Source: Eukaryota sp. TZLM1-RC
Lineage: Eukaryota; Protista; Metamonada: BaSk clade
Direction: 5' to 3'
Length of the DNA: 64,000 bases
Assembly (NCBI GenBank): GCA_040285825.1
Contig: JAUPSS010000011.1
Location: forward strand, 558,001 to 622,000
Part shown: one piece after another, positions 1-64,000 of the stretch
Position numbering within the stretch: the stretch's first letter is position 1
How the letters are laid out: each line of letters opens with the position of its first letter
Made by a program: the position numbers and the translations under genes
The notes under the pieces: generated by a model
Seen by the model: the letters and a program-made list of their open reading frames with translations, nothing else
Database searches by the model: none
Told to the model about the DNA's origin: nothing

Positions 1-806
1 TTTTGTGACCATTGTACCACGAAGTTTTCAATTGTGTGCCACTAATGCAGCATTTGTAACAAAAATGAAATTATATTTGAATATCCCCATTAATCAATTA
101 TTATCAAAAGAAAAATGTATTTGTTCGAATTCACCTCAACTCACTTTGCGCCGTGCTCTGAATTGCTCTAAATTGATAACTTATCGTTCTTCATTACATG
201 ATGCTGTTAGAGACACTGTTTTCAATATGGCACAAACTGCAAGAATATCGTGTATCAAAGAGCCTCTGCTGAAGGAAACACTTTCTCTGAATAATTTTGG
301 TTCTGATGATAGAGGTGATGTATACTGTGATTGGATTGATAATTCTGAAGCTATTGTTGACTTTGTCTCATGTAATGTTGCAAATGATACTTTGGTTCAC
401 AGAAGAAAACTTAATCCTGTGGCTGCTCTGGATTTTAAAGCAAAAGAGAAACATAGAAAATATGATAAAGATATTGAAGAGGCTAATGTCGATAGAAATT
501 CACAGCTGGTTTTTATTGCTTTCCCATTTTCAATAAATGGAAGATTATCAGTTGAAGCAGAAACTTTTTTGGATGACTTCCAAAAAATGGTGCAAGAAAA
601 AACAATGAAAAGATTTGATATTTTTTTATGGCGTTCACGGATTCAATTTGCCATTATTAATAGATTACCACGGTTTTTCAATCGAATAAGAGCAGCTGTA
701 GCTAGACAGCAAGCAGATCAAGATTTTGTAGAGGAAATCTTGGTTCAATTATAGTCGTCCCATTAGTTATGAGTTAATTTAATTAAGTGTGCAAATTCAA
801 TAAATA
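1..806 (+). mobile_element. Non-LTR retrotransposon (RLE/CRE-like), subfamily A, 3' part; runs off the window edge
   Basis: ORF 5..754 has a CICx8(H>R)x3C knuckle, LHDAVRD and RGD...D...E-K-K RLE motifs, then FPFSINGRL and LWRSRIQF; short 3' UTR with AATAAA. Confidence 0.88.
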
Positions 807-1098
807 TTTTTATATCCTTCAAACAAGCATCACTATAAGTAAATCTACTCACCGCATTTCGTTCATATTCTACACCAATAGCCAAAAGAGCTTTAGAAAG
901 CACTGTTGGAATAGACTTAAAAATGCAAAAAAACAATTCTATTTAACCAGAAAGTGGAATTCATTGTTTTACCAGACCTATTCAGTAAAACTTTTTTGAA
1001 ACCTTCAAAAAAATCATTTACTTTTGGAGTATTACTTGATTGGTTGTATTCGTAATATGTTTAGGGAATTTCTAATCCAATGTTTTGAAAACAAAAAG

Positions 1099-2270
1099 AT
1101 GATTTAATTTATTGAATTTGCACACTTGATTAAATTAAATCATAACTAATGGGACGACTATCATTAAACCAAGATTTCCTCTACAAAATCTTGATTTGCT
1201 TGCTGTCTAGCTAAAGCTTCTCTAATTCGATTGAAAAACCGCGGTAATCTATTAATAATGGCAAATTGAATCCGTGAACGCCATAAAAAAATATCAAATC
1301 TTTTCATTGTTTTTTCTTTCACCAATTTTTGGAAGTCATCCAAAAAAGTTTCTGCTTCAACTGATAATCTTCCATTTATCGAAAATGGAAAAGCAATAAA
1401 AACCAGCTGTGTATTTCTATCGATATTTGCATCTTCAATTTCTTTATCATATTTTCTATGTTTTTCTTTTGCTTTAAAATCCAGAGCAGCCACAGGATTA
1501 AGGTTTCTTCTGTGAACCAAAGTATCGTTTGCAACATTACATGAGACAAAGTCAACAATAGCTTCAGAATTATCAATCCAATCACAGTATACATCACCTC
1601 TATCATCAGAACTAAAATTATTCAGAGAAAGTGTTTCTTTCAGCAGGGGCTCTTTGATACACGATATCCTTGCAGTTTGTGCCATATTGAAAACAGTGTC
1701 TCTAACAGCATCATGTAATGAAGAACGATAAGTTATCAATTTAGAGCAATTTAGAGCATGGCGCAAAGTGAGTTGAGGTGAATTCGAACAAATACATTTT
1801 TCTTTTGATAATAATTGGTTAATGGGGATGTTCAAATATAATCTCATTTTTGTTAGAAATGCTTCATTAGTAGCACACAATCCAAATCTTCGTGGTACAA
1901 TGGTTACAAAAAGTGAAGAATCTGACACCTTGTTTTCACAAACACCCTTTTCCAATAACAATGAGTGAAGATCTTGATTTAAAACAGCCGAGCTGCAAAT
2001 ATTATTATAAAGATCTTTTTCATACATTCCAGTCAATCTTTTCTGTAATGTTCGAAGAGTGTACTTCAAATTTAAAACATTTTTTTCTGGAATATTGCCA
2101 TTGAATGATTGGGGAAAACATCGACCCCATTTTTCTACATCAATTCTTGAAATTTCTTCATTTAATGCAAAAACAGTGGAACTTTGCGTTGTCATCAATA
2201 AATCTTCCCAATCTGCAAATCTTTCGGAGAACTCAAAGATTGCATTTCTGCATCCACCAACAAAAGCACA
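1099..2270 (-). mobile_element. Non-LTR retrotransposon subfamily A, 5'-truncated
   Basis: ORF 1164..2198 is near-identical to 5..754; possible TSD AAAACAAAAAG at 1088-1098 and 2271-2281. Confidence 0.88.
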
Positions 2271-2355
2271 AAAACAAAAAGTGAAAATAAAATAAATAAT
2301 TGAATGAAGTCTTGGGAAGTTTTGGGAATTTTGCCATTTTGCCCCAGCTTTAAAT

Positions 2356-2395
2356 GCCCAAAGTTTTCTGGCCCAAAGTTTTCACAAACGCAGTA
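2356..2395. repeat. Direct repeat GCCCAAAGTTTTC x2 next to CAGTA; possible end of a DNA transposon or MITE
   Basis: Repeats at 2356-2368 and 2371-2383; no partner end found in the window. Confidence 0.3.
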
Positions 2396-2611
2396 ATATA
2401 ATCATTGTGATCATTGGAAGTGGAAATTTTGAAAGAAGCCCCAACTGGTCACAAAGACAAATTGTGTTGGTTATATTTTGAAACTGCTACATGTATTTCC
2501 TTGAATGTCATTATATATTTAAATCATTCCTCCTAATTGTGATACATTTTGTGGTATACAAATTTTTGATGATGTGTTATATTAATAGTAATTGACTAAA
2601 AAATTTCTTTT

Positions 2612-3700
2612 ATGAATTTTCTCGTAGATTTCCTGATGATTCTCATCTGTTAGTTCCCAATTGCAGTCCTTATTTGTGTGAGTTATCTTGTGAACTTGAA
2701 AAATTGCCGCCACAAATTTGGACCAAATGTTTTCCTCAATCAATTCAAGAAATTCCAAACCGATCTCTTTTTAATTTACAGTTTTGCTGTAAAAAGCTTC
2801 AACAAAAATTGTCAAAGATTTTTGAAAGCTTGGATTTTGATGTTAGACTTGGCTTGGCCAAGAAAAAGAATCCCGCTTTTGCAAATCTTTTACAAGATAT
2901 GTGTGGCAGTACTTCTTCTGCCTTAGTAACAACAATTCCCCAAGTTTATGGCACTCTCTTAACTGATTCTGCTTGGACTTTGAATATGAGATTTCGTTCC
3001 TTTATCTGGTCTGATAATTTACCTCATAATTTATTTTGTAAATGTTCTCGAGAAATTACAACTACTTTTGTTAAATTGTAAACATTTTATTACTTTTAGA
3101 AGCAAGGTTCATGATGCTGTAAGAGACCAGTTATATTGTATGTGTAAATCTCATAGAATTCAATCCTTCTTGGAACCTTTGTTGTCAAGTCTGTTTGATG
3201 CTGAAGATGATTTTCATAAGAATAACCTGGATTAGATGGAAAGTTCATTTTATTGGATGTAATGTCTGTTGATCCTTGTAATGCCTCAAATGAAAGGCTA
3301 GTTAATTCTGAAATTCATAATCCTCTTTCAAATGCTGAAAATTTTAAATTCAAAGAATACAATGAACCTTTGTCCAAATTGGCCAGTCTACAGCATGCAA
3401 AATACAATTTGTATCCATTTGTATTTTCCCTTTTTGGTTCACTTGCACCAACTGCTTTACGTTTTTTGGATGATTTTGAATTGATTGTAAAGAGAAGAAC
3501 TGGCAGAAATTTCAACAGATTGTTTTGGCAAAATAGAATTGTGTTTTCTATTTTTAAAGGGATGTTGAAGATGGTTTCTGATGCTTTGCTGTCTCTTGGA
3601 TCTCACTGTGAGAGAGTCGCATCTAGTGTTTTTGTTTTGGGGGGAGATCTATTTTTTAGATGTTGATTTATAGGTTTTGAATAAAATTAAAATTTTGGTA
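2612..3700 (+). mobile_element. Non-LTR retrotransposon subfamily B, 5'-truncated and frameshifted
   Basis: ORF fragments 2674..3081 and 3253..3666 (CKC knuckle, DVMSVDP, YPFVFSLFG, FWQNRIVF); approximate TSD AAAAAATTTCTTTT at 2598-2611 and 3701-3714. Confidence 0.85.
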
Positions 3701-4168
3701 AAAAAATTTCTTTTTATTATATATAAAATGAATGATCTACGCTCAACATTTAAGAAACTTTGAAACAGTTATGTATTTAATTAATCAACAACGTTGTGAC
3801 GTATCATTTTCTCAAGCAAAATTCACATTTTCTATTGGTAATAGCTAGACTCTTAGATTCAACAGGCGAATTTTGTGCTCAAGATTGTTCATCATGTGAA
3901 AAAGAAACTGTTGAGAACCGTGAAGTTAATGGCTGTGAGCAAAATTGCAAAAAATAATAAAGATAATGGATGGAAAAGTGATCAATTTTGTGTTGTTTGG
4001 AAATATAGATCTATGACAATTATGATTTTTGCCCTTTTCAATGTATATTCATTGCAGGTCAGTTTTTTATGTGACTCATTGTTTAATTTTAATCATTATT
4101 CTGTTTGGAAATTAATTTAAATCGTAATTGGTGTTTCTGTAACACTCTTATCTATTTCCACAGTTTTC

Positions 4169-4789
4169 ATGACTACCCAAACTTCTTCAGAGACAACTCT
4201 TGACGAACCCATTTCTGCCACTCTTGTATGTGGTACCTTCGCTTTTTCATCTTAGGGCCGTGACTTTAAAAAAATTGGTTACAGGTTGAGCCAAGTACTC
4301 ATACCTCGTCTGGGTACCGCACAGTCTGAGGAGCGATATAAATGTCTTCGTGACTGGGATTTATGGTTTCCTTTAGTGGTCTGCTTTGCTTTATCTGCCA
4401 TTCTTCAACGTGCTTCCGGTGGAGACGATGATGGTGGTAAAGCGTTCTCTTTGGTATTTTTGATTGTATCTGTAGGTTCTTTTGTTGTTAGTGTTAATAC
4501 CACGCTGTTAGGTGGAAACGCGTCACTTTTCCAGTCTGTGTCACTGTTGTGCTACTGTTTGGCTCCTCTGGCACTTGCTGCATTCATATCTTTATTTTTA
4601 CAAGAAAACACCATTATTCGTTTCATTCTTGCTGGTGTTGCTGTATTTTGGGGTACCACTGCTAGTATAGGGTTCTTTGCAGGCCTTGTCCCATCCCAAA
4701 GAAAAGTGTTGGCTACTTATCCCGTCTGGCTCTTCTTTGTTACAATAGGACTTTTTGTCTGGGCTAGCAGCCTCTCAACTTATAGCTAA
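4169..4789 (+). CDS. YIPF6: Yip1-domain Golgi protein (YIPF6-like); intron 4226-4255 (30 nt)
   Basis: Spliced N-terminus MTTQTSSETTLDEPISATL/GRDFKKIGYRL, LRDWDLWFPL motif, multiple TM segments; intron GTATG...TTAG contains an in-frame stop. Confidence 0.88.
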
Positions 4790-4825
4790 GTGTTGTATAT
4801 TCTTTTATAAAATCAAGCATTGTTT

Positions 4826-5635
4826 ATGTCTTTTATAATGTCTTATCTACACCTAATGCGACAACATTTGATACTTCTGGTCTCCCTCGTCAGCGTCTGT
4901 CTTTGTACATATATCAAGCCATCATTAACCTATTTCAGCACCTTTCAAGTCATCTCACCCACAGAACTCTCCTACAGAATACCCATTTGGTTTCTTGTCA
5001 TCGCTGACACTTATCTAATACATCGCCATGGCATGAAATGGTTGTTGTTCGGATTCCGATGGGTTATGCTCATGACCAATAGTCCACACCTGGTGGTTTT
5101 TGCGATTTTGGAATGTGACATTTCGCATATGTATTGTCTAATACCATGGTTTGATCCAAAATTATATATTTTTACATTCATTAAAAGTAGAACTTACCTG
5201 CACAAATTAATTTCTTCTATTTCATTATTGCTCCATTCAAAAGCATTATTTAGATTTCAGAGTCGGGAAAGTCTCAATTTTATTTGGTATTTTTACAAAT
5301 TATTTCCTTTTTCACCACCATTCTTACCTTTGTTTGGTTGGATATCTATTTTTATTCAGTTTGGGTGTATTCAAATACTATCCAAAAGGAAGCTTTCTTC
5401 AACGGATTTTTCGATTAAATCTATATTAGCAGTGTTTAATTTGAGTCCTTCAGCAAGCTTTAATATGTTGTCATTTCCCCTTTTTCATTGCAATTCTGGA
5501 TTCAAATTCTTTATTTATATAATTTTGGGCTTTTGTTTTGTTTTTTTTGAATTGCTGATCCAGAACGTTGTCAACATTAATTACTTTTGGTTCACATGTT
5601 TATTGCTAAGTATTTCAATAATAAAGATATGCTGA
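4826..5635 (+). CDS. Hypothetical multi-pass membrane protein
   Basis: About 270 aa hydrophobic ORF between two genes; no family recognised; start codon uncertain. Confidence 0.5.
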   Translation: MSFIMSYLHLMRQHLILLVSLVSVCLCTYIKPSLTYFSTFQVISPTELSYRIPIWFLVIADTYLIHRHGMKWLLFGFRWVMLMTNSPHLVVFAILECDISHMYCLIPWFDPKLYIFTFIKSRTYLHKLISSISLLLHSKALFRFQSRESLNFIWYFYKLFPFSPPFLPLFGWISIFIQFGCIQILSKRKLSSTDFSIKSILAVFNLSPSASFNMLSFPLFHCNSGFKFFIYIILGFCFVFFELLIQNVVNINYFWFTCLLLSISIIKIC

Positions 5636-5776
5636 AAGGACAAATAATAAAACTTTTTGAATAGAGTCGGATGAACAAAAAATTGGGTTCAATAGCTTAG
5701 TTTATCTCAAACTAAGCTACTGCTATAGTACAAAAAACAAATAAAATTAAAACTAAACACTCATAACGAAAAGATA

Positions 5777-7339
5777 TTAAAAATTATTCAAAAAGTCTAA
5801 TTTATGTCTGAGTGCACTAATGACATCTTGGTAATTGAGTACAGTTGTTTCGTGTTGCTCAATCTGGGAACGCAATCGATCAATAATGATTGATTGGTTG
5901 TATGAATCATGTTGAAGACAGTCATTGAAATCGTTTAGATTGCGATTTTCTTCCAAAGTCTCCTTGACCTTAATTGAAAATTCACTATTTTGAGCTTCCA
6001 ACTCCTGGTTCCCAACAACCACACGGTCATAATCACGATATAATCGATCAAATTCCTTGACCAACTTTGAATGTGATGAGGAACAAGTCAATAATTCATC
6101 TTTTAGTCTAACATTTTCTGATTGAAGCTCATTAATCATTTTTGATTGCCTAAAGCACAATTCATTGGCTGCTGTGCATTTTACTTCAATATTCTCCTGC
6201 TGCGTGCGACACTCTTTTAAAAGATCCTTTGATTTGTTGAGCTTTATTTGAATATTTTGGCACGACTGGCAACCAACGTTGACAGGTTCCCGGTCAGTTT
6301 GAGTGGATTCATGAGTAACATCAACATTATGACCTTCAATTGTTTTATTTTGAATCTCAATCATTTCTTGGTAACACTCCAACTCAGTTTTTAATGCTTC
6401 ATTATCTCGAATTAAATTGTTAATTGTTGTCTTGAGTTTTTGTTCCATTTCCTGACACTTATTTTCTAAAGAATCACGATGAATTAAAACAGAATTGAGA
6501 GCCGAAAATGCAGTAGAATTTGATTGTTTGGAAACGGAAACTTCGCTGTAGAGTTGCCGACAAGTTCTCGACAATTCTGAAATTCTTGACCCTATTTGAC
6601 CAAGCGACAGCAAAGCATCACGTGATAGAGGTTCGGTTGATTTGATAATTTCCAATGCTACAAATTCAGATTCACAGTCAAATGAACTGTAAACGTCATG
6701 GTCACGTGTAGTCATAGAATTATGACCTCTTTGGTCAAAAATAGCTTCAATCTTATTAATTTGGTCTTGATCCAATTCATCAGATTTCAGTTCAACTTTT
6801 GCTAACTTCAAATGATTGAGTCGAAAAGAGCTACTTTCAAGCAGTGATAAAGTTTTTTTTCTGGATTGAGTACAATCAATAGAAATAAACTCAATGCACT
6901 GGGGGAGAAGGGAAAGCAAATGTGAAAGAAATTGATCAGAGAGTTGAGAAGAGGTGAGTGTGAAAGAGGATAGATTAGGTGGAAAGAAGAAGGCGTTACA
7001 GGGTTCATGTAACGACAGATGAGTGATCGGAGATGACGCAAGATAGGAATTGAGGGAAGAAGAGACGGGACATGAGAGAGACAGTGATCGTAGAGACTTA
7101 AATTCATGGAGAAACGGCGTGATTGGGTCTATATCAGTGGATTTGAGTGATAGAGATGTAATAAAATGGGGGTACTTAATACATTCAGTCATTAAGAAAG
7201 TCACGTGCGGTTCCTCGAAAGAGACATAAGAGAGATCAAGTTCATTATCAACAAGTGTGTCTGTGAGGTTCAATGATTCAACTCCAGAAGAGAAACAAGA
7301 TGCATAGTAGTTGTTTTGGATTATGGATCCCTCATCCAT
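5777..7339 (-). CDS. LRR-like N-terminus plus long coiled-coil protein
   Basis: LxxLxL repeats (ITSLSLK, LRSLSLS, ITHLSLH) followed by a heptad-rich C-terminus; first ATG at 7339. Confidence 0.7.
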   Translation of the reverse strand: MDEGSIIQNNYYASCFSSGVESLNLTDTLVDNELDLSYVSFEEPHVTFLMTECIKYPHFITSLSLKSTDIDPITPFLHEFKSLRSLSLSCPVSSSLNSYLASSPITHLSLHEPCNAFFFPPNLSSFTLTSSQLSDQFLSHLLSLLPQCIEFISIDCTQSRKKTLSLLESSSFRLNHLKLAKVELKSDELDQDQINKIEAIFDQRGHNSMTTRDHDVYSSFDCESEFVALEIIKSTEPLSRDALLSLGQIGSRISELSRTCRQLYSEVSVSKQSNSTAFSALNSVLIHRDSLENKCQEMEQKLKTTINNLIRDNEALKTELECYQEMIEIQNKTIEGHNVDVTHESTQTDREPVNVGCQSCQNIQIKLNKSKDLLKECRTQQENIEVKCTAANELCFRQSKMINELQSENVRLKDELLTCSSSHSKLVKEFDRLYRDYDRVVVGNQELEAQNSEFSIKVKETLEENRNLNDFNDCLQHDSYNQSIIIDRLRSQIEQHETTVLNYQDVISALRHKLDFLNNF

Positions 7340-8076
7340 TGGTTGAGTCAATGGAAGGAAAAATATTAATAATAAACAGAAGAAGATTGGAATCTATTAA
7401 TATCTACACCATTTCAGTACTGAATTGGCTTTTCTACGATTGCTTAATCTATTAGGTAACAGTTCAAATCTAGAACAGTGGAATTTGTAGTCATTTATAG
7501 GCAATATTGGACAACCATAATGAATCAAAATAAATACGTAAGTGTTTTGATTTAGTTTGCACTTTCTGCGTTTGAGTTCAGCTGGGATCCTATTCTTATC
7601 ACCAAAAATACACATGAGAAAAGAAAAGAAGACAGTCTTGAAGTGTCAGTAAATGAAACCAAGGGAGCAAAACTACAAAAGATCAGAGTCTCTATAATTA
7701 TATTTTATTTGAAAAAATTTGACACACAAATTCATACTTGGTCAAATCATTAGTTGATCACACCACGTGTTCTCCTTTTGTTCTCCTTTTGAAGCTTCTA
7801 CGGGAGGCGTATTTGCTAAGAACGAACCTTTTTATGACAAATTTGCTCATTGCACGGTTTACACTTTAAACCATTTCAAAAAATTGGCATTTCAGGTTCT
7901 TCAATGCTAGCACAGGATCTTTTCTTCTAGATTATTTTTCTAAATTAATTTGACTTCTCTGACAAATAAGGAAAGTAGGAAAAAAGTCATCAGGAGTCGG
8001 TAAAGAATGAATTATTAGATAAATAAGACAATATTAATATTTTTTACAGAAGCAAATATAAAAACACAATAATCAA

Positions 8077-8955
8077 CTAATTTTCTTCAGCATTAACATT
8101 ACGCAAATGAACTTGAATAAACAATGACATTTCATCAGCAGAGGCAAGCATAACAAATTCCCCCCCAAACTTGAGGGTGGCTCTTTTAGCATCAGGGTAA
8201 CGCTTGTAGACCTCATTCCTCATATTGCCAGGTAGACTTTTGACATCACAAGCATCAATAATTGTAATTTTGTGATCAGGAATTTGCAACTTGGGGACAA
8301 TGTATGGTGTGCAGTGAAGGTTATATCGGGCAAGCAAATCATGACGAGTAAGCGAATCCATATGGTAAACAATAAAGTCTGCAGCATCAGCAATCTCAGA
8401 TCTTACTTCGCCGTGGGGGAAGTTTGCTAAAAACGTTCTTCTTATGGCAAACTCAGGAAGGAACTTAATCATTGTACTTTTATTGTTGCAATAGGTCTGA
8501 GTGTCACAGAAAGTGTTGGAAAGGATAAGCGACAGAACACAGGCAGGGCGATTAGCAGCAACAGCTTGAGCAAGAAGCCCCCCAAGGCCCACTCCTAATA
8601 AATGATACTTCCTAAACTTGAGGGTTTGTGTGACAAAAATCTCAAATGCTTTTAGGAAATCCTCTATGGAGTGAATATCAGGAATAGTGACTGATACAAT
8701 GTTAAAGCCTCGGGGGGAGAGACTGGAGATTTGACGATAAAAACACTCAGCAGTTCCTGTAGCGCTGTGTAGAAGAATCAGAGGAGATTCTTCACGAGGA
8801 CCAGCTTGATAGTAATTCCATGTTTTGCCAAGGATGGATGCTGACTTTCGCTGAATAGACTGCTTAAAGATCTTAAAGTCTTCTGACAAGTTTGTTCTGC
8901 TCATATTATGTAAGGATTCTGATCTTATAATTGATGAAAAATCAATATTTTCCAT
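8077..8955 (-). CDS. SPG21: Maspardin (alpha/beta-hydrolase fold)
   Basis: WNYYQAGPR, PLILL..ATGTAECFYRQI, HLLGxxLGGLLAQ, SLILSNTFCDT and YKRYPDAKRATLKFGG match maspardin. Confidence 0.88.
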   Translation of the reverse strand: MENIDFSSIIRSESLHNMSRTNLSEDFKIFKQSIQRKSASILGKTWNYYQAGPREESPLILLHSATGTAECFYRQISSLSPRGFNIVSVTIPDIHSIEDFLKAFEIFVTQTLKFRKYHLLGVGLGGLLAQAVAANRPACVLSLILSNTFCDTQTYCNNKSTMIKFLPEFAIRRTFLANFPHGEVRSEIADAADFIVYHMDSLTRHDLLARYNLHCTPYIVPKLQIPDHKITIIDACDVKSLPGNMRNEVYKRYPDAKRATLKFGGEFVMLASADEMSLFIQVHLRNVNAEEN

Positions 8956-10836
8956 AGTTTAATCTCTATTTACAATACCAATTAACTTCCTTTTCTTATC
9001 TTCTTTTACTGCTGCTACGTTTGGATCTGCATTTCTCTGTCCTTTTGCCGAAGCAATGAACCTCAGAACTTTCAAAAACATTGAAATAAAATCTGGAGAA
9101 ATTAAAACCACAGCATAAACAAAATCATCAATGTCAGAACTCCTAACAACTCTTTCAATCTAACAATTTGATATTGAACCTTAAGTGTTGGGTAAAAAGC
9201 TCAGTGATGAGGATGAAATAATTGTCATTTCTTCAAGATAGCATTCCATCTCTTACTGTCAATGTACAAGAATTCGAGTATTTCTCTTATTTTTACTGGA
9301 GAAAAAATTGAATTAAATTTTTGTTTTCGCGATCTTGTAGAAAAGTCAACAAGAAGAAATGAACATATATGTTTTTTTAAATGAAATTGCTTCTGAAGCC
9401 TCACTGTTTTACAGAGATATTGGTCTTTTGCTTAATGCCGACAAATGTCTCCTCATAAGAAAAGTAAAAGATAGATTAACCATTGATGGTGTTGAAATTC
9501 CTTTTCTTAGCTACTCCTCAGATGCTTTTTGTTTCCTAGGATGCTGGCTTGGAAATGTTCCAAAAATTACCGAAGAATTGAATAATCTTTTAATGAAATT
9601 GGGTTCTGAACTTGATACAATTTCGTCATTTGAAATTGAGAAACATATTAAGTTCTTTATTTTAAAAATTTGCTACTCCGGTAAAATTACTCACATTTTA
9701 AGAACAACATCTCCTGATATTTCACGTGAGTTTTGCCGCTCATTTAACTATTTGAGAACAAAATTTTTTGCATCTTTGATTGATGTCAATCCTGAGCTAA
9801 TTCGAAGTCATGCATTTTCATCATCTAATTTTGGTGGAATTAATTTCACTAAATCGTCTATTCTCTGTCAGGCTGCTTTTTTTGGTGGAGGGAAAATTTT
9901 TGTTTTTGAATGTTGCAACCGTTTTCCCAATGATGTTAATTTATTGAATTTTACAAGCAATAATTTTCTCAGAGACCTACAAAATGCTCTTGATTTTTTG
10001 CCCTCTGAAATTTGGAGTAAATGTTTTCCCGACAACGTACAGGAAATACCATCTACAGCACTAGTTAATTTGAGGTTTTGCGTTGAAAATATTGCAACAA
10101 AAGTTAACAATAATTTTTGAAGGCTTGGATTTTAATCTTCGTCTTGTAAAAAATAATACCGTTCGCGCAAATCTTTTGGTAGATGCCCAAAACAGTTGCT
10201 CTTCGTGTTTAGTTATTCAGATTCCTCAAATTTATGGTCTTCTTTTAAATGATACTGAATTTTCTTGTACAATGCGCCTTCGTTGTTTTATTTGGCCTGA
10301 TAACGTGCCTCATAATTTGATTTGTAAATGTGGATCAAAAATTTCTCCAAATCATTTATTCAATTGTAAACATTTTATTACTTTCCGATCAAAAGTTCAT
10401 GATGCGGTAAAAGATCAACTCTATTGTATGTCAAAATCACATAGAATTGTTTCTTATTTAGAACTTTTACTTTCCCGTTTGGTTGATGAAGATACTTTGA
10501 ATTCGTTTGGTCGAAATAGAGGTGATTTAATGCTTGACGGTCTTGAAGGTACTATCATTATTACAGATGTGAGATCCACTGATGTATGTAATGATTCTTT
10601 TATGCCAATGGCTCAATCAAAATATAGGGAGCCCTTAACTGTTTCCGAAAAATGCAAAAATTGACAAATACAAAGCAAAAATGTTATCCGTGAACCCAGA
10701 ATCGCATACTCATTATGTCCTCTGTCCATTTGCAGTTTCCCTTCATGGCACACTTGGACCTCTTGCTTTGTCTTTTCTGGATGATTTTGTTGAAATTGTG
10801 AAACAACGTACTGGAAGAGTTTTCGAGAAGAGTTTT

Positions 10837-11886
10837 TGTTGTTGTTGAACTCAAATTGAATTAGTAGTTTTATTAATAAACGTAGATTTCTCTCTCCTTC
10901 GTGTGTTCATCTGCCTAGCGGCATCAATAATTATTGGCCGTTCTTATTTCAGATGACTGTTCCTTCTGTCAACCTCCCGTCTCTTTCTTCCATGAAAGTT
11001 GAAAGTGTTCTCTTGTTCCTACAAGAGTGGAAGATCTATTCTTCTGTGACTTCTAAGAAAGAGCTTGTTCCAGCAAGACTCTTGGTCGATTCTTTTCTGT
11101 TAGAGTCCCTATCTCTCCAGAAATCCGACGTCTCTTCCAGTGACGATGTTCTTCTTAGACATCTACAATCTGTCGTATCGTTCGCCACGTACGAAGATTT
11201 TAGTCTGGCTATGTCAGAACTGAAGCTTGATGTCCGTATTGGTGACGTCCGAGAACGTATGTCCTGTTACCTGCGACGTTTCCTCCAGGTAAAGAGTAGG
11301 GCTTCCCGACTGAAGTTACCAGACACAGCTTTTCTGAATCGATTTGCCAGAGGAATTCTTCCCGTAGGTCTTCAACGTTCTCTACTAGCGAGAATTCGAG
11401 ATGATGTATTCCCAGATCTTCACTCTCTTGTCGAAACCACTACTGATGAGCTGTTGGACTGCTCTAGGGTTGCTTCATGGACTCGTGGTTTCAAAACCTC
11501 AGTGAATGATGTGGAACGTATGGCTGGCACTAAAACGAGGTCCTCTTGGCGCTCTCAGGATTTAAAAAATCAATAGTGCTTCAAGTGCCACAAGTCTGGA
11601 CACATCTCCCGCGATTGTCCAACTAGAATCAAACATGAGGTAAATTATGTGTGTCACACAAACGATGCACCAAAGAGTTTAACAAACCCCATTTCTTCCC
11701 TCTATTGAGCCAGTACTGTATTTGTCCTCAGAAAAGTGGGAAAAAGTAGTGTTGTTGTTGAACTCAAATTGAATTAGTAGGTTTCTTTGTATTTCGACTG
11801 ATGACGTGATATTCATTTATGAATCAGTTTTATTAATAAACGTAGATTTCTCTCTCCTTCGTGTGTTCATCTGCCTAGTGGCATCA
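10837..11886 (+). mobile_element. Non-autonomous gag-only LTR retroelement (1.05 kb)
   Basis: TG...CA LTRs at 10837-10926 (90 bp) and 11750-11886 (137 bp); polypurine tract AGAAAAGTGGGAAAAAGTAG just before the 3' LTR; 4-bp TSD TTTT. Confidence 0.88.
10953..11708 (+). pseudogene. gag: Gag-like ORF with a CCHC zinc knuckle after an in-frame TAG
   Basis: 207 aa ORF to TAG at 11574-11576, then in-frame CFKCHKSGHISRDC (CX2CX4HX4C) continuing to TGA at 11708. Confidence 0.78.
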
Positions 11887-12344
11887 TTTTTGGCAAAACA
11901 GAATAGTATTTTCAATTTTCAAAGGTGTTGTTCCCTTATTATCTTCAGCTTTGTTATCTCTTGGACGCGTTTATGAAAGAAAAACCTCCAGTCAATTCTT
12001 CTTGGCTGACTTGGGTTATGAAGACATAGAATTTTAACCTGGTCGTTTACTTTGTTTTTTTTTGGAATAAATAAAAAGTTATTTTAAGAAAAGTTGATGA
12101 TAATAATATCACTTTATGTCATTATTCCTCTGAAAAGGAATCGCTAAGTTCATTTCAAAAATCACTAGAAACTTACAATCCTCATAAAATATGTGGCATC
12201 ACTACAGAAAATTGTCATCCCACATTTTATCAAGCGGTGTTAAAATGAGGACTTTGTCAAGGGTGAATTCCATCCTAGTGAATGGATTAAACAGTTAATT
12301 CAAATTTAATGGAATTGAATTACAAACGTTTTTAATATGACACG

Positions 12345-12433
12345 AACTGCAAAAATATCGTGTATCAAAGAGCCTCTGCTGAAGGAAACACTGTCATTGA
12401 ATATTTTTGGTTCTGATGATTGAGGTGATGTAC
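12345..12433 (+). mobile_element. Short subfamily A non-LTR fragment
   Basis: Matches the ISCIKEPLLKET...GSDD segment of copy 1..806. Confidence 0.7.
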
Positions 12434-12904
12434 AAAGAGTTATTATTACTATTAAGTAATGTGTATTATGTTATAACTTTTATGTTTTGCTTCTCTACTG
12501 TCTTCACACGATAAAATATTCAAATTAAGAAGAAAGCGGAATTGTGGCCGGAAAGATACATTTGCCCAGATGCTCTTTTGAGGAGTTGAATGGGGAACCT
12601 GAGCATACAGAAACAAAAACTTTGGAAAAACTGATATTTTATTTTGAGTTTATTATTATTTTTAATTTTTTTGAAAAACTTTTGAAAACGATCTACAAAT
12701 ACCTTAGTGGCGTTTGGTAGATCCAATTAGATACAGTAAGTCGCGAGGCTTTGTTCTGTGAAAGCAGTAGGTGTATTCAAGTGAGGTAACCCATTGATGA
12801 AGATCATGATTGTCTTTGTCAAATGACGCTACATGTCTCTTACAGCCTGTGAGTAGACATTGAGAAAGTTGAAAACAGGAGTGAATTTTACAGGGGAATT
12901 TTAC

Positions 12905-13270
12905 AAGAGAAACATAGAAAATATGACAAAGGTATCGAAGAAGCTAATGCTGATAGAAATAGACCACTTGTTTTTATTGCTTTCCTATTTTCGATAAACG
13001 GAAGACTAACAGTAGAAGCAGTAATTTTTCTGAAAGATTTCCAAAAAAATGGTTAAAGAAAAAACAATGAAAAGATTTGATAACTCTTTATGGCGTTATC
13101 GAATTCAATTTGCCATTATTAATAGATTACCTTGGTTTTTCAATCGAATTAGAGAAGCTTTAGCTAGACAGCAAGCAGATCAAGATTTTGTAGAGGAAAT
13201 CTTGGTTCCATGAATTCCGTCCCAAGGTACGATTTTATTTTGTTAAAAAGGCAAGTTCAATAAATTATTT
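12905..13270 (+). mobile_element. Subfamily A-like non-LTR 3' end
   Basis: KHRKYDK...QQADQDFVEEILV, 3' UTR and AATAAA. Confidence 0.8.
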
Positions 13271-13330
13271 AATATCACAAACACTTGAACCCTTTAATTA
13301 CTGGCCGATTTGTTGTTGACACTTATAGTA

Positions 13331-13852
13331 TGATTCCTTTGGTAAAAGAAGGGCAGATTTAGTAGCTCCAGGGATCGATGGTGTTCTCCATGTTGTAGAT
13401 GTTGTCTCAGTTGATGTTTGCAAAAATTCTGCTGCTCGTTTAGTGTATTCCGCTGATTCGCCGTTATCTAATGCCGAAGAAAGAAGATAAAAAAATATGA
13501 AGAGCCTTTGGCACAGTTAGGTAGAGTGGAACATGTGAAATATCATTTTGTGCCGTTTGCAATTTCTCTTTTTGGCAATATTGGACCTTCAGGGTTGCGC
13601 TTTTTTGAGAATTTCAAAAGAGTGTTACTGAATAGGTCTGGTAAAACAATGAATTCCACTTTCTGGTTAAATAGAATTGTTTTTTGCATTTTCAAGTCTA
13701 ATTCAACAATGATTTCAAAGGCACTTTTAGCTATTGGTGTAGAATATGAACGTAATGCTGTGAGTAGGTTCAGTAATAGTGACGCTTGTTTGGAGGATAT
13801 TGAATTCTAGATAGATTTTTTTGTCTCAATAAATATTCCAGTTAAAGAAAAT
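13331..13852 (+). mobile_element. Non-LTR retrotransposon subfamily E, 3' fragment
   Basis: KRRADLVAPG, FVPFAISLFG and FWLNRIVF motifs; TSD ACTTATAGTA at 13321-13330 and 13853-13862. Confidence 0.88.
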
Positions 13853-13909
13853 ACTTATAGTATTTACACAAATTACTAAGAACCACGCAAATTAAAAACA
13901 ATTTCTAAA

Positions 13910-16006
13910 ATGTTATTAGGAAAGAGTAAAATTGACCTTGATCCTCAGTGTATTGCAAAGTAATGGAAGGTTCCTGAGGATGATCCCTTATCAGATTTTT
14001 CCTTATCCCAAAGAAGAACTACAGTTACAGTTTATTGTCTGAGGGATACAAATGTAACCAAGAAATTATTTAATTTCTTTGTCATTACCAATTCTTGAAA
14101 ACTGTTAAACATAAACCTTTTGATGGTTATAAGGACATTCTGAAAACGTCATCAGAGATCCGAAAATGCTTGACGTGATCGATGAGGCAATAATTAGGTG
14201 TCAGGAAATTTCTATTGTTGGTTTAGAATTCATTTGTGGTTATTATTTGCATCTTTTTGGCTTAAACCCTAATACTTTACTAAAAATTGAAACGCAATTT
14301 TTTCGTGACGCATTTCATGTGGTCACGTCTCAAAGTGAGGAGGAAAGTTCTCTTAGTTCAAAGACAAAAACAGCTTTATACAAAATTCTCGTTGTGCGAC
14401 ATTGTTAAAAATTCTATCACCAACACTTTAAAGACAAACTTGTTCCAAAAATTTTATCAAAAAAAACAAGTAAGATTTTGCATTACACAATTGACAAACT
14501 TATTGTGAATTTCAAAAATAACATCCAGGAGCATTACCTTGATTACTTGGATCAGTTTGGAAGTTTATTGTACTTGTTCTTTGACGAATTCAAGGACGTT
14601 CTTGGTCCAAAGTCCTCATACCGATGCAATAATCAAGCTGCTGTTTTGGTTCAATGGGACACCATTTTAAAAATCGACGAGATTAAAAACACTGAACTTT
14701 ATTTAGAGAGTTCCAAGTACATCGTGACTAGCATTGAGACTGATGGAATAGCAGTATCATTCGTACAATCTAGAATTGACTTGAAAAAATACAAAGTAAC
14801 TGCATAAGAATTCTAAGAAAAAGAAAAATATACTATTGATGACCCCAGCATCAATCCTTCTGAATTCCAAGATATGACCCTTGCTGCTGCTGATCCAGGA
14901 AAATCTGATCTACTCTATTTTTCTGCCAATTTAGCTACTGGAATGACTCATTCAAAAAAACCTGAGAGAGATAAATATGTTCATTTCGGGTGCACTCAAA
15001 ATCAACGAAGATTTGAGTCGAAAAGTTCCAAATTCAAAAGAATAAGAGACAGCAAACGGAATGACTCTCCTATCACAATAAGTAACTCTACTGGTAGAGT
15101 GATTGATCTATCCAATTATGAACCATCTGAAGAGCAACAACAAAGAATGGATTTAAACAGCAGTATAATTAATCAAATGACTGAAAGAACAATTAGTTTA
15201 TTAAGAGGAAAAGAACCTCAAAAAATCAATATTCTCCATGAAATTGATTACTCATCAAATTTGAGAAATAATGAACAAAAAACCTAAATCTGTAGCAGAA
15301 TGGGAAGCAACATTATCCCAATTTAATTTCAAAAGCTGCAGGTTTGACAGATTTATGGAGTATATTAAACAAAAGAAATTTTGTGAATAGTATTGTTGGT
15401 CAAGTCTATCATCAAAAAAGATTTAGGAAACTAAGATGAAGGGCTGAGATTAATCGCACAAGATCTGAGGCGATAATGATTCAGAGATTCAAATCAGTAA
15501 TTGGTGATCCCAGCCAAGTAGTTATTGGAATCGAAGACTGGGAACAACGAAAACACATGAAATTCAAAGAACCTACCAAAGGAAAAGGTTTGAGAATTCT
15601 ATTGAAAAAGGCTCGTTATAAGGTCTTTTTAATTGATGACTTTCGAACCAGTTGCTGTTGTTTCAACTGTAAGAAAGCGGAGAAGACAGTTGAAACATTC
15701 CAATGGTGCAGAAATCCTAGGCCATGGAAGAGGCACGAGATTTCTATTCGTCACGGGATTACCATGTGTAAATCATGTGAAAGTTTGTGGATTAGAGATT
15801 GAAATGATTCGCTGAATATGTTGGCAGTGATGGAAGCACATGTAAAAGGTGGAGATAGACCGAAATACCTGCAGAGAGTCAAGGTTGACAAAGGTTCAAA
15901 GAAAAAGGTATCAAGGATAAAATCTTCAACTTCCCAAAAACTCAGTCCCTCTACATCGGTGTAAAAAGGACACTTATTTCATTGTTATAGACATCATCTG
16001 TAACGA
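13910..16006 (+). mobile_element. Fanzor1 element, family 1 copy 1 (disrupted ORF; left end undefined)
   Basis: IETDGIAVS; RuvC-I AADPGKSDLL; GxxDWEQRKHMKFKEP; RuvC-II LIDDFRTS + CCCFNC; CKSC; RuvC-III WIRD*NDSLN; many stops and frameshifts. Confidence 0.85.
15940..16006 (+). ncRNA. Putative 3' part of the Fanzor omegaRNA scaffold / element right end
   Basis: Hairpins GGTGT-loop-ACACT and GTTATAGA-CATCA-TCTGTAAC (15984-16004), both conserved in copy 2 with different loops. Confidence 0.55.
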
Positions 16007-16441
16007 ATGGCTTCCATCGAGAAATCTCGTCTCACAGGCAGACCCATAATCCGTAATGTCAATGGAGACTGCTTTGTCGTCACTCCAACCGCCCAAACGC
16101 ACATGAATTCTATAGTACCTCCTCCAAAATCTGAGACACAACGTCAGTTCACACCACCTTCTGCTACCTCAGCTGGGGGTAAGGTTCAAGAAAAGCCTTT
16201 AATTCCATATAATCCGAACTGCTTACGTAGTATGGCAAAAATCCATGACCCACCCAAACGCTCTTGCCATGACACCAACCTTCCACGAGGAGCTCCCTGC
16301 CCATTAACCTGTACAGACAAGAAACGATTTATTACTTCTAAAATGATGAGTGAAAGTCAGAAGCAACAACCAACAGGTTTCGGTAATACCGGAATCCTCT
16401 CGCAACACACAAAGTTTATTCGTAATTTACAGAACTCTTAA
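16007..16441 (+). CDS. Hypothetical 144 aa basic, Pro-rich protein
   Basis: Clean ATG-TAA ORF with host-gene-like composition; no family recognised. Confidence 0.65.
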   Translation: MASIEKSRLTGRPIIRNVNGDCFVVTPTAQTHMNSIVPPPKSETQRQFTPPSATSAGGKVQEKPLIPYNPNCLRSMAKIHDPPKRSCHDTNLPRGAPCPLTCTDKKRFITSKMMSESQKQQPTGFGNTGILSQHTKFIRNLQNS

Positions 16442-16720
16442 AGTTATAATTATCATTGTATTTAGTTGATTACTACCATTAAACATGTATTTTTTGTTGC
16501 TTCTTTTTGCGTATGATTCATTAACCAAATCATGATTAATCATTACATTAAGTATATTTTGGTTTTATTCAGGAAAAAAACTTTAAATCTTGCAGATAGG
16601 ATTGCATCAAGAGAAAAACAAGATTTAAACTTGCTTCAAAAACCATGAAAAATCAAGAACCAAAAATAAATTCTAATTAATATTACACACAAAATCAATT
16701 CCAACACTAAAACAAAAAAC

Positions 16721-17461
16721 TCAAGAATCTTCTTCAAAATCTTCTTCATAACGTTTTTCAAGCAGTGATAACTCCGAAATTTGACTACAAGAATCATCAT
16801 CATCTGATGAATCGCTTGTGATTTGATTATCATCACGAGCCTTAGAGTCAATCAAACCTTTAATCAAATCACCTTCCTCTTTCAATTCATTTTGAACATT
16901 CTCAAAACCTAAAAGTCTCCTTTTAATCGACTTTATATAATCTACACTTAAACTTTCACCATCAAGCACTGCAACAAAAGCACCAATATTTTCACAAACC
17001 AAGTCTACAAGTGATTTAACCACAGAATCAGTTTTGAGTCTATATGATGAAAAAAGATGTTCAATTGACTTGGCGTGATCATTTGAAGATTTTCGAATGA
17101 GAGAGTGTTCAGGAAATTCTTCCTTGACTAATGATATGAACTTGTTCTGCCACTCAGTAGTCAACATTGATTTGGTGAGGGGTGAGGAGAGAAACAATGT
17201 GGTGGATAAGTGAGATATACCCAACAAGGACGTAAGTTGAGAGTCCTGACACACATCTGACTCCCAAGAAGTGAGTAAGTTTTTGAGAGAAGGTAGCACA
17301 TGGTGAACAGTGGAAGAGTCATTGGATAGGAGAAATAAGTGCCCTAAAGCACAAATATGCAGAGTTGAAGGAAAGAAAGGTTGGAGAAGTTTAATAAAAG
17401 CATCCAGGTCTTGGTCCTCAAGTGTTTCGAGAAGCAAGGAAGAGGAAGGACTGACAGTCAT
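16721..17461 (-). CDS. Hypothetical 246 aa protein with an acidic C-terminus
   Basis: Clean ORF, helical or coiled-coil character, D/E-rich tail. Confidence 0.65.
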   Translation of the reverse strand: MTVSPSSSLLLETLEDQDLDAFIKLLQPFFPSTLHICALGHLFLLSNDSSTVHHVLPSLKNLLTSWESDVCQDSQLTSLLGISHLSTTLFLSSPLTKSMLTTEWQNKFISLVKEEFPEHSLIRKSSNDHAKSIEHLFSSYRLKTDSVVKSLVDLVCENIGAFVAVLDGESLSVDYIKSIKRRLLGFENVQNELKEEGDLIKGLIDSKARDDNQITSDSSDDDDSCSQISELSLLEKRYEEDFEEDS

Positions 17462-17743
17462 TGTTCAAAGGATTGATTTTTTCAACTATTGGGTTTTTGA
17501 GGCAAGTAGTCCAGTTGAATGTTTCACATCATAGTTTAAAACTGCTTTTTTGTTTGCTTTTAATCCCAAATGTTGCAGACACCTTTATGAGCAGCTGAAT
17601 TGATACGTCAACATTATTGTTACTTTTCAAATCTGCCAAGTTTGAATTAATGTGATTGGTGTCCTCAAAATAATTGAATACATTATGTTTCTTTGATTTG
17701 CACAACGAAAAATCTTACTTCACGGATTTATTTACAAAGGCAA

Positions 17744-18217
17744 TCACATATAAGCTAATCTACTAGAACCTCCTCCCCCTCTGGGTTTTTTACCAACTTT
17801 GGTTATCTTTAAAGTGGCACCATATTCTACTTGTGGTATTAGTACTATGTGAAAAGGTTGTGTCAGAGCCATTGTGACCATTGCATCAGGTGGAGGGGAT
17901 ACATAGCGAATTGTGGCTGACACTGTTCTCCGATCTTGTGAAACCTCAACGTCTTCAATTGAAATAGCATGTCCACCAGTGCTGCACTGTCCGCAGAAGG
18001 CACACAAAACACTGTGTTGAGTAAAATCTATCGATTTATCACCAATATTGGGTACACGGCGTTTGAGATTATTCCACTGTTGTTCATTGGTGATCAGCTC
18101 TACAGACTCAGTGGATTGCTGACAATAAGCCCCACTAGAAAGAGTTTGCATTGATGAGTTGAATGCTAGTGCTTGAGAAAGAAGGAACGTCCAAAGTAGA
18201 ATAAAAGGATGAAACAT
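17744..18217 (-). CDS. Secreted PrcB C-terminal-domain-like protein (157 aa)
   Basis: Signal peptide MFHPFILLWTFLLSQALA; IDF...GQCSTGGHAISIEDV...PPPDAMVTMALTQPFHIVLIP resembles bacterial PrcB_C. Confidence 0.72.
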   Translation of the reverse strand: MFHPFILLWTFLLSQALAFNSSMQTLSSGAYCQQSTESVELITNEQQWNNLKRRVPNIGDKSIDFTQHSVLCAFCGQCSTGGHAISIEDVEVSQDRRTVSATIRYVSPPPDAMVTMALTQPFHIVLIPQVEYGATLKITKVGKKPRGGGGSSRLAYM

Positions 18218-18229
18218 TTGGAATTGTTG

Positions 18230-18871
18230 ATGCTGTGCTAGTGGGTAACGTCCAATTTCAAAAAACCTCAGCCATATCCTTTTGGATTTCAGCACCAATT
18301 GACTCCATTTATCCAATATCCTCCATGACAAAAAAATCAAAACAAAAGTTGTATTGAAAGAAAAACACAACACTATCTCCTCGTAATTCGAAGCACTCCC
18401 AAGCTGGGGATCTTTTGGGTTCAGGTGAGGTTTGGATGTCAAGTGAAGTAAAGGACGAGATTTCTTCATTACTGTGAACAGGAATGCCATTAATCGTTAC
18501 GTCGAAGAAATTGGACATCGTAGTGGAAATCGTAGTCATACATGATATGATACAGAAAAAAGAGTAACGTTCAATTGTTCATAGGTAAGTGTTACCGTTC
18601 CTTAACAGGATTTTTCTGCTATATATAGACATTAATTCAATCATTTATTCACTTTATTTGGTTCCACTTAAACTGTTGAAACCACTTGAAACGTATTTGA
18701 AAAAATCTCGTTTCGTTTGAATTGATAAAGTGAAACATCAACAAACTATGAGTCATCCATGGACGGTTAGGCTCAATCCCTGGAAAATCCATTCATTTGA
18801 GGAAATTTCTATCCATACCTGGCCAGATGGATTAGATGACCCAAAAAAATATATATCCATTGGTAGCTCTA
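18230..18871 (-). mobile_element. hAT-like DNA transposon 5' remnant
   Basis: Terminus TAGAGCTACCAATGGAT at 18871, subterminal ATCCAT/ATGGAT repeats, decayed ORF 18539- with BED-finger-like KRSPAWECFE. Confidence 0.5.
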
Positions 18872-18984
18872 TATAAAAGGCTGTTTATTAATCTTTAACA
18901 TTCAACATGTCAAATTGTAACTTATGAGGAAAAATGAAAAGCAATTTTTGATTTAATTAAATCTGATTTGATTGAGCTCTTCAG

Positions 18985-20740
18985 TTTTTTCTATCACTTT
19001 TATGGTAAAAAATCAGATTTTATTTTTAATTCATTTGCTTCAAAATCATTTTTTGGTGTGAAACAAGGCAATCCTTTAGGGGCTCCAATATTTCTTTTAG
19101 CTATTCACAAAACTTTAGATAACATTAAGGAATAGTACCCTTTCTCTAAAAATAGCTGCATATTTAGACGATATTTCTCTGATTGATTAATCTAATTTGC
19201 TGCCAAATTAATTTGGTAGCTCAAGAAATTCCCGATATGTGAAAATATTGGGCTTAATCTGCGGGCAAATGCCTTCTAATTGGCTCTTCTGCTCAAGACC
19301 TTTTGATTAATGATTCTGTTCTACCTTTTCCTATTCAAAGTAATGCTGCGTTCAAAATTATTGATTGTTGGTAATGAAATGTGCCTCAAATTTTGAACGA
19401 ACTACCAGGTATTTGGAAAAATATGAACATTGAACTTGATTCAATTTCTTTAGATCTAGAAAAACATATTAAATTTTTTATACTTAAATTGTTATACTGA
19501 GATAATATTCCACAATTTGAGATCTTGTGTGGGACCATAGTATTAAATTTCTGTCGATTCTTGAATTCATTGAGGATAGAATTCTTGCTGATTTATTGGA
19601 TGTAGATCCAGGAATGTTGAAAAATCATTTGTCTTTTGTAGCAAACTTTGGAGGTGTTGCTTTTACAAAATCCACTATGTGGTGCCATCCAGCATTTTTG
19701 GGTGGAGGCAAGAATTTTATCTATGAATTTTCTCGTTGATTTCTTGAAGACTCTAATTTGTTATATTCATACCAGTCCATATTTGAATGAGTTATCTTGT
19801 GAGCTTGAACGATTGCCACCCCAAATTTGGACCAAATGTTTCATTAATCAATTCAAGAAATTTTGGATCAATTTCTTTTTTGTTTACAGTTTTGCTGTAA
19901 AAATCTTCTGCAAAAAATTGCCAAAGATTTTGGAAAGCCTGGATTTTAATGTTGGACTTGGCTTTGGTAGGAACATAATCCACCTCTTAACTGATTCTTC
20001 CTACATTGTGAATATGAGACTTCATTCCATTTTCTGGCCTGATATTTTACCTCAAAAATTAATTTGTAAATGTAGTAGAAAAATTACAATTACTCATCTG
20101 TTAAATTGTAAACATTTTATTATTTTTAGAAGCAAAATTCATGATACTGTGAGACCAATTATATTGTATGTGTAAGTCTCATAGAATTGAATCCTTTTCT
20201 GTAACCTCTGTTGTTAAATCTGTGTGATGCTGAGGATGAATTCCATAAGAATAATAGAGGTGATGTCATATGACCCGGATTCGATGGAACCTTCATTTTA
20301 TTGGATGTAATGTTTGTTGATCCTTGTTATGCCTCAATTAAAAGGCTTGTTAATACTGAAATTCATTATGCTTTTTCAAATGCTGAAAATTTCAAAATCC
20401 AAAAATGTAATGAACCATTGCCCAAATTGTCCACCCAACAGCATGCAAAATACAATGTGTATTTTCTTTATTTGGTTCACTTGCTCCAACGGCTTTAGGT
20501 TTTGGCAGATTTTGACAATGATTGTAAAGAGAAGAACTAATAGAAACTTCAAACAGCTGGATTTGGCAAAATAGAATTGTGTTTTCCTTTTTAAGGGGAT
20601 GTTGAAGATAGTTTCTGATGCTTTGCTTTCTCTTGAATTTCACCATGAGACAATTGCATCTAGTTGTTTTGTTTTGAGAGAGATGAATTATTTAGATGTT
20701 GATCTATCAGTTTTTAATAAATAAATATATTTCAAGAAAA
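18985..20740 (+). mobile_element. Older degenerate subfamily B non-LTR copy retaining the RT core
   Basis: GVKQGNPLG and AAYLDDI at about 19055-19180, then thumb, knuckle and RLE fragments; A-rich tail. Confidence 0.85.
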
Positions 20741-20741
20741 A

Positions 20742-20968
20742 AAGAAAAAAACAATGAAAAGGTTTGATGTCGTTTTCCGGCGCTCTCGAATTCAATTTGC
20801 CATTAATAATAGACTGCCTGCGTTTTTCAATCGAATTAGAGGAGTTTTAGCTAGACATCAAGCAGATCAAGATTTGTAGAGGAAAGCTTTGTTCAATGAA
20901 TTTCGTCCCGTTAGTTAGGAATTTATTTTGTTAAGTAGGCAAGTTCAATGAATTAAATTATCAAAAAA
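20742..20968 (+). mobile_element. Subfamily A non-LTR 3' fragment
   Basis: RSRIQFAINNRL...QADQD and the subfamily A 3' UTR. Confidence 0.75.
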
Positions 20969-21090
20969 GTGAACCCCTTGATCAATCACTTAACATTTTT
21001 TTAAATTTAAAAATTTATTCCACAAGAAAAAGGTTAAAGAAAAAAATCTCATTTGATAACCACTTCACGCCAATTTAATTACGTAATGAG

Positions 21091-21876
21091 ATGCTACTGA
21101 GCTCTTCCACTGTGGTTCTACTTTCTCTCGTCTCTGTTTCTCTCTTTGTTTTCCTGGTTCAGTTGTTTTCTCCTCATCGTTTTGCTGTATACCGTCGTTC
21201 TCTAGGAGGTATTCTTGCAACTTTTCTTATTTTGTCCAGCTATTCCACAGCTCTCAATCATGTAAATTTCTTCAACCTCCTTCTCAGCACAATCCAATCC
21301 AGCTTTAGACTGTCATCCATTTTCATCCCTGTCTTTATCACCTCTATTCCTTATTTTCCTGATCTCATTGTGTATATTTCCCAATGTGTTGGGACCGGGA
21401 AACTCAAATTTATTAATTTTCTCAGTTTTAAAAGTCTCTACCCCCTTATTCTCCGCAATGTGGTCTTTGCACCCATTCTCGAAGAGTTGTCCTTTAGGTT
21501 GCCTTTCCTAGTGATCTTTAACTCTAAACTAATCACTTCTCGTTCCTTCCTAATAATTCTTTCTTCAGTTCCTTTCTCTGTTGCTCATTTCCATCACTTT
21601 TTGTTCCCTTTGCTGCGTTCCTTTGTTTTTGGTGGCCGTTATTCCCCTGGAATGACATTATCTTCTGCATTTTTCCAACTTTGTTACACTTTTATATTTG
21701 GTGTTTATGTTTCGTTTGTCTGTTTCAAATATGGAATTTTTGGCGCTATATTAACCCATTCTGTTGCGAATTTTGGTTCTATACCCAGTAGTTTTTTGTT
21801 AAATAAGTTTTATTTCTTTTTGTTTATTATTTGTTTATCTGTATGGCTTTTATTTGTAATCTATTGTCTAATTTAA
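21091..21876 (+). CDS. RCE1: CAAX prenyl protease 2 (Rce1)
   Basis: RNVVFAPILEELSFR, FSVAHFHH, QLCYTFIFGVY and HSVANFG motifs; hydrophobic. Confidence 0.9.
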   Translation: MLLSSSTVVLLSLVSVSLFVFLVQLFSPHRFAVYRRSLGGILATFLILSSYSTALNHVNFFNLLLSTIQSSFRLSSIFIPVFITSIPYFPDLIVYISQCVGTGKLKFINFLSFKSLYPLILRNVVFAPILEELSFRLPFLVIFNSKLITSRSFLIILSSVPFSVAHFHHFLFPLLRSFVFGGRYSPGMTLSSAFFQLCYTFIFGVYVSFVCFKYGIFGAILTHSVANFGSIPSSFLLNKFYFFLFIICLSVWLLFVIYCLI

Positions 21877-21901
21877 CATTTTTAGTAAATATTTATTAAT
21901 T

Positions 21902-22837
21902 TTATGATATAGAATGCAAACATAATTGTCGATCGTCACCCACTGAAACAAGATACTTTCCATCACTACTGATATCAATGGACCATACATGATCACTATG
22001 GGCATCAATGGTGGCTATACACTGCCTGGAACCCAACTCCCAAACCCTAATTGATCCATCTGCAGAGGAAGAGAAAAGTCGCTGGGATTCAGGGTCAAAA
22101 CAAAGGCTCAATATCCAAGATGAATGACCAACAAAGGTATCAACCAAAGAACCTGAAGCTACTTCATATATCCTTATTGACATGTCATCGCTACCAGAGG
22201 CGACATAGGTATTGTTAGGAGAGAAGACTGTCGTTCTACAGGGGGCAGTATGGTCATGAGCTTCAAAAAGCACTTGAGACCTTTCAAGGTCAATCACAGC
22301 CATGGTGCCATCACGTTGACCACATGCAATGTACCTTCCATCAGGGGACTTGGATTAGGAAGTGAGAAGGGGAAAACATACAAAGCATGTAGATATAACA
22401 AAGTCATTTCGGTTTATAGACTGGACCTTTTCTCGAGAATCAGTATTCCACAACGTGATTCGACCGACATGGCCTCCTGATGCTACCAAAGAACCATCAG
22501 GGCTCAGAGAAACTCCCCAAGTCTCTACAGGAGAAGGTTTGATCTCTGCAGTGATGGTACATGAGAGTGGATCAAAAATTTTTATAGATGAATCCATACA
22601 ATGGGCAACTGCAATAGAGGATTGTGATGAGGTTGCTATTTCAACTACTCCAAGAGCGAAATGATCAGCTTGTTGTTGAGAAAGATCGGCACTAGAATCA
22701 TCTGACAGAAGTTTTTGTATATCCCATGACTTGAGTGTTTCATCAACAGAACCAGTTAAAATCAGATTGTCACAAAACTTAACTGTCCAAATAGAGTCTG
22801 CATGAGCGTTGGGAGTTCTGTGAATGGTGCTGTACAT
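21902..22837 (-). CDS. WDR61: WD40 protein WDR61/Ski8; intron 22349-22381 (33 nt)
   Basis: AHADSIWTV...TGSVDETLK, HFALGVV, PVETW, GHSSWILSL, HSDHVWSI; removing the intron joins the two ORFs (STCF/SPDGRYIACG). Confidence 0.88.
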
Positions 22838-22984
22838 GAAAGTGTGAATGGATGTTTGTAGTTTTTGTGTGACTTTTTACCTTCGCACCGTCAGTGCGGG
22901 TGCGATAGGAGGTAAATCTTGAACAGATTATTGAAAGTTTTTATACGTTCTTTATCTTAAAAATTTGTTACTCAGGTTAAAGTA

Positions 22985-23371
22985 CCTACTACCGACTAAA
23001 ATTGACAGGTATAAAGCAAAGTTGCTATCCTTGAATGCTGATTCGCATACTCATTATGTCCTTTGTCCATTTGCTTTTCCCTACATGGCACGCTTGTACC
23101 ACTTGCTTTATCTTTCTTGGATGATTTTGTTGAGATTGTGAAACAACGCACAGGAAGAATTTTTGACAAAACGTTTTGGCAGAACAGAATTGTATTTTCA
23201 ATTTTTGAAGGTGGTCTCCCGTTATTGTTTTCTGCTTTATCATCACTTGAACATTTTTATGAAAGAAAAACTTCTGGTCAATTCCTTTTGGCTGATTTGG
23301 GTATGAAGATTTAGAATTTCAAAATTGTTCTTTAGTTTTTCGTTGGAATAAATTAAATCAGCAAAAAAAAA
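22985..23371 (+). mobile_element. Subfamily C non-LTR 3' fragment
   Basis: CPFAFSLHG...FWQNRIVF, AATAAA and poly(A). Confidence 0.82.
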
Positions 23372-23393
23372 GATTATTTGTAGATTTCGATTC

Positions 23394-24926
23394 TTTTTTT
23401 TTTTCTTATTTATTTTTATTCAACAACAAATATGAAATACACAATTAAAACTCCACATCCTCAAAACCTGCCTACCCTACATCAAAACGATTAATTGCTA
23501 AAGATTCAGAAAATTTCCCAAAAGAAGATAGTGAATCAGAAATTAGTTTTACCATTCCCTTAAAAATAGAAAATACAATCCTGTTTTGCCAGTAAACACG
23601 ATTGAAAATTCTTCCAGTTCTTTCCTTTACAACTACAACAAAATCCTCAAGGAAAGCCATAGCAGCCTTACCTAGAGATCCAAGCAAAGAAAAAACAAAT
23701 GGACATAAATTATATTGGGCATAAGAATTTTCATTAACCGAGGAAATGGGTTTCGCATATTTAGCAATTTTATATTTTTCGCCTGCAAGAAGAGGATTAT
23801 TTACATCCGAGTTAATGAAATGTTCGTTAGAGGAATTACAAGGGTCAATAGACATGGCGTCCAAAATAGTAAAACTACCATTTAAACCAGGAACAACTAG
23901 ATCACCTCTAGTCAGACCCATAGAAGCTCTGTTGTAACGTGTACTATCAATATTGGGATCATCAAGAATTAATTTTGATAACAGCGGTTCTAAAAAGGAA
24001 TCTACTCGATATGATTTGCACATTACATAAATTTGGTCCCTAACGTTATTATGCACTTTGCTTCTAAACGTAATGAAATGTTTACAGTTCAAAAGATGAG
24101 TAAACAAAAGAGGTTTACCACATTTACAAGTTAAATGATTGGGCAAATTGTTTGGCCACAGAAAACAACGAAAACGCATGTTTAGAAGCCATTCATTGTC
24201 TTTTAACAAAAGTCCATAAACAGAGGGAACTTGAGTTACTAAAGCAGCAGCTGAACTATCACGAATATCCTTTAAAAAATTACCGAAAGCGGGATTTTTA
24301 GTTTTGGCCAAGCCAAGTCTTACTTCATAATCCAAGCCTTCATATAATTTAACCAGATGGTGCTGAAGCTTTTTCAAGCAAAAACGTAAATTTGGAAGTG
24401 ATCGGGTGGGAATTTCTTGAACATTTTGAGGAAAACACTGAATCCAGATATCACTAGGCAAATTATCTAATTCGATTTGAAGTTGATTCAAATAACAATT
24501 TGATTCACCATTGATCAGATGAACATCAAAAGGAAACCTTTGAAAAAATTCAAAAACAAAATTTTTACCACCTCCTAAAAAAGCTGCTTTACACAGAATC
24601 GAAGATTTGGTGAATCCAATTCCACCCAAATCTGCTGAACAAAATACATGACTTCGAATTAAAGATTCATTTACTTCTAATAAAGAAGAAAAAAATTTGA
24701 CTCGAAGTTTGTTAAAAGATCTGCAAAAATTGAGAGATACCGATGGGGGAGTTGACCTTAAAATATGAGTGAATTTTCCAGAATAACAAATTTTTAAAAT
24801 AAAAAATTTGATGTGTTTCTCAATGTCACATTCAGCAATCAAACTAAGATCCTTGTCAAACTTCTCCAATAAATTGTTAAATGGGAATAAATTTCATCCA
24901 AATTGCCAAGCCAACATCCAAGAAAC
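23394..24926 (-). mobile_element. Non-LTR retrotransposon subfamily D, 5'-truncated, with an open 465 aa frame
   Basis: RT thumb, CKCx7Hx3C knuckle, RGDL..D..EKYK RLE; poly(A); TSD TTTCGATTC(TTTTT) at 23385 and 24927. Confidence 0.9.
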
Positions 24927-25692
24927 TTTCGATTCTTTTTGAATATTATTATTATCTGAAACAACTTATTTAAAATAACAATGTTATCTGATCCTCATCA
25001 CTCATCGAGCTCCTACATGGTTGATTGAAGACATTGGGCCTACCAATGAATGTGATGGATGGTTACTTCCTGATGGCTACTGTCGCTGACCTGAGTAACA
25101 GATGTTTTGAAGACGTAAGTGACCAATCAGTCAAACCTGTGTCAATCATATGAACGATAATTGACTGAGAATTAAGAAAGCCTTATTTCTAAGATGTTAG
25201 AATATTTTTGAGAGAAATTCCCAGAAATTTCAATTCTTAGGATGCTTATAGTGTTGCTTTAATTTAATCCAGTTGAATCAAACTGATTTCCACTTTTATT
25301 TAAACACTGGTGCACAACAATCTCCTTTTTTTACTATGAAAGAATTTTTCAAAAGTGTCGGTAATAAGTGAAAACTCTAGTGATTACACGGATCTTGAAG
25401 CTGCAAAAGTAAGTTAAATTTATTTATTTCATTTATATATGCATATATTTATCTAACAGTAATTAATTCAAAGTCCAAGCGTCTATTTAATGAACTTTAT
25501 AACAAATGTATGATTTAGCAATATAATCACATTAAATAAATCGATACCAATAAATAAAATAAAAATCTGTTTCAAGTACCCTACCAAGACCAAGGGTTGA
25601 ATGAAACAAACAGTCTGTTGATGTTATTAAACAAGTAAAACACAAACTCAATTTAATTAATTTAATAGTTTTTAAACTGAATTAAATCACCA

Positions 25693-28596
25693 TCAAGCAG
25701 ATACGAGCTGACTTAATGGTAATGAATGATGGGCTACCGAGAGCACCGTTGTAGCTTTTCTTATAAAACTAGCAACTATTGATAAGGAAAATGTGAATAG
25801 AATGGCAGGGTAAAGCCCTAGAGTTGAATAGAAAAACGAAATACAAAAAATTTCAAAAATAGCAAAGTCAAGAGATTTCCCAAGAAAACTTCTATTTTTG
25901 ATTGATGATTCCGTGGATTGTACAAGATTTGATTGATTGTGAATTGATGGACTTAATCTGAGCCATGATTCCACAAATGATTGCTTGATTATATGGTTTC
26001 CGGTTATCAACTCATCAATCCATTTGATTAATTGCCCATTTGCTTTTGATTGTACTTTTCCCAACTGCTCAAAAGAGTTCAATTCTCGAGAATCACGTTC
26101 GTTCTTGTTGAAAATGATTGACCGCTGTTGAAGAGCACGTGATCTAGCACGTGAGGCTGCTGCCCAAGAACGGTCAAAAATAGATCGATCTTGTCCAGTT
26201 AAAAAAACCTCAAATATTTGGCAATGATCATCTTCACCAAAACCAACTTTGTTGAGAGAAACACCTCGTTTAGGTAACGTTCCTCGACTTTCCCCAATCA
26301 AAAATGATGTCAGTTCTGAGCTGGTGACGTCAGACCTTCCTGCAACACTTCTGCCGTGAATATAAAAACCAGAGAAGGGCTCATCCAGTACAAGCAAAGA
26401 GATGTTGGTTAGTGGTAATAGATCAAGAAATCTGTTCAAGGGCGACTGATACACCCATCTATTCAAAGGAATTTTGACTAAATAGATAATAATGAATGAA
26501 AGGAGATATACAAAAGAGACAGTCCCTAGCAACAAAATAAATGATTCAGGAGCCAAATCAGAAACGGAAAGTGATGACAAAGACCAACGTGATAGTTGAA
26601 AATACCCCAGAATAAGGGAGGTCAAAAAACAAAGGGAGAAGGGATCACATGCTCTAATTGACTGTAAACTTGCCCAAATTTTGGCAATGTACACACTGCG
26701 CCAACAGGAAGGATTTTCAGAATTTTCCCAGTCAACTAAAAAAATGTCACTATAAAAAGAGGAAATGCAGGTCAAGAAAATTCTAATTGATGACGTGATC
26801 AAACAAATCAAAAAGACATTATAAACAAAAGAAAAAGATTCTTCATTTGGTAACAAAAGTACAATGATTCCTTGAAATCGAAAGACAACAAGGTAAAAAA
26901 GACTAACTAAAAGTAAAAAAACACCGAAATAGTTTGAAATAATTCTACAAATAGAATTGACTCCATTAAAGATGGAGTGGGAGAGAAAGGAATTGTTGAC
27001 GTGGCGTTGGTTGTAAACATAAAGATCCACTCCCCATCTTACTAGGCAAAGAGCGGTAATAGACCACAAGAGACCATTGGTAAGGGAAAGTAAAGTGGAA
27101 GAATCGGAAACTGTGTGGGATGAGAAAGTCGTGATTGGGAAGCTGCGACTAGAAACACGATTGTCAGTCACCAATGACGTGATGGGAGACAAGCTTCCCT
27201 TGTCGAGTCGGTCAAAAATGCCACTGGTCAATTCAATTCCTTCAGAATTCTCCAGACTAGACGTAATTACCTCTTCATACTCAATAGAAAGAATGGGAGG
27301 TAAAAGCAGAACTTTGCCCAACGACTGAGGAGTGGTTCTAAACATTAGGTCAACTTTCTTGGCGAAACGAATGACTGTGGGCGTGGTGGAAGAAGAAGTT
27401 GATCCAAAAACATGGTCAAAAAGGAAGAATCTTCTTGAAAGTGTCAAAAATGGGGAGGAAAGGTCATAATTATCATCATTATTGACCATTCTGACAGGAA
27501 CAGGAAGAAACTCATCATTGTAAACCAAAAACATTTCAGCAAAGAAAGGTAAAGGACTAGAACTAATCAAATCTAAAAGATCAAAAGTACACGTAATGTC
27601 CACGTCATTCCCAAAGACTTCCCAAGACTGATGCTTGACTTTCCTTGACTGTGACGTGGCGGTAACCCCACAAAAACTCAACAAACTAGAATCAGAGTAA
27701 CCCTTAAACTCACCATCTAATGCCCACAGACCCAATCTCAAATCAAGATTACTTCCAATGCCCAACACAGGCCAATCAGATGATTCCCTCAGAGCAGAAG
27801 CAGGGTCTTCATAAGTGACAAAGGGAAAATCATCAAGTTCAGAGATGGACTCACAGAGGGATGATTCAGAAGAAAAATAGGTGAGAGAGCAAAGGTTGAG
27901 GAGAGTGTTGCAAGGGGCCAAGGAGGATGAATTACCAACAAAAGAAGGATTCTCGAGCAATGTTTTGCATTGTAGATAAGCAGGACGGAAGAGCTGACGG
28001 ACAAGAAAGGAATCTACTGTGATTGGATTAGAAGAAGTTGAAGGATGAAAGGAAAGTTGGGAATGTGATGGAAACCTGGAGAGAACAGAAGTCAGATCAG
28101 CTTGCGAGAGGCAAGAAGAAAAGGCAAATGAATAGTCGGAAGGGCATTGACACTGGTCTTCAATAATGGAGAGGCCTCCACCATTGGAAGAGCAAGGAAG
28201 GCAGTGTTGGCTAGAGGGTGATGGTCTGACTGTGTTGGGAGGACAGGGTGAGCAGATGAGGGTTGAAAGGTTGGAGACTGTGAGGTAATCTGTTAAAGAG
28301 GGACAAGTACACTCTCCTTTGTTATAATCAGCCTCACATGGTAAACAAGATGCTCTATCAAGTGAAACAGCAGTAGTGTTGAGAGCACAAGAAACACAGG
28401 ATAGTGCTCCCTCATCACTACTAACAGTTGCATGGCCAGGGTAACAGGAGCATATAGAACCATCACCTAAAGAACCATCAGGACAAGTTTCACACTTTAA
28501 ACTAATAGGATGCAGATATTCATCTTCACTGCAAGTTGGACTAGCCAAAGAATGAAATAAGAGGATACTGAATGTGCAAAGCAAGAGCAGCTTCAT
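25693..28596 (-). CDS. TMEM67: Meckelin (ciliary transition-zone protein)
   Basis: Signal peptide, Cys-rich N-terminus, RRFFLFD, DIFLVDWE, WRSVYIA and GFYIHGRS motifs, multiple TMs. Confidence 0.92.
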   Translation of the reverse strand: MKLLLLCTFSILLFHSLASPTCSEDEYLHPISLKCETCPDGSLGDGSICSCYPGHATVSSDEGALSCVSCALNTTAVSLDRASCLPCEADYNKGECTCPSLTDYLTVSNLSTLICSPCPPNTVRPSPSSQHCLPCSSNGGGLSIIEDQCQCPSDYSFAFSSCLSQADLTSVLSRFPSHSQLSFHPSTSSNPITVDSFLVRQLFRPAYLQCKTLLENPSFVGNSSSLAPCNTLLNLCSLTYFSSESSLCESISELDDFPFVTYEDPASALRESSDWPVLGIGSNLDLRLGLWALDGEFKGYSDSSLLSFCGVTATSQSRKVKHQSWEVFGNDVDITCTFDLLDLISSSPLPFFAEMFLVYNDEFLPVPVRMVNNDDNYDLSSPFLTLSRRFFLFDHVFGSTSSSTTPTVIRFAKKVDLMFRTTPQSLGKVLLLPPILSIEYEEVITSSLENSEGIELTSGIFDRLDKGSLSPITSLVTDNRVSSRSFPITTFSSHTVSDSSTLLSLTNGLLWSITALCLVRWGVDLYVYNQRHVNNSFLSHSIFNGVNSICRIISNYFGVFLLLVSLFYLVVFRFQGIIVLLLPNEESFSFVYNVFLICLITSSIRIFLTCISSFYSDIFLVDWENSENPSCWRSVYIAKIWASLQSIRACDPFSLCFLTSLILGYFQLSRWSLSSLSVSDLAPESFILLLGTVSFVYLLSFIIIYLVKIPLNRWVYQSPLNRFLDLLPLTNISLLVLDEPFSGFYIHGRSVAGRSDVTSSELTSFLIGESRGTLPKRGVSLNKVGFGEDDHCQIFEVFLTGQDRSIFDRSWAAASRARSRALQQRSIIFNKNERDSRELNSFEQLGKVQSKANGQLIKWIDELITGNHIIKQSFVESWLRLSPSIHNQSNLVQSTESSIKNRSFLGKSLDFAIFEIFCISFFYSTLGLYPAILFTFSLSIVASFIRKATTVLSVAHHSLPLSQLVSA

Positions 28597-30143
28597 TCTT
28601 ATAGATATTATCTATAACTATGAAATAAGTGTCAATAGAGACACTGAAGGACTGAGTCTTTTCTGATTTATTTTCTCCTCAATACATTCTTTTGAACCTT
28701 CAACAACCTTGGCTTTTTGTTGGTATACCGGTCTATCTTCACCATTTACATGTGCTTCCATCACTGCCAACATATTCAGCGAAGAATTTCAATCTCTTTT
28801 CCACAAACTTTCGCATGATTTCCACATGGTAAGCCCGTGACGAATAGACATCTCTTGCATCTTCCATGGCCTAGGATTTCTGCACCATCGGAATGTTTCA
28901 ACTGTTTTCTCCGATCTCTTACAGTTGAAACAGCAGCAACTGGTTCGAAAGTCATCAATTAAAAAGACCTTATAACCAGCTTTTTTAAATAGAATTCTCA
29001 AACCTTTTCCTTTGTTAGGTTCTTTGAATTTCATGTGTTTTCGTTGTTCCCAGTCTCCGATTCCAATAACTACTTGGCTGGGATCACCAATTACTGATTT
29101 GAATCTCTGAATCATTATTGCCTCAAATCTTGTGCGATTAATCTCAGCCCACCACCTTAGTTTCCTAAATATTTTTTGATGATAGACTTGACCAACAATA
29201 CTATTCACAAAATTTCTCTTGTTTAATATACTCCATAAATCTTTCAAACCTGCAGCTTTTGGAATTGAATTGGGATAAAGTTGCTTCCCATTCTGCTACA
29301 GATTTAGTTTTTTTGATCAGTGTTATTCAAATTTAATGAGTAATCAATTTCGTGGGGAATATTGATTTCTTGAGGTACTTTTCTTCTTAATAAACTAATT
29401 GTTCTTTCAGTCATTTGATTAATCATACTGCTGTTTAAATCCATCCTTTGTTGTTGCTCTTCAGATGGTTTATAATTGGATAGATCAATCACTCTACCAG
29501 TAGAGTTACTTATTGTGATAGGAGTGTCATTCCGTTTGCTGTCTCTTATTCTTTTGAATTTGAAACTTTTCGATTCAAATCTTCGTTGATTTTGAGTGCA
29601 ACCGAAATGAACATATTTATCTGTCTCAGGCTTTTTTGAATAAGTCATTCCTGTAGCTAAATTGGCAGAAAAAGAGTAGATCATATTTACATGGATCAGC
29701 AGCAGCAACGGTCATATCTTGAAATTGAGAAATGCTAATGCTGGGTGATCAATACATTTTTCTTTTTCTTTGAATTCTTATGCAGTTACTTTGTATTTTT
29801 TCAAGTCAATTCTAGAATGAATGAATGATACTGCTATTCCATCAGTCTCAATGCTAGTCACGATGTACTTGGAACTTTCTAAATAAAGTTTCGGGTTTTT
29901 AATCTCGTTTATTTTCAAAATGGTGTCCCGTAAAACAAAATCAGCAGCTTGATTATTACACTGATAAGACGACTTTTGACTAAGAATGTCCTTGTATTCG
30001 GCAAAGAACAAGTCCAATAAACTTGTCTTGTCAATTCTGATATAGGAGGGAAAACAAGAATTTTGAAAAGGCAGAGCATGAAAGAGTTTGCTCTCATCAC
30101 CTTCTAAATAATTATTAAAATAGAACATGGCACTTAAACACAA
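28597..30143 (-). mobile_element. Fanzor1 element, family 1 copy 2 (5'-truncated, disrupted)
   Basis: Collinear with 14560-16006: IETDGIAVS, AADP, GIGDWEQRKH, LIDDFRTSCCCFNC, WKRD*N; same terminal hairpins (28599-28617 and 28628-28645). Confidence 0.87.
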
Positions 30144-30174
30144 ATTAAATTTTGAGGAAGAATTAAATTTTGAA

Positions 30175-31060
30175 TTAATGTTAGACTTGGTTTTGGTAGG
30201 AACATAATCCCGCTTTTGCAGATCTTTTTACAAGATATGTGTGATAGTACATCTTCTGCTTGAGTAACAACAATTCCTCAAGTTTATGGCACTCTCTTAA
30301 CTGATTCTGCTTGGACTTTGAATATGAGACTTCATTCCATTTTCTGGCCTGATAATTTACCTCATAATTTAATTTGTAAATGTAGTAGAAAAATTACAAT
30401 TACTCATTTGTTAAATTGTAAGCAATTTATTACTTTTAGGAGCAAGTTTCACGATGCTATCAGAGACCAATTATAGTGTATGTGTTTGTCTCATAGAATT
30501 AAACCTTTTCTGTAACCTATGTTGTCAAATCTGTGTGATACTGAGGATGATTTTCATAAGAACAAAAGAGGTGATATCATATTACCTTGATTATATAGAA
30601 CCTTCATTGAAGTGGATGTAATGTCTGTTGATCCTTGTAATGTCTCACATGAAAGGCTTGCTAATTCTGAGATTCATAATCCTCTTTCTAATGCTGAAAA
30701 TTTCAAAATTAAATGGTGAAATGAACCTTTGTCCAAATTGTCAGCCAATATCATGCAAAATACAATTTGTATCCCGTTTTATTTTCTCTTTTTGGTTCAC
30801 TTGCTTTTCACGGCTTTACGTTTTTGGCAGATTTTGAAATGATTGTAAAGAAAAGAACCAATAAAAGTTTTAACAAAGTATTTTGGCAAAATAGCTTTGT
30901 GTTTTCTGTATTTGAAGGAATGGTGAAGATGGTTTCTGATGCTTTGCATTCTCTTGGATCTCACTATGAGAGAGTTGCATCTAGTTGTTTTGTTTTGGGA
31001 GAGTTAATATATTTAGATGTTGATTTATAAGTTGTTCAATAAATAATTGTTATTAAAAAA
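30175..31060 (+). mobile_element. Degenerate subfamily B non-LTR copy
   Basis: Homologous to 2612-3700; ends in LDVDL, AATAAA and an A tract. Confidence 0.83.
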
Positions 31061-31162
31061 TATTAGCATTTAAAAATCAACAATGTTGATTAAGACCACT
31101 GCTCAAAATATTTAAATTTTAAAAACCTCCAATTAGATAGCTTTGGCCTACTCTGTTGTAGC

Positions 31163-31990
31163 ATGAGCTGTGTACCCGAGGCTGCAGAATCACTGGAGGA
31201 GTTCGTGGAAGCAATCAAGCTTCATCCCCTCGTATCTAACGTCTCATATACCCCCTTACTTTCTGTAGATGAATCTGACATCAAACATTGGGAGTCTGTC
31301 AATTCTCCCTTCATTTTACCCTCAGACTTTTGCAGCTTTTGCCTTAATCACAATGGTTTAGACCTATCTTTTGATATTACTTTATCTGATTCACAGTTCT
31401 CTCTAGGAAAACTAACTATTTCCAGCTTACAAACACTTACCCGTATAAGAGCACTGGATTACAATGACCGTTCTGCCTTGGATTTAGCCATTCCTCTTCC
31501 CCATCCACACTCGAAATCACTTACCAGGACCACCCTTTCTGGAGCTGCCGCCTTTGAACTAATCAATGACCCCTCCCATCTTGGGGGGAGACTTTGTTTC
31601 TTTTTCAAGGAAGGAACTGTTGAAGAACCTGAGATTTGGTTTCAAGATTTAACATGTGAGTGGTGGTTTGTTTGTACTTCCTTTACAGACTTGTTGCGGC
31701 TCTTCATTTCCCATTGCTGTCTTCCCCGGTGGACTCTTCTCTTCACAGATACAGAGCCTGATCAGTCTTGCCTTTGTTGGCTTAGACTCTTTGTTCCCAA
31801 AAGATTAAACTTGGATCTCGATTACCAGCATAGGAGGAGAGTTAATGGTAGTTTGTCTTTGTCATTAGAAAGGTTGGACAGTGTTGTTATCAATACTCCA
31901 AAGCTTGACACGTCACGTTTGCAATCACTTTTGATTGATCAAGATCATATGAGTAAAAGAGAAAAAAAAGATAGTGGTCGGAAACGCTGA
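31163..31990 (+). CDS. TPGS2: Tubulin polyglutamylase complex subunit 2 (SMI1/KNR4-like)
   Basis: IKHWE...LPSDF..F...NGL, EIWFQD..CEWWFV..SF...RL....LPRW.LLFT. Confidence 0.8.
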   Translation: MSCVPEAAESLEEFVEAIKLHPLVSNVSYTPLLSVDESDIKHWESVNSPFILPSDFCSFCLNHNGLDLSFDITLSDSQFSLGKLTISSLQTLTRIRALDYNDRSALDLAIPLPHPHSKSLTRTTLSGAAAFELINDPSHLGGRLCFFFKEGTVEEPEIWFQDLTCEWWFVCTSFTDLLRLFISHCCLPRWTLLFTDTEPDQSCLCWLRLFVPKRLNLDLDYQHRRRVNGSLSLSLERLDSVVINTPKLDTSRLQSLLIDQDHMSKREKKDSGRKR

Positions 31991-32312
31991 TGCGTTGTTG
32001 TCTGTTTCCTTTTTAGTTTTTCCAGTGTTCAGATTGTTTGAGGGTCTATTAGTTGTAATTGGAAATGTCAGGAGTTTTTACTCTTATCTGAATGGCTCCT
32101 ATTCCTTTTCTGTAATGTAAGTAATTTGTCCTGTAGTTGAAGTTTTAAACATTTGATGTTATATTTGATCATTAAATTAAATCAATATTTGATTGTTTAA
32201 TGGTACTGTACTGCAAAGAGTGTTAAGTTTATCATTTTAATAAAAAATATAAGCAAATCATTAATTTGTAGTAATACATTTTATTTATAACATAAAACAA
32301 ATAAATTAAGAA

Positions 32313-32804
32313 TTATGTAAACTTGGCATTTGAGAAATCAAAGTTTGGATGTTGTTGTTGAAGTTTCTTTAGCATGTCCTGCTGCTCGCGCTCCTTTGAT
32401 GTTGGAAGACCACTTGCCTTGGCTCTTTGATCAAACATCATTTTCTCAACCATTTGACGAGTTTCACCGTCCAGGTCTGACAAATTAGAGTTTTCAGGTT
32501 GCATTTTGGTAACATCAATTTCTGGGTAACCCTGAAAAGGAGTTGACCACCACTCCATTTGCTTGTCTTTAACTATGGTGACAATGACCTCAGGACCATC
32601 CTTCATCCAAAGACAGTCCTTCACGCGGACATCTTTATGAGTAGGAGCGTCAATTATCAGCTCTTGGCCCTTTAAACCAAATTTGAAGTGGTTTCTGCTA
32701 AACTCGCAGATGATGTCCTTACCTCTGACTCCTTCACCAACGTTGAAAGTTACAGAGACGTCTTGTAGAGTTTGTTCAAAAGTGTAAGGAGCAGCTTTGG
32801 TCAT
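32313..32804 (-). CDS. NUDC: Nuclear movement protein NudC (CS domain co-chaperone)
   Basis: YTFEQTLQDV, QPENSNLSDLDGETRQMVEKMMFDQR, HPNFDFSNAKF; first ATG at 32804. Confidence 0.92.
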   Translation of the reverse strand: MTKAAPYTFEQTLQDVSVTFNVGEGVRGKDIICEFSRNHFKFGLKGQELIIDAPTHKDVRVKDCLWMKDGPEVIVTIVKDKQMEWWSTPFQGYPEIDVTKMQPENSNLSDLDGETRQMVEKMMFDQRAKASGLPTSKEREQQDMLKKLQQQHPNFDFSNAKFT

Positions 32805-33019
32805 TGTGAAAAGTATGGAAAAAAATTGAGTTTTTTTGATTTCACCATCAGTTTTGATTTCTAGCAAAGTATACTTTTGCAAAGTATTGGAATAGTAACG
32901 AAATGGGTTGTTTGAATATGTTGGATGTATTTGATTACTGGCTGATGAAGAGGTAAGACCTGTACATCGTACGAATTAGTTTATTATTACTGACCAAAAT
33001 CTAGTCATGGTTTATGTCA

Positions 33020-34174
33020 CTAATGAACAAATGCAGGAACAAATTTAACAACACCATTGCTATAGCCACAAACTAATAAAGAACCACCCTTGAAATACTG
33101 AGCCCATTTCACAACTACTGGTTCTCCCCACGATGGTTCAAAAGCCACATTTCCAATAAAACCCAACTCAAAACTAGGGGAAATTGCGAATAACAAAACT
33201 AAGTGCAATCCTTTAATGGTAATTGCCATTCTACTACATTTTGGATCTATAGTGACCCTTGAGATACTGGGAATAGGATCAGAGTCATCAACAGAATCCA
33301 TCAAAAAAGAGTCTAAAGCAATACTTGACTGAGACAACTTCCATTCATCAAAGTGCCTGGTCAAAAAGAATAATCGTGATTCATCAGCAATCACTGCCAG
33401 CTCATCAGTCCAGCAACCACATGTGAGACTTGAATTACCTGGTAAAGTCCAAGAAGAGCGTGTAAGGGAGGGGTAAGTGGTGGTTAGTAGGAATTTGTTT
33501 GGATAAACAAAAAGTGTGTCATTGGAAGAAGAAAGAGATGTGGAAAGTAATGGGGAACGTGGATGTGATAAAAAAACTTTAAAAGTTGAATCTCCTATTG
33601 AATAAATAAAGTTTGTTTTATGAGTACTTGCAATCAAAAATGATCCATCATGTGACCATTCCAACTCTATAACGTCATCATTATGATGGTGACGTGGCAA
33701 AGGGATGAATGATGCAGTGGGGGGAGTGAGATCTTCCGTTGAGATAAAATGTTGAGCCGAAGAGAAGATCCATGGTCTAGATTTTGTCTGTCGGTGTCCT
33801 AGAGACAGTTGACCATGACACAGTTGGTACAACCATATCAAAACTCCTCCTTTCACACCACAAGCAAGGGTTTGGGTTTTGTCAGGTCGCCATCCGATAA
33901 CTGAAGCATTCTCTTGCTTTAAATGATGTAGATCTATAGGTGAACGATCGGTATTGTTTTGATAATCGGTAATTCTAATAGAACCATCTGAAAGCAAAAC
34001 TGCGATGATTGGTGTGAATCGGTGAAATGAAACAGATTGTATAACACTGGCTGATGAAGTGGGAAGAGAGAACTGTAGTTCGGCCATAGTGAGTCCATTT
34101 TCTGCAAACTTTGGAGGAAGTGAACCATCAGGACACGGAAATATTCGTTCTCCTAGCTCATATAATGTAACCAT
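33020..34174 (-). CDS. AAAS: Aladin-like WD40 nucleoporin
   Basis: LHHLKQ...IGWRP...LACG..GGVLIW, DPKCSRMAI, FKGGSLLVCGYSNG; start codon uncertain (34174 or 34252). Confidence 0.72.
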   Translation of the reverse strand: MVTLYELGERIFPCPDGSLPPKFAENGLTMAELQFSLPTSSASVIQSVSFHRFTPIIAVLLSDGSIRITDYQNNTDRSPIDLHHLKQENASVIGWRPDKTQTLACGVKGGVLIWLYQLCHGQLSLGHRQTKSRPWIFSSAQHFISTEDLTPPTASFIPLPRHHHNDDVIELEWSHDGSFLIASTHKTNFIYSIGDSTFKVFLSHPRSPLLSTSLSSSNDTLFVYPNKFLLTTTYPSLTRSSWTLPGNSSLTCGCWTDELAVIADESRLFFLTRHFDEWKLSQSSIALDSFLMDSVDDSDPIPSISRVTIDPKCSRMAITIKGLHLVLLFAISPSFELGFIGNVAFEPSWGEPVVVKWAQYFKGGSLLVCGYSNGVVKFVPAFVH

Positions 34175-34267
34175 AGAAGTAAAAAGAGCAGTGTATTTGA
34201 CAAAGAATGACAAGAATTGTGCATTCTTGGAAAATATAATATAATATGACAATATGTTAAAAACTAT

Positions 34268-34993
34268 TCACCTTATCGCTCGTATAAACTGATTTGATGC
34301 AAACGAATGAGCATCTGGGTAAAGTATTCGTAGCTTTTGTATTAACAGAGACCATGTAGAAACTTCCCTTTTCAGATGTTGATTTAAATCTCTCTTTGGT
34401 TTAATATTATTTTCTAGTGTAGCTAGCTCTTTTTTAATTAATTCAATATTTCTGTACATATCGTCTATAGTCATTGATGAAACACTGGGCTGCACAGATG
34501 TCATAGGAACCAAGTCAGCATGTCGACGCTTCCTTTTGATGGGAAAATCTAACTCAAGATCTTTACAATCGGGACACGTTAGAGGTGCTCTGCCCTGTTT
34601 AGAATGTTCAAACTCCTTTTGTTAGTAATTGAAGAACAAACCCTGCCACAATCCTTACACATAAGTATTTTTGGTTCAGGTTTTACCTCACGACATTCAG
34701 AACAATTTCGGGGAGGCTAAAGTAAGGATAGAGATACAAGAGCAAACTTTTCCACGAGATGAATGAACGAATTCATTACCACAGGTTTCACAAACAGTAG
34801 CCTTTACAACATCAGGTGAACTGTCTTCTGGCAAATAAGTGGTCTTTTTGGGAAGTGCAGCAGGAAAAGTTTGCTTACAAGAAGGGCAGGCATGGGGAAG
34901 TCTGCCTCTTTGCCTCTGACGCACAAAAGTTTTTTCACAGACTTCACATAATAAAGTCTGAAATCCAGAAGCATCTTCCGAAAGGAGTACCAT
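34268..34993 (-). CDS. Protein with three CxxC...CxxC zinc-ribbon repeats and a C-terminal coiled coil; introns 34717-34747 (31 nt) and 34616-34641 (26 nt)
   Basis: Splicing two GTTTG...AG introns joins the ORFs: CEVC..CPSC, CETC..CSEC, CKDC..CPDC, each with a GR/GK-x-P linker. Confidence 0.75.
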
Positions 34994-35052
34994 TAAAAAG
35001 AACTATTAATGGGAAGTAAAAAATCTGATTTTGCTGATAATCTGATTATCTT

Positions 35053-35805
35053 ATGCTGATAACTGAGTTGGCTTCTCAACTGAATACTAAACGACCAATA
35101 AGTAAGTCGCTATCATCGCTACACTCTCTTATCCAAACGTTGAAATCTGAAGGAGAATTGACTTCATGTATCGAGGTTCTACTACAAGTCACCATTCTTT
35201 TACAAAAGTCTAATAACTTACCCACTGCTGCATCTCTCTTCTCCTCTATTCTCACCAACATTACTCACACTCTGTCATCTGATGTACCATTGTCATATAA
35301 AAAGGAAATTACCACAAACCTCCTACCCCTCGCAGATCTTCTCTATTCTCACCTCGACCTCATGTCATCTTTTCATGCTTGCATCTCCCTAAGTCGTCTA
35401 TGCGTTTACTCTTCACTGAACGCCGATGCGGGGCTGTGGAGTTTCAGGGCGTACGAATCGCTTCCATTTGGATGTGCTTCTTCTCGTCTGTTTCATTTAA
35501 ATTCTAGTATTAAGAATTTTCTTTTGGCTAGGGAATTTCACCTTTGCATTGAACTGATTGGGAAGAAGATTTCTATTCAAACCACCAATAAAGATCTTTT
35601 ATTAAGGTTTATATTATCAATTTTAATAAAAGACTGGAAGATGGTTGAGGCTTTTCATATTGATTTGCCGTTTCATATTACTTTGGAGAAAGTTTTTGAT
35701 TCTGAATTTACTTTGAATTGTTTTACGGAATCTCAAATGAGTCTCATTTTAGAAATTTGTGACGAATGTTCTTTATTTGATCTTGTTATCCATCAGTTTG
35801 ATTGA
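35053..35805 (+). CDS. Hypothetical alpha-helical repeat protein (250 aa)
   Basis: Clean ORF, Leu-rich helical pattern, divergent from the previous gene with a 59-bp gap. Confidence 0.65.
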   Translation: MLITELASQLNTKRPISKSLSSLHSLIQTLKSEGELTSCIEVLLQVTILLQKSNNLPTAASLFSSILTNITHTLSSDVPLSYKKEITTNLLPLADLLYSHLDLMSSFHACISLSRLCVYSSLNADAGLWSFRAYESLPFGCASSRLFHLNSSIKNFLLAREFHLCIELIGKKISIQTTNKDLLLRFILSILIKDWKMVEAFHIDLPFHITLEKVFDSEFTLNCFTESQMSLILEICDECSLFDLVIHQFD

Positions 35806-35849
35806 TTGTGACTGTAACCTTGGTTGAATTACAATTCAAAGCCACCTTA

Positions 35850-36400
35850 GCAAATCTGGGTAAAAGAAAACTTTGCCAAGCCTAGGTGAAACTTGCAAAT
35901 CTTGGCCATTGTCAAGGATTGAGTTTTCAGCCGTTTTTCCTTTTGTATTTTTTCTAAAAGAAATACCACAATTGTTGCAAGTTTTGTGCTTGAATCGATT
36001 GTTAACTGGTTTTGCAACAACTTGTGGAGACTCATGTATTGGTTCTACTTTAGACTCTTATCTTCGAATAAATTTTCTGTTACATTTTGTTTCAGAATTT
36101 GTCACATCATTTTTTCAACATTGGGGCATGTTCGAGTATTTTGTCCTTGTTGTCGACACTTTGAGCATCTGTAGGAGCGTGGCTTCGTTTTTGAACAAAC
36201 TTTGTTTTCATCGTGATATTCTAAAAAATCTTGATTGGAAATTTTTTGTCCAAAATTGAAGAGAGAAGAGGTTGAGGAGGAGGGGTGGAAAACACGTCTT
36301 GAGCATCTTGTTGTCTATCGTTCTTTCTTTTGACTCCATTGGAATCAGAAACTGATTCAGGCATCAACAAGAAAGAATAGAAGCAATGATCACAGTTCAG
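35850..36400 (-). pseudogene. Decayed transposase-like C-terminus with a zinc knuckle
   Basis: Minus strand reads KTKPRSYRCSKCRQQGQNTRTCP (Cx2C...G(H)NxRTC, typical of MULE/pogo C-termini) among stop codons. Confidence 0.4.
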
Positions 36401-36446
36401 CCAGGTTTCAAGTGAAACGGTTTTATGTAGAGGAAGGAAGAAAAAG

Positions 36447-37005
36447 TACTACAAAATCTTGATTTGCTTGCTGTCTAACTAAAGCTTTTCTAATTCGATT
36501 GAAAAACCGAGGTAATCAATTAATAATGGCAAATTGAATTCGAGAGCACCATAAAAAGATATCAAATTTTTTCGTCCCTTTGTTTTTTCTTTTGCTTGGA
36601 TCTCTAGGTCAGGCTGCTATGGCTTTCCTTGAGTATTTTGTTGTAGTTGTAAAGAAAAGAACTGGAAGAATTTTCAATCGTGTTTACTGGCAAAACAGGA
36701 TTGTATTTTCTATTTTTAAGGGAATGGTAAAACTGATTTCTGATTCACTGTCTTCTTTTGGAAAATTTTCTGAATCTTTGGCAATTAATTGATTTGATGT
36801 AGGGGAGGCAGGTTTTGAGGATGTGGAGTTTTAATTGTGTATTTTATGTTTTCATATTCGTTGTTGAATTAAATTAAAAAACAGCAAAAAAAATTTTCAT
36901 TGTTTTTTCTTGAACCAATTTTTGGAAATCATTCAAAATAGTTTCTGCTTCTACTGATAGTCTTCCGTTTATCGGAAATGGGAAAGCGATAAAAACTAGT
37001 GGTGT
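36447..37005 (-). mobile_element. Subfamily A 3' fragment (-) with a nested subfamily D fragment (+, about 36573-36885)
   Basis: Subfamily A sequence lies on both sides of a YWQNRIVF...EDVEF + poly(A) piece of opposite orientation. Confidence 0.78.
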
Positions 37006-37019
37006 ATTAATAAATAAAT

Positions 37020-38026
37020 AAATGTTTCCCCTGTGATATTGTGGAACTTCCTCCAAGTAGCTTGCTCTCCTTACCACTGATTTTTGCAAAATTGCAGAAA
37101 ACAATCTTGAAAGTTTTAGAATACTTGGATTATATCGTACGTCTTAGCCTGGCTAAAGAAAAAATCCTGTTTTTGCAAACTTTTTGATTGAACTTGGAGA
37201 CAGTTGCTCAAGTTGCTTGATCTCCCAAATTCCCAACATTTATGGCCTTCTACTTAATGATCACCAATGGACCACTGCAATGAGAATGAGATGTTTCCTA
37301 TGGCCTTGTTCTTTACCAAATGATTTAATTTGTAGCTGTAAGAGTGTTGTTACGCTTTCTCATATTTTAAATTGTGAGTATTTCATAACTTATCGCTCAA
37401 TTGTTCATGACTCAGTTCGTGATCAATTATATGCCATGTGCAAAAGTTTCAATATAGTGGCATTTATTGAGCCATTAGGACGTAAGCTGTCTTCAGATCA
37501 AACTGATGATTCCTTTGGTAAAAGAAGGGCAGATTCAGTAGCTCCAGGGATCGATGGTGTTCTCAATGTTGTAGATGTTGTCTCAGTTGATGTTTGCAAA
37601 AATTCTGCTGCTCGTTTAGTGTAGTCCGCTGATTCGCAGTTATCTAACGCCGAAAAAAAGAAGATAAAAAAATATGAAGAACCTTTGGCACAGTTAGGTA
37701 GAGTGGAACATGTGAAATATCATTTTGTGCCGTTTGCAATTTCTCTTTTTGAGAATATTGGATTTTCAAGGTTGCACTTTTTTGAAAATTTCAAAAAGTG
37801 TTACTAAATAGGTCTAGTAAAACAATGAATTCCACTTTCTGGTTAAATAGAATTGTTTTTTGCATTTTCAAGTCTATTCCAACAATGATTTCAAAGGCAC
37901 TTTTAGCTATTGGTGTAGAATATGAACTTAATGCTGTGAGTAGGTTTAGTAATAGTGAAGCTTGTTTGGAGGATATTGAATTCTAGATAGATTTTTCTTA
38001 TCTCAAAAAAATATTTCAGTTAAAAA
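37020..38026 (+). mobile_element. Subfamily E non-LTR copy, 5'-truncated
   Basis: CSC knuckle, VHDSVRD, KRRAD, FWLNRIVF, EDIEF*. Confidence 0.86.
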
Positions 38027-38279
38027 CAAGTTTTCGTGCCTAAAATTTTTATAAACACGGTGATAGGATCATTCTTATGTTTTTCGTCGATTTCATTGTT
38101 GTTGAGATATATGCAAAACAAATCGATTTTAGCAAAAATTAAATACCAGTACTAAACGTGAGATTTCAAGGATGAGTTTATCACAGCAATTATCGATGTC
38201 CACTCTAAAGCAAACAACCACATTTGTTGGATCATTGGAAACACTGATTTCACCAAAAGAACAAAAATAAACAAACTAA

Positions 38280-38868
38280 TTAACGCTTACCACGAGTGAG
38301 ATTATAAGGAGCAGCTGTAGAGCCTGGAACACCAGGAGCACCACCTCTTTTACCAGCGAAATGTCTAACGGCTTCACGAGAGTCCTTGGGACCGCGGAGA
38401 AGAACAGTGTTTGATCCAGTGGGTGCACGAAGAGCCAATTGATCGAAAGTAATAACTTCACCACCGGCCTTGATGATTCTAGCACGTGCCTTTTCAGTAA
38501 CACGGAGAGCACAAACAGTAAGCTTGGGAACTTCATATAGTCTTTCGTCGTTGGTTATGGTACCTACCAGAACTGCAATGTTGTCTTCCTTACCCTTCAT
38601 AAACTTAACAAGTTTTGAGAGTGACAGAGGAGCACGATTGATGTTACTGGTGATGAGACGTTTGAGAATAGCACTGTTGAAATTAGAATCTGTACGGCGA
38701 TCTAAGAAGCGGTAGAGCTACAATAAGAAATAGAGAGATAAAACTAACCTTAACTAGGAGACCAAGATAGTTGTTCTTGGAAACTTGAGCGGTACGTCCG
38801 CTCTTCTTAGTACGTCCAGCATCAACAAGATCGATACCCTATGGTTGGAACACAGAATTGCATACCAT
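38280..38868 (-). CDS. RPL18: 60S ribosomal protein L18 (eL18); introns 38839-38865 (27 nt) and 38718-38748 (31 nt)
   Basis: M/GIDL...[16 protein letters not shown]...[12 protein letters not shown]...[12 protein letters not shown]. Confidence 0.95.
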
Positions 38869-38909
38869 TTGAGAAGTGTCAAGAAAGAGAAAATTAATTC
38901 AACCTCTCC

Positions 38910-40049
38910 TCATCATATGGTACTTCTAGAAGATATCCTTTTGCCGAAAATCTTCTTGAAAATACAAATAGCATATTCCTGGATAACTTAAGAGAAGAAA
39001 TATCCAGTTTATCTCCCGACTTATGGCAATCATGTTTCCCCATATCCATTCAAGAAATTCCAGACAGAAGTTTATATTCATTAAAATTTGCGTTGAAAAA
39101 GCTCCAACGACATCTTTTGAAAAATTTTGAAAACAAGGATTTTATTGTTCGACTTAGCACGGCTAAGAAAGAAAAACCTGCTTTTGCCAATTTTTTGATT
39201 GATTTGAAGGACAGTTCATCTGCAGTTTTGATAAATCAAATTCCCCAGATTTATGGTCTATTTTTGAATGACGACCAATGGACCACTGCTATGAGAATGC
39301 GTTGTTATTTATGGCCTTGTAATTTGCCCAATGATTTGTTTTTGTAAATGTGGAGCTGGTTTGACATTATCACATTTATTTAATTGTAATAGATATATTT
39401 CCTATCGTTCTACGTTGCATGATGCAGTCAGAGATCAAATCCATGCAATGTGTAATTCCTATCATATTGAATCTTTTGTAGAACCTTTGTTGAGGTCTCT
39501 TGATATAAATGAAAGCGTAAGAGATTCAGAATATGGAAAACGACGTGCTGATGTTGTTGTGCCCTCGTTTGATGATGTCATGAATGTTGTTGATGTCGTA
39601 ACAGTGGATGTATGCAAGAAAAATGCCTTGAAAAATGCTCAATCCGAAGTATCCCCCTTGATGACTCCGAATTGTACAAACGGAAAAAGTATGCAAATCC
39701 TTTAAAAGAATTGAAACATGTTCGCCATGTAGATTACCAAATTTGCCCATTTGCTATATCGTTGTATGGTCGTCTTGGAAAAACTGCTTTGAATTTTATT
39801 GATGATTTTGAAAATCTTGTGAAAAAAAGAATGAATAAGCGTTTTGATCGTCGCTTGTGGCTAAATCGTATTGTTTTTACTATTTTCAAATCAATTCCTA
39901 AAATGATTTCGAAAGCTTTAATGTCTGTCAGTGCACATTATGAAAACATTGCTGCTGTAAGGTTTGATGGTGTGGAAGCTTGTTTTGAAGATATTGACTT
40001 TTAGACTGTGGTTTTGAAAATAAATTAAAATTAAATTAAAAAAAAAAAA
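38910..40049 (+). mobile_element. Non-LTR retrotransposon subfamily F, 5'-truncated
   Basis: CKC knuckle, LHDAVRD, KRRADVVVP, CPFAISLYG, LWLNRIVF, poly(A). Confidence 0.86.
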
Positions 40050-40452
40050 CTTCTTGAACATCATGACCCTTTAATGAATGCTATACAACTACCACTTCAT
40101 AATGACAAGTGTTTTTGTCGCAGGTTATTATTGATTGACACACTCACAAATCTGTTCTTCATGAAAAAGCTTTGACTTCTCATCCACTTAACATTTTGTA
40201 TTGGGAATACACTATATGTGGTTGTACTGTTGGCTACATCAGCATAACGCTTATTGTCGATACTATTTACCTTTTGTTTGCCTCAGCAACATTCCGCATA
40301 CTCTATTTCTTTATATTTTATCAATTTAAGTGACCCAATTGTGTTAACTATATGGTATTTGTATCCTTAGTGTAACTATATCGAACTGTTTATTATTAAT
40401 TGAAATTAGGCCACGTTTGGAACAATTCTATTTACAAATATATTACATATGT

Positions 40453-42372
40453 TTAATCATTATTTAGTGGACTATTTAATAAAATACTTTCAAGTTGTCT
40501 TCTTCTGTCGTTTTCAAATATTTCTATTTCATGACTTAATTGTGCTTTAATTTGGTCTTCCAATACTGCCAAATTATTAACCAATTCCTGTTGTAAATTT
40601 GCAACTGTTTGTTTATACTTGGTGATAATTTTACTGGCTTCTTGCCTTTGAATTGCTTTGTACTTGTCCTTCAAATGTTCTCTTTCAATTCGCAGTAATG
40701 ATTCCAATGCCAATCGTTGCTCAGAGTGAATCTTGACATTTTCCGGTGGTAAAGTGTGTGAATTAGTGGTTTTTTCCAGAAAATTCATATCTTTTTCAAA
40801 AACATTGGACAATGCAGAAGAAATAGAATTCTTGACTATAGGCGATGGATTAACTTCCTCGATTGTAATCGAATTTGATTGTTGATTGGTTTGATTAGAA
40901 TTTGATTGATTAGCGACAGAACTTCTACGACTATTGGTTACTTTGGGTGTTTCAAAAGGAGTTATACATTGTGAACTTTCTACCGAATTTTGATCTTCTA
41001 TTATGACCTTATCAGAATCTTCTTCCATTTCCTTCTCTAAATCATTAATTGCAGCTTCTGTTTCTTTTTTAGAGAATGTTACTGGTGATTGAGAACCTTT
41101 TACATAGACCTCTACTACAGCTGACTTTCCAAGACTTTCTTTAGGTTTCTGATCTTGTTTTTGACCCTTTTGCCATGGTTTGACACTCCCCCTTGGTGTA
41201 CTCTTTGACCGGTGCTCTGGTTTTGAAGTAAATCTAGTTTTCGGTGTAACAGACCTAGGTTTACCTGCTTTACATGCAAGTGATTTGTTGATTGATTGAG
41301 GTTTTGATTGAGGTGTTTGACTGGGAGGAGGACGTGATCTAGGAGCAGTTGCAGGTCGTTTTGTCGTTTCGTTTTTTGAAATTCTTGACTGTCGTTTTGA
41401 CTGGGGAGTTTGATTGGGAGTCGAATTAACCGTGGGATATTTTATTTTTGAGACAAGTTTTAAGCAGTTCGTAATCAATAAAATCAAATCACGTGACTCC
41501 TTGCTCTTTTTGACTCCTTCTGCTCTATTTTTGACTTCATTAAATGATTTCTCCAAACTATCTATTTGATTACTAATCAAATCAACCCTGCTGGAACTGC
41601 TGAAAAGGGAAAGCAACAAATGCAAAGTCTCGACTGCCATCAAAACAAATGGAATAAACTCAACAGAAAGGCTACAAAGAAGAACATCAATTAAAGCAAG
41701 AATGTCAGATTCATTGAGATTAGAAAAAGAATTTCCGAGAATTTCAATACACTTTTGAATGGGAATGAACACATCAGTAAAGGTCAAAAATGATTTAGAT
41801 TTCTGAGCTAGAATTGCTTCATTTTGATCATTGTCCAGCATAACGATAAGTCTGCGAAGTAAATCAGCAACCTTCTCCTGGGGGTATTGATCACGAGGAA
41901 CAACGGAAAGCACACGAGACACGGTCAAAAAACACGTGGAGGCACATTCACTCTTGGTAAAGGCAGAAGAAAGCAATGGTTCAATAAAGACAGCATCAAG
42001 TTGGTTTGGGCATTGATCTGAACGACAATGTTTGGCGAGGGCGGCCACACAATCAGCGAGGGCTTGTTTGACTGTGTTATCAGAATCAGCAAAGTTGCGA
42101 AGAAGAAGAGACATGAACTGGGGTAGAAATCGGGATAGAGACGTATTGTAGGTTGTACATAGGGAAGCAAAGAGCCTAGCACGGGAACATCTAGCTGACG
42201 GATTGAAGGATGACAAAGAGCGGATGAGATGGGGAAGAATAATGGGAGCTATGTTTGGGTGAAGAGTTTCAAGGTAAGATTGAGCCGTGGAGATTGCTTC
42301 TACGGAGTGTTTTTCATCAGCAAGGGTATCAAGGACAAGCAGAGCCTGTTTCTTAACATCGTCTAAGCTCAT
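40453..42372 (-). CDS. HEAT-repeat microtubule-associated protein, TORTIFOLIA1/SPIRAL2-like
   Basis: N-terminal HEAT repeats (LLRNFADSDNTVKQALAD), basic Pro/Ser linker, C-terminal coiled coil; start at 42372 or 42444. Confidence 0.65.
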   Translation of the reverse strand: MSLDDVKKQALLVLDTLADEKHSVEAISTAQSYLETLHPNIAPIILPHLIRSLSSFNPSARCSRARLFASLCTTYNTSLSRFLPQFMSLLLRNFADSDNTVKQALADCVAALAKHCRSDQCPNQLDAVFIEPLLSSAFTKSECASTCFLTVSRVLSVVPRDQYPQEKVADLLRRLIVMLDNDQNEAILAQKSKSFLTFTDVFIPIQKCIEILGNSFSNLNESDILALIDVLLCSLSVEFIPFVLMAVETLHLLLSLFSSSSRVDLISNQIDSLEKSFNEVKNRAEGVKKSKESRDLILLITNCLKLVSKIKYPTVNSTPNQTPQSKRQSRISKNETTKRPATAPRSRPPPSQTPQSKPQSINKSLACKAGKPRSVTPKTRFTSKPEHRSKSTPRGSVKPWQKGQKQDQKPKESLGKSAVVEVYVKGSQSPVTFSKKETEAAINDLEKEMEEDSDKVIIEDQNSVESSQCITPFETPKVTNSRRSSVANQSNSNQTNQQSNSITIEEVNPSPIVKNSISSALSNVFEKDMNFLEKTTNSHTLPPENVKIHSEQRLALESLLRIEREHLKDKYKAIQRQEASKIITKYKQTVANLQQELVNNLAVLEDQIKAQLSHEIEIFENDRRRQLESILLNSPLNND

Positions 42373-42504
42373 TCTTGCATATAAAATATCCAGGGAACTG
42401 ATGTTTGTTGAAATAAACTTTTGAATTCCCTTCCTGCTTTGCATGATCTATTGTCCTATTGCTTTGTATAATATTTTTTTGTCGATAGCAATTGTACGAT
42501 GTCA

Positions 42505-44634
42505 CAATTACTGGGATGTAAAATGTTCCAACTTCCTGATGATGCTTATCTTAGTCCATATCATGGTGGTTTAGGGTGGTCGAAGGCTTCTATTCTTACC
42601 TCGTGTGCTTTTGTTGGTGGATGCAGAAATGCAATATTTAATTTTTCTAAAGATTGGCCGATTGGGAAGATTTATTAATGACAACGCAAAGTTCTACTCT
42701 TTTTGCATCAAATTAAGAAATTTCAAAAAATGTTGTAGAAAATGGAGTGGATGCTTTCCTAAATCATTCAATGACAATATTCCTGAAACTTTAGTAACTC
42801 AAGTTCCCTCTGTTTATGGACTTTTGTTAAAAAACAATGAATGGCTTCTAAACATGCGTTTTCGTTGTTTTCTGTGGCCAAACAATTTGCCCAATCATTT
42901 AACTTGTAAATGTGGTAAACTTCTTTTGTTTACTCATCTTTTGAACTGTAAACATTTCATTACTATTAGAAGCAAAGTGCATAATAACGTCAGGGACCAA
43001 ATTTATGTAATGTGCAAATCATATCGAGTAGATTCCTTTTTAGAACCGCTGTTATCAAAATTAATTCTTGATGATCCCAATATTGATAGTACGCGTTACA
43101 ACAGAGCTTCTATGGGTCTGACTAGAGGTGATCTAGTTGTTCCTGGTTCAAATGGTAGTTTTACTATTTTGGACGCCATGTCTATTGACCCTTGTAATTC
43201 CTCTAACGAACAACTCATTAACTCGGATGTGAATAATCCTCTTCTTGCAGGCGAAAAATATAAAATTGCTAAATATGCGAAACCCATTTCCTCGGTTAAT
43301 GAAAATTCTCATGCCCAATATAATTTATGTCCATTTGTTTTTTCTTTGCTTGGATCTCTAGGTAAGGCTGGTATGGCTTTCCTTGACGATTTTGTTGTAG
43401 TTGTAAAGGAAAGAACTGGAAGAATTTTCAATCGTGTTTACTGGCAAAACAGGATTGTATTTTCTATTTTTAAGGGATTGGTAACACTAATTTCTGATTC
43501 ACTATCTTCTTTTGGGAAATTTTCTGAATCTTTAGCGATTAATTGTTTTGATGTTGGGGAGGCAGGTTTTGAGGATGTGGAGTTTTAATTGTGTATTTCA
43601 TATTTGTTGTTGAATAAAAATATTTAAAATCAAAAAAAATATTCCTGAAAAGAATCTTTTAAATTTAAAATATACTCTTCGAACATTACAGAAACGATTG
43701 ATTAGAATGCATGAAAAAGATCTTTATAATAATATATGCAGCTCGGCTGTTTTAAATCAAGATCTTCACTCATTGTTATTGGAAAAGGGTGTTTGTGAAA
43801 ACAAGTCGTCAGATTCATCACTTTTTGTAACTATTGTACCACGAAGATTTGGATTGTGTGCCACTAATGAAGCATTTGTAACAAAAATGAGATTATATTT
43901 GAATATCCCCATTAATCAATTATCATCAAAAGAAGGATGTATTTGTTCGAATTCACCTCAACTCACTTTGGGCCATGCTCTGAATTGTTCTAAATTGATA
44001 ACTTATCGTTCTTCATTACATGATGCTGTTAGAGACACTGTTTTCAATATGGCACAAACTGCAAGAATATCGTGTATCAAAGAGTCCCTGCTGAAGGAAA
44101 CACCTTCTCTGAATAATTTTGGTTCTGATGATAGAGGTGATGTATACTGTGATTGGATTGATAATTCTGAAGCTATTGTTGACTTTGTCTCATGTAATGT
44201 TGCAAATGATACTTTGGTTCACAGAAGAAAACTTAATCCTGTGGCTGCTCTGGATTTTAAAGCAAAAGACAAACATAGAAAATATGATAAAGATATTGAA
44301 GAGGCTGATGTTGATAGAAATACACAGCTGGTTTTTATTGCTTTCCCATTTTCGATAAATGGAAGATTATCAGTTGAAGCAGAAACTTTTTTGAATGACT
44401 GCCAAAAAATGGTGCAAGAAAAAACAATGAAAAGATTTGATATTTTTTTATGGCTTTCACGCATTCAATTTGCCATTATTAATAGATTACCACGGTTTTT
44501 CAATCGAATAAGAGCAGCTTTAGCTAGACAGCAAGCAAATCAAGATTTTGTAGAGGAAATCTTGGTTCAATTATAGTCGTCCCATTAGTTATGAGTTAAT
44601 TTAATTAAGTGTGCAAATTCAATAAATAAAAAAA
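42505..44634 (+). mobile_element. Subfamily A non-LTR copy split by a nested subfamily D insertion
   Basis: HGGLGWSKAS...SFNDNIPE| resumes as |KNLLNLKYTLR after 43650. Confidence 0.87.
42789..43637 (+). mobile_element. Subfamily D non-LTR copy nested in subfamily A
   Basis: TSD AATATTCCTGAAA at 42776-42788 and 43638-43650; near-identical to 23394-24926. Confidence 0.9.
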
Positions 44635-44708
44635 TTGTAAGAATATGAACCAAACTAAAGTGATTCATTATCGACATCCTCCATCTCTACAACTTTTCAA
44701 CATCCCGA

Positions 44709-45076
44709 ATGACTTCTCTTCCTGTATCTCTATTTAGTTGCCCCAACGACATCCAAACTATACTGAAAGCTGCCACTTGTCCCTGTATTGTGTCTGGAGA
44801 AACTTTGGCAACTGATCAGGGTCGACAACCAACCGTCTGTGATTGCCTCATGTCTGGTCCTCAGGCTGAATACTTTTTGAGGTATTTATTCAATTTTTTA
44901 ATCACAGGCAACGTCTCCGTGAAGCACATGGTGTGCCAACAGATACACTTCATGATGTAGCTGCTGCTGTTTGCTGTCCCTGTTGCTTCATTATGCAAAA
45001 CCACCAATTGGTCGTATGCCAGAGCTCTGCTCCTTCGTCGTCAGCTACAATGTACGCACCTATTGCTGACATTTAG
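44709..45076 (+). CDS. PLAC8/cornifelin-family Cys-rich protein; intron 44882-44907 (26 nt)
   Basis: LFSC..D, CPCIVSG, LR/QRLREAHG, D....CCPCCFIMQ after splicing. Confidence 0.82.
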
Positions 45077-46453
45077 TAGCTTTAGTTTTGTCACCAGTCC
45101 GCAATCTTGTTTATTTTATACAATTGATTTATTTATTTTTCCTAAGATTAAAACTAATTTTATAATCAAATACAGTGCACTGTTTGTTAACACAGACAAC
45201 CAGTCATGGTAGATAACAATAACCAAAACGATAGCAGCACTAAAAACCGATATAAAGAATTTCTTTTCTGGAAATGAATATAATATTGAAAGAAATGACT
45301 GCAAATGAAACACTTGTAGCGACCATGAACGTGGTTGCCTTTACTGTTGGTGAAATGCTTTCTGATGACTTCACAGTAGTCAGCAACGTTCCTTGAAGGA
45401 GAGGGTTGATTCATGTTGAGAACAAAGTAAGTAATAAAGTGGAATTATTTTTTGTGCGTCTTATATAAGTGTAACTCAAATGAAGGCAAAAGCTCACTTT
45501 TGAAGAGCGTGTTAAGTAAAAAATTTGGTAGTTTTTATTTTTATCTCACGGATTTCAAATAGCTTCAATATTCGAACAACCTTGAAAATTTTTCAATTTG
45601 ACGCAAAAGAGTCAGGGTTCACAGATTTTCATAACCATTGAGTTGATTCGTAGAGAGTGAACAAACGATACCAGAGGTGCAAGGGTGTATATTGAAAACT
45701 GATGGTAATACAAGTGAAGACAGGAGGAACATCTTCTATGGAGGAAAGATGAGTAGAAAGAGGGTGAAGAGGGTGAAGTAGAGAGACAAGGTAATAATAA
45801 GTATTCAGATCTCTAGTTTCAAGACAAGAAGTGCAGCTGAAAGGGGTGGCACAGCTTAGGATGGACGATCTGCAATAGGCTCGAGTTTAGACTCAAGAAT
45901 ACAGAATAGAAAGAATAGCCAGTAGTGTCTCTACAGACTGTCTTTTGTAAGTCTATTTTATGGGATTCAATGTGTGAGTGCACTAAACGAAACCTATAAT
46001 CGCTATAATAGAAAAGCCAACAGATCCACCAAGATCACTGGCGAACTGAGATATAGTTGAACGAGGAGCGAAAGGTTCTTCGTCAAAGAAGGAAAGAAAT
46101 GGGAAGAAAGAAACGGGTGTAGTGACTTCCCTTGGCAACATGTTTGTTCTGAATACAGGAATTAAATTGTGAAATTTTATGAATTTTTTGAATCTACAAA
46201 CACCCATGATTAAACGAACAACTGCTTTGACTAACAACAATTTCGTCAAATTTCGCATCAGTTTATTAATTTTAGGAAAGAAAATGCTTAAAGCATGTCC
46301 AGTATCTATTATAAATCTGTATATTTATCAGTTGTGCATGTTTCATTGTTTTGCGGATGTAAGGAGTTGAAAATACACCAAATTTTAAAAGTAACTGAAA
46401 CTGAGAAATCAATCATTTTTGATTGTCTGCACATTCCGTTTTCAATAAGGACT

Positions 46454-48268
46454 ATGCAGTCATGGACACGTGCCTGCTCCCTTCATCAGTTCTTTGAGCG
46501 GCCAGTGTGTGATTACATTGATGGACAGCTGACCAAGGTTTCCACCATGGCTGACCTCGGCAGTTTGCTGGCCAGAGTTTTTGCTGTGCGCTTCCCTGAA
46601 GACAGTCATTTCCTGACTCAGCATCAATTCTGGATCCAGTGTCTTGACTTTGTGGCGGTCTCTAAGCCAAAAGTCAGACATCCATTCAACAGACCTGGCA
46701 AGGGTCATATTTATGAGAAGCTCGAGCGAATCTCTACATCATGGCCGTTTGCTGTCTTGTTCTTGTCAAGAACAGGTCATAATCATGCACTACCCACTAC
46801 AACAACTGGTGGATGCAAAGTGCCGCCAGCTGGAAGGCAACTACCAGCAGCTCCTGACTGATGGTCTTGTGTCGTGGAAGCTTAACTTCTTCCGCTCGTA
46901 TGCAGTAGGTTATAACTGCCCTGCGCCAGCCACTTATGCTGGCTCTGTTCTTCACAACAGCACGAACTTTCGTGAACCTCTTCTTTCTTGCTTCAGCACA
47001 CACCATACCATGGCTCTTACTCTGTTTAACTTCTTAGTTGGTGATCCTCAAAGGTACAACACTCTTCTTTCTTCTCGAAGAGTGACTCTTAATCAAGAGA
47101 ACAGTACCTACATCTTTCGTTGCGGTTTAACTATCCAAAACCACCTAAAGCAAGCCTTTCCACATACCTTTAGACGACCTAGACTCACTCCCATCGCTAG
47201 TTTGAAGCCTGCTTTTGTTCCCTTTTCCACATGGGTTCTCAACCATTTTATCCCCAAAAACACATCACAAACTTGTAAAACCCTTATTTATTGTTTAAAA
47301 CAAAAGCTAATGACTACACCATGTCTTCTAATGGTGATAGTGTCCGTATAACTTTCAAACCGCACCCCAAAGCAACACGAGTGAGATTGTCCAGAGAAGC
47401 CTTGAGTAATAAGAGATCCAGAGGGGAACTTGACTACTACGAAACCACTCGGAATAGAAAACATACCTTGCAAGCCAAGGTTGAACGGCCAAGACCTCGC
47501 CAGAAACCAAAAGCTACTGAGTGGCAGGCACCTGATGACCAAACGGAAATGGTGTTCTGGGCCATCGACCCCAACCACTCAAATCTATGTGGTTCCAGTA
47601 TTGGAACACGTTCAGGGCCAACCGTTTCCAATATCTTCTTGGCACCAAAGCAACGAAAAATCAATCACTCCGCTTCACTGACCCACTGATCAATAGATGT
47701 TAATGACGTGCAGAAATTGAACCATTATCTGCTTGAAATATCAACTATCGGTGACTATAAGGACTATGAAGGTAATAAAGTAAGACGATCATTGCTAAAG
47801 CAGCAATGATACCTGAGTGCTCGAAAAGCATTGAGGAGAAACACATTTGACTTCTTTAGAAGAAAACAGTAAAGATTCAGCTCAATTATCAACAAAGTGA
47901 AAAAATTTGCAGACGGTCGAGAAGTAAAGGTGTGGTTTGGCAATGGAGGTGGTGGTACATCACCTCAAAAAGTGAAAACTCCACGTAAGGCACTACTCAA
48001 GTTGTTACAATGTTCATTTGCTAATGTGAAGATCGGAGATGAATACATGACATCTGCAAAGGTGAACTGCTGCAAGATGCTGCACCAAAAGATCTATAGA
48101 GAAGTTGATGGTGAAGGTAAAGTTCACAACGCCTATTTCAGTTGTCCGGAATGTAATCAAGTATGGTCTAGAGACATTTCTGCATCACTAAATCAGCTAG
48201 AAATTGCAATTAGTGAGCACTACTATGGAACAAGACCAGAAGCGTTCCAGAGACCACAAAGAAACTAG
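46454..48268 (+). pseudogene. Fanzor1 endonuclease, family 2 (frameshifted)
   Basis: N-terminal TRACSL..., SNGDSV, RuvC-I WAIDPN, VWFGNG, RuvC-II GDEYMTS..CC, CPEC, RuvC-III WSRDISASLN, RPEAF tail. Confidence 0.82.
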
Positions 48269-48495
48269 CTTCAAAGCTACGTATTGTTCTAGAGGAGAAA
48301 TGGGCTCACTGAGATTGGTGGCCAATTATTCGAGGATTCTAGAACATCTGTGGACGATCTCACCAAGGATGAAAGTTCTTGGAAGTTTGAATGATGCTTG
48401 ACGAAAGTATGCATTTCAAATGAAAACCACAGACTATTTCGGTTCAATTCATATAATGGTCAATAATTGACATGAAAATAACCATAATATTTATG
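48266..48495 (+). ncRNA. Putative Fanzor omegaRNA scaffold
   Basis: Stems TGTTCTAGA/TCTAGAACA (48285/48338) and TCTGTGG/CCACAGA (48347/48427), the latter enclosing two GAAA-capped hairpins; further hairpins at 48459-48471 and 48483-48495; lies directly after the Fanzor stop. Confidence 0.68.
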
Positions 48496-48510
48496 TTTTA
48501 AGATTTTCAC

Positions 48511-48990
48511 ATGGTTTCCTTTATTTGCTCAGTATGTAATGCCACTGTCAAAAAGCCCAAGGTTAAAAACCATCGTTGTCACAACTGTACTTTTTGTTGT
48601 TTAGATTGTCAACAAGAGTTTAATCACAACTCAGTTCACTCTCACAATTCATGTATATCAGAGGCAGAGAAATACCAGGGTGCATTATATAAAGACAAGA
48701 AGAAGCGTAAGGCGGTACAATCTGATCAGCCTGTAGTAAAAGCTCCACGTTCTTGCAGCTCTTCAGCCTCTTCCTCAAAAACAAATACTCACTATCCTCA
48801 ACAATGTCATCATTCTTGCTCACTATTGGAGGACAGGATTGTCGAACTCATTCGCAGCAACTCTGACAGTACTCTCACCATTAAGAAAATTTCCAAGATG
48901 CTTCGTCCTCTCATCAAGGAGTGTGTCACCCATTCGAAAACACTTTCCTTGACTGATGAAACTGTCTCCTTGAGCGACAAATCATGTTAA
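48511..48990 (+). CDS. LYAR: LYAR-type C2HC zinc finger nucleolar protein
   Basis: MVSFICSVCNATVKKPKVKNH...CLDC...HNSCISEAEKYQG. Confidence 0.88.
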   Translation: MVSFICSVCNATVKKPKVKNHRCHNCTFCCLDCQQEFNHNSVHSHNSCISEAEKYQGALYKDKKKRKAVQSDQPVVKAPRSCSSSASSSKTNTHYPQQCHHSCSLLEDRIVELIRSNSDSTLTIKKISKMLRPLIKECVTHSKTLSLTDETVSLSDKSC

Positions 48991-49333
48991 ATACAGTGAC
49001 ATCATGTGGCTCATCTACTCCACTTAGATCAATTAGTTTTTATTTATTGTATTTCACTTTATCTACATTTAATTAGTTTTCTTTAATACATTTTTGGTAC
49101 TACCTACACCTAGTGGTTCAGCTCTTTTTAACCTCACATTAACTAGGGGTTATTCGCTGTTCTAGTGGTATTTGATTAGGTTCATTCGCTTTGTAATGGT
49201 CATTATTCCCATTTTTTTCGAAAGTACAGTAGCTTTACATGTTACTCAACATTTGATTAGCATATTTGTCATCATAAACACATGCATTTCCGTATTTAAC
49301 AACTTTGATATTTCAACAAATATTTTAAAAAAA

Positions 49334-49405
49334 TGCTCGTACTGAGGATTGAACTCAGGACCTTTTCCTTACGAAAGAACTGCTCTACCACTGAGCTATG
49401 CGAGC
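49334..49405 (-). tRNA. tRNA-Thr(CGU), with stem mismatches
   Basis: GCTCGCA TA GCTC AGTGGTA GAGC A GTTCT TTCGTAA GGAAA AGGTC CTGAG TTCAATC CTCAG TACGAGC A, followed by an oligo-T Pol III terminator. Confidence 0.88.
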
Positions 49406-50038
49406 TTTGTTCTGATTTAGTTTTAAATTTAGTACATATAGCAAGTCTCTGTCAGTAACGACTTTTTGGTACATAACCAATATACCATAGTTTAACAGAG
49501 AGTATTCTACCTAGGTAACAATAATGCATAGAAATGTTAGAGGGTAAAATAATATTTTGTATATATCCTGTTGTTGAATTCTTTTTGTAACCTATTTTGC
49601 CGTGCTAATTGGTGAATATTGGTGAAACAATCTTTTCTTAAAATACATTAAGTTATTCCAACGAAAAACTAAACAATGAGCCTAAAACTCTATATCTCTA
49701 TACCCCAAATCAGCAAAAAAGAATTGACTGGAAGGTTTTCTTTCATAAAAATGTTCAATAGATAACAAAGCAAACGGCATTAAGTTGAAACGAGTAAGTT
49801 CATGTTTCTGAAAAAACGATCTCATTGCAGTTTGTACGTTGAATTGAAGAATCTATGTGTGGATGATACATTATATGGAAAACAATAGTAAGTATTTAAA
49901 TCTGTATCACACAAGGAATTAAATGTAACTCGCAAAGTATTATAGTAACTGAAAGGAAATTGATACAGTAGCACTGATGAACTTAACTTTGATACCAATC
50001 GTCACTAATTAAAAACAATATAAATTGAGTAGAGACAT

Positions 50039-51175
50039 CTACTGGGCGAACCTTATTGAGGGCAAAACCGTAGACAATGCTGTTTGAAAATCATCCATAT
50101 TGACTGGCCTCAGAACAGGTGGACAGCCATCACCATACAATTCTCTCACTCCAATCATACTCGCTTCCCTGCACAGTAGCTTGATATCAGCTCCGGAATA
50201 ACCTTCAGTTGATTGGCCGAGTGATTCCCAATCAATTGACTTATCAGTGTTTGTCTCTCTACAAAACATCCTAAATAAATCAATTCTTGCAGGCAAATCA
50301 GGAAGAGGAACCAATATTCTCTTCTCAAACCGCCTTCGAAGTGCATCATCCAAATAATCTTCACAGTTAGTAGCAGCAATAATTGTAATTCCTTCTGCCA
50401 TATTGGTCATTTGGATTAATAGCTCTGTCAGTATCCTGCGGGAGTTGTTTCCATTATCGTTTCTTGAACCACCCAAGGAGTCTATTTCATCAAAAAAAAT
50501 GATGGTAGGAGAGTGTGTTTCTGCTAATTTAAACAAACGTTTTATAAATCTTTCTGACTCTCCCGTCCATCTAGACAACAGGGCACTAGGAGGTACTTCA
50601 AAATAGCAAGCTCCAGTTTCACCAGCAGTGGCTTTAGCCAGAAGTGTCTTTCCTTTAGTTAGAACAATTGTAAACAAACCTGTGCCTGGAGGCCCATGAA
50701 GCAGTATACTTCTCCAGGGCTGCCTCAGGCCCTGGAAGAGTTCAGGAAACATTTTGGGATATACTACAGCTGAAATTAGTGTCGATATGGACATACCTTC
50801 CATCAGTGACTGCTTAGCACCATCTATCCCACTAATTTCGCACAATCGTTCATGAGGACGATGTTGGACTACTGTGGAGTAAAGAAATTCAGTAAGCTCT
50901 CGCTCTTCTTTTGATGGTTCCGATTCAGCATCAGTATTTTTATGATCAGAAAACTTTGGCTCATCTGTTATGAATGTAACCCGTTTTTGGAAGACATTTT
51001 TGATGAATGAAAAGACCTGACGATGTGTGTCATTGGCTTCATGTATGAGGACATTATCCAAGTGCGCAAGAGCAGAATTGTAGCAGACGGTAGCTCGGTC
51101 TTTACGATCATTGCTATCATGATCAAGACCATTTTCCATCCACTTGAGCACGGAATAAAGCTCTTCTATTACCAT
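50039..51175 (-). CDS. Meiotic-clade AAA+ ATPase (katanin p60/VPS4-like, MIT-like N-terminus); introns 50770-50796 and 50653-50679 (27 nt each)
   Basis: PWRSILLHGPPGT/GKT Walker A after splicing, IIFFDEID Walker B, SRWTGESE, ALRRRFEKRI, GYSGADI. Confidence 0.88.
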   Translation of the reverse strand: MVIEELYSVLKWMENGLDHDSNDRKDRATVCYNSALAHLDNVLIHEANDTHRQVFSFIKNVFQKRVTFITDEPKFSDHKNTDAESEPSKEERELTEFLYSTVVQHRPHERLCEISGIDGAKQSLMEGMSISTLISAVVYPKMFPELFQGLRQPWRSILLHGPPGTGLFTIVLTKGKTLLAKATAGETGACYFEVPPSALLSRWTGESERFIKRLFKLAETHSPTIIFFDEIDSLGGSRNDNGNNSRRILTELLIQMTNMAEGITIIAATNCEDYLDDALRRRFEKRILVPLPDLPARIDLFRMFCRETNTDKSIDWESLGQSTEGYSGADIKLLCREASMIGVRELYGDGCPPVLRPVNMDDFQTALSTVLPSIRFAQ

Positions 51176-51612
51176 GAAGTGTTGTGAGAAGTAATAAGGG
51201 AGTGACACTGTTGTGTCAATTTTGCAGGGAAAAATGTTGGTAAAAAATTATGCCCATCATAAAATAAGTTTTTACATGGTTCTTCCAAAAGATTCATTGT
51301 CATCAGATTTAGAATTATTCAATGTTGCTTATTTCATTTGGTTACATTTTTGTCAATAAATTGTTCATATCCATAAAGAGGTTAAGGTTTAACAATGATC
51401 GTGTGTATTGAGCATTTTCTGTAATTATTTATTCCTGGAACAGTCACATTTTGAAACTCAATCTTAACTATCACTTACACGGTATAAGTTATACCTACCA
51501 AAAACCCCATTAATTGAACGATGGGAGGGTAATTTTTGAAAACAGGCTGACTGTGTATTACCAACCCAATATTATATAAATTATTCGGTGTGTTTAACTA
51601 ATTATTATTCAA

Positions 51613-52997
51613 TTTTTTAGTATTTATTGAATTTGCACACTTAATTAAATTAACTCATAACTAATGGGACGACTATAATTGAACCAAGATTTCCTCTACA
51701 AAATCTTGATCTGCTTGGTGTCTAGCTAAAGCTTCTCTTATTCGATTGAAAAACCGTGGTAATCTATTAATAATGGCAAATTGAATCCGTGAACGCTATA
51801 AAAATATATCAAATCTTTTCATTGTTTTTTCTTGCACCATTTTTTGGAAGTCATTCAAAAAAGTTTCTGCTTCAACTGATAATCTTCCATTTATCGAAAA
51901 TGGGAAAGCAATAAAAACCAGCTGTGTATTTCTATCGACATTAGCCTCTTCAATATCTTTATCATATTTTCTATGTTTCTCTTTTGCTTTAAAATTCAGA
52001 GCAGCCACAGGATTAAGTTTTCTTCTGTGAACCAAAGTATCATTTGCAACATTACATGAGACAAAGTCGACAATAGCTTCAGAATTATCAATCCAATCAC
52101 AGTATACATCACCTCTATCATCAGAACCAAAATTATTCGGAGAAAGTGTTTCCTTCAGCAGGGGCTCTTTGATACACGATATCCGTGCAGTTTGTGCCAT
52201 ATTGAAAACAGTGTCTCTAACAGCATCATGTAATGAAGAACGATATGTTATCAATTTAGAGCAATTCAGAGCATGGCGCAAAGTGAGTTGAGGAGAATTC
52301 GAACAAATACATCCTTCTTTTGATAATAATTGATTAATGGGGATGTTCAAATATAATCTCATTTTTGTCACAAATGCTTCATTAGTGGCACACAATCCAA
52401 AACTTCGTGGTACAATAGTTACAAAAAGTGATGAATCTGACGACTTGTTTTCACAAACACCCTTTTCCAATAACAATGAGTGAAGATCTTGATTTAAAAC
52501 AGCCGAGCTGCATATATTATTATAAAGATCTTTTTCATACATTCCAGTCAATCGTTTCTGTAATGTTCGCAGAGTGTACTTCAAATTTAAAACATTTTTT
52601 CTGAAATATAGCCATTGAATGATTGGGGAAAACATCGACCCCATTTTTCTATACCAATTTTTGAAATTTCTTCATTTAATGCAAAAACAGTGGAACCTTG
52701 CGTTGTCATCAATAAATCTTCCCATTCTGCAAATCTTACGGAAAACTCAAAGATTGCATTTCTACATCCGCCAACAAAAGCACACGATAAATAGAAGCCT
52801 ATAATAGAAGCCTTCGTCCACCCTAAACCGCCATAATGTGAACTAAGGTAAGGATGATCTGGAATTTGAAACATTTTACATACCAGTAATTGAGACAGAA
52901 CTTTTGCACGTAACTCATTAAACTTCTGAGCCAAAGGTCTAGTGATGAGAGGATTTGTAGATCGAAATATATGATTAAAATTGGAACTAAAACACAG
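51613..52997 (-). mobile_element. Subfamily A non-LTR copy, 5'-truncated
   Basis: ORFs 52587..52934 and 51796..52644 are near-identical to the other subfamily A copies. Confidence 0.88.
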
Positions 52998-53142
52998 TCT
53001 TAATTAACTTAACTTTAATATTCAATCATATTAATGTTGTGTTTGTACTTGTGGAAACAACTGTGTGAAATTGATTAATTATTATATTTTATTGGAAACT
53101 AAAAATATTTTTATAAATTGAACAACAGCGACAAAATTCTTT

Positions 53143-55310
53143 CTAATCAATAGACTCCAACTCTCCTTGTTCTTCCACATTTTCACTTGGCTCTTCGAGA
53201 TCGGGCAACTCTTCGACTTCCATTTCAGCACCTTCACCAGTTTCTAAACCGACAGAGATCATTCTGTAAATTCTGTCAGAGAATCGTTTGGGATTATCAA
53301 GGGTAAATCCAGAGGTCAAGAGAGCGGTTTCGAACAACAAAACGGTCATGTCCTTGAGAGTTTTGTCTTCCTTGTTTTGTTCAGACCTATTACGGAGATC
53401 AGCAACAATGGGATGGTTTGGAGAAATTTCAAGAACCTTCTTGGATGACATCATAGAAAACATTGAAGAATCACGGAGGGCTTGGGCCTTCATGATACGT
53501 TCCATATTGGCACTCCACCCATGTTCAGAGGTGACTAAACAGCATGGAGTATCGACAAGTCTTTCAGAGATGGTAACCTTTTCGACCTTATCACCAAGAA
53601 TTTCCTTCATGACCTTGCAAAGAGCTTCGTTGGAAGCCTTGAGTTCTTCCTTTGCCTTCTTTTCTTCTTCAGTTTCATCTTCAAGTTCAAGACCTTCCTT
53701 GGTGACATTGACAAGTTTCTTGTCTTCGAATTCGCGGAGTTGCTGGACGGCATATTCATCAATGGGATCAACAAGGAACAAAACTTCAATGTCACGCTTC
53801 TTAAATATTTCAAGATGAGGTGAGTTTTCAACTTCTTCAATAGAGGCTCCAGTAATGAAGTAAATGTTCTTTTGCTTTTCGTTCATTCGGGAAATATAGT
53901 CTTGAAGTGATGTGACTTCACCCTTGGAGGTAGTAGATTGATATCTCAAAAGCTCAGCAAGCTTCTTTCTGTTGGCAGAGTCTTCATGGATACCGAGTTT
54001 GATATACTTGGCAAATTGCTCATAGAAAGTTTTGAACTTTTCTTCATCTTCTGCAAGTTCACTAAAAAGTTCAATACATTTCTTGACCAAGTTCTTCTTG
54101 ATGACCTTCATGACACGGTTTTGTTGTAACATTTCACGAGAAATGTTAAGAGGCAAATCTTCAGAATCAACAACACCCTTGATGAAGGAGAGCCATTCGG
54201 GGATCAATTCTTGGGCATCATCAGAAATGAATACACGGCGAATATAAAGTTTGATATTGTTTTGTTTCTTGCTACGTTCAAACATATCGAATGGAGCACG
54301 CTTAGGAACATATAAGAGAGCCTTGAATTCGAGCTGTCCTTCAACAGAGAAATGCTTTACGGCTAAATGAGATTCCCAGTCATTGGTAAGGGCCTTATAG
54401 AAGGAAGTATATTCTTCCTCAGTAACTTCCTTGGGGTTGCGGGTCCAGAGAGCTTTTTGTGTGTTGAGTTGATCGAATTCCTTAACCTTTTCCTTGATTT
54501 TCTTTGTTTTTTCCTTGCCTTCTTCTTCTTCATCGGATTCAACATCTTCAACAGCTCCTTCTTCCTTTTCTTTTTCAGGTTCTTCATCAGCTGGAACCTC
54601 CTTTTCAACTTCCTTTTCAACGAAGAGGAAAATAGGATAGTTGATAAATTCAGAGTGTTTCTTGACAATATCCTTAATTTTCTTTTCTTCAAGGTATTCA
54701 AGTTGTTCTTCCTTCATTCCGAGGACAATCTTGGTTCCACGGCCAATTGATTCGTTGGTTTCATCACGAGTAATGGTGAAATGACCTCCAGCAGATGATT
54801 CCCAGATGTATTGTTCGTCGTCATTGTGCTTGGTGATAACAGTGACATGATCAGCAACAAGGTAGGCAGAGTAGAAACCGACACCGAATTGACCAATCAT
54901 AGAGACATCGCCTCCCGATTGAACAGCTTGCATAAAAGCCTTGGTACCAGATCTGGCAATGGTTCCAAGAGAATTAACGAGATCACTCTTGGTCATACCA
55001 ATACCGGTATCGTGAATGGTGAGAGTCTTGTTTTCCTTATCGGGGATGATCATAATTTTGAGATCGGGATTGGATTCAAGAACAGATTGATCAGTGAGAG
55101 ACTGGTATCTGATTTTATCGAGAGCATCGGAAGAATTGGAAATAAGTTCTCTGAGGAAAATATCAGAGTCTAGGATAAGCTAAGGTGCTTGAGAGAGCTG
55201 ACAAACTGGAGTAGAACGTGTTGATAATGAGCTGAGATGAGGAAGTAATGTAGACATACCTGAAGAAGCTCGTTAATCTCAGCTTGGAACTCAAAGGTTT
55301 CAGAGGACAT
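53143..55310 (-). CDS. HSP90: Cytosolic Hsp90; introns 55232-55259 (28 nt) and 55170-55206 (37 nt)
   Basis: [87 protein letters not shown]. Confidence 0.97.
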
Positions 55311-55811
55311 CAGGTTAGTGCGTAACAAAGTAAAACAACCATCTTGTTGAGTATGAGAATTTAAAGTGATGACAACAAATCGTGACGAATTGCCAACTCA
55401 TCTTGTAAGTTTACTTTTTACTTGAGAGTACTTATGGGGAATTTCCCCACTCATCTGCTTCTTCAGCAGTTGTGTTAAAATTGATGTATGCGGGCTCACG
55501 AAAGGGAATCATTATCCAACTTGTTGCAAAAAGTTAACTGTGCCTTTCGCTATTGTACTCATTTCGTTCAGATTGTACAACTTTACTTAGTATTCAATTA
55601 AATGTAATGAAAAGATTGTATCCACGTTTTATTGTCTACAAATAATCACTGAATACTTCAGAAGAAAAACATCAATAACAATAGTATGAAAGTTCAGAAA
55701 CAATCATGTTAAAGAAACTAATTGAGTATAAGTAGTATCGATAAGTATCGAGTGCTTTAAATTTGGACAAAGCCATTGTAAATACAAGTCTCCAACAATC
55801 ACAGCATACTA

Positions 55812-56252
55812 TCAGTCAAAACCATCCATCAAAAGACGTTCACTTGGTATTCGTGAATGTGTTGTCATCAGTTGACCCATTTGATAGTCATTGATGTGTT
55901 CAAAGGGGAAATCAAAAGCTTTGAATAATCTTACAGCCAATTGATGTTTACACAGCAACGAAGTATCCTTCAAGACAGTGTATGTGAATGCAGGACATGA
56001 GCAAAACTCATTGAGGACAAGGTAAACAGTAGATCTGCCTTGCACAAGAGAAATTTGTCTACCAGAATCTTGACATTCATAAACGTGAACTGCTTTTTGA
56101 TCAATAAGCTGAAGTGCAGGTTCCAACTGTGAAGGGAAAACTAAGTCAAGAATCTCTAGAATGTCTTGAGAAACATCTGTACTAGAGTCTAGTTGACTAA
56201 GAATTTCCTGATAGAAAGAACAAAGTGATAAGGTAATGCTTGGAGAAACCAT
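55812..56252 (-). CDS. ZSWIM7: SWIM zinc finger protein ZSWIM7/Sws1 (Shu complex)
   Basis: ALQLID, SGR....VQG, FCSCPAFTYTVL....LCKHQLA. Confidence 0.85.
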   Translation of the reverse strand: MVSPSITLSLCSFYQEILSQLDSSTDVSQDILEILDLVFPSQLEPALQLIDQKAVHVYECQDSGRQISLVQGRSTVYLVLNEFCSCPAFTYTVLKDTSLLCKHQLAVRLFKAFDFPFEHINDYQMGQLMTTHSRIPSERLLMDGFD

Positions 56253-56403
56253 TTGAATTTGAATTGATAAATTCTCTGGTATTGATTAGTACAGGGATGA
56301 CTAAAGTGATAAAGTACTTTACTTTACTTTACTTTAAATCTTTTTTCAATAAGGTGATGACTTCTATGCACTTCTGACAATAGTCTAGGACAACTTCAAA
56401 CAT

Positions 56404-57253
56404 TTTTTTGAATTTTTCCAAAGGTTTCCTTATGAAGTTCATTTGATCCATGGTGAATCAAATTTTTATTTGAATCAACTTCAAATAGAATAAGATAATT
56501 TGCCTAGTGATATCTGGATTCAGTGTTTTCCTCAAAATGTTCAAGAAATTCCCACCCGATCACTTCCAAAATTACGTTTTTGCCTGAAATTATAGAAAGG
56601 CTTGGATTATGAAGTAAGACTTGGCTTGGCCATAACTAAAAATCCCGCTTTCGGTAATTTTTTAAAGGATATTCGTGATAGCTCTGCTGCTGCTTTAGTA
56701 ACTCAAATTCCCTCTGTTTATGGACTTTTGTTAAAAAACAATGAATGGCTTTTAAAAATGCGTTTTCGTTCTTTTCTGTGGCCAAACAATTTGCCCAATC
56801 ATTTAACTTGTAAATGTGGTAAACCTCTTTTGTTTACTCATCTTTTGAACTGTAAACATTTCATTACATTTAGAAGCAAAGTGCATAATAATGTCAGGGA
56901 CCAAATTTATGTAATGTGTAAAATCATATCGAGTAGATTCTTTTTTAGAGCCGTCGTTATCAAAATTAATTCCTGATGACCCCAATATTGATAGTACGTG
57001 TTACAAAAGAGCTTCTATGGGTCTGACAAGAGGTGATCTAGTTGTTCCCGGTGAAAATGGTAGTTTTACTATTTTGGACGCCATGTCTATTGACCCTTGT
57101 AATTCTGCTAACGAATAATTATCTTATTTTCTGAATCTTTAGCAATTAATTGTTGTGATGTAGGGGAGGCAGGTTTTGAGGATGTGGAGTTTTAATTGTG
57201 CATTTTATGTTTTCATATTTCTTGTTGAATGAATAAAATTGGTAATGAAAAAA
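56404..57253 (+). mobile_element. Subfamily D non-LTR copy with an internal deletion
   Basis: Homologous to 23394-24926; TSD AACTTCAAACAT at 56392-56403 and 57254-57265. Confidence 0.87.
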
Positions 57254-57689
57254 AACTTCAAACATGTTACTATTTTGTCTCACTTTAAGCAACTTTACTG
57301 CATAAGTATAAAATAAAGCTTAAACTAAATAAATAAATAAAAAATAAACTAAATAAAGTACTTTAATTCCCTATTTTGGACCACTTTAATCATCCCTAGT
57401 TTAGAATTGAATAATAAAGATATTTTTATTAATCAAAAAAAAGTGTCTTCCATGGGGACTTTTTGTCACCTAAATTATTTCTAATTGTTATTAATATCCC
57501 ACTGACCCCTTTAAATGATTCGAAAATTATTGCTTAACATGGGATAACACTTGCAAAACATCTTCATAAATCAAATAATGCTTTTGCTGATGATATTAAT
57601 TAATTCGGCAATTGAGAATCTCCGCTCAACACCAATTCCCACTTTTTCCACTGCCAAAGAACTCTGTAACGTCTATAACCAGTTTACCC

Positions 57690-58650
57690 TGGAACAGCAG
57701 TATAGTTCATAGTCATATTAGAATCGTCAAACCATGCTTTGAAAAGAATAAAAGAGCTCAACGAAGAGTGGGCCACACTATTTAAATCAACTGTCCGCAA
57801 TTGGACAAAAAAATCAAACAAATCCGCCATGAATCAACTTTACGGTGCTACACTACAAAGCAAAATAGTGAAAAAGTCCACGAAATTTATTGTAACAAGG
57901 AAAATCAAGGAAGACCTACAACACTGCCTGAAGAGACTCACAGGTTCCTTTTAAGATTCTTGATAGCTATTCAAGTTGCTGGTGGCGTAAATGCTCCAAT
58001 TTACGTTTAAAGTATCACCAAAGGAGTGATGGTAAGCAGAGGTAAAAGTCATCTTTTGAGAGAGAAGGTGGGAGACATCAACCTTACCCAATTCTGGGCC
58101 AATGGTATTCTAGGCCACCATCTGAAATGGGTTTCAAGAAAGCCCAAAACTAATAGGAAACTCACACTTGATGAAAAAAAGATGCTGCAATTGCAATCTC
58201 AGAAGTCACACAAAATCCAGAATCGTGTAATTAATAATTAGGGTTAGGAAATATTGATTGGTTTGATAACTTACCAATATCTCATATTGGGTCAATTTAG
58301 ATATAATTCAAGTATAATTCAGAACTCATACTTTGCATGGACGAGACTATGGTACCCCGGGTAGCCGTCTCCAACACTACTTATGCTGCTGATAGAGCAG
58401 ATTGAGTGATTCTACAGAGTCAGTGTTAGCAAGGAGGATGTACTGTCAGTTTGATCGTTACCTTAAGTGGGAAGACACTAATGCCAAAAGTCATTTGGGA
58501 AGGAGCCACTTTTGGTGATGGATTTCAAAAATTTTTCAGGATAGGATCCAAAAAATGGGCATACGGCTTCACATTCGGTGAATCCCAACACAATTGTACA
58601 CAACTTGCGCTGCATTGTAACACCATATTAGAACTATTAGAGGTAATGTA
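57690..58650 (+). pseudogene. pogo/Tigger-like (DDE_1) transposase remnant, truncated by a non-LTR insertion
   Basis: HTH-like KSTVRNW, GRPTTLP, CENP-B-like W...HLKWVSRKP, ELILCMDET, LIVTLSGKTLMPKVIWEG. Confidence 0.62.
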
Positions 58651-58658
58651 GTAAAATC

Positions 58659-59557
58659 TTTTTTTTATTTAATATTTTTTATTAAAACCCCATAAATCAA
58701 CATCTAAAAATCCATCTCTCCCAAAACAAAAACACTAGATGCAACTCTTTCATAGTGAGTTCCAAGAAAAAGCAAAGCATCAGAAAACATCTTCAACATT
58801 CCCTTAAAAATAGAAAACACAATTCTATTTTGCCAAAACAATCTGTTGAAATTTTTGTTAGTTCTTCTCTTTACAATCATTTCAAAATCTTCCAAAAAAC
58901 GTAAAGCTGTTGGAGCAAGTGAACCAAAAAGAGAAAATACAAATGGATACAAATTGTATTTTGCATGCTGTTGACTGGACAATTTGGACAAAGATTCATT
59001 TTATTTTTTTGATTTTGCATTTTTCAGCATTTGAAAAATGATTATGAAGTTCAGAATTGGCAAGCCTTTCATTTGAGGCATTACAAGGATCAACAGACAT
59101 TACATCCACTAAAATGAAGGTTCCATCTAATCCAGGTAATATTACATCACCTCTATTATTCTTATGAAAATCATCTTCAACATCAAACAGATTTGACAAC
59201 AGAGGTTCCAAAAAGGATTCAATTCTATGATACTTACACATACAATATAACTGGTCTCTTACAGCATCGTGAACCTTGCTTCTAAAAGCAATAAAATGTT
59301 TGCAATTTAACAAATGAGTAATTGTAATTTTTCGAGAACATTTACAAATTAAATTATGAGGTAAATTATCAGACCAGATAAAGGAACGAAATCTCATATT
59401 CAAAGTTTTAAGCAGAATCAGTTCAGAGAGTTCCATAAACTTGAGGAATTGTTGTTACTCAAGCAGAAGTTGTACTATCACATATATCTTGTAAAAGATT
59501 TGCAAAAGCGGGATTCTTTTCTTGGCCAAGCCAAGTCTAACATCAAAATCCAAGCTT
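58659..59557 (-). mobile_element. Subfamily B non-LTR copy, 5'-truncated
   Basis: CKCx7Hx3C knuckle, VHDAVRD, NNRGDVILPG, FWQNRIVF; poly(A). Confidence 0.87.
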
Positions 59558-59745
59558 GTTCTTACTCTCAAGTATTCAAGAGAAGTTTCGGGGTCAAAAT
59601 TATTACTTATTTTACGTTTATAATTTATTTTCTGAAACAATATCAACGCCTTTAGGCTTAAATAGAATAAGGGGAAAACAAATAAACTTTGTCTCATTCA
59701 CTTTATCTCATTTTATTTTGACTTATCGACTAGAGGCAACCACAC

Positions 59746-59806
59746 TTCTAAGTGATATAGTTTTCTAAGTGATATAGTTTTCTAAGTGATATAGTTTTCT
59801 AAGTGA
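59746..59806 (+). repeat. 17-bp tandem repeat TTCTAAGTGATATAGTT (about 3.6 copies)
   Basis: Directly visible; preceded by TAGAGGCAACCA at 59731, a possible hAT-like terminus. Confidence 0.85.
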
Positions 59807-59910
59807 TTTGTTTGCTTATAATGATAATCAAAGCCTTTTCTGTTGTTGAGCTTCAAATTAATTCATTTTGAAACATTCATTCATTTTGAAATTATTAATT
59901 ATTATTATAA

Positions 59911-60440
59911 ACATAGTCATTGAATAATTTTGGTTCTGATGATAGAGGTGATGTATACTTTGATTGGATTGAGAACTCTGAAGCTGTTATTGACCTTGTC
60001 TCCTGTAATGTTGCAAATGACACTTTTGTTCAAAGTGGAAAACTTAATCTTGTAAGTGCTCTTGAATTTAAAGCAAAAGAGAAACATAGAAAATATGACA
60101 AAAATATCGAAGAAGCTAATGCTGGTAAAAATAGACCACTTGTTTTTATTGCTTTCTCATTTTCGATAAACGGAAGACTATTGGTAGAAGCAGGAACCTT
60201 TTTGAATAATTTCCAAAAAATGGTGCAAGAAAAAACAATTAAAAGACTTTATATCTTTTTATGGTGCTCTCGTATTAAATTTGCCAATATTAATAGATTA
60301 CCTCGGTTTTTCAACCGATTTAGAGAAGCTTTAGCTAGACAGCAAGCAGATCAAGATTTTGTGGAGGAACTCTAGGTTCAATGATAGTCGTCCCATTAGT
60401 TATGATTTTATTTTGTTAAGTGTGCAAGATTAATAAAAAA
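59911..60440 (+). mobile_element. Subfamily A-like non-LTR 3' fragment
   Basis: ORF 59920..60375; possible low-complexity TSD TTATTATTATAA. Confidence 0.83.
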
Positions 60441-60709
60441 TTATTATTATAATTAATATTCTGTAATTATTATTATTGTTTGTTTATAGAGTGTCGTTTC
60501 GCATACTATCCTTGATTTTTTGTATTATAACCGAGTTGACGTTATGTCATTTTAAAATCATCTATGATCCCATGGTAAACTAATTAACTTCAATGTAGGT
60601 TTTCACAGTGGCTCCATAGAGTACTTTTTTTCTTCAACAATATTTGATGGTGTAGTTCTTATGTGTGCTGGATGTCTGTCATTATGGAAATTTTTTTAAG
60701 TATATACTT

Positions 60710-61177
60710 TTTTTTTAAATTTAATTTTATTCTAAACCTATAAATCAACATCCAAAAAATCCATCTCTCCCAAAACAAAAACACTAGATGCAACTCTCTC
60801 ATAGTGAGATCCAAGAGAAAGCAAAGCATCAGAAACCATCTTCAACATCCCCTTAAAAATAGAAAACACTATTCTATTTTGCCAAAACAATCTGTTGAAA
60901 TTTCTGCCAGTTCTTCTCTTTACAATCATTTCAAAATCATCCAAAAAACGTAAAGCAGTTGGTGCAAGTGAACCAAAAAGGGAAAATACAAATGGATACA
61001 AATTGTATTTTGCATGCTGTAGACTGGCCAATTTGGACAAAGGTTCATTGTATTTTTTGAATTTAAAATTTTCAGCATTTGAAAGGGGATTATGAATTTC
61101 AGAATTAACAAGCCTTTCATTTGAGGCATTACAAGGATCAACAGACATTACATCCAATAAAATGAAGCTTCCATCTA
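60710..61177 (-). mobile_element. Subfamily B non-LTR 3' fragment
   Basis: TSD AAGTATATACTT at 60698-60709 and 61178-61189; poly(A). Confidence 0.88.
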
Positions 61178-62117
61178 AAGTATATACTTGGGCTAAAAGT
61201 TGTTTCAGTAATTCTAGTAGTTGTGTTTTTGTATTAGACAATAAATAATATCAAATTACCATTTGAATATTATTGCCCAATAATTGTAGCTTGTGAATTA
61301 CAATTTCTATTATATGTAACAAAGTTAATTGTGGCCATGCAAAGTGCTCAATGATTTAATTTTGTCACAAATCAAGTTGAATCGCCAATTAGATTGCATG
61401 TTTGATTTCACATATAGCAATTTTGTGCATGATTTTATTCCTTTGAATGAATCTGTTATCATGTGCAAAAGCCATCACATTGAAGTTGAATTTAATTCTA
61501 GGTTAGTGTGATCAAGGTTGTTAATTTAGCGACTGTTGCTGACTGTAATAAATTAGAAGTGATATTTTGCAGAAATGTGCAAAAACAAAAGCACAAACAA
61601 AAAGCATAAAGAACTTTCATCCCAGCTTGGTCATGTTTAACTTGTGAAATACCACTAATATCTTATCCTGTTTCTTGGTTCTGAAACATTAGAATAATTA
61701 GTGAGAATATTTTGAAGGTTTCAAACAATTGTTATAATAGAGTGTAGGAAAGGGTATAATTTTGAATGTTTGATACAATAGAATTGTTTCAAGCTATTCA
61801 CAAATAATAAACAGAAGATCGTTACAATTAGGGGTAGATAACGAAAATTGCGCACTCGAGGGATTTGATGTTGTTGATGCGTGTATTTAGTTCTAATTTA
61901 AGGTAAAGTTTTGTGTTTCGTCCTTATTGCTTCAACTTAAGGTTGGAATAGAAAAAGATCTCACATCTTTTTTTAAAATTGGTGAACATTTCTCAAACTC
62001 CGAGGTCTAGAACCTTGGTTGATTACGCAAAGTCAATCACAAAACACTTCGAAAATTTACTGCCTTCAGTCTTTTTGCAACAAACCAGGGATAAAATCTA
62101 GGCAACAACCATTTTAT

Positions 62118-62327
62118 TTCATTTTCTTGGATGATTTTGTTGAAATTGTAAAACAACGTACATGAAGAATTTTAACGAAACGTTTTGACAGAACAGAATT
62201 GTAATTTCCATTTTTAAAGGTGTTGTCCCGTTATTGTCTTCTGCTCTATTATCTCTTATTTCGCCTTTATGAAAAAAACTTCCAGTCAATTTTTGTTGAC
62301 TGATTTAGGATATGAAGATTTAGAATT
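62118..62327 (+). mobile_element. Subfamily C 3' fragment, target of the following insertion
   Basis: FLDDFVEIVKQRT...DLGYEDLE; the sequence continues after 63909. Confidence 0.75.
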
Positions 62328-63896
62328 ATTGGCCATGAACCAATTGATTTTTTCATTAATGATGTCAATGTCCCCTTTATCAATTATGATCAGTCTGGTT
62401 TTCGTTTTTTGGGTTGTTATCTCGGAAATATTGATGAAGTCAAAAGCCAACTTTCGACTCTGTTGACTCAATTTGGAAATGAATTAGAATCAATAGAAAA
62501 TTTAAATATTGAGAAACATTTGAAATTCTTTTTCCTCAAAATCTGTTATTCTGGAAAATTTACTCATATTTTGAGATCAACATCACCATCAATTTCCTTG
62601 GAGTTCTGTCGCATTTTTAATGAACAAAGAACTAATTTTTAACAAAATTATTGGAAATTGATGCATCTCAGTTACGAAGCCACATTTTTTTGTGGTACAA
62701 ATTTTGGTGGTGTTGATTTTCATAAGTCAAGCTACCTTTGTAAAGCTGCCTTTATTGGAAGTGGAAAGAATTTTATTTATGAATTTGTGAATCGTTTTCC
62801 TGAAAAAATTCATCTCATTGAAAATTGTGGCAGCTCCTATCTTATTTCTTTGCAACAGGAAATTGAAACTCTTTCACCCAATATTTGGGCTAAATGTTTC
62901 CCCTCTGATATTGTGGAACTTCCTTCAAGAAGCTTGCTCTCCTTACCATTGACTTTTGCAAAATTGCAGAAAAAATTTTGAAAGTTTTAGAAAACTTGGA
63001 TTATATTGTACGTCTTAGCTTGGCTAAGGAAAAAATCCCGTTTTTGCAAACTTTTGATTGATCTTGAAGACAGTTGCTCAAGTTGCTTAATCTCCCAAAT
63101 TCCCAACATTTACGGCCTTCTACTTAATGATCACCAATGGACCACTGCAATGAGATTGAGATGTTTTCTATGGCCTTGTTCATTACCAAATGATTTAATT
63201 TGTCGCTGCAAGAGTGTTGTTACGCTTTCCCATATTTTAAACTGTAAGTATTTTATAACTTATCGCTCACTTGTTCATGACTCAGTTCGTGATCAATTAT
63301 ATGCCATGTGCAAAAGTTTCAATATAGAGGCATTTATTGAGCCACTAGTACGTAAGCTGTCTTCAGATCAAACTGATGATTCCTTTGGTAAAAGAAGGGC
63401 AGATTTAGTAGCTCCAGGGATCGATGGTGTTCTCAATGTTATAGATGTTGTCTCAGTTTATGTTTTCAAAACTTCTGCTGCTCGTTTAGTGTATTCCGCT
63501 GATTCGCCGTTACCTAACGCCGAAAAAAAGAAGATAAAAAAATATGAAGAACCTTTGGCACAGTTAGGTAGAGTGGAACATGTGAAATATCAGTTTGTGC
63601 CGTTTGCAATTTCTCTTTTTGGCAATATTGGACCTTCAGGGTTGCACTTTTTGGAAAATTTTAAAAAAGTGTTACTGAATAGGTCTGGTAATACAATGAA
63701 CTCCACTTTCTGGTTAAATAGAATTGTTTTTTGCATTTTCAAGTCTATTCCACCAATGATTTCAAAGGCACTTTAGCTATTGGTGTAGAATATGAACGTA
63801 ATGCTGTGAGTAGGTTCAGTAATAGTGACGCTTGTTTGGAGGATATTGAATTTTAGATGGTTTTTTTATCTCAATAAATATTCCAGTTTAAAAAAA
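62328..63896 (+). mobile_element. Subfamily E non-LTR copy nested in subfamily C
   Basis: FLGCYLG through the RLE domain; TSD AAGATTTAGAATT at 62315-62327 and 63897-63909. Confidence 0.9.
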
Positions 63897-64000
63897 AAGA
63901 TTTAGAATTTTGATTTTTGTGTACAGTTTTTGAAAGTATTAAATTAAAAATTTTCTAAAAAAACGATTTTATTCAATAATAAAAATTAAAATAGACAGTA

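Follow-up and report, generated by a model that had tools for sequence, protein, structure and literature searches.

The persistence of Fanzor and TnpB elements is generally ascribed to cleavage of the empty site, directed by a guide that derives from the flank of the element. Published Fanzor1 genes have a non-coding guide RNA at their 3´ end, which reaches the right end of the element (PMC10530073, PMC10432273), and the carriers described for Fanzor1 genes are Mariner, Helitron, Sola, IS4-like or MuDR elements, which mostly show recognisable terminal repeats and duplications (PMC3627910). The family described here, from the metamonad Skoliomonas litria, encodes a protein homologous to Fanzor1 of Spizellomyces punctatus (SpuFz1), Parasitella parasitica (PpFz1) and Guillardia theta (GtFz1), with the same RuvC D/E/D residues and zinc ribbon. 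In contrast to the described elements, neither terminal inverted repeats nor a duplication were seen and no transposase could be recognised; it has an additional PolB-exonuclease-like region upstream, and its position at start codons is fixed.

Three further systems invite comparison. With the homing of IS200/IS605-TnpB elements (“peel, paste and cut the empty site”) the family shares a nuclease gene at the right end, a predicted guide from the right flank and, as far as two left ends and the AAC-tail right ends show, perhaps also the lack of a duplication, a subterminal right-end hairpin in some copies and a TGT-containing motif at both boundaries (TTTGT... on the left, ...TCTGT on the right). 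It differs in its eukaryotic host and in that no Y1 HUH transposase was found; moreover, IS200/IS605 constrains the left flank only, whereas in the Skoliomonas family the right flank is constrained and always reads A-ATG-purine. The Ty3 element of yeast, an LTR retrotransposon that makes duplications, integrates a few bases from RNA polymerase III transcription starts via TFIIIB. Ty3 is the closest precedent for start-site-directed integration and, like our family, is placed with nucleotide precision at a transcription landmark and not at a long motif; the Skoliomonas family, however, is a DNA element, lies upstream of protein-coding genes and occurs in one orientation only. Bacterial insertion sequences with outward promoters resemble it in the promoter supply to the adjacent gene that we infer below, but they lie at variable distances from the gene, whereas the Skoliomonas family keeps a constant 4-5 nt and has a eukaryotic host. 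Within the literature searched, we found no account of a Fanzor or TnpB element placed at host start codons, in line with what a sequence-only reading of the locus had stated for Fanzor, nor of a link between Fanzor or TnpB and any functional landmark of host genes.

Right ends at start codons in the window and in the genome

The window, i.e. the whole stretch of 64,000 nucleotides that was analysed, holds two copies of one Fanzor1 family (Table 1). The sequence-only reading had claimed that both share their 3´ end and that homology halts exactly at a host ATG. Our alignment bears this out: copy 1 (14561-16009, +) and copy 2 (30024-28594, -) are 89.6% identical, the junction sequences were confirmed, and the alignment stops at the ATGs 16007 (+) and 28596 (-). 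The right end of copy 2 reads ...ATCTAT followed by the tail AAGA. A 23-nt terminal block occurs twice in the window against 0 expected occurrences and, as claimed, precedes no other gene there. In copy 1 the terminal block has a TATA-like TTATAGA ~24 nt upstream of the ATG, as well as a 10-bp hairpin of which the tail forms part. The non-LTR fragment nested in copy 1 is bordered by an 11-nt target duplication, ACTTATAGTAT (13321-13331 and 13853-13863); the non-LTR copies of the window carry A-rich tails at unrelated sites and show no tie to Fanzor right ends.

Table 1. Positions of the two Fanzor1 copies, their parts and the adjoining host genes in the window.
Feature	Position	Strand	Basis or remark
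Copy 1, contiguous right part, Fanzor1 pseudogene	13853..16006	+	family alignment, motifs
Copy 1, RuvC-I DPGK	14892-14903	+	
Copy 1, RuvC-II IEDW	15530-15541	+	
Copy 1, zinc ribbon CCCFNC...CKSC	15653-15778	+	
Copy 1, RuvC-III RD	15794-15799	+	
Copy 1, premature TGA	15800-15802	+	
Copy 1, right-terminal block	15969..16006	+	conserved to ...ATCTGT at 16001, then variable 5-nt tail
Copy 1, variable tail AACGA	16002-16006	+	
Copy 1, left part, broken up	9149..13331	+	fragments split by nested insertions of other repeats
Copy 1, PolB-exonuclease-like fragments	9149-9372, 12090-12327	+	
Copy 1, family segment of left part	13252-13331	+	
Non-LTR retrotransposon fragment nested in copy 1	13332..13852	+	5´-truncated, A-rich tail
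Copy 2, Fanzor1 pseudogene with frameshifts	28597..30175	-	left side cut or interrupted at ~30175
Copy 2, premature TGA	28791-28789	-	
Conserved protein of unknown function, 144 aa	16007..16441	+	ATG 16007 is the first base past copy 1
Meckelin (TMEM67 family), 967 aa	25693..28596	-	PF09773, E 3e-85; start is the junction ATG 28596

For a census of right ends, 12 further loci of the same genome (Skoliomonas litria TZLM1-RC, GCA_040285825.1) were added to the window, giving ~215 kb in total. All 16 right ends found, 15 of the main Fanzor1 family and one of a family 69% identical to it, directly adjoin a co-oriented ATG, and no free-standing right end of the family was seen in the ~215 kb scanned. 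Fifteen of these ATGs open ORFs of 106 to 1356 codons, which sustains the claim that the ends lie at gene starts and not at random ATGs; the sole exception, at 5449 of locus L007, opens only 41 codons. By our estimate for this base composition a random ATG opens 100 codons with a chance of ~6e-4, and the chance of 16 co-oriented ends is 2^-16 if orientation were random. Outside the window, the junction ATG is the annotated gene start in 10 of the 13 main-family cases, and the same holds for the ATG next to the divergent-family copy (L007). As in a site-specific element, independent copies thus occupy equivalent positions, 0-5 nt from the ATG and in one fixed orientation, at different host genes that are unrelated to each other. 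Ten of the 16 copies were reached via annotated protein fragments, a possible sample bias; the placement is the same in the two window copies, in two copies obtained as by-catch (L003 525 and the divergent one of L007) and in three copies found via left-end ORFs. The tie between this Fanzor1 family and host start codons is genuine and holds generally. The contrary outcomes named in the sequence-only reading (ends at non-genic sites, an ATG that is part of the element terminus, true start codons elsewhere) were not encountered.

Host genes and the boundary of the element

Both host ORFs of the window are intact and co-oriented with the element, as had been read from the sequence: one matches PF09773, and the 144-aa gene has a colinear ortholog of 142 aa (GEMRC1_007324, 57% identical) in Skoliomonas sp. 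GEM-RC1. Further junction ORFs encode XRN1, a galactokinase-like protein with its signature at residues 7-35 (L004), a PP2A-like phosphatase (Metallophos), and proteins with Tctex-1 and TPH domains. The ATG is invariant in all copies and, by alignment alone, cannot be told apart from element sequence; it might accordingly be the last three bases of the element, with downstream ORFs or starts that are coincidental or mis-called. This artefact is effectively refuted by what follows the junctions. Besides the long ORFs behind 15 of the 16 ATGs, XRN1 begins at its universally conserved first residues (positions 1-241 of the XRN_N profile align to residues 1-224, profile position 1 falling on residue 1), the signal-peptide-like N-terminal segment of meckelin begins at the junction ATG, and the 144-aa protein and its ortholog run colinear, at equal offsets, from residue 14 on. 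A search for relatives of the meckelin N-terminus returned the query itself as the sole match. Judging from the profile match and from the colinearity with GEM-RC1, respectively, the junction ATG is the native start of XRN1 and of the 144-aa gene.

Immediately upstream of the ATG, a stretch of 4-5 nt is less conserved than the remaining element and sorts into discrete classes, the right ends reading ...CGA, ...AGA, ...TCA, ...ATA or ...CTA. These tail classes track the host base +4, the first base after the ATG, and a -2/+4 trend of this kind is also seen at ordinary gene starts. An origin of the classes from subfamilies is ruled out by the star-like tree of the copies; only one body column is diagnostic for the TTCA group (rank 24th of 715) and none for the AACTA group (rank 101st of 286). 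Because the tail classes ignore the phylogeny and track base +4, the true boundary of the element probably lies 2-5 nt upstream of the ATG, part of the tail being host sequence. The terminal hairpin next to the ATG, claimed for the two window copies, is clear in copies whose tail starts with AAC, but weak or absent in TTCA-tail and divergent copies. On the left, the two copies that reach furthest (L010 and L011) share the terminus TTTGTAAC after unrelated flanks, and neither has a target-site duplication; terminal inverted repeats were not seen in the family.

These ends also bear on an RNA-mediated origin, in which a reverse transcriptase on the 5´ end of a host mRNA adds untemplated bases and switches to the 3´ end of the element RNA, the resulting cDNA then converting the locus. 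The variable 4-5 nt between a fixed element end and the ATG, left ends staggered as if by 5´ truncation, and plentiful reverse transcriptases in the genome would fit such a scenario. It would, however, demand several rare steps per locus at many loci; the downstream host genes keep their introns (annotated span versus product length), neither poly(A) nor duplicated parent genes were seen, and a precise left terminus like the one shared by L010 and L011 would be expected of a DNA element. We regard this origin as highly improbable.

Identity, decay and class of the element

By homology to established proteins, the family belongs to Fanzor1. In phmmer searches L005 5001-5771 matches PpFz1 (9CF0, E 1.6e-9) and SpuFz1 (8GKH, E 1.9e-6), and an intact metagenome relative of 645 aa, 40% identical, matches 9CF0, 8GKH and 9CER with E values from 7e-39 to 5e-11. 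Family members match PF07282 (Pfam), and copy 1 and other copies have the catalytic RuvC D, E and D as well as a C4 zinc ribbon that precedes the final RD. The contig of the 645-aa relative is dense and possibly viral, and is uninformative on start codons.

The start-codon arrangement is a fossil of past activity, because all copies inspected, both window ones included, are pseudogenes with stops or frameshifts. The TGA that both window copies show after RuvC-III derives from a CGA, which other copies keep; where this premature TGA is lacking, 28-41 nt separate the Fanzor stop codon from the host ATG. The copies radiate in a star-like phylogeny, each 3-8% diverged. Their left parts are heavily eroded with staggered left ends, and even degraded or internally deleted copies (L003 632-528, L010) retain the right end. 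Many other old repeat fragments persist at the same loci, and reverse transcriptases are abundant in the genome.

Conservation of the right end could suggest a different history, namely that the right-end block is a mobile promoter cassette which spreads by recombination or conversion as a good core promoter and carries Fanzor as a passenger remnant. Between the two families a 33-nt terminal block is indeed far better conserved than the bodies, and L003 632-528 is a solo right-end remnant. Within the main family, however, divergence is even over the length of the element and the terminal 60 nt are no better conserved than the rest, in nearly all copies >600 nt of uninterrupted Fanzor sequence precede the block, and in the window the block stands before no other gene. 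A cassette of this kind is very unlikely.

Upstream of the Fanzor1 gene, long copies have the PolB-exonuclease-like region. No transposase was identified: the left ORFs match no Pfam family, one of them gave a weak C48-protease lead (Atlas) and no other usable match, and no HUH motif was seen in the conserved 106-aa ORF. The Y1 HUH transposase (TnpA) of IS200/IS605-like elements was accordingly not found by Pfam, Atlas and motif inspection. Further hallmarks of such elements are the lack of a target duplication, subterminal hairpins and insertion 3´ of a fixed short motif; the observations that bear on these are the two left ends and the right hairpin of the AAC-tail copies described above. 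Helitrons are recognised by 5´-TC and CTRR-3´ termini, insertion between A and T, and a RepHel gene. A Helitron was rejected: the left end is that of L010 and L011 given above, the right ends are non-CTRR, and the furthest-left copies have no RepHel-like ORF. When the last 220 nt were folded as an alignment of 14 copies, 20 pairs resulted, with 0 compensatory changes, and an Rfam search for an omegaRNA returned no relevant match.

Proposed integration upstream of start codons

We assign a probability of roughly 60% to the reading that an old, now inactive Fanzor1 family integrated in one orientation a few nucleotides upstream of start codons, the proposed promoter and guide roles included. Integration would have been aimed at the leader or transcription-start region of host genes, with the exact position then refined by a viability filter, given that the host AUG has to remain next to the new transcription start. 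In Giardia, leaders are 1-14 nt long and are read without scanning (PMC3610916), and Skoliomonas falls in the sister group of Fornicata (10.1101/2023.05.03.539051). The last ~45 nt of the element, which include the TATA-like TTATAGA ~24 nt ahead of the start codon and are free of upstream ATGs, would now function as core promoter for the host gene; expression of the element's own genes would have come from the host promoter that it displaced. On the model of TnpB and Fanzor, the scaffold of an omegaRNA may have overlapped the 3´ end of the Fanzor ORF, its guide would have consisted of the host leader, the ATG and the first codons, and an active copy would have cut empty alleles at the gene start.

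The sequence-only reading had the family target (A)ATG. The association with start codons stands in 16 of 16 cases, but AATG as such does not suffice for the specificity, because it is far too common. Either a landmark at a fixed distance from the ATG must have been read, for which the start of transcription in very short leaders is the simplest candidate, or viability must have been a strong filter.

The filter could also be the whole story: insertion at a short common motif (after TGT, before AATG), with only those copies surviving that placed a promoter against an ATG. Short non-scanned leaders, as in Giardia (PMC3610916), would make other near-gene positions lethal to expression, while neutral copies would be deleted, and the eroded left parts beside right ends that are always retained agree with this. 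Yet neutrality would be expected of insertions that lie upstream of an entire promoter or in 3´ intergenic DNA, and none was seen; there are 0 free-standing right ends in the ~215 kb, and the old repeat fragments that persist at the same loci mean that deletion is not fast. Together with the co-orientation of all 16 copies and their common offset of 4-5 nt, this makes retention as the only cause doubtful.

Directed integration, our preferred reading, has a more specific form, which taken as a whole we consider rather unlikely: a homing element that sat between transcription start and AUG, with a guide over the start codon of a needed gene, an end that replaced the promoter, and the host promoter driving Fanzor. 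For a cut empty allele, copying the element would then be the one safe repair, since sloppy repair would ruin the start of the gene. If true, the “target an essential gene and bring the rescue” logic would here have arisen by natural evolution. Strand-specific integration into promoter DNA opened at transcription starts is a possibility as a companion reading.

Directed integration implies a machinery that locates the starts of protein-coding genes within a few bases and in one orientation, and it would provide a natural case of a predicted guide that is the beginning of a host coding sequence. XRN1, the PP2A-like phosphatase and meckelin would now have to be expressed from a transposon end. 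The arrangement makes transcription start, leader length, promoter replacement and homing concrete in a little-known metamonad lineage.

Two other Fanzor families, at 47897-48268 of the window and at L012 5569-4778 (-), have co-oriented genes 243 and 310 nt downstream, respectively; each was seen as a single copy. As a host attachment motif TGTWWC was rejected, since it is not enriched upstream of ordinary genes (1 observed, 0.4 expected, ~50 genes). The shorter CTGT is ~3-fold enriched at -16 to -4 of ordinary genes (7 versus 2.0, ~50 genes), which we take as a lead only.

Right ends at host start codons

For one Fanzor family it is now verified at base resolution that right ends (the 3' termini of the elements) lie at host start codons. 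Re-reading of the window confirmed both junction sequences quoted in the sequence-only reading for copies 1 and 2, the two window members of this main family. The copies are 89.6% identical in a self-BLAST of the window, and their alignment terminates on the ATG in both, as had been claimed. The 23-nt terminal block occurs twice in the window (0 expected by chance), both times at these junctions, and its reported absence before any other window gene thus holds.

Using the C-terminal Fanzor ORF as protein query, nine annotated fragments were found in the same genome, and the left-end ORF added three; broken Fanzor ORFs served as queries only piece by piece. All twelve loci (L001-L012) were retrieved and inspected. 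In the window and these loci an ATG directly follows every visible right end (16/16), fifteen of main-family copies (two in the window) and one of a 69%-identical family, found in L007 on the strand opposite to the main-family copy there. The host gene is co-oriented with the element in all 16 cases, which is not attributable to chance. Fuzzy matching of the terminal block against ~215 kb (window and loci) returned no other genuine copy and no counter-example. Fifteen of the 16 junction ATGs open ORFs of 106-1356 codons; the sole exception, in L007, opens an ORF of just 41 codons, which may be what is left of a lost gene. The proposed tie between the family and host start codons is borne out: the placement is genuine, holds generally across the family and goes far beyond what chance could give.

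The reading of this pattern as an artefact, with junction ATGs that are not real gene starts, is refuted by native N-termini at these positions. In XRN1, position 1 of the XRN_N profile aligns to residue 1, and the junction ATG in L003 is therefore the native start. The galactokinase-like protein of L004 carries its galactokinase signature at residues 7-35. Downstream of copy 2, the hydrophobic N-terminus of meckelin (967 aa; PF09773, E 3e-85) begins at the junction ATG. The 144-aa ORF behind copy 1 is a real gene, since a colinear, 57% identical protein of 142 aa with equal N-terminal offsets (GEMRC1_007324) is present in strain GEM-RC1. Other host genes at junctions encode a PP2A-like phosphatase, Tctex-1, a TPH-domain protein and a WD40 protein. 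The junction ATG is also the annotated gene start in 10 of the 13 main-family copies outside the window, and after the divergent copy.

In papers that survey and classify Fanzors, start codons and the 5' ends of host genes go unmentioned, and a literature search on transposons targeting start codons found nothing relevant.

Coordinates of elements, junctions and neighbouring features
Locus	Position (strand)	Feature	Remark
Window	14561-16009 (+)	Copy 1, part aligned with copy 2	ATG at 16007
Window	30024-28594 (-)	Copy 2, part aligned with copy 1	ATG at 28596
Window	13332-13852	Non-LTR retrotransposon, 5'-truncated, A-rich tail	Nested in copy 1; 11-nt target duplication
Window	37506-38024; 63376-63910	Sister copies of the non-LTR fragment	
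Window	9149-9372; 12090-12327	PolB-exonuclease-like fragments	
L005	3763-4431	PolB-exonuclease region	
L007	2487-3154	PolB-exonuclease region	
L003	6963	XRN1 ORF start	
L004	5530	Galactokinase-like ORF start	
L004	5611	Start in public gene model	81 nt (27 codons) late; truncates galactokinase signature
L004	5001-5570	Fanzor fragment model	Overlaps true gene start
L007	5449	Junction ATG of 41-codon ORF	
L007	5449-6752	Two Fanzor copies of different families, facing each other	~1.3 kb apart; one adjoins a minus-strand WD40 gene, the other only the 41-codon ORF
L010	8710-10242	Internally deleted derivative, ~1.5 kb	Retains ~1.38 kb of left end and last 155 nt; right end still adjoins a 450-aa gene
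L011	8710	Left terminus	
Window	47897-48268 (+)	Third, divergent Fanzor remnant	30% identical in C-terminal part; ends ...WSRDISASLNQ...
Window	48511-48990 (+)	LYAR-type zinc-finger gene, co-oriented	243 nt downstream of third remnant
L012	5569-4778 (-)	Divergent Fanzor fragment	RG in place of RD at RuvC-III; co-oriented gene 310 nt downstream
L015	2909-4846	Intact Fanzor1, 645 aa	

The junction tail

Conserved element sequence extends to ...ATCTGT and is followed by a tail of 4 or 5 nt and then the ATG. The tails fall into discrete classes, all ending in A (TTCA in five copies, AAGA in four, AACTA in three, AACGA in two, AATA and AACA in one each). The phylogeny of the copies is star-like, with end branches mostly of 0.03-0.08, and the tail classes have essentially zero supporting substitutions over 1200 nt of element body; the inheritance of the tails therefore differed from that of the element as a whole. 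In groups defined post hoc, the host base after the ATG is A in 6/6 copies with tail TTCA or AACA and G in 6/6 with AACGA, AACTA or AATA; with AAGA it is mixed. The same -2/+4 tendency exists at ordinary gene starts in the window and loci. We read at least the final 2-5 nt before the ATG as host leader, or else as sequence created during insertion. Of the claim that the element ends exactly at the ATG, the adjoining ATG stands in all 16 copies, but the tail varies apart from the body, and we place the terminus just short of the ATG, not on it.

An A at -1 is present in 16/16 copies vs 39% of ordinary ORF starts, which points to a target requirement or a transcription start. CTGT, with which the conserved element sequence also ends, is ~3-fold enriched at -16 to -4 upstream of ordinary start codons (7 observed vs 2.0 expected; a small sample of ~50 genes in the window and L001-L012) and is possibly an initiator-like motif.

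Anatomy of the element

The furthest-left copies, in L010 and L011, share their starting point (TTTGTAAC...) after unrelated flanks; the others begin 100-200 nt to the right of it or are heavily truncated. Read from the left, the element carries a conserved ORF of ~106 aa with no assigned function, a region whose HW...D motifs recall C48/Ulp protease (a weak Atlas lead), a PolB exonuclease domain (PF03104, E 3.4e-7) and, rightmost, the Fanzor1 gene of ~650 aa, which matches the solved PpFz1, SpuFz1 and GtFz1 in sequence searches. The C48-like and PolB-exonuclease region may be one long intron-containing gene. No terminal inverted repeats and no recognisable transposase were found in the element, and no target duplication in L010 and L011. 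TGTAAC is present at two left ends and at the right end of five copies, which may be meaningful. The L010 derivative may be a non-autonomous form, or its internal part may have been deleted in place.

In-frame stops and frameshifts make copies 1 and 2 pseudogenes, with RuvC-I (DPGK), RuvC-II (IEDW), the zinc ribbon and RD still recognisable in copy 1. A TGA directly follows the RuvC-III 'RD' in both. Other copies have CGA (Arg) there, reading RDRNASLNM; the TGA thus arose by nonsense mutation at a CpG, and its interpretation as a recoded codon was rejected. Where the premature TGA is absent, 28-41 nt separate the Fanzor stop codon from the host ATG downstream. Any omegaRNA scaffold would thus have to share sequence with the 3' part of the coding region, as in bacterial TnpB. 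The alignment fold of the element 3' ends showed no covariation, and a search of Rfam gave no relevant family.

Possible origin of the placement

As an A-ATG-purine requirement of 4-5 nt is far too common to single out start codons, recognition must involve some feature that lies at a constant distance from the ATG. The type strain of Skoliomonas litria is TZLM1-RC; this metamonad is anaerobic and free-living, comes from a soda lake in Tanzania (PMC11603281) and belongs to a lineage sister to Fornicata (10.1101/2023.05.03.539051). In Giardia, leaders measure 1-14 nt and ribosomes work without scanning (PMC3610916). If Skoliomonas resembles Giardia, transcription would start within a few bases of the ATG. 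We infer that machinery directing integration to the start site or the opened promoter would insert at the observed position, which viability would sharpen further, as the host AUG must stay adjacent to the new transcription start. A pure retention filter, by which only copies at start codons survived, is possible, but leaves both the absence of free-standing copies and the uniform orientation unexplained. An origin as RNA-mediated chimeras could explain why the left ends are staggered and the junction is fuzzy; it would require many rare steps and is at odds with the precise left terminus common to L010 and L011.

A TATA-like TTATAGA sits ~24 nt from the ATG in the element end, whose last 45 nt are free of upstream ATGs. 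This end is most likely the present core promoter of the host genes, because the copies are dead yet XRN1 and other such partners need to be expressed. Transcription of the element itself would in turn have come from the displaced host promoter. The spread of a 'mobile promoter' without transposition is at odds with the long uninterrupted stretch of Fanzor sequence that almost every copy retains. By analogy with established TnpB/Fanzor biology (PMC10530073, PMC10432273), integration of this kind may be accompanied by a guide taken from the host sequence and by homing.

The intact Fanzor1 of L015, 40% identical to the main family, lies on a densely coding metagenome contig (Ga0326734_1000668) that may be viral, and provides a full-length reference for the family.

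What the first reader, a model, noticed from the sequence alone, without database searches (positions are those of the whole stretch)
46454..48530. Second, unrelated Fanzor with a large structured omegaRNA-like region pointing into the LYAR start codon
Seen: a divergent Fanzor1 keeps all three RuvC acidic residues (DPN, DEY, RD) despite frameshifts. It is followed by about 230 nt of nested stems: 9-bp and 7-bp closing helices, two GAAA tetraloops, and further hairpins. The last hairpin, CATAA-TAT-TTATG, ends 15 nt before the LYAR ATG at 48511. All three Fanzors in the window therefore sit head-to-tail immediately 5' of a host gene. Inference: a shared preference for the TSS/start-codon region, with a guide covering the LYAR 5' UTR and ATG. 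The exact right end cannot be fixed from one copy.
Basis: partly seen in the sequence, partly recalled or inferred. Interest (0 to 1): 0.78.

Follow-up and report, generated by a model that had tools for sequence, protein, structure and literature searches.

The report
Decayed Fanzor1 ending upstream of LYAR
This is a broken copy of a multi-copy Fanzor1 transposon-nuclease family from a single-celled anaerobe, followed by a predicted 165-base guide-RNA scaffold; other copies stop matching 77 bases before the LYAR start codon, so the guide likely does not reach that codon, while intact copies elsewhere are candidate new RNA-guided DNA cutters.

Summary
Real Fanzor1, wrong right end. The ORF (46454-48268) keeps D/E/D but has two frameshifts and three in-frame stops. 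An intact natural relative (P0033, 87-95% identical) folds like SpuFz1 (Foldseek E 1e-13, Z 20.4; Fanzor2 Z 10.4). Four contigs of other copies, all from one sample, leave the window sequence at 48431-48433. The 77 nt before the LYAR ATG fold no better than shuffles (z -0.08), and the CATAA hairpin is chance-level. An 11-21 nt guide would be 48434-48454, well short of the ATG. A gap of this size is common here: 6 of 18 other genes have a repeat 55-160 nt upstream. Start-codon abutment does hold for the other Fanzor family in the window (2 copies here, a third in a database gene model). Earlier scan notes report similar behaviour for CMe-1A in a red alga (unchecked). The family forms a clade found only in three Skoliomonas assemblies, with intact copies. 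The transposase, left end and TAM are unresolved. New member of a known kind.

The parts
45639..46453 (+). Left arm of the element, no recognisable gene. Probably cut short on the left in this copy.
   Evidence: Overlapping contigs of other copies tile 45639-46672; X1 and X3 carry the same extra letters before 45639; 0 Pfam hits in 6 ORF fragments; antisense part recurs in gene model P0056, 75% over 73 aa
46454..48268 (+). Decayed Fanzor1 ORF (intact form 609 aa); frameshifts near 46797 and 47272, stops at 47687, 47807, 47870
   Evidence: tblastn of P0033: 93%, 87%, 95% in three segments; indels against other copies; codons
47567..47569 (+). RuvC-I Asp (D377 of P0033)
47939..47941 (+). Gly (G501), inferred to stand at the canonical RuvC-II Glu position (rearranged site)
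   Evidence: nearly invariant in a 43-sequence alignment; interpretation from PMC10530073 passages
48041..48043 (+). Alternative catalytic Glu (E535)
48068..48154 (+). Zinc-finger-like TNB region, CC-x23-CxxC variant
   Evidence: Pfam PF07282 E 2e-5; C545, C569, C572 nearly invariant
48173..48175 (+). RuvC-III Asp (D579)
48266..48433 (+). Predicted omegaRNA scaffold: short hairpin over the stop codon (48266-48279), long hairpin (48285-48346), three-way junction (48347-48433) with two hairpins. Its last base is the element's right end. The true 5' start is unknown.
   Evidence: z -4.04; other copies end 48431-48433; the two listed substitutions keep pairing and an insertion falls in a linker
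48434..48454 (+). Predicted guide of this copy (host flank, first 11-21 nt)
   Evidence: inference from the right end and native guide lengths in PMC10432273; unstructured
48434..48510 (+). Host DNA upstream of LYAR, 77 nt, holding the CATAA-TAT-TTATG hairpin (48483-48495); not part of the element
48511..48990 (+). Host LYAR-type zinc-finger gene (159-aa ORF)
   Evidence: Pfam zf-LYAR E 6e-11

Best explanation
This is a broken, probably left-truncated copy of a multi-copy Fanzor1 element whose right end lies at about 48433 and whose last 165 bases are predicted to form the omegaRNA scaffold, so the guide would be the next 11-21 host bases and would stop more than 55 bases short of the LYAR start codon. 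Shown: the fold class, the lesions, the right end, and intact relatives. Inferred: intact copies make a 609-aa RuvC nuclease that loads a scaffold plus flank RNA and cuts an element-free version of that flank beside a TAM. Repair from the occupied allele would then keep or spread the element, as proposed for TnpB. This copy cannot make the enzyme, but its scaffold looks intact and could be loaded in trans. It likely moved with an unidentified transposase supplied in trans, and its position upstream of LYAR is likely what a compact, repeat-rich genome tolerates, not a guide aimed at the ATG.
For: AlphaFold model of P0033 (pLDDT 89.5): the 7 PDB hits at E<=0.001 are all Fanzor1 structures; Z 18.3-20.4 for Fz1 against 13.7 for the next chain and 10.4 for Fanzor2. 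Right end: 3 X1 contigs leave at 48433 with flank agreement only 0.63, and a 1382-nt X2 contig covers 47273-48431 then runs on unlike; X1 depth is 72-85 at 48385-48398 and 0-2.4 beyond 48504. The 7-bp closing helix ends on 48433. In other copies 48346 A>G turns U-A into U-G, 48368 G>A turns G-U into A-U, and an AAT insertion lies in an unpaired linker. Gene model P0040 reads through the stop into the same scaffold letters. 35 of 232 stored proteins are >=75% identical to P0033 (itself and the window's own fragment included), and 3 are full length with all three acidic residues. Baseline: 6 of 18 other genes have a repeat within 160 nt upstream.
Against: The right end rests on four contigs from one sample (X1 = X2); 45 loose ends and 371 differences were not displayed; X3 does not cover the end. 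No RNA data were seen. Only two substitutions bear on the fold, neither two-sided. A 120-nt sliding scan gave only z -1 to -2.8 around the scaffold, so the strong z depends on choosing the helix boundaries. No TIR, TSD, TAM or transposase was found. Nuclease activity is untested. Repeats in this window lean to gene 5' ends (6 of 18 against 1 of 18 at 3' ends, rough ATG calls), so an active upstream bias is not excluded.
Confidence: 0.75

Rival explanations
1. The family actively prefers promoter-proximal DNA, landing some tens of bases upstream of host start codons, so its guides systematically point at core promoters or 5' UTR starts (a weaker form of the first reader's idea).
For: This copy is 77 nt upstream of LYAR in the same orientation; the other Fanzor family abuts ATGs in 3 of 3 copies seen; unchecked scan notes report similar behaviour for CMe-1A.
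Against: One mapped site only; unrelated repeats show the same 55-160 nt spacing at 6 of 18 genes; the two families are separate clades; the two displayed 30-nt flanks cannot be assigned to genes.
Confidence: 0.2
2. The element runs to the LYAR ATG, with a 230-nt omegaRNA ending in the CATAA hairpin and a guide over the 5' UTR and start codon.
For: The hairpin and its 15-nt spacing exist; the other family does end in a hairpin at an ATG.
Against: Other copies diverge at 48431-48433; 48434-48510 folds like shuffles; such hairpins occur in 62% of shuffles; published native guides are 11-21 nt.
Confidence: 0.03
3. The family spreads as RNA, retrotransposed in trans by the abundant non-LTR elements, which would give fixed 3' ends and variable 5' ends. 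(This concerns mobility only and is compatible with the nuclease reading.)
For: Sharp right end, lost left end and no TIRs; the window is about 45% repeat, mostly non-LTR-like 3' fragments (label recalled from motifs, no Pfam hit); PMC10530073 reports Fanzor1c near LINEs.
Against: The non-LTR fragments end in AATAAA and A-rich tails, while this element ends cleanly at a helix with no tail; no TSD at this copy. One-ended Helitron2-type movement (CRe-1/2/3) or later deletion explains the same pattern.
Confidence: 0.12

Closest known systems
SpuFz1 of Spizellomyces punctatus (Fanzor1; PDB 9cez, 8gkh; PMC10432273)
   Same: Same size class and fold over the whole length (Z 20.4, rmsd 4.6, 503 aligned); D/E/D RuvC and TNB; multi-copy family with intact and decayed members; structured region between stop codon and right end followed by a variable flank.
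   Different: 15% identity; predicted scaffold about 165 nt against 75 nt; no 30-nt TIRs or TA TSD found here; TAM unknown; CC-x23-CxxC zinc motif.
GtFz1 of Guillardia theta (PDB 9cer; PMC11423790 section 5)
   Same: Fanzor1 fold (Z 19.1, rmsd 6.1, 459 aligned); long (150-nt) omegaRNA with four stem-loops, close to the four hairpins predicted here.
   Different: 12% identity; GtFz1 has Asn at the third catalytic position where this family has Asp; RNA folds were not compared directly.
TIR-less Fanzor1 families CMe-1A (Cyanidioschyzon merolae), MCi-2/MCi-5 and CRe-1/2/3 (PMC3627910)
   Same: About 3-kb elements with a long left part, no TIRs, conserved 3' ends and variable or truncated 5' ends, no own transposase.
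   Different: No sequence link tested; CRe elements are Helitron2-derived with TSDs in truncated copies, none seen here; host is a metamonad.
Second Fanzor family in this window (14561-16009 +, 28594-30024 -)
   Same: Fanzor1-like RuvC, decayed, upstream of a host gene on the same strand.
   Different: Separate clade, 38-58% identical to widespread metagenomic DUF8286/TNB proteins; its shared sequence runs right up to host ATGs.

Membership tests
Fanzor1 | C-terminal motif D-X(125-275)-[TS][TS]-zinc finger-X(5-50)-RD (PMC3627910) | tested here: met
   D377, T538-S539, C544/C545-C569-C572, R578-D579 in P0033; same codons in the window; the first Cys pair is adjacent (variant)
Fanzor1 | Rearranged RuvC-II: Gly/Pro at the canonical Glu, alternative downstream Glu (PMC10530073) | tested here: met
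   G501 and E535 nearly invariant in 43 sequences; spacing 34 residues against about 45 in the paper
Fanzor1 | Fz1 size and fold (about 600 aa, enlarged REC), closer to Fz1 than to Fz2/TnpB | tested here: met
   609 aa; Fz1 Z 18.3-20.4, TnpB 12.2, Fz2 10.4; Foldseek E 1e-13
Fanzor1 | Multi-copy eukaryotic mobile element with a defined right end | tested here: met
Fanzor1 | Conserved structured non-coding region between ORF and right end | tested here: met
   z -4.04; shared by other copies up to 48431-48433; covariation support thin
Fanzor1 | omegaRNA expressed and bound by the protein | not testable with these tools
   no RNA holder listed
Fanzor1 | TAM-dependent RNA-guided DNA cleavage | not testable with these tools
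   needs a bench assay; this copy's ORF is broken
TIR DNA transposon host (Mariner, MuDR, hAT, IS4-like) | Terminal inverted repeats and target-site duplication | tested here: inconclusive
   none found, but the true left end is missing from this copy
Helitron2 host | Asymmetric TIRs, hairpins at both ends, RepHel partner | tested here: inconclusive
   3' hairpins present; left end absent; no RepHel among 57 window ORFs scanned
Fanzor2 / IS607-like | TnpB-sized protein with serine recombinase partner | tested here: not met
   609 aa and Fz1-type fold; no resolvase hit in the window ORFs or left arm

The most novel reading that the evidence does not exclude
A still-mobile, TIR-less Fanzor1 lineage confined to Skoliomonas inserts by preference just upstream of host genes, so that its omegaRNAs, including those of dead copies like this one, aim intact nucleases at host core promoters. 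With the second family, which lands exactly on start codons, two separate Fanzor lineages in one genome would have converged on gene starts.
Probability: 0.2. Interest if true: 0.7.

Novelty: new member of a known kind. Interest (0 to 1): 0.36.

Why it matters
Few Fanzors are characterised. This is a very divergent clade (12-15% identity to solved Fz1 structures) from metamonads, for which two full-text searches found no paper pairing Fanzor with the group. It has naturally intact ORFs in two assemblies and a scaffold whose right end is now mapped, so it can be tested directly without any reconstruction. Its hosts come from hypersaline, alkaline lakes (PMC11603281), which might give unusual salt or pH tolerance (speculation). 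The claim that made the finding exciting, a guide over a start codon, fails here and belongs to the neighbouring family.

Tried and rejected
No whole genome was held. Look-ups of the DNA around P0001 and P0033 found no record, so no second locus was read in full. No RNA holder listed. No relatives among JGI metagenome or viral contigs by peptide pattern (453 and 434 pattern matches, none confirmed) or by end motifs. Sequence search of PDB gave 0 hits; Rfam 0 hits at E<=1; NCBIfam nothing for this family. TIR and direct-repeat searches between the right end and 44600-46500 gave only chance-level matches. No TSD and no second copy of the guide in the window (best other match 2 mismatches in 15). 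An alternative genetic code for the three stops was rejected: other copies carry sense codons there. A weak match of the P0033 N-terminus to a non-LTR ORF (E 0.009; 0 of 300 shuffles) was not repeated by 4 of 4 relatives and was dropped. The left-arm antisense ORF has one hit, a probably chimeric gene model. Flank letters of other copies do not occur in the window. The bacterial promoter scan is not meaningful for this host. The tree is the quick version; the careful search did not finish. Run X4 laid nothing, no evidence either way.

Full report
Observation. The ORF starts at 46454 and stops at 48266-48268. The codons for the three acidic residues are at 47567, 48041 and 48173. Pfam finds the TnpB zinc-finger domain (E 2e-5) and, at 48511, a LYAR zinc finger (E 6e-11). 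Against the intact database protein P0033 the copy aligns in three segments at 93, 87 and 95%. It lacks 11 nt near 46797 and 4 nt near 47272 relative to other copies and has stops at 47687, 47807 and 47870, so it cannot encode the enzyme.

The family. A protein search returned 28 hits among 2880 candidates, all from the assembly named Eukaryota sp. TZLM1-RC, which PMC11603281 (passages) identifies as Skoliomonas litria, an anaerobic metamonad. The window is from this organism or a very close relative (inference). Of 232 stored proteins, 35 are at least 75% identical to P0033; split gene models may inflate that count, and only 15 of 24 members of the main cluster were listed. Three are full length (609 aa) with all three acidic residues. 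A profile search found 153 proteins at E<=0.001. Of the ten I looked up, six came from the other two Skoliomonas assemblies, one cluster with seven 592-aa members, and four from metagenomes. In a quick tree of 40 C-terminal regions the 8 Skoliomonas proteins of this lineage form one branch (SH-aLRT 100, long stem), apart from the other Fanzor family of the window (no bootstrap, no solved Fanzors included).

Class. The AlphaFold model of P0033 (pLDDT 89.5) matches only Fanzor1 structures at E<=0.001 (7 hits; best SpuFz1, E 1e-13). Structural Z is 18.3-20.4 for SpuFz1, GtFz1 and PpFz1, 13.7 for the next chain, 12.2 for TnpB and 10.4 for mimivirus Fanzor2. The best viral-library and Atlas hits are 600-800 aa giant-virus proteins. 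G501 and E535 fit the rearranged RuvC-II described in PMC10530073 (passages), and the motif of PMC3627910 (passages and section 12) is met with a variant first cysteine pair.

Right end. Contigs of public runs were laid on 45600-49200. Three X1 contigs leave the window sequence behind 48433, and their flanks agree only 0.63, so they are different loci. One 1382-nt X2 contig follows 47273-48431 and then runs on unlike. X1 depth is 72-85 at 48385-48398 and 0-2.4 beyond 48504. Limits: X1 and X2 are one sample, 45 loose ends were not shown, X3 has no cover here, and depth is not copy number. The end coincides with the fold: 48266-48433 has z -4.04 (0 of 300 shuffles) and its last helix, 48347-48353 with 48427-48433, closes on the terminal base. 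The two displayed substitutions in this region keep pairing, and an AAT insertion lies in a linker. A sliding 120-nt scan is weaker (z -1 to -2.8), so part of the strong z reflects boundary choice. The stretch 48434-48510 has z -0.08, and a perfect 5-bp hairpin occurs in 11 of 16 upstream stretches and in 62% of shuffles. One GAAA tetraloop is predicted; the second is a minor alternative.

Guide. In SpuFz1 the omegaRNA is a conserved scaffold plus 14-15 variable nt beyond the element end, and native guides of three orthologues are 11-21 nt (PMC10432273, parts 1-2 of 8 read). Known Fz1 omegaRNAs are 75-150 nt (PMC11423790, passages and section 5). The guide here would be 48434 to at most 48454, at least 56 nt short of the ATG. 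It may overlap the LYAR promoter or transcript start, which was not mapped.

Left side. Contigs of other copies tile 45639-46672, so the element is at least 2.8 kb; no single contig spans the arm. X1 and X3 show the same extra letters before 45639, so other copies go on further and this one is probably truncated. No TIR, TSD or transposase was found. The TAM therefore cannot be read.

Is there a preference for gene starts? With first-Met calls that ignore introns (several are rough), 6 of 18 other host genes have a repeat within 160 nt upstream (55-160 nt), against 1 of 18 downstream. LYAR's 77 nt falls inside that range, so it is not Fanzor-specific, although repeats here may lean to 5' ends in general. 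The other family is different. Its two copies (89.6% over 1449 nt) share sequence up to the ATGs at 16007 and 28596 and end in a hairpin that pairs with the ATG. A third copy, gene model P0234, runs through the same end directly into a Met that begins an akirin-like protein (Atlas score 0.93). Two earlier scan notes describe the same for CMe-1A (unchecked). The start-codon signal is thus real for that family on three copies, and not shown for this one.

Mechanism. Shown: fold class, lesions, right end, intact relatives. Inferred from characterised Fanzors: intact copies make an RNA-guided DNA nuclease whose guide is each copy's right flank. Inferred from TnpB (10.1101/2023.03.14.532601, search listing only, plus recall): cutting the empty site favours retention or spread of the element. 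This copy could still donate a guide in trans. The mobilising enzyme is unknown; a DNA transposase or Helitron-type partner in trans is favoured over retrotransposition because the end has no A-rich tail, unlike the neighbouring non-LTR fragments.

Novelty. Searches for Fanzor with metamonad (0 papers) and with Skoliomonas, barthelonid or Fornicata (16 listed, none with both Fanzor and Skoliomonas or barthelonid) found no description; a search on Fanzor insertion preference listed nothing relevant among 20. The genome paper (10.1101/2023.05.03.539051, passages) does not contain the word. Supplements were not opened. Verdict: a new, divergent family of a known kind; the special claim fails at this locus.

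Noticed in passing
window 14561-16009 (+) and 28594-30024 (-); protein P0234: The second Fanzor1 family ends exactly at host start codons: shared sequence runs to the ATGs at 16007 and 28596 (meckelin), ending in a hairpin whose CAT pairs with the ATG; a third copy fuses to the Met of an akirin-like gene. This is the stronger lead and deserves its own follow-up.
   Followed up: partly
whole window: About 45% is repeat-derived, mostly 5'-truncated pieces of several related non-LTR-retrotransposon-like families ending in AATAAA and A-rich tails (label recalled from motifs; no Pfam hit).
   Followed up: partly
genes at 21091, 22837, 31163, 42444, 44709, 56252: Non-LTR fragments lie 55-160 nt upstream of 6 of 18 host ATGs but within 160 nt of only 1 of 18 stops, hinting at a general bias of repeats to gene 5' regions (rough ATG calls).
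   Followed up: partly
proteins P0012, P0044, P0052: At least two further subfamilies of the same Fanzor lineage (42-53% identity) exist in the same assembly; their ends differ from this one after the RuvC region.
   Followed up: partly
protein P0056: Gene model joining the antisense left arm to Cys-rich repeats and a DVEANPGP motif that resembles a 2A ribosome-skipping peptide (recalled), possibly the start of a non-LTR ORF.
   Followed up: no
window 45980-46286: One X2 contig jumps back 307 nt here, suggesting a tandem duplication within the left arm of another copy.
   Followed up: no
window 44709-44960 (+); 45260-45430 (-); 49334-49405 (-): A PLAC8-like gene (E 2e-4); a short relic resembling 61979-62056 (tblastx E 0.004); a tRNA-Thr(CGT) gene.
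   Followed up: no
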